DNA of 64,000 nt, from assembly GCA_051530055.1 (NCBI GenBank), contig CM121341.1, positions 15,602,784 through 15,666,783 of the forward strand. The letters run 5' to 3'. Numbering within the stretch: the first letter of the stretch is position 1; the number at the start of each line of letters is the position of its first letter. The DNA comes from Neoechinorhynchus agilis (lineage: Eukaryota; Animalia; Acanthocephala). This document shows, piece after piece, positions 1 through 64,000 of this stretch. The position numbers were made by a program, and so were the translations under genes. The notes under the pieces are model-generated. The model saw only the letters and a list, made by a program, of their open reading frames with translations, was not told the DNA's origin and did no database searches.

Positions 1-495
1 GACCAAATCACGACGAAGCAGAAATCGAGATATTGTTAAACGAAAACATAATCGAATCGAGCCAGTCTCCCAAAAGGGTAACGTAGTTTTTTCTACAAAT
101 AGCAAAGGAAAGTCACGACTGGCCAGACGGTAAATAGCTATACAGCATTAGATGCATACCCACTCCCTCGGATCGATGCTCTTGTCCAAACGGTTTCGAA
201 ATATAAATTCTATAACAAGGTAGATTTGAAGGCAGTATATCATCAACTTTAATTATAGTCTTTTTATTGCCTTCGAAGCAAATGGAAAATTATACCATTT
301 CCTCAGGGTACCATTCGGTCTCATTAACGGACCAGCAGTTTTTAAGTAAGCGATCGATCAGATTATATAAAATGCGAGCCAAGATGTTTTCGCGCATCTC
401 AATGATATCGTAGTTTGCGGAAACACCATTGAGGAACACGATGTTAATATGTATCGATTCCTAAATGTAACCAGAACAAGTGGAATAAATTGAGC
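1..495 (+). mobile_element. Ty3/Gypsy reverse transcriptase remnant (degenerate, runs off window start)
   Basis: Broken frames give IESSQSP, ALDAYPLPRIDALV, KVDLKAVYHQL, VPFGLINGPAVF and HLNDIVVCG (YxDD-like); several stops and frameshifts. Confidence 0.75.
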
Positions 496-714
496 TGATG
501 TGGGTCCTTTATTCCACTTTCACAACACGCTTACACTCAATGTTTTTGCAATTTAACATTCCAGTGGAAGGTGGCGAAGTGCCACCGCCAAATTCAATGC
601 CTCCAGATCCTCCAAATGAAGATGTGGGTGTTGTCGGCGAAGATAAAGGGGCTCCTGTCTCTCCTGTCGATAACGGCATGTCTGTTCGTCCTTCCAATTC
701 TCTTCGCATCTCCC

Positions 715-3175
715 TGCCCTCTGATCACATTTCCCTCCATTCTTTTCACTAACATAAGAAGTCTGTTACATAAAATAGATCATATTTCGCTTTTAGTCAC
801 TACCATCAACGCAGATTCCGACATCGCCTTGAACCTTGCTACACTTCTTTTCACTCTTACAGCGACGAACGCGTGGGAGGTGGTCTCCGTTTCATTCGGT
901 CCGACCTCCCTTACTCCTCTCCAATTCAACTCGTTACCAATCACCATACTTAGAGTACATCTGCATAACACTCGCCAAAACTTCGTTCAGGCCGCCGCAA
1001 TTTAACCATTATCGGTATTTATCGTTTTCCCTCAGTCAATCTACAAATGGCATCACAGGAGATTGATGCAATGATAGCAGATTTTCATTCTCTTGATCTT
1101 GAACATCTAATCATTCTTGGTGATGTCAATAATCTTCCTACATCACTATCTCTCCTTGACTTCGCAAAGTTAGCAAAATTTCCCACCCGCCAGAACTCAC
1201 ATCGTGATAAAATCTTTTCTAACTTCCACAAAGACAAGGGTGCTAAAAACTAATTCCAATCTCTTCCCCAGAACCATTGCGCAATAATCCTTTCTCCCTC
1301 CGCTCCTCCTCAACGTGTCCGGTCATCCTCCTTTACGGTCTGGGATAAGAGTGATCAACACATATTCACATTTACCAAATTAGTCTCGTGTAATCTATCT
1401 TCACACAGAAAATCTATTTTTCACCCGAAGTCCCCTTTGAAAATGCCCCAAATAAAAGCAATTAGTTTATACCACGCATGCTATCCTGATTTTCCTCGCC
1501 TTCAATCCACTCTTGCGCATCACATTCTCAATTCGCGCACGACCTTTCTTGCACATAAACTCGCATCCGGTTTGAAAACACGAAAAACGCCCTATGTATC
1601 GAAAGGCAAAACCCCTTCTCTAACTTCTCAAACTCCGACCTCATTGCTACACTAAATCCTATCAATGCGCAACTTTGTGGCTCTCACTCAGCTTCTATCG
1701 CTTGACCCCCAATGATTTCCACGTATGATATCCTCATGCTCCTTCGGAAACTACCACGCAAATCATCCTCTAACTCTCCCATTCCCAACTGGGCTCTACG
1801 CTTTATTATAGCAGATTTAATTGATCCATTTACCCATATAATCAACCAAAGTTTCAAGACCGGCATCTTACCTAATTGCCTTAAAACAGCTCGGGTAACC
1901 CAGCTCTCGAAAGCAGCTAAACTTATATCCACCTCAAGTTTTCGACCGCAGGTCTTCTGATGATCGGCATTAGAGAGATGTTTTAAAGCACACTTTCTGC
2001 CAATCTTCAATCGAAAAATTGCACTTATTCAATTCGGTTTCCATACCAAATTTTCTGCAACCGATGCCCTACTTTGCATTTATGACACGCTTCTACGTAA
2101 CCTCGAGACGTCACCCGTCTCATTCAACTGGACTTACCGAAAGCATTCGATTCCATGGACCATTCACTCCTTCTCCGGGCCTGCTCCGATTTTGCTCTCA
2201 AATTGTGACTGATCCGCTGGCTCGAATCTTATCTTCACAATCGCAAACAATACATTCACTGCCGTTCTACGCTTCGAATCCTTAAATCCGCAACAATTTA
2301 CCTTTATTGATATTCAGTACCACATCAACTGCAATTCCGCCATCCTTCCCGGTATTCTTCCTTCCATAAAGGCGTACCTCAAAGTGCCGTCCCGTCACCA
2401 CTTCTCGTTAGTATTTTCCTAAACGACCTCGAACCTCTCTCATCACACTCTAAGCTTCACTTATATGCAGACGATCTCACCCTCATCACCCAATCACCAT
2501 CCCACCTTTCCCTCTCCTTAACATCGAACGAAATCACACATAAACGATTTCTGCACCAATCACAGACTACCTCAACTTCTTTAAATGCTTCGAAACGGTC
2601 CCCTCAATCTCCCGCAGCCTCATATCCTACCCCGATCCTTAAATGGGACTCGCACATTACACTTTCCCTCAAGCGTAATAGCTTTACCATTTACTTCCTC
2701 AAACGCCTCCGCCATTTCGGATTCAAATCACACGCTCTCTCCGAATTTCACAACAGCAATATTTCACCCTCTCTCACCTTTGGTCATCTCGTCTTTTGCA
2801 ACCTGTCCACATCACAAACCCCGTCGCTTTAAAATGCTTCATAGAAAAGCTTCTAAAATTTGCACAGTTGATTTTCCTCAGGCTCACCGAATGCCTTTAT
2901 AAAAATTTCAAAAATCAATCAAAACGCCTCTTAACCTTGCCACCATAATTTTTACCACATTTTATTCCCCGTTCCAATTCCTTTCATCCTTCTATATCTC
3001 GCACCTCCTTCTACCACAGCTCCTTTTACAATAATGCCCAATCTTCTCAGATATCCTAACCGAGATGAATTGTAGGAAAGGTACAACCTAGCAAATTCCC
3101 CTATAAACATTAACCACATACTTTCCCACCCGACTGCATTCTCGAACAGCACAACTCCGCACGCCATTATTTAAT
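715..3175 (+). mobile_element. L2/CR1-like LINE ORF2 remnant (APE endonuclease + RT + 3' end)
   Basis: FPSILFTNIRSL (APE start), IILGDVN, DPFTHIINQSFKTGILP, VPQSAVPSPLL, LHLYADDLT and terminal FSNSTTPHAII; many frameshifts. Clade assignment is approximate. Confidence 0.8.
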
Positions 3176-3297
3176 CGCAAAAATATATGGTCTAAAAATT
3201 GTTATATGTCAACGCTAGTTATTATATCAATTGCAAATGTTCTAGAAATTGTAAAGAAATTATTCATTGTAGTTTCAGTTTCGCCAATTGAAACTGT

Positions 3298-4559
3298 TTT
3301 AGAAATCAAAAACGATTTTTAAGTTTGTTCCATTAACGCTTATTTGCCCAATTGATTTCATTTTTAAGAACGGGGCGTTAAATAGTACGAAAATTGGATT
3401 GTTTGACACGTCCAATAGTGTTGAACTTTTTAATTCAGACAGATCTTTCGAAGGTACCGAATGAAGTCCATTATTTGAAAGGCTAAGGAAAATTAAGTTG
3501 TTCAAACCACGAAAAGAATTTTCATTGTCCATATCGTTAAACTTGTTATGACTAAGATCCAACGCGATTAGTTTTCTCAAACGGGCAAAGGTGCCACGAA
3601 GTATGTTTTCGATTTGGTTGACTTAGAAATTTTAGGTCTCCGAGGCCGATAAAGTCATAACGATCAACATGTGAGATTTCGTTGTGGCTCATATCAATTG
3701 ATCTGACGGGCGTGTATCCATCAAAATCTATTGCGACAGCCTTAAATTTTCCCGTCCAGCTTTCAGAAAATATGACCTGCTTTGTATTGAACGCATCTTG
3801 ACTTGGCTTGAAAGCTATAAAGGATACCTATTAGCTTGAAGATATCGGCTAGATTACCCGAATTCGAAAATTCCACAGAGCGCATATTATCCTGTTAATA
3901 TAAAATGATTTAAGTGATTGCCATACACGCTGACTTCTTCAAGCTTTGTTAAGATTGAACCGTCACTGAATTTTGCATTCTCGATGAGATTGTTGGACAC
4001 ATCGAGAGTTTTCAAATTACCCATTTTTGCGATTATCTCAAAACTATCGTCCTTCAAACGATTGTTGGAAAGGATGAGAGTATGCAATTGCGGCAAATGG
4101 GCATTCATTCTTAAGCCTAGCCGGTATATCTCATTTTCCTTTAAATTAAGTTCCTCGAGATTGTGAAATCCCTGAAATGCGTCATCTTCGATCCTTTTTA
4201 TCAGCCCGTTTTGGATGCGAAGCTTTTTGAGATGTTTGAACCTTCTCATTACAGATTTGGTCAGAGTTGACAGTTCATTGCATTGTACGTCTGTCTTAAA
4301 AACGAACGCGTCATTGTGAGGAATAATAAAAGCCAAATCGATTGGAATCTCGTTCAAATGTGCACCTTCAACTATAATACATGATAAGGTCAATTAGCGG
4401 TGATCCGATAATTCCCGTTCCACAATAAATGAAAATTTTATAACCTTTGTTGGCACCGAACTGAGCACATTGATGTTCCACTTCGTCGCCATTGACCAAT
4501 GCAGATAGCAATAAATATGTTACCAATGTGCTCGACAAGAAGGAACGCGTCGAGAACAT
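3298..4559 (-). pseudogene. Secreted LRR protein, pseudogene copy A
   Basis: Near-identical to intact ORF 52255-54186, but has a 29-bp deletion at 4380/4381, an 8-bp deletion near 3621, a ~108-bp inversion (3722-3830) and a ~625-bp deletion. Confidence 0.9.
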
Positions 4560-5089
4560 TGCTCTTAGTTAAGAAGATTTCTTCAAAAATGCCCAGGTAC
4601 TTATGGTAATGGTATGAGGTGAGTAACTCCTTTAGCAATGCGTTATCTTTAGAATTCTAAGAAATACACGTTACTTTTTGTGAAGAACTCCGTAGTGGTA
4701 AATGAACCTACGATGTCAAAAAATTGTACAATCCGTCACGCCTTTTGAAACCTATGTAAATGATCAGTTGGTAGATTGTCGACTGATTTTTCAACGCATG
4801 TTATTCTTTTCGATTGCCCTTATTTAAGCAAGTTAAGCAATTTAGCTTGCTTTCAGTCGACAATTCACCAACTGTTCAACATGCAATTGAGCAAACCGAT
4901 TTTGGTCGACAAAAAATAAATTTATTTTCAATCGACAAACTTGCTCAAATAAGTCCAATCTTTGTAAATCAAGGATCGAATCGTGCTCGAAATTCGTATT
5001 ACTGTCCATTATGACCTGTCGTTTTATCCTGCATGACAAGTTGAAGAGTCTGCGAGTATAGCCAATTACGAAAACATTACGAACCAAGA

Positions 5090-5927
5090 AGCATTTATGC
5101 ACGATCAAGTCATTTCAAAACGGCAAGATAAGGCAATTGAGGATGTCAAAAATGCGCTGTCCAATGCTCAAGTACTCATACCGTACGATGGCAAGAGTCC
5201 AATACGCTTCATGTGCGGCGCTTGCGAAAAGGGTCTAGGTGCTATTTTACTTCAGAAAGATACCGAAGAAGAGTGCAGACCGGTCGCTTATTGCTCGAGG
5301 ACTCTCCGACCAGCCGAACAAAAGTTTACCCAGATTGAACGTGAAGCATTGGCACTGGTGTACAGCGTGACAAAGTTTAATTTTTACCTGATGGGACGCG
5401 CCTTCACGTTGGTGAGTGACCATAAACCCTTACAATTAATTTTCGGAGAAAATCGGAACTTAAAAAAGACTTCAAACCACAGACTATTACGCTGGGCGAT
5501 TGTCTTGTCCCAGTACAATTATCAGTTAGTTCACATTGACGGTAAGAAAAATGCAATGGCAGACGTACTATCGAGGTTTAGTTCAAGAACGGGAGACAGT
5601 CCAAAAAGTATTGACCTCAAAGAAACGACGCAAAATGAAATATCTGAGGTCTTGACATTATCATTGCAATCTTTGAAAATCGCAACTGGAACAGACTCCG
5701 AATTATGTATGGTGAGAAAGTATGTCGAAACGAATTGGCCCAACAAGATCCTCAGCGCGTTTCATCTTTATACGGCAACAAATTGCACGATACGTCATCA
5801 GCCAATCGACTCATCAATTTTACCCAGATCTTCTCATTGTTAAATGCATTGGATCAAATGGAATCCAACATGGACGAGTTACACCCTGCCATCCTAAGTC
5901 AAATGGACTGGCAGAACGGATGGTGCG
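5090..5927 (+). mobile_element. Ty3/Gypsy RNase H and integrase remnant
   Basis: GLGAILLQ, RPVAYCSRTL, YSxIEREALA-like FTQIEREALALV, LVSDHKPL, HIDGKKNAMADVLSR, then PCHPKSNGLAERMVR. Confidence 0.9.
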
Positions 5928-6055
5928 TGTGATATTGAGCGTCGCAATCGACCGATCGATAGTTGCGGTTTCAAGTGTGCGCACGTTCGTTTTGTTATTT
6001 CGTTTCGTTGGCTCAATAAAACCTAGTTCAGGTCTAGTTCAGGCATATATTATAA
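5928..6055 (+). mobile_element. Short LTR (~130 bp), 3' CA missing
   Basis: Starts TGTGATATTGAG and has AATAAA ~30 nt before its end. The sister copy at 56822-56951 has complete TG...CA termini. Confidence 0.7.
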
Positions 6056-6489
6056 AAACCCCGATCTCACAAAATCCGCCCAATCCAATATTGTTTATCG
6101 CTCAAATTACGATTACCCTATCTTCATCGTAAACAATGCCACAAAGAGGACCCAAAGGTACATGAGTCCAACTCTTGTTATCTAACAAACAAATAAACGT
6201 GTTATTATTATAAGGTGTTTATCATAGTAGATTTTGCGGCTTACGAGTTATAGATGACGTTTTTCATATCAGCCTACTAATCTGACTTAAATTTGTACTT
6301 CTCGCCTTTCCTCAATTCACTCATAAAATGCACGTCCACTTAGCAAAGCTTTTTAATTTAAAACTATTTAGTTGTATAGTCGGAGCTGAAAGGCTCGACG
6401 ACATTATGATCAACTTCTCAAAATGTTTGTATTTCTAGTGCCCACATCAAAAAATTAAAAAAAGCAACTATTGACCCCGTTTCGTTCAT

Positions 6490-7581
6490 TTACCGCTTAG
6501 CCACCCGTTTGCTTCGTCTAAAATTATTGCACTAAGCTATTAAGAATTCGCGAGCAATCATTGTCTTACCTTTTTCTTGGCTTTCGTTTTAGCACTTTAG
6601 TCACCACCGCCATTTTTCGTCTTTGAAGCTCCTTATGCTTCTCATGCAGCAAATCGTTATCCACCTCTAGAGTCCGAAGACATCCGCTCACTTCTTGAAA
6701 AGTTCTGTAATCAAATCGGGAAAGCTTTTCCGCGTTCCTAAGGCGAAGTGTCTTCAATTTTCTACGAATAAGTCGTTCATCTCTTTTATCTTCCTCATTC
6801 TCGATCTCCGAACAAATTTGCTTTATCCTATTCAGGTCAGCAAGGTTTTTCTTTGCTATCTTTTCTCGTTCATGCCTCCTCATCTCCAATAACGCCAACC
6901 TTCTTCGGAATTTCTTCTTTTCCGTCTTCGGTTTCGGTCTTGGTTTTGCCTGCTGTACCTCAGTTGTCTCTCCTTAACTCGAGTCTCCTTCCAGTTCCTT
7001 CTTATTAGTCGTACGGTCCAACCCTTCCCTCATTTCTTCAACAAACGTTTCCCAACTTCTCTGTTTCATCTTTTTGGACCATTTCCGAACTCTCTCCAAC
7101 TCTTTCTCAGCCTTTAATTCCTTCCGACCGATCCTACTTAAATAATTGTGGTTCAATACCGCATCAGGATTATAAGAAAATCCATCGTGCATGCGTACGT
7201 CGCCTTCTTCGATGATGAACCACCATTTTCCGAGAACGAAAATGCACAAAGTGGTCCATTACCTTTTAATTTCAATTTATCGGAAAATCTTTTCAAAACT
7301 TTCGATGACTTGCTTTGCCACAAGTCACATTTGGCAGATGCGATTCCAGCGAGCAGTTTTCTACTGGTTGGCTTGAATTTGGGCATTACGGGTCGCGGAA
7401 CTGTAGTAATTAATGGCACCTGAACTGCCAATGACTTCTCCTGCGCCACAAAATCTGGCACTTCAATCTTACGCCGGTTCTTACGACGATGCTTCACTAA
7501 TTTCTGCTTCATTGAATTCAAATTCTGAAAGGTTTTTATTAGAGGAAGAAACATATTTTGTTGGAAAGACACCAATGCCAC
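6490..7581 (-). pseudogene. NOP53: NOP53 duplicate, pseudogene
   Basis: Copy of 19002-20111 with a GAA>TAA nonsense change (6974-6976) and an 18-bp in-frame deletion near 7356. Confidence 0.8.
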
Positions 7582-8101
7582 ATATTTAAATCACTCACCT
7601 ATCCCTAGCAGCTAAGATCGCACCTCAAGCTAATAAAGCAAACTTTGAACGACTTAAGAATAGCTTATGTGTTTGAGTAGTTTAATATTGATGCTATAAA
7701 TGGCGTTAACTTACTGATTGGTTACGCACACATCAGATTGAAAAGTCAATAACGATGTTCTTAAATAATTCGTAGAAGCTACAAAAATCTTATAATAAGG
7801 CATGGATGATAAAAAGGTGCATCATTGGCTTCACGTTTAAAGACTAATTAACTTCTAAAAGAATTGTAAGCAATTTTTACATAGCGATTATTAGGACAGA
7901 TCAATACATTAAATTTTAATCCACTGGACTAAGCTATTTTTAATGAATAGCATTTGTTATTTTTTGCTCACTACAACTTTGGATTATATAACGAAATCGA
8001 ACTTTAAACGGTTTCAAAAATATTTCGATGAACCCGGTGTTTCCTTGCAGTCAATGTTGAATTTGCTCAAAACCGCAAATGATCTAAACTTTAATAATCG
8101 T

Positions 8102-8700
8102 TGGGAACGGCTGTTTAGGTGGGATGCTCAACAAGGAAATGGGTTGAAGGGGCGAGATGGGTGTCAAGTCTGGTGAAGTTGTGGTTGCATGTTCATCTAG
8201 GGTGCAAGTGGATTGTTCAAGGACGACCGAATTTTTTTTGGGTTGGACCTCTGACAGAGTGAAAGTTAAGTTAGGTATGGCTGTGGTGTCTTTGTTTGAG
8301 TCACTGAGCCGGGTTTCTGTGGTGACTAGTATGTCTGAGGTGTGACGATTTTCTGATAAGGGATGGAAAACAGTTGTATGTCTAATTTCTGCCAAGGAAC
8401 AGCGGGTTCCTTTGGAGGTATCCAAAAATTTATGGCAGGAGAAGGTGTGTGTTGAACGGGCGATAACTTATTTATTGACTGTCGTGCTGGAAATATCCGG
8501 TAAGGGAGAGTTGGTTGGCCTTGTACGGAAACAGGTCACGCTCTTTGTCATTAATTAGATGTGAAATTAACGGGCTGCTGGGAGCTGGTAAGGGATCCTT
8601 GACAGTAGTTTGGTTGTGTTTTGGAATATACTCAGTTGAGTGGGTAGTGTTGTGACGGGTGAAACGGGAGGAAAGAGATCGGGGTGGTGGAATGATTCTG
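8102..8700 (-). mobile_element. L2/CR1-like LINE APE endonuclease remnant
   Basis: DILVTTETRLSD (ITETWL-like motif) in ORF 8084-8425; C-rich composition on the minus strand like the element at 0.7-3.2 kb. Confidence 0.55.
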
Positions 8701-8759
8701 GTGATGAGCCGTTGTTTGGCATTAGATCGGGAGAAATCTGTTAGATGGCTTCTGTTGTG

Positions 8760-9130
8760 ATGTTCAAAGGCACGGTAGAAGGTGATGTTTCGAGGTTAGC
8801 GTCGATCGCGGTCGAAAGTGCCCTGTTGACAAGTCCAAAAGGCATTCCAAACGGTATTCGATCTGGTGCAAATTTGATCAGCAGCTTGGCGCAGCCGAAC
8901 CCACAGATAAAGAACGGGCAAGGCTCTGGGATGTGCGTTGGGGCGATGAGGGTTGTTATCGAACACCCTTAGCACGAGCAGGTGCTCCTATTAGAGGCAG
9001 GGTTACGGGACTTTTACCAGCCATGAAGGTGAGCGCGGCGATGAAGATTTAATTGTATCGCCAATTGTTTTCGACTTTGGAGGACGTTCACGCGAGAGAG
9101 GATAATGATTCATAGTGTACCACATGACTG
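8760..9130 (-). mobile_element. Ty3/Gypsy RT remnant
   Basis: Minus strand gives SSPRSPSWLVK (SPW-like) and FGMPFGLVN; highly decayed. Confidence 0.4.
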
Positions 9131-9329
9131 TAATAGCGTTCCATCATCAAGGGGGGTATACTCAAGTTCTCTTTTACAGCTCTGGTTGCTAAGCTCTCCA
9201 GCTTTATTCTATAGTTTAGTCTACTTGGAGCAGTATACGGAACAAAGTTGGGACCAAAGCTTAGGATTTCCAGTACTTCACTAGGAAGTACAAAGTTCGA
9301 AATATTTTTACGACATCCTTAGTATGATC

Positions 9330-10560
9330 CGATGGAAGGAAAAACCTCCCATGTGTGAGACGACTAATTTTCCGACACTGACGGTTGTAGATGAATTTTG
9401 AATTGAATGCTGCGAAGAGCGAGATTTTAGTGATGAACGTGGAACCCCCGGGATAGAGCTGATGACTTTAGACCGGTTGAGTCTTCTAGGAAGTTGCATT
9501 TTTGGTTCTAATGTCGAAGCAGCGATTGCCAATCTTCAACCGCAACTTTCGGTACTGTGCGAACGAGTTGATGAATTATCTTCACATGAGGCTCTTTTCC
9601 TGATCAAGAACACCATTTTCATTCCAAAACTGCACCTTTTTAGACATAAAGATAAGCCGGCAAAATTAGACGAGACGGTGATAGCCTATCTCGAGAAAAC
9701 TTTAAATACTCAGCTGCAACACAAGGCCTGGCGTCAAGCGTCCTTGCCTTTATCGTCCGACGGTTTGGGTATCCGCAAAGCAGCTGATATTTCTCTGCCA
9801 GCTTATTTGGGATCGTATGAAGCAGGTCGCTTAGTAGTTAAATCCGTTCTGTGCGAGAATTACACTTTGGATGAAGATTTCATGGAGGCGCTTAATCTTT
9901 GGTGTGGAGATTCAGGCAGCGAACAGGTAGCCGTGCGTGACGAGACAGTAAGGATTGCACTGAGGCTTGGGGTACCGATGTGCACATCCCATCGCTGCCG
10001 TTGCGGAGCGACCGCCATGGTATCGTCCTTCGGCAATCAGGCGAATGGTACTCACGCTATTCCGAAATGAACGCAATTGTTAGTCGTGTCCTGAATACTG
10101 TGAATGCGCCCAACATCCTAGAGCCTAGCAATATTTGCCGACTCGATGGCCGTAGGCCGGACGGTGTCCCAGCATTCCCGTGGGGATAAATAAAATGCCT
10201 TCTCTGGGACGCCACGTTCGTGGACACGCTCGCAACCAGGGGGAGTTGCAACCGCCGCGAACGCAAAAGGACAAAATACAGGGACCTGAGTCGGAATCAT
10301 TATTTTGTTCCCTTTAGTGTCGAGACGCTCGGGTCATTTGGTACTGCGGCACAGGACCGTGTTAAGCAATTGTCTAAGAGATTGAGATGAATCACTGGCG
10401 ATCAGAGGGCAGGAGCATTCCTTCTGTAAAACATAAGTCTGGCTGTGCAACGAGGGAACACTGCATCAGTCCTTTCGACCGTTACACCAGGACGGCAGAT
10501 GAGTGATCCAGAGCGGTGATGTGAGGTAATCAAAGTAAAATAATAAAGCAACTAGGTTTG
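9330..10560 (+). mobile_element. CRE-like (RLE-type) non-LTR retrotransposon, 3' part
   Basis: LSLLGSCIFG, WRQASLPLSSDGLGIRKA, IALRLGVPMCTSHRCRCG (CCHC), RLDGRRPDG..FPWG (PD-D/ExK endonuclease) and SLAVQRGNTASVL; frameshifts and stops. Confidence 0.8.
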
Positions 10561-11477
10561 GAAAAAAATAATAAATTATTTTTATTCCGCATTGGAGTCC
10601 ATGAATATTTTAATTTTCTACAATTTTTCAAAATAGACATCGACCTCATTTTGAATATCATAGAGTGTTTGCCCATTTAAATAATATTCTGAGATGTAAG
10701 CGTTTCTTCTTCAAAGACGATCCTCAACGAACGTGTTGCTTTCAAACCTCAGGTCTTACTACTGTCGCCGAGCTTTTTTCCTGGCAAATCAAAAAATGGT
10801 GAAAAAGTTAACTTCTGGGATTCACCTATCAGTGTATGCGGTAAATATAACGGTGCTCATCATTCAAATGACGGTCCCTATTTCGATTAATTGTAATCGA
10901 TTTTTTACTAGGGATTTCAACGATTTGACTTGCCAGGCGGTGAGACCAGCATGTATCAAGGAGAAGATTTTGATCGATGGAGTCAAATGCTTTATGAATG
11001 TCGACTTGGATGAGTCGAGAGATAAATAAAAGACGTGCATCGAGATTATGAAGAAGAGAATCGAAGATAAGAAAAGCCTGACCAGAAACTGAATTGAATG
11101 GGTGAAATTTTTCGATTGAAGATTGGCAGAAGGTGTGCTTTAAAGCATCTAGAAAAGGAATTTAGACATTTTGTAAAATATTCCTCGCCTTGATGGAAGA
11201 CAATATCTTAGAAGAAATTTCAATCTTGGCGAAAAGCAGCAATCGCCTGGATAAAATCTGTATATTTTTATGAGGTTATTTATGCAATGTGCTCAGAACG
11301 CTTTCTAGGTTTCATTTTAAACGTCAGTAGCATAGATTTCCTTCCCATCAAAGACCGTCGCTTTGACCTAAAGGCCCAATAAGCTCTGAACGGTTTCTAT
11401 GGGAAGCAACCACTCGATAATAAAGAATATTTTTCTTAACGAATAGATGAGCTTTATTAATTATGCTGCTTCGTTCC

Positions 11478-12026
11478 TTAACCTTTCTTTTTGGATCTTT
11501 GCTTTCCGAAAGTAAAGAGTCCGACAATCGCTGCTCCCAATAATCCAGCGGCTCCAAATGTAAGTGCGGTAGTAGATAGTTCACGAAATTTCATTTCTTC
11601 GATTTCATTTTTAAGCTCAATTGCGTCCTTGTTTTGAGGATTGATTTCGAGAATGGAATCAACTAATCGGATGGCTTTCTCCGGAAATCCGAGTTTAGCT
11701 TCAGCGATTGCCATGTAGAGCAAATACTTACCAGTTAAACTGTCATCATGACTTTCATTATATAATGAACGAATGAGTTCATTTCCCCGTTTGATTAGTT
11801 CAGGTTTCTTTTTCGGTTGAAGAATAAGGGCAGAAGCGTAGTTGAACGTCGCGGATGATCCAGCTAAACCATTGTAACGATGCAACTCCTCTTCGTAAGC
11901 CGCCTTAAATGACCGAAAAGTCAAATCGTCAATTTCACAGTCCAAACGCTGAAGCATCCGTGATTCTAGACTTATTTCCGCGTATGAACTGCAATCACAT
12001 TTCTTCCGGCGAATAAGCGTCATCAC
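11478..12026 (-). CDS. FIS1: Mitochondrial fission protein 1 (probable start ATG 11957)
   Basis: TFNYASALI, TPR-like YLLYMAIAEAKLG...VDSILEINPQNKDAIEL, C-terminal TM (FGAAGLLGAAIVGLF) and basic tail KQRSKKKG. Confidence 0.85.
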   Translation of the reverse strand: MMTLIRRKKCDCSSYAEISLESRMLQRLDCEIDDLTFRSFKAAYEEELHRYNGLAGSSATFNYASALILQPKKKPELIKRGNELIRSLYNESHDDSLTGKYLLYMAIAEAKLGFPEKAIRLVDSILEINPQNKDAIELKNEIEEMKFRELSTTALTFGAAGLLGAAIVGLFTFGKQRSKKKG

Positions 12027-12284
12027 AACTGAAATGGGAATTATGGTTTCTCGTATAAAAAGTCCAGCAGCACAATCGAGTAATTATTTTTTTCAAAAGC
12101 TAACTTTGGATAGCTCACTTAGGCCTGCTGTATAATTCCCAGTCGATATCTACGAGCAAATGATTTCGTATTTCAAGGAACTAAATATAGGAAATATTTT
12201 CTGCTCGCGTGGCACCATTTTATTAATCATCTCGTCTATTTCAATTTTCATACGTAAAAGCCACCTATATACATTCCGATGTGT

Positions 12285-14050
12285 AACCCAACCACGTCAC
12301 CGTGCAGTCGCCATCACGTTAGCAGCATTGCCTCGTTGAACTGCAATCGAGATATTTTGTCGCAGGAATACACCTGTTCGTGCGTCGCCGGTCGTTTCTC
12401 TCAATTTCTTCGAGAGATCCTGGGGCAGAGTGAGCGCCGAGCTGCCAAGCGTTCCATACGTCTCTACCCCAAAGGGGACAAAATAGTGAGCCCTCGATAA
12501 CTGAATATATTTGTGTATTTTCCTCCCTTCCGCTGCACTGAATGCACCTTCAGCGATTTTCAGTACGGAATGTTGCTTACTGCCGCGAGTGTCCACATGG
12601 GACCCAGAGAAGGCATTAGCCCTCCCGCCACGGAAAGACCGAAATTCCGTTAGGTCGACGACCATTTAGTCGACAAAGATGGGTGGGTTCCAAGATGCTG
12701 GGGAAGTTCGTCGTTCTCAACGCCCGAGAAATTATACTATTTATCTCAGAATGGCGTGAGAACCTTCCTCCTGACTTTAGGCAAACGAGACCGTGTCGCC
12801 CGAAAGCATCAACCAAAGACCCGCCTCGACAGCGATAGGGCGTGCATATCGGGAGACTTAGTCTTAAGGACACTGCGATCCTCGTTACCTTATCAGTAAG
12901 AAGAGTTCCCACTGGTGCCAGAGGAACAGCCTCCAGCCATGCCCCGATTCTCGTGTCGAAACTGCCAACAATCTAGCTCGGACGACCCCATCGCGAGAAC
13001 CTGAAAGTAGAGAGCTCTAGCGACCAGAGGTCTGTTCCAGATAGACTGTCTGAGGCCATTCACGGGAACATGGTTTGCGCCCGTCTGCTAGCACCATTCT
13101 TCAACTGCCACCACAGTCTTGGTCAAGACAAAACTTTTCCCTCAGAATTTTCTGCGCTATCGGTTGACTCCCCTCATACGATCCAAGGAAGGCTGGTCCC
13201 CAGATGACGCAGGTAATGAAGCTTGCCGCCACGCCTCATCTGAGAGCTGGACATTTAAAATACGCTCGAGACAAGCCCTCACCTCGTCGTCGAGCTTAGC
13301 CAATCCTTCCTTTATGTTTGAAGAATGTTGCTGTGCGGATCTTATATAACAATTTCGGGATAAAGAGTGCGTTCTTTATCAGAAATAACGCTTCGTGAGC
13401 TGAGAGAGCGCTCACCCTATCGCACAGCAACGAAAGTTTCGGCACGATACGGCCGATCTCAGCTTCCACATTTGAATCAAAGACGCAACTACCCAGGAAG
13501 CTGAATTGCTCTGGAGTCACGAGTTTCAGACCTGGAGCTACGGCCTCGAACCCATCAATTTGCTCCTTGACTTTGGCGGCGTCTTCGATATTTAAAACTA
13601 GAAGCTCACACTTTCCAGCATTGAGCTCAATGCTTATCTTCGAGGTCTCCCTAACCAGCGTCTCTAAATCGCGCTGTACAACGGAGGGATCACCTTCGAG
13701 CGTAGCGTCATCCAAGTACCGAGCGTTGAAGATGGAATGGAGAGAGTGCGCTATTGGATTTACTGTTAGGGAGAATGCGATTGGACCTAGAGGATCTCCT
13801 TGCTGCACTCCTCTTTCGGACCAAATGAGGTGGTCTTCGAAGAGCAAAGGAGTCGCGGTCCAGTAGGCATTGAGAAAATACTGGAAGGCTTCTTGTGCTT
13901 GATCCCTAATTGCGCTGAACTTGCTTTCTCTATTGAGAGAGTTAAAGGCGCTCTGAAAATCACACTTAAGAATCAGGCACGGCTCTGAATTCCTGGTAGT
14001 AAAGTTTCGGAGCGCGTGGACAATAGCTTCCGTCCCGTCCGAGAAATTAC
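12285..14050 (-). mobile_element. CRE-like non-LTR retrotransposon (RT domain, CCHC, RLE), 5'-truncated
   Basis: GTEAIVHA, KCDFQSAFNS, GVQQGDPLGP, RYLDD, GAWLEAVP, LRLSLPICTPYRC...HGLVC...RHSEIN, RRPNG..FPWREG, VPFGVETYG and IAVQRGNA; frameshifts after 13296. Confidence 0.88.
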
Positions 14051-15700
14051 GGGTGATTGCCGATTTATGCATACCAGCGTATATCCCCGCTTTCATCGCC
14101 CAAGGATGGTGAGAATCTCGGTGCATCACAGTCCACTTCCTGCATGGCTTTCGATACCAATTGAAGTTGGATACATCGTCGGATTTTAAGCGGAGATTGA
14201 GGAATGGCAGGTAGTCCGAAGGTTGGTCTCTCGTAACCCGAATCCTCCTATTCGAGTCCATTGAATTTAATAGTGACTCAATGGTATCGACCTCATCATC
14301 CTCGGTGAAGGTCAGCAACACATCGTCCACATAGCGGAGGTAAACTTGACTCGACGCTAAATGTGGATAGATGTGCTGTCTTTCCAGGTCATCGAGGTAG
14401 AGGATGGCCAATACCGGAGCTAAACTATTTCCCATTGCAAGACCACGAACTTGCTTATATAGCTGGTTTCGATAACGAATAAGGTTGCACTTTAGTACCA
14501 ATCGTGTCAGACCAATAACATCGAATGGAAGTAGACCGAAGAGGTCAAGATCCTCATTCTCCTTCAACCTTTTCTCCAGCGCACGTACTGCTCCCTCGTT
14601 GTCCACATTGGTGTACAATGCTACGAAATCAAAAGACATTACGCGACTGTTGGTCAATTCATTCTGTCGCGATCGCAGGATTGATAACAGCTCATCAGTA
14701 TTGCTCACAAATGCCCGTGTCCTCCGTAGCAATGGACCGATAGCCGAAGCCAGGAAACGAGAAACACGGTACGCTGGTCCATTAACCGCAGATATGATTG
14801 GTCTGCATTTCAGCAATGAGGCTGCTTGCGGTGTAATCGGAACAATAGGCATCTTGTGTGTCTTGACCAATCCGTACATCACCGGCGTACGTAATGGTCC
14901 GTGTGTGAAACTGCTCACCCCTTTCAACTCTCTAGCCGAAATCACTTTTCGAAGAGCAGCATTCAACTCCTTGCGCTGTTGCTCGCATTCGTCTTTTGTC
15001 GCCATTGTATATGTATCAGTGTGACCCAATAACGTCCCCATCATCGCACTTTCCACGCTGTTTTCCATCGCCACGAGATCACCTCCCTTATCGCTCACTG
15101 TTATCCTCATCTCCTTCTTTTGCACTTTCTCTTTCAGAGACCTCAGTGCTCGTCGTTCACTCAACGGAAGATTCGGTTTCGAGCGGTAATCCATATAACG
15201 ATCCGTCAAGTTTTCTATGCCCTATCGCAACATCTACAATTTTCTCTCTGTGTGATCATCAGCTCTCGGTACTGCGAATACATTCCTTTCGAAATCAAAA
15301 TGCGGTCGAGATCGCGAGACACACTCAGGTTCACAACTAGGCGGTGCATTAGCCTCTGCAGCAACCAGACGTTCCCCATCACGAACAGCTTTTACCCGTA
15401 GTTGGTACGCTAAGCGCGCGACGTCCACTTGCAATTGGAATACATCCTCTTTCCTCAGTGTATGTGTCGGCGCAAAGGACGGTCCACGTGAGAGAACCAT
15501 ACGTTCATCTCTATTCAACATTCCATCCGGAATGCACGTCATCCGGTCGGTGAGTAGGACTTGACTCCTCGGTCGGCTCGGATCGACCTTCGATTCGCAT
15601 AACGCGGCATATTTCCCTTTCATTCGATCTTTGGAACACGAAAATTCCTCCTTTCCCAACACTTCTGACAAATACTGCTTACATATATCGAGATCGTTCC
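14051..15700 (-). mobile_element. Penelope-like element: N-terminal region and RT, no GIY-YIG
   Basis: LSRGPSFAPT, ITVSDKGG, YGLVKTHK, CRPIIS, SFDFVALYTNV, GLAMGNSLAP, YLRYVDD, LPFLNL, WYRKP and SHHP; two in-frame TAG at 15236-34 and 15224-22. Confidence 0.88.
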
Positions 15701-17071
15701 TCGCAATAGATTTTGGAATTTCATCGATTCGCTGCGTCGTATCCATTTTTGCCCTTATAGCTCGAATCTTGTCGTACGCTGCAGTCGAAATACTGTTATT
15801 AAACATCTCCATATATCCCACTCGGTTTTTGCCATTTTTATTAATTACTAGTTCGCCAACATGGTTTTTCGCTATTGACAAATAACCAATATGTGGAAGA
15901 TTTTCAATTAATTCGGGATTGAACGATTCCAAATAATTTTCAGCCAACAATAACACCTTTAGATTGACATTATTTTTGAAGAGGTTTTGTGGTAGGTCAT
16001 TGATTCTGTTTCCGCTTAGAAAGAGAGATGTTAATTCTCTTAAGTTCCACAATGCCTCTTCATCAATCACTTCGATGTCATTGTACGACAAATCAAGTTT
16101 CCTAAGACTTTGCCAATGGTATAGGTCGTTCGAACGCAACGCGGAAATTCGATTGCCCTTAAAGTTAAGCGATACCATGTTTGCTCTTGTAAACGAATTA
16201 CCTTTTGGAACATTTTTCCAAATTCGCTTCCAAAATACCAAAGTGCTGAATATTCGGTGTCATTTCTAGCATACGAGAGTTGATAAAGCTGGTAGTTCCA
16301 CCGTGAAGCATAAGCTTGCACAGCTTGAGAAAGCTACAATTTTGCTTGATGAAATCTGCTAGATCACCAGAATTCGAAAATTCCAAAGAGCGCATATTAT
16401 CCGGTTTAATATAAAATGATTTAACTGGATTGCCATACACGCTGACTTCCTCAAGCTTTGTTAAGATTGAACCATCACTGAATTTTGCATTCTCGATGAG
16501 ATTGTTGGACACATCGAGAGTTTTCAAATTACTCATTTTTGCGATTATCTCAAAGTTATCGTCCTTCAAGCGATTGTTGGAAAGGATGAGAGTATGCAAT
16601 TGCGGCAAATGGACATTCATTCTTAAGCCTAGCCGGTATATCTCATTTTCCTTTAAATTAAGTTCCTCGAGATTGCGAAATCCCTGAAATGCGTCATCTT
16701 CGATCTTTTTTATCAGCCCGTTTTGGATGCGAAGCTTTTTGAGATGTTTGAACCTTCTCATCGCAGATTTGGTCAGAGTTGACAGTTCATTGTATTGTAC
16801 GTCTGGCTTAAAAACGAACGCGTCATTGTGAGGAATAATAAAAGCCAAATCGATTGGAATCTCGTTCAAATGTGCACCTTCAACTATAATACATGATAAG
16901 GTCAATTAGCGGTGATCCGATAATTCCCGTTCCACAATAAATGAAAATTTTATAACCTTTGTTGGCACCGAACTGAGCACATTGATGTTCCACTTCGTCG
17001 CCATTGACCAATGCAGATAGCAATAAATATGTTACCAATGTGCTCGACAAGAAGGAACGCGTCGAGAACAT
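15701..17071 (-). pseudogene. Secreted LRR protein, copy B (5' two-thirds, fused to Penelope ORF)
   Basis: Matches 54186 down to 52788. Carries the same 29-bp deletion as copy A (16892/16893) and a +1 insertion near 16215. In-frame junction EIPKSIA|RNDLD. Confidence 0.9.
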
Positions 17072-17601
17072 TGCTCTTAGTTAAGAAGATTTCTTCAAAA
17101 ATGCCCAGGTACTTATGGTAATGGTATGAGGTGAGTAACTCCTTTAGCAATGCGTTATCTTTAGAATTCTAAGAAATACACGTTACTTTTTGTGAAGAAC
17201 TCCGTAGTGGTAAATGAACCTACGATGTCAAAAAATTGTACAATCCGTCACGCCTTTTGAAACCTATGTAAATGATCAGTTGGTAGATTGTCGACTGATT
17301 TTTCAACGCATGTTATTCTTTTCGATTGCCCTTATTTAAGCAAGTTAAGCAATTTAGCTTGCTTTCAGTCGACAATTCACCAACTGTTCAACATGCAATT
17401 GAGCAAACCGATTTTGGTCGACAAAAAATAAATTTATTTTCAATCGACAAACTTGCTCAAATAAGTCCAATCTTTGTAAATCAAGGATCGAATCGTGCTC
17501 GAAATTCGTATTACTGTCCATTATGACCTGTCGTTTTATCCTGCATGACAAGTTGAAGAGTCTGCGAGTATAGCCAATTACGAAAACATTACGAACCAAG
17601 A

Positions 17602-18439
17602 AGCATTTATGCACGATCAAGTCATTTCAAAACGGCAAGATAAGGCAATTGAGGATGTCAAAAATGCGCTGTCCAATGCTCAAGTACTCATACCGTACGA
17701 TGGCAAGAGTCCAATACGCTTCATGTGCGGCGCTTGCGAAAAGGGTCTAGGTGCTATTTTACTTCAGAAAGATACCGAAGAAGAGTGCAGACCGGTCGCT
17801 TATTGCTCGAGGACTCTCCGACCAGCCGAACAAAAGTTTACCCAGATTGAACGTGAAGCATTGGCACTGGTGTACAGCGTGACAAAGTTTAATTTTTACC
17901 TGATGGGACGCGCCTTCACGTTGGTGAGTGACCATAAACCCTTACAATTAATTTTCGGAGAAAATCGGAACTTAAAAAAGACTTCAAACCACAGACTATT
18001 ACGCTGGGCGATTGTCTTGTCCCAGTACAATTATCAGTTAGTTCACATTGACGGTAAGAAAAATGCAATGGCAGACGTACTATCGAGGTTTAGTTCAAGA
18101 ACGGGAGACAGTCCAAAAAGTATTGACCTCAAAGAAACGACGCAAAATGAAATATCTGAGGTCTTGACATTATCATTGCAATCTTTGAAAATCGCAACTG
18201 GAACAGACTCCGAATTATGTATGGTGAGAAAGTATGTCGAAACGAATTGGCCCAACAAGATCCTCAGCGCGTTTCATCTTTATACGGCAACAAATTGCAC
18301 GATACGTCATCAGCCAATCGACTCATCAATTTTACCCAGATCTTCTCATTGTTAAATGCATTGGATCAAATGGAATCCAACATGGACGAGTTACACCCTG
18401 CCATCCTAAGTCAAATGGACTGGCAGAACGGATGGTGCG
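17602..18439 (+). mobile_element. Ty3/Gypsy RNase H and integrase remnant (duplicate)
   Basis: Translation identical to 5097-5843 and 5722-6132. Confidence 0.9.
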
Positions 18440-18567
18440 TGTGATATTGAGCGTCGCAATCGACCGATCGATAGTTGCGGTTTCAAGTGTGCGCACGTTC
18501 GTTTTGTTATTTCGTTTCGTTGGCTCAATAAAACCTAGTTCAGGTCTAGTTCAGGCATATATTATAA
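18440..18567 (+). mobile_element. Short LTR (duplicate of 5928-6055)
   Basis: Identical to 5928-6055 and preceded by GTGCG. Confidence 0.7.
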
Positions 18568-19001
18568 AAACCCCGATCTCACAAAATCCGCCCAATCCAA
18601 TATTGTTTATCGCTCAAATTACGATTACCCTATCTTCATCGTAAACAATGCCACAAAGAGGACCCAAAGGTACATGAGTCCAACTCTTGTTATCTAACAA
18701 ACAAATAAACGTGTTATTATTATAAGGTGTTTATCATAGTAGATTTTGCGGCTTACGAGTTATAGATGACGTTTTTCATATCAGCCTACTAATCTGACTT
18801 AAATTTGTACTTCTCGCCTTTCCTCAATTCACTCATAAAATGCACGTCCACTTAGCAAAGCTTTTTAATTTAAAACTATTTAGTTGTATAGTCGGAGCTG
18901 AAAGGCTCGACGACATTATGATCAACTTCTCAAAATGTTTGTATTTCTAGTGCCCACATCAAAAAATTAAAAAAAGCAACTATTGACCCCGTTTCGTTCA
19001 T

Positions 19002-20111
19002 TTACCGCTTAGCCACCCGTTTGCTTCGTCTAAAATTATTGCACTAAGCTATTAAGAATTCGCGAGCAATCATTGTCTTACCTTTTTCTTGGCTTTCGTT
19101 TCAGCACTTTAGTCACCACCACCATTTTTCGTCTTTGAAGCTCCTCATGCTTCTCATGCAGCAAATCGTTATCCACCTCTAGAGTCCGAAGACATCCGCT
19201 CACTTCTTGAGAAGTTCTGTAATCAAATGGGGAAAGCTTTTCCGCGTTCCTAAGGCGAAGTGTCTTCAATTTTCTACGAATAAGTCGTTCATCTCTTTTA
19301 TCTTCCTCATTCTCGATCTCCGAACAAATTTGCTTTATCTTATTCAGGTCAGCAAGGTTTTTCTTGGCTATCTTTTCTCGTTCATGCCTCCTCATCTCCA
19401 ATAACGCCAACCTTCTTCGGAATTTCTTCTTTTCCGTCTTCGGTTTCGGTCTTGGTTTTACCTGCTGTACCTCAGTTGTCTCTCCTTCACTCGAGTCTCC
19501 TTCCAGTTCTTTCTTATTAGTCGTACTGTCCAACCCTTCCCTCATTTCTTCAACAAACGTTTCCCAACTTCTCTGTTTCATCTTTTTGGACCATTTCCGA
19601 ACTCTCTCCAACTCTTTCTCAGCCTTAAATTCCTTCCGACCGATCCTACTTAAATAATTGTGGTTCAATACCGCATCAGGATTATAAGAAAATCCATCGT
19701 GCATGCGTACGTCGCCTTCTTCGATGATGAACCACCATTTTCCGAGAACGAAAATGCACAAAGTGGTCCATTACCTTTTAATTTCAATTTATCGGAAAAT
19801 CTTTTCAAAACTTTCGATGACTTGCTTTGCCACAAGTCACATTTGGCAGATGCGATTCCAGCGAGCTGTTTTGTACGCATGGGAAGTTTTCTACTGGTTG
19901 GCTTGAATTTGGGCATTACAGGTCGCCGAACTGTAGCAATTAATGGCACCTGAACTGCCAATGACTTCTCCTGCGCTACAAAATCTGGCACTTCAATCTT
20001 ACGCCAGTTCTTACGACGATGCTTCACTAATTTCTGCTTCATTGAATTCAAAGTCTGAAAGGTTTTTATTAGAGGAAGAAACATATTTTGTTGGAAAGAC
20101 ACCAATGCCAC
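19002..20111 (-). CDS. NOP53: Ribosome biogenesis protein NOP53/GLTSCR2 (start ATG 20111 or 20042)
   Basis: KHRRKNWRKIEV (cf. yeast KKAWRKNID), CDLW, GFSYNP and SGCLRTLEVDNDLLHEKHEELQRRKM. Predicted intron 19081-19030 (GTAAGA..TTAG) gives the end RRSKRVAKR*. A probable ~56-nt intron near 19776-19721 joins the two frames. Confidence 0.8.
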
Positions 20112-20619
20112 ATATTTAAATCACTCATCTATCCCTAGCAGCTAAGATCGCACCTCAAGCTAATAAAGCAAACTTTGAACGACTTGAGAATAGCTTATGT
20201 GTTTGAGTAGTTTAATATTGATGCTATAAATGGCGTTAACTTATTGATTGGTTACGCACACATCAGATTGAAAAGTCAATAACGATGTTCTTAAATAATT
20301 CGTAGAAGCTACAAAAATCTTATAATAAGGCATGGATGATAAAAAGGTGCATCATTGGCTTCACGTTTAAAGACTAATTAACTTCTAAAGAATTGTAAGC
20401 AATTTTTACATAGCGATTATTAGGACAGATCAATACATTAAATTTTAATCCACTGGACTAAGCTATTTTTAATGAATAGCATTTGTTATTTTTTGCTCAC
20501 TACAACTTTGGATTATATAACGAAATCGAACTTTAAACGGTTTCAAAAATATTTCGATGAACCCGGTGTTTCCTTGCAGTCAATGTTGAATTTGCTCAAA
20601 ACCGCAAATGATCTAAACT

Positions 20620-21446
20620 TTAATAATCGTTTGATCTTTCAGCGACAGTTTTAAGTTTTCCGTAAATTTTATTACAAGGTGATCCTAAAAACGGATGAAT
20701 TGCTTTTTCTTTTGACATTTAAATATGAAACTTACCCATGATAAGGTTGCAAATTGCTCTTCGTGCATTTCGCATATTTTCATAACTGCCCAACAAATGA
20801 ATACGCCTATAAATTGACCGGGTGATTGCTAAATGAGACAAAAAATTCATTACGAGTCAGCAAGGACAATTCTTGTCTTTGTAGCATTTTCTATTGCATG
20901 CTTAGTCCGGCCTTCTTTCCCCGCGATTCTACCAATAGCCCTAGATAAATGGTCTCCTTTAAGGCGTTTCACTAAAATGTTCATTACAGAATTTTTGAAA
21001 AAAGGTTCGCCTTTACCGTCAGTGATATCGAAAGATTCCAAGAAGAGATCATCTAGTCTTATTAATGCTACAGCGTCCTTTGGATCGAACCCGAGCGCGA
21101 AAGCCGTGAAGAAGTCGATAGCCTTTTGCATCGCATTTAAGTTTTCCGTTTCTTTGCATACTCGCAGTTCAACTCGACGGCCCCGGAAATTGTATCTTAA
21201 TTGTAGCTTAAGATGTTCAACCACAGGAGTATAAAGTTCCTTCCAATGTTCTTTTAGTGGAGTAACTCTATTTGGCGGAATGTGAACGGAGCGAATGCCT
21301 TCTGGAGGAGGTTTAGGTCGTCGATCTTTCTTTTTCACGTGTCCTTCGGATGTAACCTTTTTACGAGATACTCGACGGCGAGGATCGTCTATAAATCCAT
21401 CATTTGATTCCACTTCCATAGGTTGCGGCGGCGGCGAATTTGACAT
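20620..21446 (-). CDS. PNO1: RNA-binding protein PNO1/Dim2, 3 exons (21446-20854, 20806-20736, 20684-20620)
   Basis: [64 protein letters not shown]; 47- and 51-nt GT-AG introns restore [26 protein letters not shown]. Confidence 0.95.
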
Positions 21447-23941
21447 TTTCACATTGTGGGACAAAAACTAAAAGAACTCAGCTACAAGCATTTCTTCTGT
21501 GTGTATGTACGCCGGCTTTTTACAAGGATTATGTTAAATATAATTGTAATCGAAAATTGGTTATCGATTAACTTTACGTCGGTTCACAACGCATTGCGGA
21601 GATTTATTCTCGAAAGCTGATAGCAAGGGCAAAAATAAACATCAAAAAACAAGAGTTGAGTTCCGAAAAACTTCAAATTTAGTCTTAATATTAATGCATT
21701 TGTTCTTTGATGATAAGAAGAGTAGATATCGATTTATTGTTCTCAATATTTCGTCCGTCTCTTCGAACTTCTTCAGGTTGTTAGCTATTAAAAGACGCTC
21801 AAGATTCACAAGTAACGTCTGATCCGTGTTGTTTTTTTATGACATTCTCAGACAAACGAGCGACGCCGAAAGATCGGGATTGACCTTTTTGTCGCGTCAA
21901 AACAAGACGTGGATCAACGAACTCAGAGTAAACTGAGTTGTCAAAAAGGGGCAAAATGTTTCACTCTTAGCCGCAAGCCCAAAAAGGGACGAGAATTCTG
22001 TCGCTAACGATACAATAATGGGGTGTTTTAATAAACAAATGAAATTCCAATCGACACTAATAAAGTCTTTCAGAACCCAATGAGTGCTTCTTATATTTCG
22101 AATAAAAGAAAGGAATCGCTATAGAGGTTCCGTAAGTTTACTACTATAACACGTCTTAACTCCACTTTCAGATAGTTTCTTATCAAAGACAAAAGTGCTT
22201 TATTGCCCCATCCTCTTCTATTTAAATCAATTTTCTCGAGTCCTTGCACTCCCACTAAGCCACGGTTCTCCATTCTTCAAACCGCATACCGAAAACTTAT
22301 CTAAATAGTCAGCGAAACGCACGTCTTTTTAAACTTTGTCAAGACTCCAGGTTTTTGCAGTAGCTAACGAGGCAACAAATTCAATTTACAAAGTTCGATT
22401 GATATTTCCGATTGTGAGAGTCGACCGAGTACTTTTACAATTATCAATGTTGTACAATCGCTATATGCCTTTTCTAAATGGATTTGGAAATTCGAATTTC
22501 TTATGAACGCCGCGCAGTTGGTTTACTGTTTTAGCACACGAGACATTGCCCTTTTTTGTTTGTTATCAAGAACATTACATTTAATTGAGAATTTTTTATT
22601 TTCTTCACACAATATTTAAGTTGTTAGTTCAATTTTAGCAATCGTAGTTTTACTAAAAAGACGATATTCAATATTTTTGTGAGATTTGATGTCAGATATA
22701 TTTTGATTGACCTTTTTTCCATAAGTATAAGTAAAATTATAATGTTACTTAAGCGTATCACAATTTCGTAGCTGAACATAAATCTTTTTATTCAGTTACA
22801 AACTCAAATCTGTCCTTAACCGCGACCTGCCCCCTTCGCAGACACTTTAAATTAGGCGCACAAAATGCGAAACTAAGACGCTAATTCTAACAAAGACATC
22901 AGAGGGATCTTGTATCTTTAGGGGCTCCGAGTAGTTCAAGCGTTAAAGACAAACACTTTATTCTGGGTCTTTTGTTTCAACCTTAATGACTTTGCACCCC
23001 TTCGCCGTATGCGCGTGTATTATTACCTCAACGAACAAACATTCAGTCGAGAAAGGGGATAGTAATTCCCGTGAGACTTCTTTAATTGATCCGACAGATC
23101 TGATAATCAAACATTAATGAGACATAAACCGAGTATAAACCCCTGCCTTGATAATAACTGACCCTTAAACCACCATTCCACTGGTTGTTTTACATACTCG
23201 TATTCGCTATAGATTGGAATGTCAACAAATATGGTTGTCACACACACATGCGTAAACTCATACCAGCTTCTGACATTTTAAATTTGAAGAGCCGTCCGAG
23301 AGCGAGATGAAAAATGTCTGGCCTAAACCAGCATAGTCTGGTGGCACCGTCAACTCTGTCAATTGTACTTTTCTCGCCTTATCTACACAGTACCGATCAT
23401 TTAGTATCCAGGACGGCTTAACAAGTGTCTTGAGAACGCGCCGAAACCATTTTTTGTCAGCTAATCAAGTAGACTGGGCTCACTTGCAAGAAAAATTGCG
23501 GAATTTCGCATATATAAATCGGGACGGTCACGGTTCCATTTTGTCTTTGCCGGGTTTTTTGCGTCACCATTCACACACCAAATTCCTGGGAGCAAAAAAT
23601 CTGATCGACTTTTCGGATTAGTGCGTTTAAAGAATGCAAAAGGAACAAGCGTCCGTTGTTGAGTGCGTGTTGGCATCATCCATATAAAGCCTCTTCTTAA
23701 TGGTCTCTTAGCTAAATATTGGATATCGGCATGTTTGCAGACCAATCGACCTAACACAACAGTCAACTAAATATTAGACCAATGTGCCGTTCTCGGAAAT
23801 GTGTGTCTCAAGCCCCAAATGCCGCCGTCGCGACCCTTTGGTTTCCATTTTTCACACCCTAATCGCAGCACCATACGGCAAACAACCCCCTGCGTTGTAG
23901 TAGATATGAACGTTGAGTGCCGTTTCGATTGACGAGGAGAT

Positions 23942-25146
23942 ATGATGCAACACGTATCGCGATCGACACCACCACCACCACCACTGCCACCCGTTCCAAG
24001 AATGACCACTGGACCATCAGGAGTTGGTAACATAAGCTCCGTCAGGCACTCTGAAATGACTAACGCAAGACCAATGGTCTACGATGACCGGCAAAAACGA
24101 TGGTTGGCCTGCTCGAATGGACCTTGCAGATTACAGGTTGCATCCTACCCAGGTCAGCTGAAGATTCTTTGCCGTCGGCCCAGTAATAACAACGAAATCG
24201 TACTTAACAAAATCATAACCAACAATCTGAAATTCAATAGAGCCACACCAACTTTTGTTCAATGGAAGGAGTCAAATGGGATTGTTTTCGGACTTCATTT
24301 TGCCGATCCTTCAGAATGTGACACTTTTAATGAGCTTGTCAAGAATCTATTTAAGCCATCAACTGTGAATGGAGCTGGAGGAAGTCTACAAAGTCTTACT
24401 AGAACCCAAATTAAAGAAGATGAAGATACCAGTTCGATGGGTCATTATCAGACTATTAACGAAGGCTCGGACAATGGAAGTTCAACTTCTCAATTATCAC
24501 CTTTACAATCTCCACCTCAAACAGTCAGGCGAAAAACACCGCCGATCACTACCAGCGATCAACGTGCTCCGGCACCACCTCCTCCACCTCCTTTACCACC
24601 ACCAATACCTGCTAATCGAGTATCTTCTATTAAAGCACCGAAGCCACCTGCTCCACCTCAACTACCCCCCTTTTCTCAGTCCTCTACTTATTATTCCACA
24701 GACATTAGTTCTCCAAATTTGCAGGTGTCGATTTAGAGAACCTCTGCACTACAATGGCGAAGCGGAACAACCAGAATAATGTGAACGGAACATTGAAAAG
24801 GCCGACCGGACGACCACTTGACTTTATGAGCGAAATCCAACAGAAAATCGAAAGGTTCAAGTGTGATGTAGATCCAGTTACTGATGCTAAACCTGCAAGT
24901 GTCACCGGTAGTCCAAAAAACCATTCTGCTCCAGTCAACCACCAGAATCTAAATCACTCGTCGTTCCCCGCTTCGTATGAGAAAATGAAAAACGAAATCG
25001 TGGGCGAAGTTGTACAGGCTGTTAAGGCTGAACTTAATCAGTTTAAAACAAATCTCATGCACGAAATGTCATTGCATCTACAGGCGATATTAAGAAGTCC
25101 GACTGGAGTACCTCCTCCTTCTAATGGCTTTCAAGACTCAGATTAG
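23942..25146 (+). CDS. Ena/VASP family actin regulator (EVH1, Pro-rich, EVH2); frame change near 24.7 kb
   Basis: EVH1: ARPMVYDDRQKRW...LKFNRATPTFVQWKESNGIVFGLHF. Poly-Pro tracts follow. The second frame has FMSEIQQKIERFK and a YEKMKNEIVGEVVQAVKAELNQFK tetramerisation-like coil. Confidence 0.85.
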
Positions 25147-25342
25147 CACATTTTGAAGTTATTTCTGCGTGTGTGTTTGACTGGGTGTGTGGTGGGGCGG
25201 TGGGTGCAATGCGACGCAGGAGCAAAAGCGCAGCTTTTATCGACTTTCCTTGCGTTAGCAACTCTATATAGAGAGGATTTGCTTCAAACTGACACAACTC
25301 ACACGCAAAAAAGCGTGCTCGACCCAGTGATTCCATACTACT

Positions 25343-28300
25343 ATGGCGGATGATAAATGCGAGCCAATTTCGATCTATCCGGATTCTGTTGTTCAAGAGA
25401 GATTGGAGAAAATTAAAGAAAATGACGTGTTCCCATTTCCACATACAATCTTGTTTTCCAAGGTAGTTCAGGCGCACAACATCGGTCCGTTATTCATATA
25501 TAGGGGCATCATTGCACATTGATGGGATTGTATAAGTTGAGCAAAAATTAGGTTGTCGCGCACAGAGAATTGTCAGTTGCAATTTCGGATTTTAATTAAT
25601 ATTTATTCAAATCTTTAAGAGCTGGAAACATTGCTTTTTAAATGAACCTTTGAACGTTGCGTCTTGAAATATTTATTCTCTTACATTTAGTTTATTTTTT
25701 CAAACACAATTTCCTGTATAAACTCTACCGATCCTTTTATTTTTAAGATTTTCGGATAATATGTTTATCTTTTAAATTGGATGTGTGTTGTCCATTTGAT
25801 TAATGCTTATTCATCCGTAATGTTCTCGATAAAATGGAGATTGTATTAATTCGGGAACGCGCCAATATTTGATTACAGTCTATAAGCTTGAACCTTCTGC
25901 ATTTAGCGTCGTTGCAGCTTTCGATTGGCACTGCTTTAAAGGGAGCCACGTGAAAAAATGGCTTTCTCATTTTAAAAAACTGGTTATTTTTCGATTAGTT
26001 ACCTTAAAATCCCTTATTTGAGCCTTCGAAGAATTCGACTTTTGATTCATCTGAGAGATGGACACTATTAATATCAATATGTACCATTAATAAATTAAAA
26101 TCGGTTCTCTATTTTAGAGCACAGAGCGCATCTACAGAAAAACTTTAAGAATTATCGTTCATCTATATAAAAATTTGCTGTAAATTTAAGTGAGAACTTT
26201 TTCGGTGCTAAATGTTTCTGCGCATTTGTAGGAGAATACCGGGATCTGCTCGTAACGGACGTTGAAAAATTTATAAATTTAAATTGAAAATAGTTTATGG
26301 GCGCAAATTGTTTTTACTTGCCATAATAAATAATCAATTGTTTCAGTTTTTACACTACAGGCCCCATATCAACGACAATGCACGGGACTTTAATATTATG
26401 TTTTCTCCTGCAGTGTTTATTTTTGTTGCAAGAAAAATTGCATAATTTGCCCTGTCTATAATTTTTAAGGGCCAGTATTAAAAATTTAAGATCTTTCAAA
26501 TTTTTGTTACATGCCTCAAAGATTAAATCACGCGTAATGTTTCTCTCTGTTCAAGCTGGAAAAAGTGATCAAGCTTATGTTGGATCCACAGCACGGTGTA
26601 CCGATCCGAACACAAAAATATTTCTTAACAACCGTACCGGAAGCTTTTACAGGTTTACATTTTAGTTGTGCTTAGATTAATATTAATTTTTAATATAATA
26701 GGAGAAGATTTAATTGATTGGCTTATGACAAAGTTAAAGATAAAGGAACTAGGTAAGATTGATTCTAATTGGTATGCATTTAATTTGACTATAAAAGTTG
26801 AGGCACTTCATATCGCCACTATTCTTTGCAAATATGGCTATTTTTTCCACGTTGGAACCTGCGGACCCGTCATTGTCCGAGAAGACAGAGAGCTATACCG
26901 AATGCAGGCACCTTATTTTTGGGTTTCTGTCAATTGGAACGTAACTGATGTGGAATATCGTAAGTTTAATGTGACATACGACAAGTGAATGATAGATTCC
27001 CGCTTTAAGTTGTCTATTTAACAAAAAGAAGCATTAAGGGAGTTGATTATCAGAGTCAGCAATTGTCTCATGAAGCCGTGAGTACGCGTTTGATAGAGAA
27101 CTTGTGTATAACTACTACGATCGAGATTTAGACTTATTTTGCGGATCTTAGGCGGAAATATGTTCATCAGTTGGAATTTGTTGGCTCACAGGCTGAGGCT
27201 CAGCTCCGGTATGTTTAAAATGAACCTAAAACTGATTTCTTTTTTAAACAAAATGAATTTAACATTCTCAGCATCTAATTATATTAACAAAATAGCACGG
27301 CTGTCTTCTTTAGGCAAGGGAAAACATTTTTGCTTTCACATGGACCGTTAATCTATTCTCAGTATACCTGATTTACGGAAAGTTTACTGGTTTTATAGTA
27401 TTAGCACACAAACACGGCGTATATTTCTCTGCAGTCTTCACTCTTAATTCGTTCACGTAATCCCTAACCGAATCTAGCATTAAGTAAGTATCGAGAATGA
27501 ATATTTCAGTAGACCGAATAAAAGATATCAATGATCACAAATAGAACATAGACCGACTTCCAGTATTGAAGTAGGAATTTCATTAAGCGAATTAAGATAA
27601 CATGAGACTGTCCCTATTTTATTCGGCCTTTAAAATTGCATAAGATACCAAACACTCAAGAAAAATTACCTTAGAGTGCTAAAAGATCGAAAAAAGATGG
27701 ACAGAGCAATTTTGGAAAGTCAAGAAAAGGCATTTTGGAGAGTTATGCGACCGAAAGTAAGGATGCTTGCTTTTTGGATATAGTTAAATTTTTAACTTAA
27801 GCCCAATGAGATATGCGTGCACGATGAAGATATCAAGTTAACTCTTATACAAGAAGCTCCTTTGACTTTACAGGACATTAAACAAAGGGTAAGTTCTGAA
27901 TTCATCGTTGATTCACAATGATGTATTACGATGAACTGACAAATTTTTTCATTAACTCCCACTCTTTTCGCAATTTAGATAAAAGTTTTAACCCATGAGT
28001 TAAACAATCGCTTCCGACAACGAGCATTCCTCACTCATACAGCGTAAGACTTTTTGCATTTATCTTCCCTTATACAAGGCGAGTAGTCTCTGTACTTTTT
28101 GTGAGCACGAAGCTCAATATGACGGCTTTTTACGGTTTTGTTCTCCTTCAAACCCTTGGATATCTGACGATACAACATTTTGGGATTTGTGGCTTCCCAA
28201 GTAAGTATAATTTTTCCTGACGGCGTTAACCAAAGCGAAAAAGAGTTGAGATTCCAAGCCAGGCGAGAGTTCAACGATGGGGACTGTCTTTACGAGAACT

Positions 28301-28875
28301 CCTCAGCGATCCAACTGGAGTGAATGTGTTCATGAAATTTTGCAGCAGTGAATTTAGTCAAGAATGTTTGAAATTTTATTTGGCTGCTCGAGACCTTAGA
28401 ACGGGTCCACTTGATGAACTCAAAGATAAAGCTGAGAAAATATACAAGTTTGTTTGTGTTGCTTGATGCAAACTTTTATCAGTTGATTATGTTTAGAGAA
28501 CATCTTGTAGCTAACGCACCCGGCGAAGTCAATATTGTCGATACCGTTCGATCGGCAATAACGGCCAACCTGTCCAATCCCACATTGTGAGAACTTTTAT
28601 GTTTTGATCAATACCTAAAATTTTTTAGCCTGTACTGTTTCGATGCAGAGATGCACATTTATGAACTAATGAAGAAAAACTCGTATCCCCGGTTCATCAG
28701 TTCTGAATTTTATAAACAATTGATCAACAGCGCGCCCGTTCCTGTTACAAAGAAAACCGGAATTTTCCACTTTGTCAAATCATCCGCAGCGAGCAATTAC
28801 GCAATCGATTTTGACGACAGTGAAATCTATTCAGATGATCCAGATGGATGTGTACCAACGTTGCATCAGCAATGA
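25343..28875 (+). CDS. R7-family RGS protein (DEP-DHEX-GGL-RGS; RGS6/7/9/11, EGL-10/EAT-16-like), multi-exon
   Basis: Exon 1 25343-25462 (PHTILFSK|GT). Exon 2 from 26556 LEKVIKLMLDPQHGVPIRTQKY. Then YRMQAPYFW, QAEAQ, ILESQEKAFWRVMRP, GGL YDGFL..PSNPWISDDTTFW, and RGS box RVQRWGLSLRELLSDP...HIYELMKKNSYPRF; GT-AG introns. Confidence 0.93.
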
Positions 28876-30530
28876 TCACATCAAAGAAAACTAAAATGTT
28901 GCATAAATAAAGCAATAAAGACTGTCTGTTGAGTGTGCGCGAAGTATTCTAACGCAAATAACATGTCTAAGGGACTGTTTAGTTTCTATAGTTGGGCAGA
29001 AATGGTGCATTGACAGATCATTCAAGGCTACAAAATAAATACCATATTTTACTTTAAATAATATTGAAAAATTAATCATAATAGAAAATCATTCATGATA
29101 ATCAAAGTATACTTTTGGTGAAAATAATTCCGGTCATAACATATTTCCAATAAATCAAATATGTTGTGACAGGAAATTTTTTCACCAAAATTATATATTG
29201 AAAAATTGTTGTAAAATGTGGTCATGAGTTGATATTTTTGACGAACGATCTAATCCTTTATTGCTTCCAGTGCTCTAAATTTTTTTAACTACTTTAGAAT
29301 TCGAATGCTTCTAAGTAAATAAATTGTGATTTCAAGCAGAAATTGATTGTTCAAGTGCAGAATTTGTCAGAAAATTTTTAACTGATTTTTATCGGGAATA
29401 TTCACCTTTATGCACGCTATCTCAAATAAAAATTGCACTCACCAAATGAAATGCGCGAACTCTCTTCACGGACATTTTCGATTTCTTAAATCAGTTTTGA
29501 ACATTTCCACTTGACACGATCATACAGGTTCTTTTATCTATATAACATCTCTTCCTCCCAACATCGTTCTAAATATTAAAATCTTTTCGAAGGTGTCAAT
29601 TATCAGTTTTCGCAAGAAGTATGACCATCTTCATTTTTACTGCGATATTTAGAGCTTATAATTGAAAATGAAGCAAATTTTCTTAGTATTTTAGATTATA
29701 ATGGATCTTTTATCCCCAAAATACCAACCATAAGCCAACCTTTTCCTGAAAATAAAACCAGGAATTTCGATCATTCTTGTTATGATCAAGGTTTTCTTCA
29801 AATAGCAGTCAAACGTTATTGTTAAACTAAAGTATATTTAGTAAAACTAAACGTTACATCTCGCCTCACTGCCTAATGAACGTAAGTTTGGAAGATATGA
29901 AATAGTTTGAAGGACAGAACAACATATCCTGATTTCATCAGTGGAATAGCGTTTGCTCGACATGTGATCTGCTCGAAAAAACCGACGAACCTTGCACATT
30001 CCTGCTGTGATATAAACATATTCTTTTCTACAGAATACCTGCTGAGCTCATTGTCCTTTTTAAGACGAGCCTGCGAGAATAAAAGGTTGCTTATTAGACA
30101 AACAGCTTGTAATGTTCTTGGGCGGCAACGCTTCAAGAATTTTTCAAAGCATTTAATAAGGTTGATATTCGAGCAAAGGCATTGTCATCCCCCATTTATT
30201 CGTCCGCAAAACATGCTATAAAACGAAATATTTCAGGGATTTAAACATAAATTCCCTTTCACTTTCATCTTCTTGATTGTTTCCCAACCATCTCTACACA
30301 ACTTCTTGTCTTCCAATAATCGTTGTTGTCGATTGAGTGTTACATTTTAAGTTTTAGTTGTTTTTATTTAACGCGATGGCTAAGAACGGCAATCTGAAAC
30401 TTAACTCAATTATCTGCTAGACGAATCTTCTAATCCAATACTAATGAGACTGATCGCCTACTGTAGTAGCACAATAACAACTTCCATATAACAATCCACA
30501 GACTCGTAAAGATGTGGCAATCGATAATTT

Positions 30531-30705
30531 TTGAAGATTGAACTATTCATGCTTGTTTATGGCGGAAAATTAAAGGAATTTATTGAATCCGATCGCGTTA
30601 ATATTTACAAGCAACCCTTGATAAAGGCACGAAATTGATCCTAAATATCTGATTTAATAAATTCGATTAATTTTTCCGCCATAAACAAGCATAATCGATA
30701 ATAAT
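30531..30705. mobile_element. Foldback MITE-like repeat family A (approx.)
   Basis: Arms ttgtttatggcggaaaatt...aatttttccgccataaacaag; relatives at ~34007, 45945, 54427, 55973 and 58755. Confidence 0.75.
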
Positions 30706-31726
30706 TCGCTGGACAGCCGCTTTTGCAGTTCCCTCATTTTCGTTTCAGTGTCATTTTGAAATAGAGGCCACAAATGACACCCCATTTTTAGCTCATAAAT
30801 TTCCATAAAAAGTATCATTCGTATTAAAGATTGAAATAATGGTTATTTTCTGTCTCTCTCGTGCAATGCTATCAAATTTGCGATGTTTCATCATTACTGC
30901 CAACACCCCCGTGGGAATAGTTTGCAACACCATGCCATACATTACCCAAGCATCCATGTATCAATATATACTCAACGCCACTCATATACTCCAGTCAATA
31001 TATAGAATCCGTGGAACACAGTTGGTTGAATTGAGCAAGAAACTGTCAACCGGAGCAAATTAATGGGTCGAATTATTTTCGTTTATAAAGCAATGATCTT
31101 AAAGTCAAATGTAAGCGTGTCATCCAGCGAAGCAAAGCTGAATCGTGATATGATTCCCAACCCCCATTTATCAAACAAGGCCATATCTTTAAAAATGCAA
31201 GGCTGACAGTTTCATTAGAAGTTCCCCAGTGCATTTTTGTGGAACATTCCTCTTGTCTCGCTAGATGCTTGTGTATGTGAATACATGATGGTTTCGTTGG
31301 CTAAGAAGGATTTTGAGAGCTAGAGACATAACACACTAGTTTTCTCGTTGAACATAATCATCTATTATATATCAGGGTAAACGCCAAAAGGGGAACTTTG
31401 TCTTGCTCTCATGAAGAACAACAAGACTCCAAACCCATTATAGGTGGTGCAGTTGTCGTAGAGCAAAAAGCGCTCGGTGTAGTTCATGGCGAACGGATAA
31501 TTGTTTCTTGTGCACTTCTTGAACCTGCAAGCATTTTTAAGTATCCAAAGAATATATAAAATTTAAAAGCAGCGACGATATCTCAATTTTATCTTACACT
31601 GGAGTGAGGAAATGGATATGGTTATGCAGAGGAAAAGTGGTTTTTAAGGCGATCTTATGAAACTTTACACTCGTCTCCATTATCCTCCATATAATCCAAA
31701 GTTTCAGATGATTTTCGCCCTATAGA

Positions 31727-32716
31727 ATGCAGCCCAGGGAATCCACAATGCCACCAGATACAACAATACCAATCGGTACTGAGCAAGAGCGTCCGAAATC
31801 GAGAATATTTGGTTTATGCAAAGGGCTCAATCCGGCACCTTTGTTAATGTCAATTTTGCCCGGCAGGAGCAGAAAAAACAGGTCCAGGGTAAATCGTGGC
31901 ACCACCTCTTCAGTAGTCAACACTGTCGTTGCAAATGATCAAGCTGGTCTCTTTGAATCTCATTCTCGATTAAATCGCCGGCTACAAATTAATCGATTTT
32001 GGCTTGTCGGTGTTGCAATAATTTGTATGGGCGGTCTCAGTTTTCTACTTCAAATATTGTCAATCATTACTAAGGCCACGGCCTATAGAATCGGTGCCGG
32101 CGTATGGTGTGGCTCGTTTTTTGTAGTTACTGGATTCCTGACGGCCTTGACTGGAACTCGTAATGCGGCCGGTCCTACGTTGCCCCATCTACTTTTCTGG
32201 GTATTTTTTTCGGCGTCGATATGTTGCCCGGTGCTTTTACGCGAGACAAAGCGATTCTTAATAGTTTCGGAGCAAACGATTAGGAACCGTTCTGCGATAA
32301 TGGTAGCGCTTTACGGAATAGCAGCAGACCTTGTAAAATCTCGAAGTCTAATCCTTACCGCGACAACACATCAGAAATCTAACCTCGGCCGGACTTGTAA
32401 ACAATATTCCACGAGTCACTCCAACGGTGTTGTAATGCTTTGCAGCGGCGGTGTAACTGGCTTTGGCGATGCGGACAATTCGCCAGGAACTTTTCTGATT
32501 GGTTCACCAAACGTAGATCCGAACTATATCTGGCCAGCAATAATTGTGAACTTTCTGTTGCTTGTTGTTGATTTTGTTACTTTTATCTTGCAACTCTGGG
32601 TTGCTATTGGAGCATGCAAACTACTCACTACACCACGATCGGATTCTAATCAATACTATCAATTGCGGAGACGGGCAAGGTCTAGTTTTGAAGACTGTAA
32701 GTTTTTGCACTTCTAG
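31727..32716 (+). CDS. Intronless four-TM protein, MS4A/CD20-like
   Basis: 329-aa ORF with four hydrophobic segments and a GAGVWCGSFFVVTG motif typical of CD20-like domains. Confidence 0.6.
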   Translation: MQPRESTMPPDTTIPIGTEQERPKSRIFGLCKGLNPAPLLMSILPGRSRKNRSRVNRGTTSSVVNTVVANDQAGLFESHSRLNRRLQINRFWLVGVAIICMGGLSFLLQILSIITKATAYRIGAGVWCGSFFVVTGFLTALTGTRNAAGPTLPHLLFWVFFSASICCPVLLRETKRFLIVSEQTIRNRSAIMVALYGIAADLVKSRSLILTATTHQKSNLGRTCKQYSTSHSNGVVMLCSGGVTGFGDADNSPGTFLIGSPNVDPNYIWPAIIVNFLLLVVDFVTFILQLWVAIGACKLLTTPRSDSNQYYQLRRRARSSFEDCKFLHF

Positions 32717-33499
32717 AACTTGGCTATTTGTCTTGAGTTAAGATCGTCCTTCAATCGATTACGATTATCCCCCACCACAATACAGCGATTTATACTTTTC
32801 AAACTCGTCTCCTCTACGTCCGCAACAAACCCAAACTGGCAACCATTCGTCTCAAGCGATAGACGTTCAAAATCAATAGAAAACGAAGCAATAAGAATGA
32901 GCGTGAGTGTAAGCTGGAAGCATGAATATGAATATGTATCTGTTAGAAAAATGAAACAGAAAGGTAACGAAAATCAAAGTTAAATTCTAGTTTAGTAAGA
33001 ACAGATTGTTGCTTGTATTCGGTCTTATGTAATTTCACTAGTTTTTTTATTATCCACAATCCGAATCCTCAAAAAATACACTTTGGCAGTGTATTAGCTA
33101 AATGTTGTCCACTGAAGCTCCGCGAAAATGGTTTTCTGTGGATTTAAAGTCATTCTAAAGAGCATTAAATGCAATTTAGCTTACGTTTTCATGATCGAAA
33201 AAATCACAAGTAATGCGTTCTCTTTAAAATAATATATATTCTCAATATATATTTTAAAAACAAGAATTTAGTGAGGTCTACAATATACTTATAATACTCA
33301 ATTTTTCAATCTTGGCCTTTACAAGCTTGAAAGTGTAATATTTTCTAAGGTTAACTTATCTAAACTTCGCATTTAGGACATCCCTTCCTCGGCTTGTTAG
33401 TTTTCCTTCTTGGCATGAAGCCACACTAAATCAATAGAATCGACTTGCTAGTAAAAACATTTGATCTAAAATTGTCGGTATATGAGGTACCGGGTATAT

Positions 33500-33690
33500 G
33501 ATTAGAATTATTGTTTAGGTCTTCACCCAGTAAATAATTTTTTATAAAACACGTTTCGAACTTCACAGGGTTCATCATTAGTTTATAGCGTCTTTTTATA
33601 ACCAACAAACTGATGGTGAACCTGACGATATTCGAAACGTTTTTTATAAAAAAGGATTTACCGTGTGAAGATCTAAACAATAATTTTGAA
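33500..33690. repeat. Foldback element with ~55-bp imperfect inverted arms (approx.)
   Basis: aattattgtttaggtcttcac...ttataaaacacgtttcgaa versus ttcgaaacgttttttataa...gtgaagatctaaacaataatt. Confidence 0.65.
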
Positions 33691-34006
33691 CTAAAATTGA
33701 TTTTAATCCTATATCTTAGGAGAACAGCTACGATTTTTATATTTAAAATCGTGCAAGCATTTAGAATACATGTGAAACCCCATGACTTCTGCGCCTATTT
33801 GTAGTTTAGCAATTATTTCATGGTGCAAAACTCAAATATGAACGAATCGCTACCGTTGATAAGACCTTAATCACGAAAAGTCCACTCGATGTTCATTAGC
33901 ATTTCCCGCCAGAAATGTCGACTTTTCTTGTGTTAACGAAATCTCTTATAAATCCGCGTATAAGATAGTTTGCGTTTATGATGGCCAGCTCTGTAAAATT
34001 TAAAGT

Positions 34007-34170
34007 TTGAAGATTGAACTGTTCATATTTGTTATTTTATGGCGAAAAAAAGTGAAAGTGCAAACAACCTTGATAAATGCACAAAATTGTGCGGAAATAT
34101 CGGATTTAAAATAAAATCATTTCAATTTCTTCGCCATAAAACAACTAAAATTTAAAGCAGAATCAATTTT
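34007..34170. mobile_element. MITE family A copy (approx.)
   Basis: ttgaagattgaac...ttttatggcgaaaaa...tttcttcgccataaaacaa. Confidence 0.7.
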
Positions 34171-34679
34171 TACAATGCGCCGATAAGTCATTTTTGTTGA
34201 ACGAAAGGTTATTCATGTTGAGCTCTCAGCTACACATTTGAGAGACACTGACACAACTTTGGGCCTGACGTGAGAGTGAGTAAAGGGAACTGTAATGTTG
34301 CATAGTGAGTAACAATCTTCTTTATTAATATAAGTCATTTCGCTGTCGCGTTATCTAAAAATTCCACATCTACCCATTTGAAGTTATCGAACGTCTTACT
34401 TTGAGCTTTATGAATCTAGTAAAAAATTACGTTTCGTCTAAAATCCTCAAGTCTTATCCAACATTTATTGCACATAATGAAGATATCCTTTCAATTATAA
34501 GCCTTTTCTTCGTGAAAAATATTCCGTTTATTTTAAATGGATGTTTTCCCTTTAAAATTTTCGTGCCGTGATGATGTAAGTAAAGAATTTTTCGTCTGTG
34601 ATCAACATGATCGGAAATCGATGCTGAACGGCCCTTATACATCAAACGTATTTTTTCAAACACAACTGCAATCTAATAA

Positions 34680-35150
34680 TAAAGTACAAAACGTGCAATC
34701 GCCACCGTCCGCAAAATTGGAGCTTCTCTCCTTCCTCGGCAGTCGCCATCACGTTAGCAGCATTGCCTCGTTGAACTGCAATCGAGATATTTTGTCGCAG
34801 GAATACACCTGTTCGTGCGTCGCCGGTCTTTTCTCTCAATTTCTTCGAGAGATCCTGAGGCAGAGTGAGCGCCGAGCTGCCAAGCGTTCCATACGTCTCT
34901 ACCCCAAAGGGGACAAAATAGTGAGCCCTCGATAACTGAATATATTTGTGTATTTTCCTCCCTTCCGCTGCACTGGCGGCACCACCGGCAATTTCGAGAG
35001 AGTAGGGAATATTGCTTATTGCGAGGGTGTCCACACACGCAGCCTCCCAGAGAAGGCATTTGCCCTCCCGCCACGGAAAGACCAAAATTCCGTCAGGTCG
35101 ACGACCGTCTAGTTCGCCGTTCTCAACGCCCCAGAAATTACGCTGATTGT
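34680..35150 (-). mobile_element. CRE-like element 3' end (RLE endonuclease tail)
   Basis: FPWREGKCLLW, VPFGVETYG, IAVQRGNAANV; ~34741-34975 is almost identical to 12303-12540. Confidence 0.85.
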
Positions 35151-35934
35151 TAGCTGTAATTAATGTTTGTCTCTTTATGATATTATTTAAGCTTTATGCG
35201 AATATCACTAATATATTTGTTTGGCATACGAAATGGTATTAAGTGTAATTTTCGTTTAATTATTGCCGATAAGATCATGCGTTCTACTTTAGTCTTGGAT
35301 ACTATATCTATGGCACCAAAACTTTGAACTCGTTTGACATCTACAGTGGGGTTCGTAAAAACGAGATTTTGTAGTGCCGTAGTTTTCCAGCTCTTATAAC
35401 ATTCGTACCACAGGACTCTCCATTGTTTAATTAATTTTCTCTAGAATAAAGAGAAACGGGAACTAATTGTAATGAACTATGAATGTTTCGTACCTGTTTT
35501 ACTACAGAGAAGTCCAACGTGTTGAATTTCCAGCCCAATGACTAAACTGAACATCCCGATGCTTTTCAATGAGCACTCTTGTGTTTAAAAATGCTGTAGT
35601 CGGTTTTTGATCAATTATGTATGATTTTTTCACACGATGTTTACTTTTCATTTGTTTAAATTAAAATGCACAATAAAATCCTAGGAATTTAAAAATTGTT
35701 GGAATCCTCACCAAAACGTTTTCGAATTTTAATTAATATTTTCGATCTAATACTTTTGCACTTGTCCACGTACAACTTTCAAATTCCCAAATTTTTTCGC
35801 GTGGTCAAGTCTAAATATAGCACCATAGATCGTCATCATCATCCTAAGCGATTACCAATTATTACCAAAATTACCAGCTAGTTGAAATCTCCTATTCGGA
35901 GGAAACTTAATTACATAATTGGTCGCGCACTCCT

Positions 35935-36780
35935 TCCAGTCCAGCTTTAACGGCTAGTACCTGGACGATGCCACGCTCGGAGGAAACCCTTCTGTTGTAC
36001 TGCGCGATTTGGAGACACTAGTGAAGGAGACGGTCAAAATTGGCGTTAAATTGAATGCTGCGAAATGCTGGATTTTAGTGATGAACGGGGAAGATGAGGC
36101 GTCCAGGCAACCTATCGTGAAAGATTTTCAGAACCTGGCCCCCGGGATAGAATTAATCATTCTAGGCCGGCTGAGTCTTCTAGGAAGCTGCATTTTTGGT
36201 TCTAATGTCGAAGCAGCGATTGCCAATCTTCAACCGCAACGTTCGGTGCTGTGCGAACGAGTTGATGAATTATCTTCACATAAAGCTCTGTTCCTGATTA
36301 AGAACACCCTCTTCATTCCAAAATTAATGTATAAGCTGTGAACAGCGCCTTTTTAAACATAAAGATAAGCTAGCAAAATTTGACAAGACGGTGATAGCCT
36401 CTCTCCAGAAAATTTTAAATACTCTGTGGTCGGACCAAGCTTGGCGTCAAGCGTCCTTGCCTTTATCGTACGACGGTTTGGGTATCCGCAAAGCAGCCGA
36501 TATTTCTCAGCCAACTTATTTGGGATCGTATGAAGCAAGCCGCAAAATAATTCAATCCTTTCTTGGCGAGAATTACACTTTGGATAAAAATTTCGTGGAG
36601 GCTCTTATTCTTTGGTGTGGAGATTCAAGCAGCGAGCAGGTCCCCGGCAATGGTTGCAAACAATTAGTTAGGGACTCACCCCTGATAGCGAGAATTTGTA
36701 ACTCGTTAACTTCAGATTCTCGTGACCTGCGGAACCGAACTCGATTGGCGGCAGTCTCTACATGAGAACCGGGTGCTTGG
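35935..36780 (+). mobile_element. CRE-like element RT/thumb remnant
   Basis: YLDDATLGG, LNAAKC, WRQASLPLSYDGLGIRKA and GAWLNAIP; close relative of 9330-9930. Confidence 0.82.
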
Positions 36781-36959
36781 CTCAACGCTATCCCGCCAAA
36801 GCAATAGTCAATGCGGTGGAACCCTTCTATGATCTGTCTCTGCCTTCATCTCCCTCTTATCATAATATAACTAAAAATTATAATTTCTTTTTAGACCTTA
36901 TTATTCTCATGAAGTGTCTTAATTTAATACCTCAAGTTGACCAGCAGGTATCCCGTTAG

Positions 36960-39500
36960 ACAACTTTATATTTTACTTTCATAGGTCGTGTTTTATTTAC
37001 AATTCAACTAGAGTATTTGATTCGGATCTGTAGAGAAAAATTGGAATAAATTGCAAAACCCGTTTGATTTAAAGCGAGATTTGACTAGCTTATTTATGGA
37101 TGCAGCAGTCAATACGCTGTTAAGATCTTGAAAACATTTCCCTTTCTTATATAATTAGTCCAAAAGAGGCCCGGATGTTTTCCAAACAAAAGCGAGAATT
37201 TAAACAATTTGCCGTGGTTTTTCTAGTAATCTCATCTCATTCGGAATGATGAATAAATTTCATGTGGTTTTGAGAGTCTGATTTGGGCAGCATATGTTAT
37301 CGTCGAATCCCAACGGGTTTATTAAGTGCTGGAGAGGCGGTTTTCAGAGCTCGTGCTGTAATTGGCTACATAGCATATTTGATCGTAATCTCTCGCGCTG
37401 ATTGGCCGCAGAACGCACTGCAGCATAATATTGAACTCGAATTGTATAGATCGTGCATAACTTGGTACCTCGAACTAACGAGCTAAACACTTACTTTGTT
37501 CAACTTTGCTGTAAACTTCGAACCATTGATTGCAACTTATAAGGATTCAACGATAAAATCGCTACTCTTAATCAACGTCAATTTAACGGAGATAATTACG
37601 GCCACCCGATTAAATCGTTTTCTGGCTAAGATAATGGACAGAAGACCCCAATTCCAACCAGATGCAAGAACATCAGAATACTATATTCCGAGTCATCAGC
37701 GAGCAGATAGAACGTGGACGTAAACCATTTAATGAATACCGGCCATCAAATCCAATTAACAACCAGGCTTAAATTTTACAATGCTTTCTGTTTACAATAA
37801 GTACAAAGTTGTAGAATGCAGAAATCTTGTGAAACGTGCAAACATTTGCGCGGATGGGAATTTTTTACCGATTTAAACTAATCAAAGCTATCATCACTAA
37901 TATCATATACCTGATTTTCAATTTGTCTTCAAATAAAAAATGCCGAATGTGTTAAATTTATTGAAAATTATTTTCAAATCTTTAATTTAATAAAATAAGC
38001 ATAAGATAGTAACTGATCTTAGGCAATATATTTGAACAGAATATTTTCTCGGTTGCGTAGCTTATTATTAAATGAAATTTTTAGAACACGTATACAATGC
38101 AAGATGTGATTTTATGTGAATATCGGTAGAAAAACAAACATCGAAGTGAATTTTGGGCGGTATTCAAAGGAGACGTTCACTATATTTACAATTTTATCGT
38201 CAGCGTCATTGAACATTTTCACAACTTTCAGCAAGCGCTGCGATGGTTATCCTTGATCAGTCAAATTCGCCCTCATTGACCTTCATCGTCCCCTTGGTCT
38301 TCATTATACTCCTCGTCTTCATTATACTCCTCGTCTTCGTTATACTCCTCGTCTTCGTCGTCCCCTTGGTCTTCATTGTACTCCTCGTCTTCGTCGTCCT
38401 CATTGTCCTCTTGGTCTTCATTGTTCTCTTCGTCTACTTCACGTAACGCCTCCCGGAGAAACCTTTGAAATACACGTATTAAATGCATTGATTTATCGTT
38501 CGTAATATCACGAAGAGCTTCTCGAACGTTAAGACGGAACTGACGTTCGCCGTTTACATTATCTTGGTTATCCATTTCTTTTAGGAAATTTAGACAATGA
38601 TGAAATCAGTGTTAACCTCGCAGTTTTTGAACGAGGGTAATTATCTACTTAGATGAGATTACATAATGTATTCTCGTCACTAGTGCCAATCAAATATTTT
38701 TTGTTGATAACCAGTAGCAAATAAGTGCACCATATTAATACTGTAAAATGTTTGTTTCATAGCAATTCAAACTGACGAATGAATTAAAAATCTTAAAGAA
38801 ACTACAAAAATGAAGCAGAGCATTCTTCGTAGCTTATTTTTTTACATTCAATATCACCGAATTCTGAATGAAATAGCCATCCCAATCACTTTCTTCAAAA
38901 TTATTTAAATATATTTGAAGTTTTCACATGAATTTAAAAGAAAAGACACTTTACTGATTGCAATCGGTTTTACTCGATCATCGAAGGTCGAGCAGAAATG
39001 CCGCCAGTGAGCACAAAGATCGAATCCTGAATAACATTTCCATGTTAGACTCGGGTAACGAAGTCCTTGAAATCGAATCATTTTCCAATTGGTCGCTATG
39101 ACAACTTCCGATCAATTTATTGAAATTTACCTAAATTTCAAAAGCTTCAACAGATCAGCAGAATATAGAACTCCCCTGGTTAAAGTCGAGATGCGGAAAG
39201 GGCGACCCGTTGAGATACAATGCCGAATGTCGCTCCGTCACAAGTATTCACGTAAATTTGAAGTGTTCAAGGGACTGTCATTTAAAGCGACACGTCATTC
39301 CGATTGGTTTGAGTTGATTATCGAGCATTCTTTGAAACGAATGAATTTTCAGGATGCCGTAATTGTGGTGCATCCCAATTCTTCGTCGGGGGATTCTTTG
39401 AAACGAAGGATTTCTAGGGATGCCGTAATCGCGGTTCACCCCAATTCGTCGTTGAAAGATTCTTTGAAACAAATGATATTCGGGGATGCCTTCAATTGCT
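36960..39500 (-). repeat. Long inverted duplication, left arm (partner 49130-51651)
   Basis: Mirror ORFs (37283/51125, 37496/50888, 38273/50036). The outer ~2.15 kb is near-identical; the inner ~350 bp is clearly diverged. Confidence 0.92.
38273..38575 (-). CDS. Hypothetical 100-aa protein with acidic repeat tail
   Basis: ORF MDNQ...LREALREVDEENNEDQEDNEDDEDEEYNED... with 18-bp DEEYNE units; intact in both inverted arms. No family recognised. Confidence 0.4.
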   Translation of the reverse strand: MDNQDNVNGERQFRLNVREALRDITNDKSMHLIRVFQRFLREALREVDEENNEDQEDNEDDEDEEYNEDQGDDEDEEYNEDEEYNEDEEYNEDQGDDEGQ

Positions 39501-40890
39501 TCGATGGTATCTTAGCGTCCATCATTAATATCTTCGATCTTGTCGGAGATTTAATACAACCGAGACAATTTCAAACCGTTAGGAGACCACTAAAAAAGAT
39601 ATCGTCATCTGGATGTCAGTTTGTCTTAGAGGGGATAATCAAAATTGTGATTGTTGTAATTATTAAAATAAATCGTATTTACCAAATCCTACTATGTTGT
39701 CAGCGTAACTATCACCTAAATCGTCTGGCCGCCTCGAATTCGAGAACTCGTCAGTGTCGTCCTCTATGTGTTCCCGAATATATTGTTTTCCATTCACAAA
39801 GGAACAGGAGATGGGGACCCCAAGTGATTCCAGGGTGCACTGGACCACTTCGACGCAACTACGGCCGTCCAGCAGATAATGAACGTATCATCCACATATC
39901 TTAGCCAGAGATTCACACCATTCAACTTAAATAAGTATTTATCTTCCCATGTTCTCATATATAGCTCCGCCAATACTGGGGACAATGGACTTCCCATCAA
40001 CCTGGTCAAAATTTTCATCTTCAAACACAAAGTTTGAATATTGTGTACAAAATTGGAGAAGCTGGCGCCAATTAACAGCTGAGATCTTCCATTCTGTACA
40101 TTTTTCAATCAATAAGTTTGTGGCTAGCTCAATTACCTCTTTCACCCGTATCCTAGTAAATAATTACGTTACATTTGCTGAAACCATCAGATCAGATTCG
40201 TTTGGATTCATCTTGTTCAATCGATCAATAAAATCTACTCCCGATTCAACCACATGATTTGACGGGGGTAGGAGCTGTTTAATAAAACTCGATAATTTCC
40301 TCGATGAATTATAATTATAGAAAGAGTGTGCAGCGATGATCACTCGTACTTTGATGGATGTTTTGTGGATCTTTGCCAATAAATACATTTTCGGTGTCTT
40401 TGCATTCACAGATCGTATTCTTTTATACTGCTCTTCTGGTAGACATTTCTTTTTCACTAATTTCAGATGCAATCTGCTAAGTTCATTCCCACGTTTCTCT
40501 GTGGGACAAACATCTAACCTCTTGAATTCATCCGTTTGGAGAATTTCTTAACCCAGTTGTTCATTTATCGATTTTTAGTATACGTAATCCATATCGTGCA
40601 TTGATCTCTTTGAACCTAACCAACATCTTATCCGTTACATTCGAAACCCGATTTCTTCCTTTCATAATCGCCCCATTGTAACTTCCTTCAAACTCCCCTA
40701 ATGGAACATTCTTAATTCTAATCGATAAGTCATACACCAACCCCTCCATCTTAGTTATGAACTTCACTGCTCCGATTCTTAAGGTCGGGATAAACTCAGA
40801 AGCAAATGTCAAAAGTTCCACCACTTCTTCAGGTAAGACTATATTCGAAAGGTTCTTGCGAGGAGCGACGTAAGACGCAACAGAGTGACT
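39500..40890 (-). mobile_element. Penelope-like element remnant (second family)
   Basis: NLSNIVLPEEVVELLTFASEFIPT, ILKIDK, PKMYLLAKIHK, MVSANVT, MGSPLSPVLAELYM, LWLRYVDDTF and a possible GIY-YIG trace (SCSFVNGKQYI); stops and frameshifts. Confidence 0.82.
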
Positions 40891-41699
40891 GATCCAGAGT
40901 GATGCCGTGGTTGTTTGTAAGGTATAAAAAGCAAAAAATTTCTACATTGAGAAAATTGCAATAGAGGAGTTTTAACTGAAATCGCCAAATACTTTACCAA
41001 TATTATCAAGAATTCATCTTATAACCTTCAGCGCGCAGACTTTTGCCTTTAGCAAAATAATTTTTATGGAAACAATGGATCTGAATTCATTCTCACATCC
41101 AAATAAATAAAGAAGCGCGATAGAAAAATTTCACAGGACGGCCAGTTCATCGCTTGTATCGAACGCCATAAAAATGATAAATCGATTTTTTACGATACCC
41201 ATGAAACATTGAGGCTTATCTTCATGAACGAAATCTCGAAAAATTTGTCCATTTTCTTGCCTGAGAAGACCACGCACATAAAGTAATATTAAAGTTCTTT
41301 AACTACATATTCTAAATAATTCCATTAATCTGATTTATTAAAGAAAATTCAGCAGAAATCAAATTATTAAATGAGTATATTTTACAATAGTCAGTCTTTA
41401 CCATACATTATGTGCAATTATTTTTGCTATAAATTTTAGTATATTTTTTAACATTGGTCTCATCAGTACAATTTTACTTACATTTGTATGCTATTTGTGT
41501 AAAAAAGGAAAACTCAACCTCTGTTTTTACCAAATGAATTCCGATAATTTTTAAAAGTAACCTAATTAAACCTGAGAGGCAGTCTTCAACGAGGCATCAA
41601 ATCCAAGACTATAAAATTTAAAAACTCTCCGTTACAAAGTATTTAGGCAAAAAGATCTTCAACTTTGTAGCTTTCAGTGGACAGCAACTAACATGAAAT

Positions 41700-44600
41700 T
41701 TAACAGACTTCTCTTTCAGAAGGAGCAAATTTGACTCCATTTCATTGTATAGAATTTATAGCTCGTTCATTATGGTCATTCCACTTATTGTCGACATCCA
41801 TTTTGCTGTAAAGACGTGAACAGTAAGATGCTTTGACACTTATAAGTCCTTTTGCTTCATTTAAGGGCAAAACAACATCTGATTCATCGGGTATATTTTC
41901 TTCACAAAATTCAACATACTGAGTACTTGATAATTTTTCGATAACTTCTTTAAGATCTTTAACTTGCGAAATATCCTTTCGGTTAAGTCGCAACTTTATT
42001 TCAGTTTCCTTTCCACAACCAAACATTGTCTTCAGCTTTAATGAACAGTGGATGATATCCCTAGTTAAATCGATCACATCAAAGTAATCTGGTCCTTCAA
42101 CTGATCTGAAAAACGAATCGTCAAAGTACTTCTCCTTAGCCAGGTCATTTGTCTGTTTCAAAACGATTTCCCACACATTCTGGCAAACGCTTGGAATAAT
42201 AGGATAATGGAGACGTAACATTGCGGATAATAATTGACGAAGACATTCTTTTGATGGTTTAATGACCTTAGTTGCTTCAATGTAAAAATCACAAAAATCA
42301 CCTTTGAACAGTCGCTGAAGTTTTGATGATAGTTTTAGGTATTCGAATTCTGTTAAATCATTTCGGAGTTCATTTGCAGTTTCCTTTATTCGATGCAACA
42401 TCCATCGGTCAATAATTGATAAGCGTCCCTCTATTATGTCAATGGAGTCGGCAAGATTATGAAGCATTTAGGTAATAGCACTTTTCGTATTTAAGGAAAC
42501 GCTGTTTATGTTTAATGAAAAATTTGTTCACACCAACCCAAGTAAAGAGAATACATCTCTTAAGCCGACTCCATCAAATTAATGTTTGAAAGCTTGGATG
42601 AGTTTTACTTCACAATTGATTAGCATTTAGGGATAAACAATGGTAATAAATCGATGGAAATATGTTACAAATGTTAAATACACGTCGATCGCCTGATTAT
42701 TAATTAACTATGGTCTTCGTGTTACCCTTTGACTGATCAATTTCTAGAGGTTTTCATATTTAACGGTCAATTCAAGAAAAAAACGGCAAAACCAATTCAG
42801 TTTTAAATCAGCTAAATTTTTCTGAAGTCGAGATTAATATACTCAACGTCATGTTTATCATTGTTTAAAAGTTTCGTTGAACTTAAATACTCGAAAGAGC
42901 AGATTGTAAAACAGTTTAAAAAATTACTTGTTACAAACCTAAAAATCGACATTCCTTTCTAATCAATAGTGAAGCTTAAACTACAGCTATTTTCGTCATC
43001 GTAGGATTCCAAAATACCATAAATATATCGACAAGCATTCCAGAACTTATTAACATACTTCTGTCCGTCCGCGAATGACCTTTCAGCGTCCATTTTAATC
43101 GTTTCTTGCTTGAAATAATAATTGAGACACGCATATCGAAACGCGTCAACTCCGTATTTTTCTACGATGTCAATAGGATTAATAACGTTTCCCTTGGACT
43201 TTGACATCTTCTTACCCTTCGTATCCACAATTAATCCATGAAGTAAAATTCTTTTAAATGGTAAGCGATTGCTTAAAGCAAGACTCATCATAACCATTTT
43301 AGTTACCCACGGGCACAGAATATCATGTCCAGTTACCAGAAGGTCAATTTTGTCTGAAATATAAAGTGGAATTAGAGAAGATGAAAACCAAGTGTCGAGT
43401 ACGTCTTCGTCCTGTTTCACATGATTAGAATTCAGTCGTCTTTTGGCTTCTTCAATTGATACCGCACATACTTCATTCATTTGATAATCATAAAAGACCG
43501 GAATTCGATGTCCCCAACCGATTTGCCTGGACAAACACCAATCACGAGAACGTCCAAGCCAATGTCGCCAAACAGATTCACCGTACCCTGGGATTATCTT
43601 TAGACTCTTTAAAGCGAGAACGGCATCCTCTGCTAGTCCGCTTGATGTTAAATTCATAAACCATTGCTCTTTTAGCAAAGGTTGAACCAAATCTCCAGTC
43701 CGCTGACATAGTGGTACTCTGTAACTCTTGTTTGAGTGAACTCGACTTAAATAACCTAGCTGAGATAATCTTTCAGCTATAAGTTCTCTAGCTTCATACA
43801 CATTTAATCCGTCCACAGCTGGAACTCCGCAGCGCATACAATCATTAGAATCGATTACCGATTTTCGAAGAAGATTGTGAGTGTTCCCGATTTCGAAATC
43901 CATGAAGTCATGAGCAGGACTAATTTTAACAATTCCTGTGCCTTTAAAACTGCGGCATGGTTCAACGTAAACCCAAGAGAGAACCACGGTCGCCAAGTAT
44001 ATCCGGATAGACGCGCTTATCCGCTATAAAAGGAATTCTTTCACCAGTCAATGGATTACAAGCCATTCGCCCTATAAGATGAGACTTTGAAACATCGTCA
44101 GGATTTACGGCAAGAGCAACATCACCGAATATCGTCTCGGGTCTTCTTGTAGCTACCTCGACCCAATCGCCAGTGAAGTCATCGATGTCATACCGAACAA
44201 AAAACATTCTACCAAGCTCTATAGAACGACCGCTTGGCAACCGATATTTGGTCCCCCCTATCATTTCCACGAGTTTTACTTCAGTGTCGGACACCGTCGT
44301 CTGTAGAAAAGAACTCCAATTCACGAGTTGTTCCTGTCTTCTAATAAACGGTTTGTTATCTCGCGATTTCTTGTATCGTAACTTTTGAAACGAGTCAACA
44401 ACGAAATTATTAAAACTATCATTTAGAGTGTAGTATTCTCTGCACATGTTTGTTCGATCTTTTAAGTAAAACAAATATTCTAAATTTTAAATGGCCATAT
44501 CAAAGATTGAAAGATCGTCCATTAACGCAAAACTTTTGGTAAGAATATAACAGAGAAAAATAAATTGCGTAATACCTGTTTTTAAGTAATTTGAATCACT

Positions 44601-45250
44601 AAGAATTTTGGGAGCAAAATCTCCAAGAAAAGAGATTTTTAAAGTTAAAATAAGATACCAATTCGTAAAACTAAGTTTAAATATTAATTACACTTCTAAA
44701 CGTATCTTTCATTCGTAAATCTATCACTACCTTTAACGACTAAGAAAACTAAGGCGATTGGAAAAATAACTTTTGAACGCAGACAACAAAAAGGTAGTAA
44801 ATATCTAAAACTTTAGTTCGAAATCGAACGAACATGCCTATCCCAGCATAGTTTCACTCCCAATTTCTTCAACTGAGACTTCATTTCTTGTCTCCTTTTA
44901 TCCGTCCATGCTCTGATCGTGCATTGATCGATTTTTCTAGAATCTCTCAAAGCGCTTCGGGCAGCCAAGTGACCAGCAATGCCAGCGTGATCAAATCCGG
45001 GTATCCAACTTATTTCGTTTCCATAAAGCATCAACTGCGACCTAACATGAACGTCCTGAATTACAGCATTAAATGCATGTCCTATATGAAGTTGACCGGT
45101 TACGTTTGGTGGAGGCAATACCATGGTGTTTCCAGCCAACGAGTACGGCGTAGATACTTTTGACTTTACGTTTGTCTCCATCCTTAAAGTGTCATATTTA
45201 GACGGAAGCTTGGTGAAGCGGTAGCCATTAGATGTGATTAATTTTGACAT
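41700..45250 (-). CDS. Valyl-tRNA synthetase, probably mitochondrial (VARS2-like), multi-exon; 3' end uncertain
   Basis: LPPPNVTGQLHIGH (HIGH), PGFDHAGI, LVNW, TRRPETIFGDVALAV, GTGIVKISPAHD, WCLSRQIGWGHRIP, DVLDTWFSS, KMSKSKGNVI and IIDRWM. Confidence 0.88.
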
Positions 45251-45944
45251 ATCGAAAATTAGGATGTTATCTGAAGGAAAAGGAGGTCGATGAACTTAGG
45301 TGGTGGCCTATAAAATTTCAAATTTTACTAATATTCACGGCGATATCTTCAACGATCATTTTTGAAATAAAATGTACATCCTAAATTAATTGTTGGTTTT
45401 CGTTCGTCGAATTTACTCACCAATAAGTGACTTGTTTCAATTTGAGAACCAACTGCTTTGAAAAGACCACTAATATGTGAAACGAATGGCTCAAACTTTG
45501 ATTGAAGTTATTTTTAGTTGAAAAGATGCATGCTGATACTTCGCTAAAAATTTCGAACCTAGTAGATTTTATTTATAGAAATGAATTCATGAAAAGGTGA
45601 CTGATTTAAATTTGAAAATGGAACGATCTCTAAATGTTGTTGGGATGACTTTGAGCTTATTTTCAATAGAATCATGAAAAATTAATTCGTAAAAACGTAA
45701 GAATTAAAGCATGAAAGGGTTCACTTGAGCAAATCAAATCAATGATTTTGAGAAATACACGCAAAAGCGGGATTCGCCACACTTCGACGTGCTGGAAAAA
45801 TAACGATACTTTCCATCAAGGAGTATACTTATTAGCGAGTTACATAACAGCAGCAGTCATTAGTCAATTGAATTTAATCCTTGGTGTTGCGCTGTTTATT
45901 AAAATGGACATTGAAAATTCGTTGATTTTGCTTTACTATAAGTA

Positions 45945-46130
45945 ATCTAATGTTTGTTTACGACGGAAAAATTGTAGGAATTTTATTAAATCCGATATTT
46001 AGGCACAATATTGTGCCTTTATTAAGGTTGCTTGTGAAAAAATTTCAAGTGTAAATTGTGCCCAAATATCGGATTTAATAAAATTCCTTCGAATTTTCCG
46101 CCATAAACAAACACGAATAATTCAATTTTC
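45945..46130. mobile_element. MITE family A copy (approx.)
   Basis: tgtttgtttacgacggaaaaatt...gaattttccgccataaacaaaca. Confidence 0.7.
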
Positions 46131-46377
46131 AGACTGCTAACCTAATGCACGAAAGCATAAAAACGGGAGTCGAATTATGATTGTAAACGAAACGGGTTCA
46201 AATACAGTTTTACATTCGTTGAAAAAACAACTAAAACTGATTGAATCAAAGAAATAATCTGATTGATTGCAAAAAAATACTTTTGTGTGAAAACTTATAT
46301 AGTATATTTAATCCAGGAGACATTCGTGAGGATGGTATATAATGGTGCTCAATGAGCCTCACGAATTCCTTTTGACT

Positions 46378-47090
46378 TTATTCATCTTCCGCCGGCAAAA
46401 CCTCTTTAGGTAACAACTTGTATCCACATCCTTTTCTTATGATCTTAACCGGATTACCAGTGAGATCAGCGACTGTCGATCCGCTTCTATCGCCATCATG
46501 TATAACTATTTCTCCACCATCAACGATCAAATCAACGTTTGCAGCAATCTGAGGCATAAGTTAAATTTTATGATTTCAGAAAAAAAATCACAAAATTTGG
46601 GCTTTAGTTCGTTTACTGATATGCAGCTTTTATGACCACTAAGATTGGCACTGGTCAGTGCGATACACATACCGAGCTTTTGTTCTACTTGCCCACAGAG
46701 ATCAATCATAAAATTATCGTCCGGAATCCGAATGCCAATTGTGGCATTTTTGGGATTTAAAAAATGAGGAAGATGCAAAGATCGATTTAGAACAAAAGTG
46801 AAAGGTCCCGGAAGCAGTTCGCTGAACAGATTGCGAAATCCGGTATGCCTAATGTCCTCCAGTTTGGTGTATTTACCAATTTGATCGATATTCGACAAAC
46901 AGATAGCAAGAGGCTTAGATTCGTCCCTACCTTTAATGGCATAAATTTTATTCACAGCCTTCTCGGAAGAGGCTAAACAACAAATCCCGTAGATCGTGTC
47001 TGTAGGCACAACCAAAGTGGAGTGATTTTTCAACAATTTAACGATTTCAGTGAAATTAACATCAGTCGATTTCACTGTTGGAGTTTTCAT
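46378..47090 (-). CDS. YRDC: Threonylcarbamoyl-AMP synthase YRDC/Sua5, 2 exons (47090-46617, 46548-46378 predicted)
   Basis: VVPTDTIYG, IYAIKGRDESKPL, LLPGPFT, IGIRIPD, LTSAN; exon 2 DLIVDGG...GSTVADL...IIRKGCG. Confidence 0.92.
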
Positions 47091-47528
47091 CTAAAAAGTA
47101 TTCAATTGGTCAATAAGTTTTGCAAAGACTGATAACTTCTTTACAGAGAATTACTGCAAACTTAAGCAAAAACAAATAATTTTGTGATGAAATTCAACAT
47201 AGAATATTTTACATCAATTTCCAACAATTGAAAAAGACTAAAGATTTTCTTACGTATTTCTTTTACGTTGTGTTGGCACTTAAGCGATGGAAACGCGTTC
47301 GACGCGACGATACGGGTTGATTTTTAAACATATTTTCTATTGATGTATTATGGTTTTCTTTGACATTTTATAATTCGATTCTTTTTCTATCGCTATAACG
47401 ACTTATATGAAGTTATGAAAATTAAACATTAATATTTTTGATTCGACCTCTCGCCATTAAGACATTTGATGCCGCCGGACAAAGGGCCGCTGATTTTTAA
47501 CCAAGGTTTGCATCGTTTATTTGTTATT

Positions 47529-48660
47529 TTAGAAATTAGACCCACGTGTCGTTGGGTCCTCATAAATACGCGCTCGTTGACTTCTGAGTGGGTTACGGGT
47601 TCGGTTGGGTGGGAATATCCGCTCGAAGGATGTCCGTTCTGGTGACTCCCGTGCAGCCAACAATTTTTTCAGAAAGCGAATGCTGGATCCTCGAAGCAAT
47701 GAAGGATAAAGATTATCCAGTGATTGACGTATTTCGAAACTTAAACCGTTGAGTCGAAACTTGATCAATTAAATTTCTTTCAGCGTATGCGTGGCTCAGT
47801 CGACGTAAATAAGAGTTATCCTACACGGCTGAATTTGGTCACACTGATTTTGGTTTGGGAAGCGTAAGTCTGCGCTAAATACCCGATACCGTACAGTTAT
47901 GAGTTTGTACCTCCGAATCCTTAGATACCTCCCGAGGAGCTGCGATTCATCAGTCAGTTTCCTCCCTTCATCGGTCGTAGACCTCGTGCGCCATCAGCAG
48001 TAAGGTCCTTATTTAAGCAATTTGCGTCGAGAGCTTTTTCATATCTAAGGAGATTGCATTTGAGGATCAAACGTGTGAGCCATATCAAATCCGATATCTC
48101 AAACCCATGAACGTTGAGCTTTGCAAGGACAATCAGTCCCTCCTTACTTTTGAATATGCCCTATTCGTTTGGAGCAATCGACTTAGGGTCATAGCTAAAA
48201 GCTTTTAGACCCGATACCCAGGTTGCTTCACCGCAGAAATAATCAGCCTGTACTTTAGCAATGATCCAAACCTCCTGGCATCTTTACGGACTTACACAAT
48301 GGTTCTCGGACGTAAGCGTTGAAATCTTTCAGTTGGCGCCTAGCAATCATAATGTGAGGGCGGAATACATTTCCTTGAGGCGTTCTTCACTATCATCCTT
48401 GGCTACCAACTCATAAGTGATAGTTTCTCATAGTAATGTCGAAATCATCCGCTCCTCTACACTTCGCTCGATTGCAACCAATTCACCGCCTTTATCACTA
48501 ACCATCACCCTTGGCGACCTATTTTGGATCGCTTTTTTGATCGACTTCAAGGCCGCATGGCTCATACGCTTGATTCTCAAATACAATTTCTTCACGTATG
48601 GGAAAAAGATCTACCGGCAGGTCCAAAGATTGACTATGGGGAACACCCTTGCTCCGCGGG
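47529..48660. mobile_element. Fragmented Penelope-like element (mixed orientation, SINE inside)
   Basis: Minus strand RVMVSDKGGEL (~48480-48512) and KFRLNGLSFEI; plus strand IYRQVQRLTMGNTLAP (~48606-48655). Confidence 0.55.
47780..47990 (-). mobile_element. SINE family body, diverged copy (approx.)
   Basis: agtttgtac..ccgaatccttagatacctcc...ttcatcagtcagtttcctcccttc, homologous to 62255-62325. Confidence 0.6.
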
Positions 48661-49129
48661 TCGATAGTAAAGAGGAGACGACCAACGTGAGACCCGTTAT
48701 TGTGCTTAACCAAAGGGATAAGTTAACTTCCTCACTCACTTTGTTCTAACTCTACCTTTGTAGATCGAATGTTTTCTGGACTAAAACTAATAAATATCTA
48801 ATGATTAATATCTTGTAAACAAAAATTCTACGCTGCGTTTTAAATTTATGTTGAAGACATTAAAACCAACCAGAAAAAGGTCAGGTTTCAACGGAAAAAC
48901 CTCAATTCAGACACATTTTATTTGAATATGTAAAAAGAACTACTCAGTCGGACGAACACGAGCAAAATGTCCAGCTTGGTGCTTATAAGCGCCATCTCGT
49001 TTTATTCGATGATATATCATCTTCCAAATCGAATAAATCTCATCTACTGCAGACCCTGTGGCATCATTAAGTCTGTACAGAAGTCCGTCATCCTCATACG
49101 AGTGATCCTCCTCCTTCAAATCTCTTGCG

Positions 49130-51651
49130 AGATTCACACTGCATCCCGAAACAACCATAGTTTCAAAGAATCCCCTACAAAGAATTGGAATGCACCACGA
49201 TTACAGCATCCCGAGAAATCATTCGTTTCAAAGAATGCTCGACATTCAACTCATACCGATCGGAATAAAGTGTCGCTTTAAATAAAAGTCAATTGACCAC
49301 TCCCAATTTATTTTAATACTTCTAACGGAGCTAGATTCGGCATTGTATTTCAAGGGATCGCTGTTTTCACATCTCGACTTTAACCAAGACGACCACATCA
49401 AATAGCGTTCATTTGGGGAGTTCTATTTGCCGCTGATCTTTTGAAGATTTTTAAACCCAGGTTTATTTCAATAAATTGATCGGAAGTTGTCATAGCGACC
49501 AATCGGAAAATGATTCGATTTCAAGGACTTCGTTACCCGAGTCTAACATGGAAATGTTATTCAGGATTTAAATCTCTGCTGTAATTCGCGATCTTTGTGC
49601 TCACTGGCGGCATTTCTGCTCGACCTTCGATGATCGAGTAAAACCGATTGCAATCAGTAAAGTGTCTTTTCTTTTAAATTCATGTGAAAACTTCAAATAT
49701 ATTTAAATAATTTTGAAGAAAGTGATTCGGATGGCTATTTCATTCAGAATTCGGTGATATTAAATGTAAAAAAATAAGCTACGAAGAATGCTCTGCTTCA
49801 TTTTTGTAGTTTCTTTAAGATTTTTAATTCATTCGTCAGTTTGAATTGCTATGAAACAAACATTTGACAGTATTAATATGGTGCACTTATTTGCTACTGG
49901 TTATCAACAAAAAATATTTGATTGGCACTAGTGACGAGAATACATTATGTAATCTCATCTAAGTAGATAATTACCCTCGTTCAAAAACTGCGAGGTGAAC
50001 ACTGTTTTCAGCATTGTCTAAGTTTGCTAAAAGAAATGGATAACCAAGATAATGTAAACGGCGAACGTCAGTTCCGTCTTAACGTTCGAGAAGCTCTTCG
50101 TGATATTACGAACGATAAATCAATGCATTTAATACGTGTATTTCAAAGGTTTCTCCGGGAGACGTTACGTGAAGTAGACGAAGAGAACAATGAAGACCAA
50201 GAGGACAATGAGGACGACGAAGACGAGGAGTACAATGAAGACCAAGGGGACGACGAAGACGAGGAGTATAACGAAGACGAGGAGTATAATGAAGACGAGG
50301 AGTATAATGAAGACCAAGGGGACGATGAAGGCCAATGAGGGCGAATTTGACTGATCAAGGATAACCATCGCAGCGCTTGCTGAAAGTTGTGAAAATGTTC
50401 AATGACGCTGACGATAAAATTGTAAATATAGTGAACGTCTCCTTTGAATACCGCCCAAAATTCACTTCGATGTTTGTTTTTCTACCGATATTCACATAAA
50501 ATCACATCTTGCATTGTATATGTGTTCTAAAAATTTCATTTAATAATAAGCTACGCAACCGAGAAAATATTCTGTTCAAATATATTGCCTAAGATCAGTT
50601 ACTATCTTATGCTTATTTTATTAAATTAAAGATTTGAAAATAATTTTCAATAAATTTAACACATTCGGCATTTTTTATTTGAAGACAAATTGAAAATCAG
50701 GTATATGATATTAGTGATGATAGCTTTGATTAGTTTAAATCGGTAAAAAATTCCCATCCGCGCAAATGTTTGCACGTTTCACAAGATTTCTGCATTCTAC
50801 AACTTTGTACTTATTGTAAACAGAAAGCATTGTAAAATTTAAGCCTGGTTGTTAATTGGATTTGATGGCCGGTATTCATTAAATGGTTTACGTCCACGTT
50901 ACATCTGCTCGCTGATGACTCGGAATATAGTATTCTGATGTTCTTGCATCTGGTTGGAATTGGGGTCTTCTGTCCATTATCTTAGCCAGAAAACGATTTA
51001 ATCGGGTGGCCGTAATTATCTCCGTTAAATTGACGTTGATTAAGAGTAGCGATTTTATCGTTGAATCCTTATAAGTTGCAATCAATGGTTCGAAGTTTAC
51101 AGCAAAGTTGAACAAAGTAAGTGTTTAGCTCGTTAGTTCGAGGTACCAAGTTATGCACGATCTATACAATTCGAGTTCAATATTATGCTGCAGTGCGTTC
51201 TGCGGCCAATCAGCGCGAGAGATTACGATCAAATATGCTATGTAGCCAATTACAGCACGAGCTCTGAAAACCGCCTCTCCAGCACTTAATAAACCCGTTG
51301 GGATTCGACGATAACATATGCTGCCCAAATCAGACTCTCAAAACCACATGAAATTTATTCATCATTCCGAATGAGATGAGATTACTAGAAAAACCACGGC
51401 AAATTGTTTAAATTCTCGCTTTTGTTTGGAAAACATCCGGGCCTCTTTTGGACTAATTATATAAGAAAGGGAAATGCTTTCAAAATCTTAACAGCGTATT
51501 GACTGTTGCATCCATAAATAAGCTAGTCAAATCTCGCTTTAAATCAAACGGGTTTTGCAATTTATTCTAATTTTTCTCTACAGATCCGAATCAAATACTT
51601 TAGTTGAATTGTAAATAAAACACGGCCTATGAAAGTAAAATATAAAGTTGT
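49130..51651 (+). repeat. Long inverted duplication, right arm
   Basis: Reverse complement of 36960-39500; outer end ...aaatataaagttgt. Confidence 0.92.
50036..50338 (+). CDS. Hypothetical acidic-repeat protein, second copy
   Basis: One amino-acid difference from 38273-38575 (REAL vs RETL). Confidence 0.4.
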   Translation: MDNQDNVNGERQFRLNVREALRDITNDKSMHLIRVFQRFLRETLREVDEENNEDQEDNEDDEDEEYNEDQGDDEDEEYNEDEEYNEDEEYNEDQGDDEGQ

Positions 51652-51699
51652 ATAAAACGTGTTATCAACTCGATACCCGAGTTTATGTTTTAAGCGGAA

Positions 51700-52135
51700 C
51701 ATTTAAGTTTGTAGCAGGGCGAGGCATTACAAGAAAACCTTAAATGGAATGCCCACATTTCATTTACCTTCCCTAAAGCAAACCCTCGTCTTTACCTTCT
51801 CAAACTCCTCCGGCGTCTCGGCGTATCCCCTAAACACCATGCCCACTTTTATCTTTCTGCCATCCTTCCTATCCTTACATACGCTTTCCCCACTTTCCTC
51901 GCCCTCTCCGTCAATGCTCTCCATTCCCTCGAGACCTTCCACAAGAGAGAAATGAGAATATGCGGGACTTCACTCCCTCCACTCGACGCCCACCTCCACT
52001 CCATTTTCTCCGAAAACGCCCTCCGTCTTCTTCAACCCCCTCCACAGCAAATTCCTCTATAAACATTAACCACATACTTTCCCACCCGACTGCATTCTCG
52101 AACAGCACAACTCCGCACGCCATTATTTAATCGCA
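51700..52135 (+). mobile_element. L2/CR1-like LINE 3' end
   Basis: 52047-52135 matches 3090-3180 (FSNSTTPHAII then atttaatcgc). Confidence 0.7.
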
Positions 52136-52254
52136 AAAATATATGGTCTAAAAATTGTTAAATGTCAACGCTAGTTATTATATCAATTGCAAATGTTCTA
52201 GAAATTGTAAAGAAATTATTCATTGTAGTTTCAGTTTCGCCAATTGAAACTGTT

Positions 52255-54186
52255 TTAGAAATCAAAAACGATTTTTAAGTTTGTTCCATTAACGTTTATT
52301 TGCAAAATTGATTTCATTTTGAAGAACGGGGCGTTAAATAGTACGAAAATTGGATTGTTTGACACGTCCAATAGTGTTAAACTTTTTAATTCAGACAGAT
52401 CTTTCGAAGGTACCGAATGAAGTCCATTATTTGAAAGGCTAAGGAAAATTAAGTTGTTCAAACCACGAAAAGAATTTTCATTGTCCATATCGTTAAGCTT
52501 GTTATGACTAAGATCCAACGCGATCAGTTTTCTCAAACGGGCAAAGGTGCCACGAAGTATGTTTTCGATTTGGTTGAATTGAAGGCTTAGAAATTTTAGG
52601 TCTCCGAGACCGATAAAGTCATTACGATCAACATGTGAGATTTCGTTGTGGCTCATATCAATTGATCTGACGGCCGTGTATCCATCAAAATTATAGATAT
52701 CCTTTATAGCTTTCAAGCCAAGTGAGGATGCGTTCAATACAAAGCAGGTCATATTTTCTGAAGGTTGCACAGGAAAATTTAAGGCTGTCGCAATAGATTT
52801 TGGAATTTCATCAATTCGCTGCGTCATATCCATTTTTGCCCTTATAGCTCGAACCTTGTCGTACGTTGCAGTCGAAATGCTGTTATTAAACATCTCCATA
52901 TATCCCACTCGGTTTTTGCCATTTTTATTAATTACTAGTTCGCCAACATGGTTTTCCGCTATTGACAAATAACCAATATGTGGAAGATTTTCAATTAATT
53001 CGGGATTGAACGATTCCAAATAATTTTCAGCCAACAATAACACCTTTAGATTGACATTATTTTTGAAGAGGTTTTGTGGTAGGTCATTGATTCTGTTTCC
53101 GCTTAGAAAGAGAGATGTTAATTCTCTTAAGTTCCACAATGCCTCTTCATCAATCACTTCGATGTCATTGTACGACAAATCAAGTTTCCTAAGACTTTGC
53201 CAATGGTATAGGTCGTTCGAACGCAACGCGGAAATTCGATTGCCCTTAAAGTTAAGCGATACCATGTTTGCTCTTGTAAACGAATTACCTTTTGGAACAT
53301 TTTGCAAATTCGCTTCCAAAATACCAAAGTGCTGAATATTCGGTGCCATTTCTAGCATACGAGAGTTGATAAAGCTGGTAGTTCCACCGTGAAGCATAAG
53401 CTTGCACAGCTTGAGAAAGCTACAATTTTGCTTGAAGAAATCTGCTAGATCACCAGAATTCGAAAATTCCAAAGAGCGCATATTATCCGGTTTAATATAA
53501 AATGATTTAAGTGGATTGCCATACACGCTGACTTCCTCAAGCTTTGTTAAGATTGAACCATCACTGAATTTTGCATTCTCGATGAGATTGTTGGACACAT
53601 CGAGAGTTTTCAAATTACTCATTTTTGCGATTATCTCAAAGCTATCGTCCTTCAAACGATTGTTGGAAAGGATGAGAGTATGCAATTGCGGCAAATGGGC
53701 ATTCATTCTTAAGCCTAGCCGGTATATCTCATTTTCCTTTAAATTAAGTTCCTCGAGATTGTGAAATCCCTGAAATGCGTCATCTTCGATCCTTTTTATC
53801 AGTCCGTTTTGGATGCGAAGCTTTTTGAGATGTTTGAACCTTCTCATCGCAGATTTGGTCAGAGTTGACAGTTCATTGTATTGTACGTCTGGCTTAAAAA
53901 CGAACGCGTCATTGTGAGGAATAATAAAAGCCAAATCGATTGGAATCTCGTTCAAATGTGCACCTTCAACTATAATACTGTTAGCTTTGGGCTTCTCTCT
54001 TACACACATGATCAGGTCAATTAGCGGTGATCCGATAATTCCCGTTCCACAATAAATGAAAATTTTATAACCTTTGTTGGCACCGAACTGAGCACATTGA
54101 TGTTCCACTTCGTCGCCATTGACCAATGCAGATAGCAACAAATATGTTACCAATGTGCCCGACAAGAAGGAACGCGTCGAGAACAT
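52255..54186 (-). CDS. Intact intronless secreted leucine-rich-repeat protein, 643 aa
   Basis: Hydrophobic N-terminal signal-like peptide, two blocks of LxxLxLxxN repeats (LEELNLKENEI, LRKLDLSYNDI, LKFLSLQFNQI) separated by a Cys-containing linker; no TM or TIR. Confidence 0.88.
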   Translation of the reverse strand: MFSTRSFLSGTLVTYLLLSALVNGDEVEHQCAQFGANKGYKIFIYCGTGIIGSPLIDLIMCVREKPKANSIIVEGAHLNEIPIDLAFIIPHNDAFVFKPDVQYNELSTLTKSAMRRFKHLKKLRIQNGLIKRIEDDAFQGFHNLEELNLKENEIYRLGLRMNAHLPQLHTLILSNNRLKDDSFEIIAKMSNLKTLDVSNNLIENAKFSDGSILTKLEEVSVYGNPLKSFYIKPDNMRSLEFSNSGDLADFFKQNCSFLKLCKLMLHGGTTSFINSRMLEMAPNIQHFGILEANLQNVPKGNSFTRANMVSLNFKGNRISALRSNDLYHWQSLRKLDLSYNDIEVIDEEALWNLRELTSLFLSGNRINDLPQNLFKNNVNLKVLLLAENYLESFNPELIENLPHIGYLSIAENHVGELVINKNGKNRVGYMEMFNNSISTATYDKVRAIRAKMDMTQRIDEIPKSIATALNFPVQPSENMTCFVLNASSLGLKAIKDIYNFDGYTAVRSIDMSHNEISHVDRNDFIGLGDLKFLSLQFNQIENILRGTFARLRKLIALDLSHNKLNDMDNENSFRGLNNLIFLSLSNNGLHSVPSKDLSELKSLTLLDVSNNPIFVLFNAPFFKMKSILQINVNGTNLKIVFDF

Positions 54187-54426
54187 TGCACTTAGTTAAG
54201 AAGATTTCTTCAAAAATGCCCAGGTACTTATGGTAATGGTATGAGGTGAGTAACTCCTTTAGCAATGCGTTATCTTTAGAATTCTAAGAAATACACGTTA
54301 CTTTTTGTGAAGAACTCCGTAGTGGTAAATGAACCTACGATGTCAAAAAATTGTACAATCCGTCACGCATTTTGAAACCTATGTAAATGATCAGTTGGTA
54401 GATTGTCGACTGATTTTTCAACGCAT

Positions 54427-54610
54427 TCCGATATTTCGGCAAATTATTGTGCTTTCATCAAGGTTGTTCTCAGAGGAAAATACAAGTAGGCTTTGTACCT
54501 AGGCAGAAGATTGTGCCGAAATATTGGACTTCAAAATAAAATCATTTTAATTTCTTCGCCATAAAACAACCAATATGAAACCAGAATTTCAATCTTCGTG
54601 AACAATGAAA
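54427..54610. mobile_element. MITE family A copy abutting the LRR-duplication breakpoint (approx. right end)
   Basis: ccgatatttcggc...tttcttcgccataaaacaacc; close inverted relative at 55973-56120. Confidence 0.72.
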
Positions 54611-54949
54611 AGCAAATATTCTAACTCGTGGCAAGTTTGTTAACGTGATATTTTTAACGGGAAAGAGATAGTAGATTATTTGAACAACAATCGTTGATTA
54701 AATAGCCATATAAATCATAAAAGCATGAATATTCGTAGGGTATAGAATCGTCTTTAAACTTCTTTGTTTTTAAAGAAAAGCGTCTTCGATCTTATAGCAT
54801 TTTAGGAACTGTGAAAAAAGCAGTAAGATTATTATCGTTTTTTTCGTGCATGTTGATCAGACTAAAGTCGTCTACGTGATCTGATCATCAATCGAGTAGT
54901 CTTATATAGAAAACGATTTCAAATTTCTGTTCCAATTTTTTAACCAATG

Positions 54950-55220
54950 TGTGGCCTTTTATCACAAGGCTGATAATTTTTGGGCACACATCTTACCGAT
55001 TTGGTTCAGAGAAGTAATTCAATTACTCAATGCACTGAACCAGCCGGTACGAGTTTGTACATTCCTCCGGATCCTCAGATACCTCCAGGAAGCGGTACTC
55101 ATCAGTGAGTTTTCTCCCTTCGGCGGTATTTCGTCCCCTTTTGGTTGTGTCGAGGTGGTTAAGTGGAATGACGCCCGCGATCCCGATTAAGGGTCAAGTG
55201 GTTCGAATTCGTTACCCTTA
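54950..55220. mobile_element. tRNA-headed SINE copy: body on minus strand, head inverted on plus strand
   Basis: Head 55150-55220 has A-box TGGTTAAGTGG and B-box GGTTCGAATTC; the body matches 62230-62349. Confidence 0.62.
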
Positions 55221-55972
55221 CATTTAGAATATGGTCCACACGATGAGGCTTATCTTCAGCAGGACCATATTCTAATATAGTAGTAACTTTTTCTGAATTC
55301 AATCTGAATTCATTTGACTCTTTTCCATCTTAGCTCGAACCAACGACCCGCAGTGGATTAAATTTCTCTTTAATCGTCGACACAGGGCTAACGATTACGG
55401 TTTTTGTTTTCAATTTAAAAAATTGGCTTAAATCGACGTGTCAGTTGTTATTTGTTGAAAAATATAACGTTAACAAACTTTTTGTTCACGTAATCATTTA
55501 AGTTATTTTCATTTAAACAAACTGGAATGTAAAAAATTAACCACCGACAAAGATGCAGCGTAAATCGTTTATGCTCCAAGAACGATTGACCACTAGGTTC
55601 TGAGTACAATTTAAACTATTCTATTCTATTTTCCACTAACACAAGATAAGAAACATTATTAGGGATTGTAATACTTTTGCAGAAGTCTCGTTTATTTCCA
55701 ATATGAACAATTGCCTTCTAAATCTTAAATAGTAAAAATAATTAATGTGTTAAACTGTAAAAACGGCTTTCCAGTTTTCAATATTTGTGGTCAAAACTTT
55801 ATTTTGAATTGAGAACCGAAAAAGTACATAAAAAAGCAGAAGCATAAATGTAAACGGATTCGACAAATTAGAAGAGAAAAGTGAGTATGCATTCAGAGGA
55901 CGAAACGCCGGAAAGGAGAAATTCTGACGGACAAACAGTCATTAATGTTTAGTGTCCAGTTAGAATATTCGC

Positions 55973-56175
55973 ATTTCATTGTTCACGGAGATTGAAATTC
56001 TAATTTCATATTGGTTGTTTTATGGCGAAGAAATTAAAATGATTTTATTTTGAAATTCGATATTTCGGCACAATCTTCGTGCCTTGCTAAGAACCTTGAT
56101 GAAAGCACAATAATTTTCCGAAATTTCGGATTTTAAAACAAAATCATTTTAATTTTTCGCCATAAAACAATTAAA
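55973..56175. mobile_element. MITE family A copy, complete foldback (approx.)
   Basis: ttttatggcgaagaaattaaaatgatttt...aaaatcattttaatttttcgccataaaacaa. Confidence 0.72.
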
Positions 56176-56199
56176 TAAAAACTGGTTGGAATTGCAATG

Positions 56200-56690
56200 T
56201 TATGACCTTTCTCTAAATTCCTCATCGTATTAAATATCGTAACGATCAAGCAATCAAGACTTTCTTTAATAACCCGAGTTTCCTTAGTTCGTCGTTCGCA
56301 TTCCTTGCGTGGAATTACACAATCGTTCGGAGTTCCAATATAGCTAGGAAAAGCTTACACAGATTCTGTTTTCCATTATATGCGAAAATTTGTATCATTT
56401 CGGATTCTTCAAACCGATAACTCACAGCACCGCATTTTTCACATTTGTAGCTCAATGAAAAGTGACATTTGTACGATCCGATCGCAGTCAAACAGATATT
56501 AGCAAACTCGACGGGATAATTTTTTAGCAAAGTCATCGATTGTTTGATTTAATGCAATCATCAGGAACTCATTCGCATCGGACTGTCTATTGAAGTTTAT
56601 TCCTTTGACAAAAGTAAGTCGTCGAATATGCCGCTGCATTTTTCGAGCCGTGGTTTGAAGAGTTGGCTTGATCCGATCTAGTAGCGTCGC
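56200..56690 (-). pseudogene. Ubiquitin-specific protease (C19) catalytic-domain fragment, frameshifted
   Basis: NRQSDANEFLMIAL (QQDAxEFL box), YKCEKCGAVSYRFEE (CxxC), then KECERRTKETRVIKESLDCLIVTI, across three frames. Confidence 0.55.
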
Positions 56691-56821
56691 CATTCTTGTT
56701 CGAACATCATCTTGGCAAATGAATTACCGGTAATGCGGTAGCTCATCAAAAATTGCTGTAGCCGCGTATGTCGATCTGTAGCCCCACATCCTCTGATAAC
56801 CGTCTCTTTAAACGTCCGCAC
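56690..56821 (-). mobile_element. Gypsy integrase remnant, continuation of the 5.9/18.4-kb integrase
   Basis: VRTFKETV...LQQFLMSYRIT, which normally follows NGLAERMVR. Confidence 0.72.
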
Positions 56822-56951
56822 TGTTATAATATATGCCTGAACTAGACCTGGAATAGGTTTTATTGAGCCAACGAAACGAAATAACAAAACGAACGTGCGC
56901 ACACTTGAAACCGCCACTATCGATCGATCAATTGTGATGCTCAGTATCACA
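56822..56951 (-). mobile_element. Short LTR, complete TG...CA (130 bp)
   Basis: Minus strand TGTGATACTGAG...CTCAATAAAACC...TATTATAACA. Confidence 0.75.
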
Positions 56952-56999
56952 GGGGGAATTCCGTTCTGGTTGAATATCCTGTAGGGGGATGTCCGTTCT

Positions 57000-57900
57000 G
57001 GTGGGGATTGGTGGTTATTGTATACAGGAGAGCTTGTGAGATTGGTCTTTCCTCTAATTCATTTCAAATAAATATACCCGAGAAGATTGGGCAATAAAGA
57101 AAATGGAGCTTAGCCATAGGGAGATGCGAGGTATAGGAGGGTGAAACCAAAGAAAATTTATGCCGGTAGCCGAATTGTAGGGGTGATAATTTGTTGTTGA
57201 GAAGTGGAAGAGGGCGAGTTTTGAAACATTTTTTCTATAATTTTTGAAAAAGCAGGCAGAATGGATATTTTACGGAATGATTCGGTGGAAATCGGATGTA
57301 CATTTTTCAATCGAGGGATCACTTTAGCAGTTTTCAAGCATGATGATTAGATGCCATATAAAAAGCTGTGATTTATAATGTGGGTAAGAGGATCTATGAT
57401 TTCAGAGATGATGCAGCGAAGAGCCCAGTTTGGGATTTCGGATTGAGAAGACGAATTTCGAGGTAATTTCTTGAGATGTGAAACTAAGAGGAGTATCATA
57501 GAGTTGACAGAAGTGTCAGTTGTGCGAGTGAAAGTTTGTGTGGTGTCTGATGTGGAGCAGTGGTTGCTATTTAAGTCAAGGCAGAGATTCTGATTGATGG
57601 AATCTAGAACCTGTTTTAATTCAGAAGAGGGCAAGTTTGGGAAGGGATGAGGGTTGTGTAGACGTAGAGAGTCCTTGATGGCCCACCACCTTCTTGAATT
57701 TCTACTTGAACGAATTTTGGAGGAAATAAAGTTTTTGCGGGCGACAAGTATTTTGTTAGTTAGAGCTATATGTAAACGCGGAAATTCTGGAGAGTTTTTG
57801 CGATGGGCCTAAGACGCTCGCTTTTGAAGAGGTGGGCTCCGGTCGGAGATAATAATAAATTTCTTGTCACTTGTGTTACCAGAGTGGAATGTGCAAATCA
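57000..57900 (-). mobile_element. L2/CR1-like LINE ORF2 remnant (approx.)
   Basis: LKKLPRNSSSQSEIPNWALRCIISEIIDPLTHIINHSF, paralogous to 1712-1960. Confidence 0.75.
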
Positions 57901-58339
57901 TAAAAGTGCGTCCTTTTTAAGGGTTATCGAAATTGGCTTCATCGGCAATTGTGGTGCGAAGCTCAAATAAAAAAGTTTTAAGCATGATATTTGGGTTAAG
58001 ATTATGTCGTATAATTTGCTTTACTAGAATGTGAAGTTGTACTCATGAATGGTATTTTATAATGAAAACCCCCAAAAAACACAATTCGTATATATGCGTG
58101 TTCATTGAAAATACAATCATTATTAATAGATACATATAGCAGTATGTTTTTATTCGCGTCAAAAAAAGCGATTAAAATATCATAAGAAGATGCCTTTACC
58201 CGATTCACTTACTAGCCCTATCTAATTATTAAATCTTCAATTATAAAAACTTTTGTCGGCTGAACATATCAAAAATATAACCTTTTATCTTTTTAAGTAA
58301 GGCTAGCCGGTTACATTTATTCCGTGTTGAAGTGAGGTC

Positions 58340-58530
58340 TTTTCCACGGTTCATAATTTTTTGTTGGGCATACAGCCAGCCGATATGGTTCAAGGAAGCG
58401 CATCAAATAATTTGAAACCTTTAATCATACGATTATGAGTTTGTACATCCCCTGGATCCTCAGATACTTCAAGAGGAGGTGGGACTCATCAGTGAGTTTC
58501 ATCCCTTCACAAGTATTTCATCCATTTTGC
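58340..58530 (-). mobile_element. SINE family body copy (approx.)
   Basis: agtttgtacatcccctggatcctcagatac...gtgggactcatcagtgagtttc. Confidence 0.62.
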
Positions 58531-58754
58531 TTGTACGTCATTGGTGCTAATGGATATTGAATCCTATAACCTTTTTGTTTAGTTTAATATCCAAAGATGT
58601 TTTTCATAGCTAAAGCGTTTTAATCCTCGTCCAAGAATCAGTTAAGAATTAAAAAGACGAATAGTGCCATCAAAATTTTGAATTTATTACATCTTTCGAT
58701 GTAAACTGTAGATTCGCGAAAAAGTCCTTGTCTAATAATGACAAGGACAAGTGT

Positions 58755-58890
58755 TTGAAGATTGAACAATTCATGCTTGTTTATGAAATAAAAGTAAAAA
58801 GAATTTATTAATTAATATATTTCGGCGCAATCTTGTGCCTTGGAATTAATAAATTCTTTTAACTTTTACGCCATAAGCAAGCATAAGGAC
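58755..58890. mobile_element. MITE family A copy (approx.)
   Basis: ttgaagattgaacaattcatgcttgtttatg...ttttacgccataagcaagcat. Confidence 0.68.
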
Positions 58891-59046
58891 AAGTGTTGAT
58901 TTCGAAGAGTCCCGATCACACGCTCCAATTTGCAAAATAAAAACTGAACAGCTTAATGTCAAATCGAACCTTTTTTGTCCAGTTCAAACATACGTTGTAT
59001 CTTGAAGAGAGAGAAATGCGCAACGAGCTGCATAAAAACATTAACT

Positions 59047-59919
59047 TTAACATCTGTATAGTCGTCCAGGGGGTGCTTTAGGTCCCAAGGCATATTTGTA
59101 ATCGATACATGGTTCAAGCGGATGATAAGGATGCCGACAAAGAACGCAATATTCCATTTTACAAGAAGCAAATCCGCATTGTCCACGTTGATAGGTCAGG
59201 TCTTCCAAAGATTCCCGGGAGCATCGTGGGCATTTGGCTCGTTTGTACTTTCTATTTGAATGAGTTCGATTCAATAACTCACGAACAGGCGATTCTTTAA
59301 CATCATTATCATCATCAACTTTTTTTTCGTTTTGTTCTACTAAGCGATTCATACTGTCCGCTGATAAAACCTCCTTTCTAGATCGCTTAGAATACACTTC
59401 GTTTTGAAGATCACTAAAAACGTTTTCGTCATTTTCTGAATTGCCTAAACGGCGTTTCCGATCAGTTCGCGTGCAAATAGAATCAATCATATTGAGCCAT
59501 TGTCTTGAAACCAATCTCATATTCTTTATATCATCCTGATTTTGGCTAACATTTTTTACAATAGTATCCAGAGCGGCGAACGCGCCCCTGTCACTTAAAC
59601 ATTTCAACACATCCACCCGTCTTTGCTGAGCCACGCAAAGGTGTTTTTTGGCGGGTATACGGATATATTCTGGGATTAGTTGACTAAAGTGACCCGGAGA
59701 TGGTTGTAGAGGTAAATACATTTTAAGCTGGGCAGGCGGATCTTCGGCCACGGGTAGCAAATGATCCTCATCGGAATCTAATGGAAGTTCAATTTGTGCG
59801 GCAAGTTCAAGTGAAAATCTCTCATCCTGTCGATATCTCTTGTTTTCTTTAATCTCGCAAAGTTCATCCTGTTTACGACGTTTTGAACTGTGCCATTTGT
59901 TTTCTTTGTCGTTTTCCAT
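59047..59919 (-). CDS. EMI1/EMI2 (FBXO5/FBXO43, Rca1)-like APC/C inhibitor: F-box + ZBR
   Basis: F-box-like MRLVSRQWLNMI, RKEVL (RxxL D-box-like) and ZBR CPRC...QRGQCGFASCKMEYCVLCRHPYHPLEPC. Confidence 0.75.
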   Translation of the reverse strand: MENDKENKWHSSKRRKQDELCEIKENKRYRQDERFSLELAAQIELPLDSDEDHLLPVAEDPPAQLKMYLPLQPSPGHFSQLIPEYIRIPAKKHLCVAQQRRVDVLKCLSDRGAFAALDTIVKNVSQNQDDIKNMRLVSRQWLNMIDSICTRTDRKRRLGNSENDENVFSDLQNEVYSKRSRKEVLSADSMNRLVEQNEKKVDDDNDVKESPVRELLNRTHSNRKYKRAKCPRCSRESLEDLTYQRGQCGFASCKMEYCVLCRHPYHPLEPCIDYKYALGPKAPPGRLYRC

Positions 59920-61391
59920 TCCTTACAATTTCAAATATAGATCTATAATCGGAAGGCGAGACGAAGAAAGAAACCGATAATGAATAAATAATGACCGGCG
60001 AACCATAATCTGTCTGCGTTAACGCCTTGACGCACGCACTCACATGACCCATTTTGGTCGATATAAAACACGTGAACACTCAAGTGAACGTTTCTTTCTT
60101 ATCTGACCAACGGTCAGTAATGTTAAAGAGGAACGTTGTAACAGACGAGGTTCGAGTCTTTAAAGTGAGTTTTTTGTGTTCTGAAGAGAAGAGATTTTAA
60201 ACGACAAATCATCAAGAAAAAACAATGAACGATGATTATGAATACTTAACGAATGGGGTTATTAGGCTTTTCATGGCACTGTGAGCTTTTATGAACCAGT
60301 TCTTAACGTTCGAAATTTACGAACGAATGAGTTTTGCGCTCTCTATTCGTCACCCGGGTAGCATGATCTCAAGAAATTTCTTTTCTCTCGGCTGTCAGTA
60401 CCCTTGAAGGCAAACCATTTCTTGACCCTCGGTGGAGTGCATTTGTTTAAGTGATCAATCGCTTTAATTCAGAATTTCCTTGAAAAAGAAAGTTTTCAGA
60501 CACTTTCTTTTTGTTTGGCATTTCTAGCAAATGCCGCCAAAATAATAGACTTTCAATAAATTTAAGCTTCATTTAAAAGAAGTTAAATCGATACCCTTAA
60601 AAGAAACTGGCTAAAGCGGATCAATCGAAAAATCAAAACTTAAGTTCCTATTCAAAAATCCAAATCTAAAAACGGTGAAGCATAAACTGAAGACGAACTG
60701 ACGACTGGACAGCTTCACGCCTTTCTAAAAGGGATCAGCATCTCGCGTTTCCCATGCTCGAAAGGACGAAAATGCAATGTCATTCGTTCGATTTCACAAG
60801 CGAGCACAAACTACAGCCAGCCTGAACCTTGAAATCACGCAACAAGAGTTAGACCAACGGATTCTTTGACTCGTTATAACAATGTCAAAGACCGCTTCTC
60901 GTCGGTCTAATGCACCGAACCATGGGCACCGAAGGAATTTAATAGCTGATCCAATCGCGCATACGAGATTCCATCAAAAGGAGACGATTCTCCGAAACCG
61001 CGGTCAGAGTGCCGCCATTTTGCCGTAAACTTCAATCTCTTCTTTAAACAAGAATAACCATGTAACGAGGATCTAGAGTGTGCATATATCATTGCCGTTG
61101 GCGGCGAATCATCAGCTTTCAAATGCCTACAGGCTTTAGAGTTTAATGGCGGCATTTGCTTGCAATACGAGGAAGATCGATTTAAGGTCACTTTATATGC
61201 TTCTAATTCAACAGTTTAATCAATCTCTATTTGGTTTCAATGAACCATTGAATACTGACATTTGTGCCACACGAAAGGCGTGAACCGCGAGGATGCCAGA
61301 TTCTTTTGTTCATGGCCTTGAAGGCGTTCTAAATGCTTTGATTTATGAGTCCGTTGTTGGCCAGGCGAAAGATAGAAAAATGATCTAATTT

Positions 61392-61525
61392 TAAAATTCG
61401 TCCTCTATGTGGACTTCTTCAAAGGGAAAGAACAAATTTTCGCTGCAAAAACAGCTTCTTAACTTTCTTATATCGAAACAATTTACATTTCTGAAGAAGT
61501 CCCACGTAGAAGACGAAATATTTAT
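61392..61525. repeat. Small foldback with ~30-bp imperfect arms (approx.)
   Basis: aattcgtcctctatgtggacttcttca versus tgaagaagtcccacgtagaagacgaaat. Confidence 0.5.
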
Positions 61526-62144
61526 CGCCTGACCAACATCTTTACAATTTATGAGTTCGTTCGATAAAATACTAAATATTGTCTATCATTGTTCGAAGTC
61601 AAGTCGTTAAGATTTCTTCTCTTTGATATACGAGGAAACTATGAATCCATTCTGGTGTTCGAGTCTTTGTGTGCACCCTTTGCATAAATCTGAGTGGAAA
61701 TCCTCTGCAATTGATTTTTAGCAAGGATTTTGACCTTTTTCATATTCATTTTCTAGTAATGAAGATTCAAAAGAGTATTTTATTCGGCAAAATGAATTGC
61801 GCACGCATTTTTTATAAGTCGCTTTTGAGTTATTTTGTGTTTTCGCATTATTACCTTAATTTCTGATTTTTTCGCGGAAACCACTTCTTCGCAGACACAC
61901 CGCATAATTTTTCAACAAAACGTCGCCATTACACTGACGGCTTAAGCGTCCAAATGTAATAACAATTATAATGAATCGACCTGTATAGATATTATAGCAG
62001 CAGTCAAATCACATCTACTTTGTAATTTTTAGATGTTAAGTATTAACCTAAAAGTAAACTGACTACAAATTCACATGGACCTATTACAGAAATTATAAGA
62101 TCTTTATGCGTGGTTCAGCCGGTTGCCTTTTTATCGAGAAGTTT

Positions 62145-62400
62145 AAGATTAGAATTATTTTTACCATGCGCGGCCGAATGGACACACAGTCCATCGATTT
62201 CGGTCAGGGAAAGCGCTGGTCTGCGCTCAATGCCCATGACCGTACATTTATAAGTTTGTACATCCCTCCGGATTCTCAGATACCTCCAGGAGGTGGGACT
62301 CATCAGTGAGTTTCCTCCCTTCAGCAGTATTTCGTCCCTTTGGTTGTGCATCATAGGCAGTAACGGATTCGAACCCGTTGACCCAACAAACTGGGATCAG
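62145..62400 (-). mobile_element. tRNA-headed SINE, best-preserved copy (A-box missing)
   Basis: Minus strand gatcccagtttgttgggtcaacGGGTTCGAATCCgttac (B-box), followed by the shared body. Confidence 0.68.
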
Positions 62401-62545
62401 GATCCCTCCGGATTTTCACCGGAGGAATGTACAAATTTCTGACCGTACCATCATGAGCATTGAGCGCAGACCATCGCTTCCCTAACCAAAATCAGTGGGC
62501 TGTGTGTCCATAATTCAGCCGCGCATGGTAAAAAATCCTCATCTT
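62401..62545 (+). mobile_element. SINE 3' body, inverted relative to the adjacent copy
   Basis: gcattgagcgcagacca...tgtgtgtccat...ccgcgcatggtaaaaa is the reverse complement of 62158-62235. Confidence 0.7.
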
Positions 62546-63197
62546 ACGCTTTTCGATAGAAATGATAAGGTTTATTCGTTAGAAGGCCCAAAGCGAAAGG
62601 CTTTATCGTTAAACAGATTCCAACTTCCCCGTCCTTAACAGGAATCACATTGTGAAGCTTAAGCTAAAACTCCAATGGGTAAAACTTAGCTTCCGAAAAA
62701 AAATTTTATGAAGATTAACAAAAAGATAGCCATCGTTCTAGTCTTCAGTGTATGCATGAAAAATTATAAGCTCACCTATATCCTTTTTCTAAGAAATAGG
62801 AATTTGATCGCGTCGCAATTTTGTATTTGTCTAAAGATCGGACTGAATAACAGCGGCGAAAACGATTTCTAATAGTATTAATCATGAATTTGCTAACCAA
62901 AAAGACCGAATCCATTTTATTTTGTCTCACAGAAGGTCGAATTCGGATTGCGTTATCGTTTGAACGGGTTGCGATTTCTCGGAGTATTTATTCGAACCTG
63001 GAATCTCCAACCTAAGTGCAATCACATTATGGTATTTATAATACAAGGTAGGCAAGAAGGGGTTAGGATTTAAGGGGCAATTCGTTGAGCATTTAACAAA
63101 ACTGAACAACAGTGGAGAAAGCAATTTCGCGCAATGTTTATCACGAATTCGCTAACCAAAAAGATCGAATCCACTTTATTTCATTTCATGAAGCATC

Positions 63198-64000
<803 letters not shown>

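Follow-up and report, generated by a model that had tools for sequence, protein, structure and literature searches.

An in-frame pair of reverse transcriptase fragments in Neoechinorhynchus agilis as a probable chance junction of two retrotransposons

Within the window (the whole 64,000-nucleotide stretch of Neoechinorhynchus agilis DNA analysed here), an open frame of 637 codons runs through parts of two different reverse transcriptases (RTs), one from a Penelope-type element (PLE) and one from a non-LTR retrotransposon (LINE). In all probability two unrelated retrotransposon fragments came to be joined in frame by chance, through a rearrangement at the level of DNA; the result is dead and single-copy, and no new element. 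An older, 5'-truncated fragment of an R2-like LINE lay beside a Fis1-like gene before a local tandem duplication, as its 3' junction is common to the two duplicates. Only one of these has a PLE copy, which is younger, has lost both ends, lies within a leucine-rich-repeat (LRR) gene, and abuts the LINE through a filler of 14 nt. The features concerned are as follows.

12297..12912, minus strand: frameshifted remnants of a CCHC zinc knuckle and a PD-(D/E)xK domain, in ORFs 12616-12912 and 12297-12665
12304..13312, minus strand: second LINE segment, comprising the 3' third of the element and including remnants of CCHC and the restriction-like endonuclease (RLE), with a 1-nt insertion at its 5' edge
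13296..15209, minus strand: fused open frame of 637 codons with a TTG start and a TAA stop, spanning PLE RT, filler and partial LINE RT
13313..14037, minus strand: first LINE segment, with RT motifs 3-7 and 0 frame disruptions, beginning at about residue 573 of the 1179-aa family ORF
14038..14051, minus strand: filler of 14 nt, CGTAATTTCTCGGA, between the PLE and LINE fragments
14052..15702, minus strand: PLE fragment, positions 257-1952 of the 2,912-nt family unit (reference L036:3484-6395)
15236-15234 and 15224-15222, minus strand: two in-frame TAG stops interrupting the PLE ORF shortly before the 637-codon frame begins
15636..15639, minus strand: private 45-nt in-frame deletion in the window PLE copy (47 nt in other copies, 2 nt in the window)
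15703..17311, minus strand: truncated copy of the LRR gene, the upstream flank, whose homology to four paralogues ends at 15701

The open frame and its two halves

The 637-aa ORF was recovered uninterrupted from the ORF listing of the window. A first-pass annotation had described it as a continuous frame through two different RTs, and that description holds: Pfam RVT_1 matches each half separately, at 30.1 bits in the 385-aa N half (E 5e-7, profile positions 43-172) and at 55.2 bits in the 246-aa C half (E 1e-14, profile positions 54-202). All of the motifs quoted are in the translation (YGLVKTHK, SFDFVALYTNV, GLAMGNSLAP, YVDD and HHP, followed by CDFQSAFNS, GVQQGDPLGP and YLDD), and the break, placed near 14050, was accurate to one codon or less, with PLE homology stopping at 14052 and LINE homology starting at 14037. 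The frame opens at its TTG right behind the two TAG stops, at whose positions intact PLE copies have L and E, and is therefore a fragment of a dead ORF and no gene with a start of its own. It terminates at a 1-nt frameshift in the LINE (13312/13313). Any join has a chance of 1 in 3 of being in frame, and both halves are only a few percent from intact ORFs, so chance could produce an open frame as long as this. That it is still open reflects the low DNA divergence from the nearest relatives, 2.6-3.3% for the PLE half and 6-8% for the LINE RT segment.

The assignment of the N half to Penelope is confirmed by its top database matches, which are RT proteins, several of them also with GIY-YIG (PF01541); among the best 120 of 125 matches these reach 33-37% identity with E values to 4e-56. 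Within the same best 120 of 125, the family is closest to RT+GIY-YIG proteins (33-37% identity), most of which come from strongylid nematodes. The window copy is 96.7-97.4% identical to other long copies of the family; of the family unit, 256 nt at the 5' end and ~960 nt at the 3' end (linker and GIY-YIG) are missing from it. Of the full Penelope-type RT that had been proposed, the RT core is present, but the PLE half ends at about residue 597 of the 861-aa family ORF, and the last ~265 aa, GIY-YIG included, are missing. The direct GIY-YIG match in the L036 ORF is weak (E 0.011) and under the cutoff; the family ORF aligns with P0123 collinearly (E 4e-47), and the GIY-YIG of P0123 scores 27.6 bits against a cutoff of 22.6. 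Judged from these alignments, the family has a predicted C-terminal GIY-YIG after the RT, in the region that the window copy lacks.

Copies of the PLE family begin at residues 1, 19, 54, 104 and onward to 330, and all extend to the same downstream point. Inverted or tandem partial copies occur at several loci, and in L038 a full unit is immediately preceded by a second copy of the 3'-terminal 554 nt. In its pseudo-LTR or partial tandem structure and its frequent 5' truncation the family fits the description of a PLE. Rfam detected no hammerhead ribozyme in two full loci at the gathering score or in one unit at E<=1; since canonical hammerheads are absent from some PLE clades (PMC8557442), membership is not excluded by this result. 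The 45-nt gap of the window copy was also considered as a spliced intron, which would mark an RNA intermediate. Splicing at a GT-AG pair would in no case yield the window sequence, and the gap has the look of a plain in-frame deletion.

The C half is a 5'-truncated LINE copy from which the first ~572 of 1179 residues are gone. Its RT is incomplete; it begins just before motif 3/A and has lost motifs 0, 1, 2 and 2a. The first LINE segment is 92-94% identical to its nearest relatives. The second carries a 34-nt deletion and further frameshifts, and its conserved RLE motif RPDG has become RPNG; the frameshifted CCHC and RLE remnants reported downstream are thus present, in ORFs 12616-12912 and 12297-12665. 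Activity would not be expected of the predicted fusion product, because it joins a PLE RT core without its C-terminal region and nuclease to a LINE RT without motifs 0-2a.

A near-full-length member of the LINE family has a single ORF of 1179 aa. Across 36 relatives, the Cys/His, RH..N, E-P, RPDG, WD.TC and E..K...Y columns are invariant or nearly so (90% or more). An AF2 model of the C-terminal domain (pLDDT 92) was compared by Foldseek, which returned R2 structures first (E 3e-6) and then PD-(D/E)xK nucleases, and the family profile aligns collinearly with R2 chains (E 3e-24). With an RT followed by CCHC and a PD-(D/E)xK restriction-like endonuclease in one ORF, the family is of the R2-like RLE type. 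Clades of non-LTR retrotransposons that encode an RLE include CRE, R2, R4, NeSL, and HERO (PMC4640811), and the label ‘CRE’ given earlier to this RT is right as far as an RLE-type, R2-like LINE is meant. The closest relatives of the family are unnamed proteins at 40-46% identity from Lepidoptera, a tardigrade, and environmental assemblies, and no protein of the genome under study was among these database matches. About 40 LINE copies have the 3' end of the element in common and not the flank beyond it, the tandem paralogue alone having the same flank as the window copy; the family is dispersed and without target-site specificity. Its copies are commonly 5'-truncated.

Copy number and composition of the junction

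The genome search with the junction that had been suggested was run and gave no second copy. A 401-nt junction probe found a full-length match to itself only, and a 34-nt junction pattern, allowing up to 3 mismatches, occurs once in the 46.2 Mb assembly. As to copy number, this is what the first-pass annotation had named as the sign of an accidental fusion. With the same probe, the matching ends of 24 PLE copies lie at 14052 in every case, and LINE copies start at 14033-14038. Past the breakpoint, 24 of the 24 other PLE copies examined share one continuation, the linker and GIY-YIG of the 861-aa ORF, and all five LINE copies read across it continue upstream with a common sequence of their own. 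A chance in-frame insertion or deletion, one of the two origins first put forward, is supported by these results, in that the junction is single-copy and other members of each multi-copy family run through the breakpoint. Both families are dense, with first-look candidates in 46 Mb numbering at least 1534 for the LINE RT and at least 596 for the PLE, so abutting fragments of the two are to be expected.

The protein databases gave a similar picture. In a word-indexed search of 5.8 billion proteins, with 8,000 candidates scored, no protein among the best 120 of 125 matches spanned both halves. Within those 120, most PLE-type matches covered 52-64% of the 637-aa query and most LINE-type matches 34-40%, some were shorter and partial, and none exceeded 64%.

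The other origin first put forward was a genuine composite, a PLE that captured a LINE module of RT, CCHC and RLE in place of its GIY-YIG and transposes as a unit. The two halves do have the same orientation and an in-frame join, and the RLE lies downstream of where a GIY-YIG would be expected. Against this, the junction is single-copy in 46.2 Mb by both the BLAST-type and the pattern search, which refutes a composite for this assembly. Furthermore, both RTs are truncated, the RLE is frameshifted and has RPNG for RPDG, two stops lie upstream of a TTG start, terminal features and target-site duplications are lacking, the best 120 of 125 protein matches include none over both halves, and the LINE 3' part is older than the PLE at the locus. 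An exchange of GIY-YIG for RLE is accordingly untenable, and we regard a composite as extremely improbable.

The filler itself is informative. Its first 13 of 14 nt equal the family-typical sequence of the RLE region of the same LINE, ~1.3 kb downstream, and this 13-mer occurs 168 times in the genome versus 1 time for a reversed control. Such a filler is typical of biological end joining, and it argues against an assembly artefact in the form of a mistaken join, within the contig, of a PLE copy to a LINE copy. Nearby tandem paralogues do have tracts of 100% identity, and PLE arrays are known to trouble assemblers (PMC8557442), but the two sides have no homology at the join, shared homology being where assemblers usually switch, and both flanks are collinear with paralogous loci. 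We consider a false join very unlikely.

History of the locus

The tandem paralogue, dupA, lies 12-17 kb away from the window copy, dupB. It matches the window over 9191-13312 and 16341-19012, LINE 3' junction included, has no PLE, and retains both the uninterrupted LRR breakpoint site and the LRR-downstream sequence. Its LINE fragment is shorter and ends at 13312, exactly where the window has one extra base; for these reasons segment 13313-14037 could have been added later, in the same event as the PLE. The upstream junction of dupA is itself a rearrangement relative to a third paralogue, which offers no empty site for the LINE fragment. Identity between dupA and dupB is a mosaic of 100% and 85-95% tracts, and this pattern suggests gene conversion between them, which would blur dating.

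Divergence orders the two fragments only roughly. The PLE half is 96.7-97.4% and the LINE 86-94% identical to relatives, and pairwise dN/dS of 0.3-0.7 means that much of this divergence lies between active lineages and not in decay after insertion. Neither a target-site duplication nor an empty site was found. The LRR paralogues part from the window at 15701, and the sequence with which they continue has no counterpart in 9000-18500. A 2-nt microhomology (GA) marks the boundary between LRR gene and PLE. A simple nested insertion was rejected, since the window contains no PLE 3' part anywhere and the sequence upstream of the PLE contains no LINE 5' part.

Two routes to a DNA-level junction can be proposed. 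The PLE may have inserted into the LRR gene in the usual way and later lost its 3' end to a deletion of several kb, which would also have removed the remainder of that gene and the DNA as far as the LINE. Alternatively, a fragment of PLE cDNA may have been captured while such a break was being repaired. The filler would be an end-joining patch for which LINE sequence served as template, or a remnant of a 5' duplication of the LINE, and the frame would have been preserved at the join by luck (1 in 3).

An origin mediated by RT would also agree with a filler taken from LINE sequence; the PLE, the 13-nt snippet, and 13313-14037 would then have been laid down in one RT-driven repair event or abortive retrotransposition with two template switches. 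The resident LINE 3' end would have primed on LINE RNA (13313-14037), with a brief jump to another part of LINE RNA (the filler) and then to PLE RNA (14052-15702), and the product would have been ligated to the LRR gene. The fusion would still be a one-off accident, made through template switching by a LINE RT, and would stand as natural evidence that an R2-like RT had copied a PLE transcript. All three pieces have one orientation, the filler is LINE-derived, the 1-nt irregularity falls exactly at the end of the dupA LINE fragment, and 13313-14037 has no frame disruption while 12304-13312 has several. Template jumping is known for R2-type RTs (Bibillo and Eickbush, as cited in PMC7650587), and double-jump tripartite chimeras have been described for a fungal LINE (Magnaporthe, PMC2104539).

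However, L047 is the nearest relative of both LINE segments, whose divergence from the young subfamily is also similar (89.1% and 88.2%); this fits one original contiguous insertion. The PLE piece begins at unit position 257, with no demonstrated RNA 5' end, target-site duplication is lacking, and the two flanks are non-adjacent in the paralogues. A one-step TPRT chimera is excluded, because the LINE 3' junction predates the dupA/dupB duplication and the PLE is in dupB only; a one-event template-switch chimera with target-site duplication was rejected on the absent duplication, the non-contiguous flanks, and the junction shared with the PLE-free dupA. Taken as a whole, an RT-driven origin seems unlikely, and rearrangement of DNA is preferred.

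Significance and comparison with known elements

A PLE/LINE double-RT hybrid, or an exchange of GIY-YIG for RLE, would bear on how retroelements swap nucleases. The locus is neither, and no new mobile element is involved. It demonstrates the ease with which long, clean-looking chimeric ORFs arise in a genome full of young PLE and LINE copies. For similar cases, the copy number of the junction, together with whether relatives run through the breakpoint, provides a simple first test. Mildly useful by-products are the LINE-templated filler and an account of two families of this genome, a dispersed R2-like LINE and a PLE with GIY-YIG.

Compared with the template-switch chimeras of Magnaporthe (PMC2104539), the locus differs in having no target-site duplication, a LINE 3' junction older than the rest, a 5' partner without a demonstrated RNA 5' end, and a single occurrence in place of a recurrent class. 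It resembles them in its several RNA-derived pieces joined head to tail in a single orientation, where a LINE 3' part forms the 3' end and a short additional piece is interposed. Unlike canonical EN+ PLEs, the window copy has lost both ends and its GIY-YIG and has acquired two stops and the 45-nt deletion, and its family has no hammerhead ribozyme detected by Rfam in two full loci and one unit. The family is like them in its single 861-aa ORF, with an RT and then a C-terminal GIY-YIG region, and in its partial tandem (pseudo-LTR) arrangements and ladder of 5'-truncated copies. The C-half family, unlike most CRE, R2, R4, and NeSL elements, is dispersed with unrelated flanks and no single target. 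It is similar to the RLE-encoding non-LTR elements (CRE, R2, R4, NeSL, and HERO) in having one ORF with N-terminal Cys/His motifs, RT, CCHC, and a PD-(D/E)xK endonuclease.

The open frame and its junction

Within the fusion locus, a Penelope-like element (PLE) is followed by part of a LINE with a restriction-like endonuclease (RLE), and the coding features of the join are as follows.

13296-15209, minus strand: uninterrupted open frame of 637 codons
15236-15234 and 15224-15222, minus strand: in-frame TAG stops
15234-16241, minus strand (region 15234-16905): ORF reading in frame from a leucine-rich-repeat (LRR) gene into the PLE
Between PLE base 14052 and LINE base 14037: 14-nt filler, CGTAATTTCTCGGA

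The first-pass annotation described a single frame joining Penelope-type and CRE-type reverse transcriptases (RTs), and every motif that it quoted is present in the translation. Each half matches Pfam RVT_1 when scanned alone, confirming two RTs in one frame: residues 1-385 at 30.1 bits (E 5e-7, profile positions 43-172) and residues 392-637 at 55.2 bits (E 1e-14, profile positions 54-202). Rather than being a gene with a start of its own, the frame begins at a TTG directly after the two TAG codons, where intact relatives encode leucine and glutamate. Upstream, the frame of the LRR gene remnant continues through the first ~155 codons of the PLE ORF as far as the first TAG, giving the locus a second in-frame fusion produced by chance.

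The genome search proposed for the junction was conducted with a 401-nt probe spanning the join, against the animal's own 46.2-Mb assembly, and found a single copy, with the relatives of each half continuing into sequence of their own. Only the locus itself matched the probe at full length. The PLE side alone matched 24 copies; in each, the match stops at the counterpart of window base 14052, and past the breakpoint all carry one common continuation that is absent from the window copy. Copies matching only the LINE side all begin at 14033-14038, and five of them carry a common upstream sequence, also absent from the window copy. A 34-nt pattern centred on the join, with up to three mismatches allowed, occurs once in the genome.

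The first 13 nt of the filler are identical to family-typical sequence of the LINE's RLE region, ~1.3 kb further 3'. This 13-mer occurs 168 times in the genome vs once for a reversed control, and the probability that it matches the two reference elements by chance is estimated at ~4e-4; the filler is thus LINE-derived. It may be a patch that was templated in the course of end joining, a remnant of a 5' duplication, or the product of a template jump by an RT.

Flanking sequences and the origin of the fusion

Upstream, the PLE adjoins the LRR gene with 2 nt of microhomology; homology to four paralogues ends at 15701 and the remainder of the gene is missing at the fusion locus. LRR paralogues are found at window 52788-54426, window 3831-6500 (partial), C1:15689182, C1:18528156, and C2:3815351 (C1 and C2 being contigs of the same assembly). 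Downstream, the LINE 3' end (~12304) is followed by a Fis1-like gene. Directly 3' of the LINE end, its exon (11478-12026, minus strand) matches Fis1_TPR_C (E 8e-8) and encodes a C-terminal hydrophobic tail; it is duplicated, with 100% identity, in a tandem paralogue that we call dupA.

C1:15595001-15608771 (L031, L035, and window 1-6500): dupA, sharing window 9191-13312 and 16341-19012

DupA has no PLE; in common with the fusion duplicate it has the LINE 3' junction and an internal deletion of 34 nt. Its LRR breakpoint site is uninterrupted, lying within an inverted piece of 110 bp, and it retains the sequence downstream of the LRR gene. That piece of the LRR gene (window 3722-3831, equivalent to window 52693-52802) lies inverted in place of ~730 bp, and is a small inversion-deletion scar. 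Identity between the duplicates is mosaic: 100% over 11133-11882 and 12923-13072, 99.3% in the adjoining 150-nt windows of 12773-13222, and 85-95% over 12033-12772. Such a pattern points to either old duplicates that underwent gene conversion recently or cross-polishing of the assembly consensus.

Since the LINE 3' junction and the deletion are common to dupA, the 3' part of the LINE fragment is older than the duplication, and the PLE junction is specific to the fusion copy, which excludes chimeric retrotransposition in a single step. A DNA-level rearrangement is the simplest explanation of the structure. The PLE might have inserted into the LRR gene, with a subsequent deletion of several kb reaching into the LINE, or a PLE cDNA fragment might have been captured at a break. 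Under either origin the fusion is a one-off accident.

We consider it improbable that 13313-14037 was instead added later by an RT-mediated patch, primed from the older fragment and also copying PLE RNA. The dupA LINE fragment does end at 13312, exactly where the window has one extra A compared with the family (this frameshift brings the 637-codon frame to a stop after 14 nt), and 13313-14037 has no disruption vs several in 12304-13312. There are also precedents in the template jumping of R2-type RTs (references in PMC7650587) and in double-jump chimeras (PMC2104539). However, the two LINE segments share their nearest relative and are diverged to a similar degree from the young subfamily, and dupA's own upstream junction is rearranged relative to a third paralogue.

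Expectation by chance and database comparison

An in-frame join would be expected one time in three. The PLE half is ~3% diverged from its relatives and the LINE RT segment 6-8% from its nearest, and dN/dS values of 0.3-0.7 indicate that part of this divergence arose between active lineages, so a few hundred stop-free codons on each side would be unremarkable. LINE RT fragments occur approximately once every 30 kb and PLE fragments once every 80 kb; at these densities, each genome would be expected to contain a handful of fragments that abut in the same orientation. At another locus, L017 (G000:C1:3026544-3029742), members of the two families, a PLE copy and a LINE fragment, lie within ~1 kb of each other, illustrating their frequent proximity.

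The whole 637-aa frame was compared with 5.8 billion proteins by a word-indexed search (8,000 candidates scored, 125 matches). The 120 matches listed split into two classes, both including shorter partial matches: most PLE-type matches cover 52-64% of the query, several carrying GIY-YIG, and most LINE-type matches cover 34-40%. A match covering both halves was sought, and none of these 120 exceeds 64% coverage. Together with the single-copy junction and the separate families, this leads us to reject the composite element that had been offered as one reading; the other, a chance in-frame fusion, is supported by a single-copy join of two families that each continue elsewhere. The locus is ordinary transposon debris that happens to contain an open frame.

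The two contributing families

The LINE family is abundant (at least 1534 first-look candidates) and dispersed rather than site-specific, and a near-full-length copy encodes a 1179-aa ORF. At L044:6500-7052 (minus strand), this ORF opens with ~18 tandem 7-residue units (MPPPPST/TPPPPST); it is locally out of register where RT motifs 1-2 are expected, so even this frame may be non-functional. When the family is aligned with 35 relatives, its last 300 residues include conserved Cys/His, RH..N, RPDG, WD.TC, and E..K...Y columns. The family profile is collinear with R2 proteins, starting at the RT and reaching almost to the C-terminus (E 3e-24). The C-terminal domain, modelled with AlphaFold (pLDDT 92), matches R2 structures first (E 3e-6), then PD-(D/E)xK nucleases. 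These features identify the family as an R2-like LINE of the RLE type; the LINEs that carry an RLE fall into five groups, CRE, R2, R4, NeSL, and HERO (PMC4640811). The window copy starts at about residue 573, just ahead of RT motif 3/A, and so lacks motifs 0-2a. Its CCHC and RLE are both out of frame, as first annotated, and RPDG reads RPNG.

The PLE unit of ~2,912 nt (locus L036, 3484-6395) encodes an 861-aa ORF, collinear (E 4e-47) with a database protein bearing a significant C-terminal GIY-YIG domain; at the same position, the family itself and two further relatives give weak GIY-YIG matches. The window copy spans unit positions 257-1952 and has an in-frame deletion of 45 nt that is private to it. 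It breaks off near residue 597 of 861 and thus lacks the linker and GIY-YIG; this 3' part was found nowhere in the 64-kb window. Elsewhere, a tandem array with a period of ~725 nt (G000:C2:1177888-1182416) holds in each unit a ~187-nt PLE-family segment corresponding to window 15560-15702 (74% identity). Among the matches listed, the closest relatives are from strongylid nematodes (Haemonchus, Necator, Ancylostoma; 33-37% identity) and rotifer proteins are few, a taxonomic distribution that is odd if the host belongs to the Syndermata. A hammerhead ribozyme was looked for in the family and not detected. Its copies are arranged in partial tandems (pseudo-LTRs) and show a graded series of 5' truncations, and in both respects it resembles PLEs described previously (PMC8557442).
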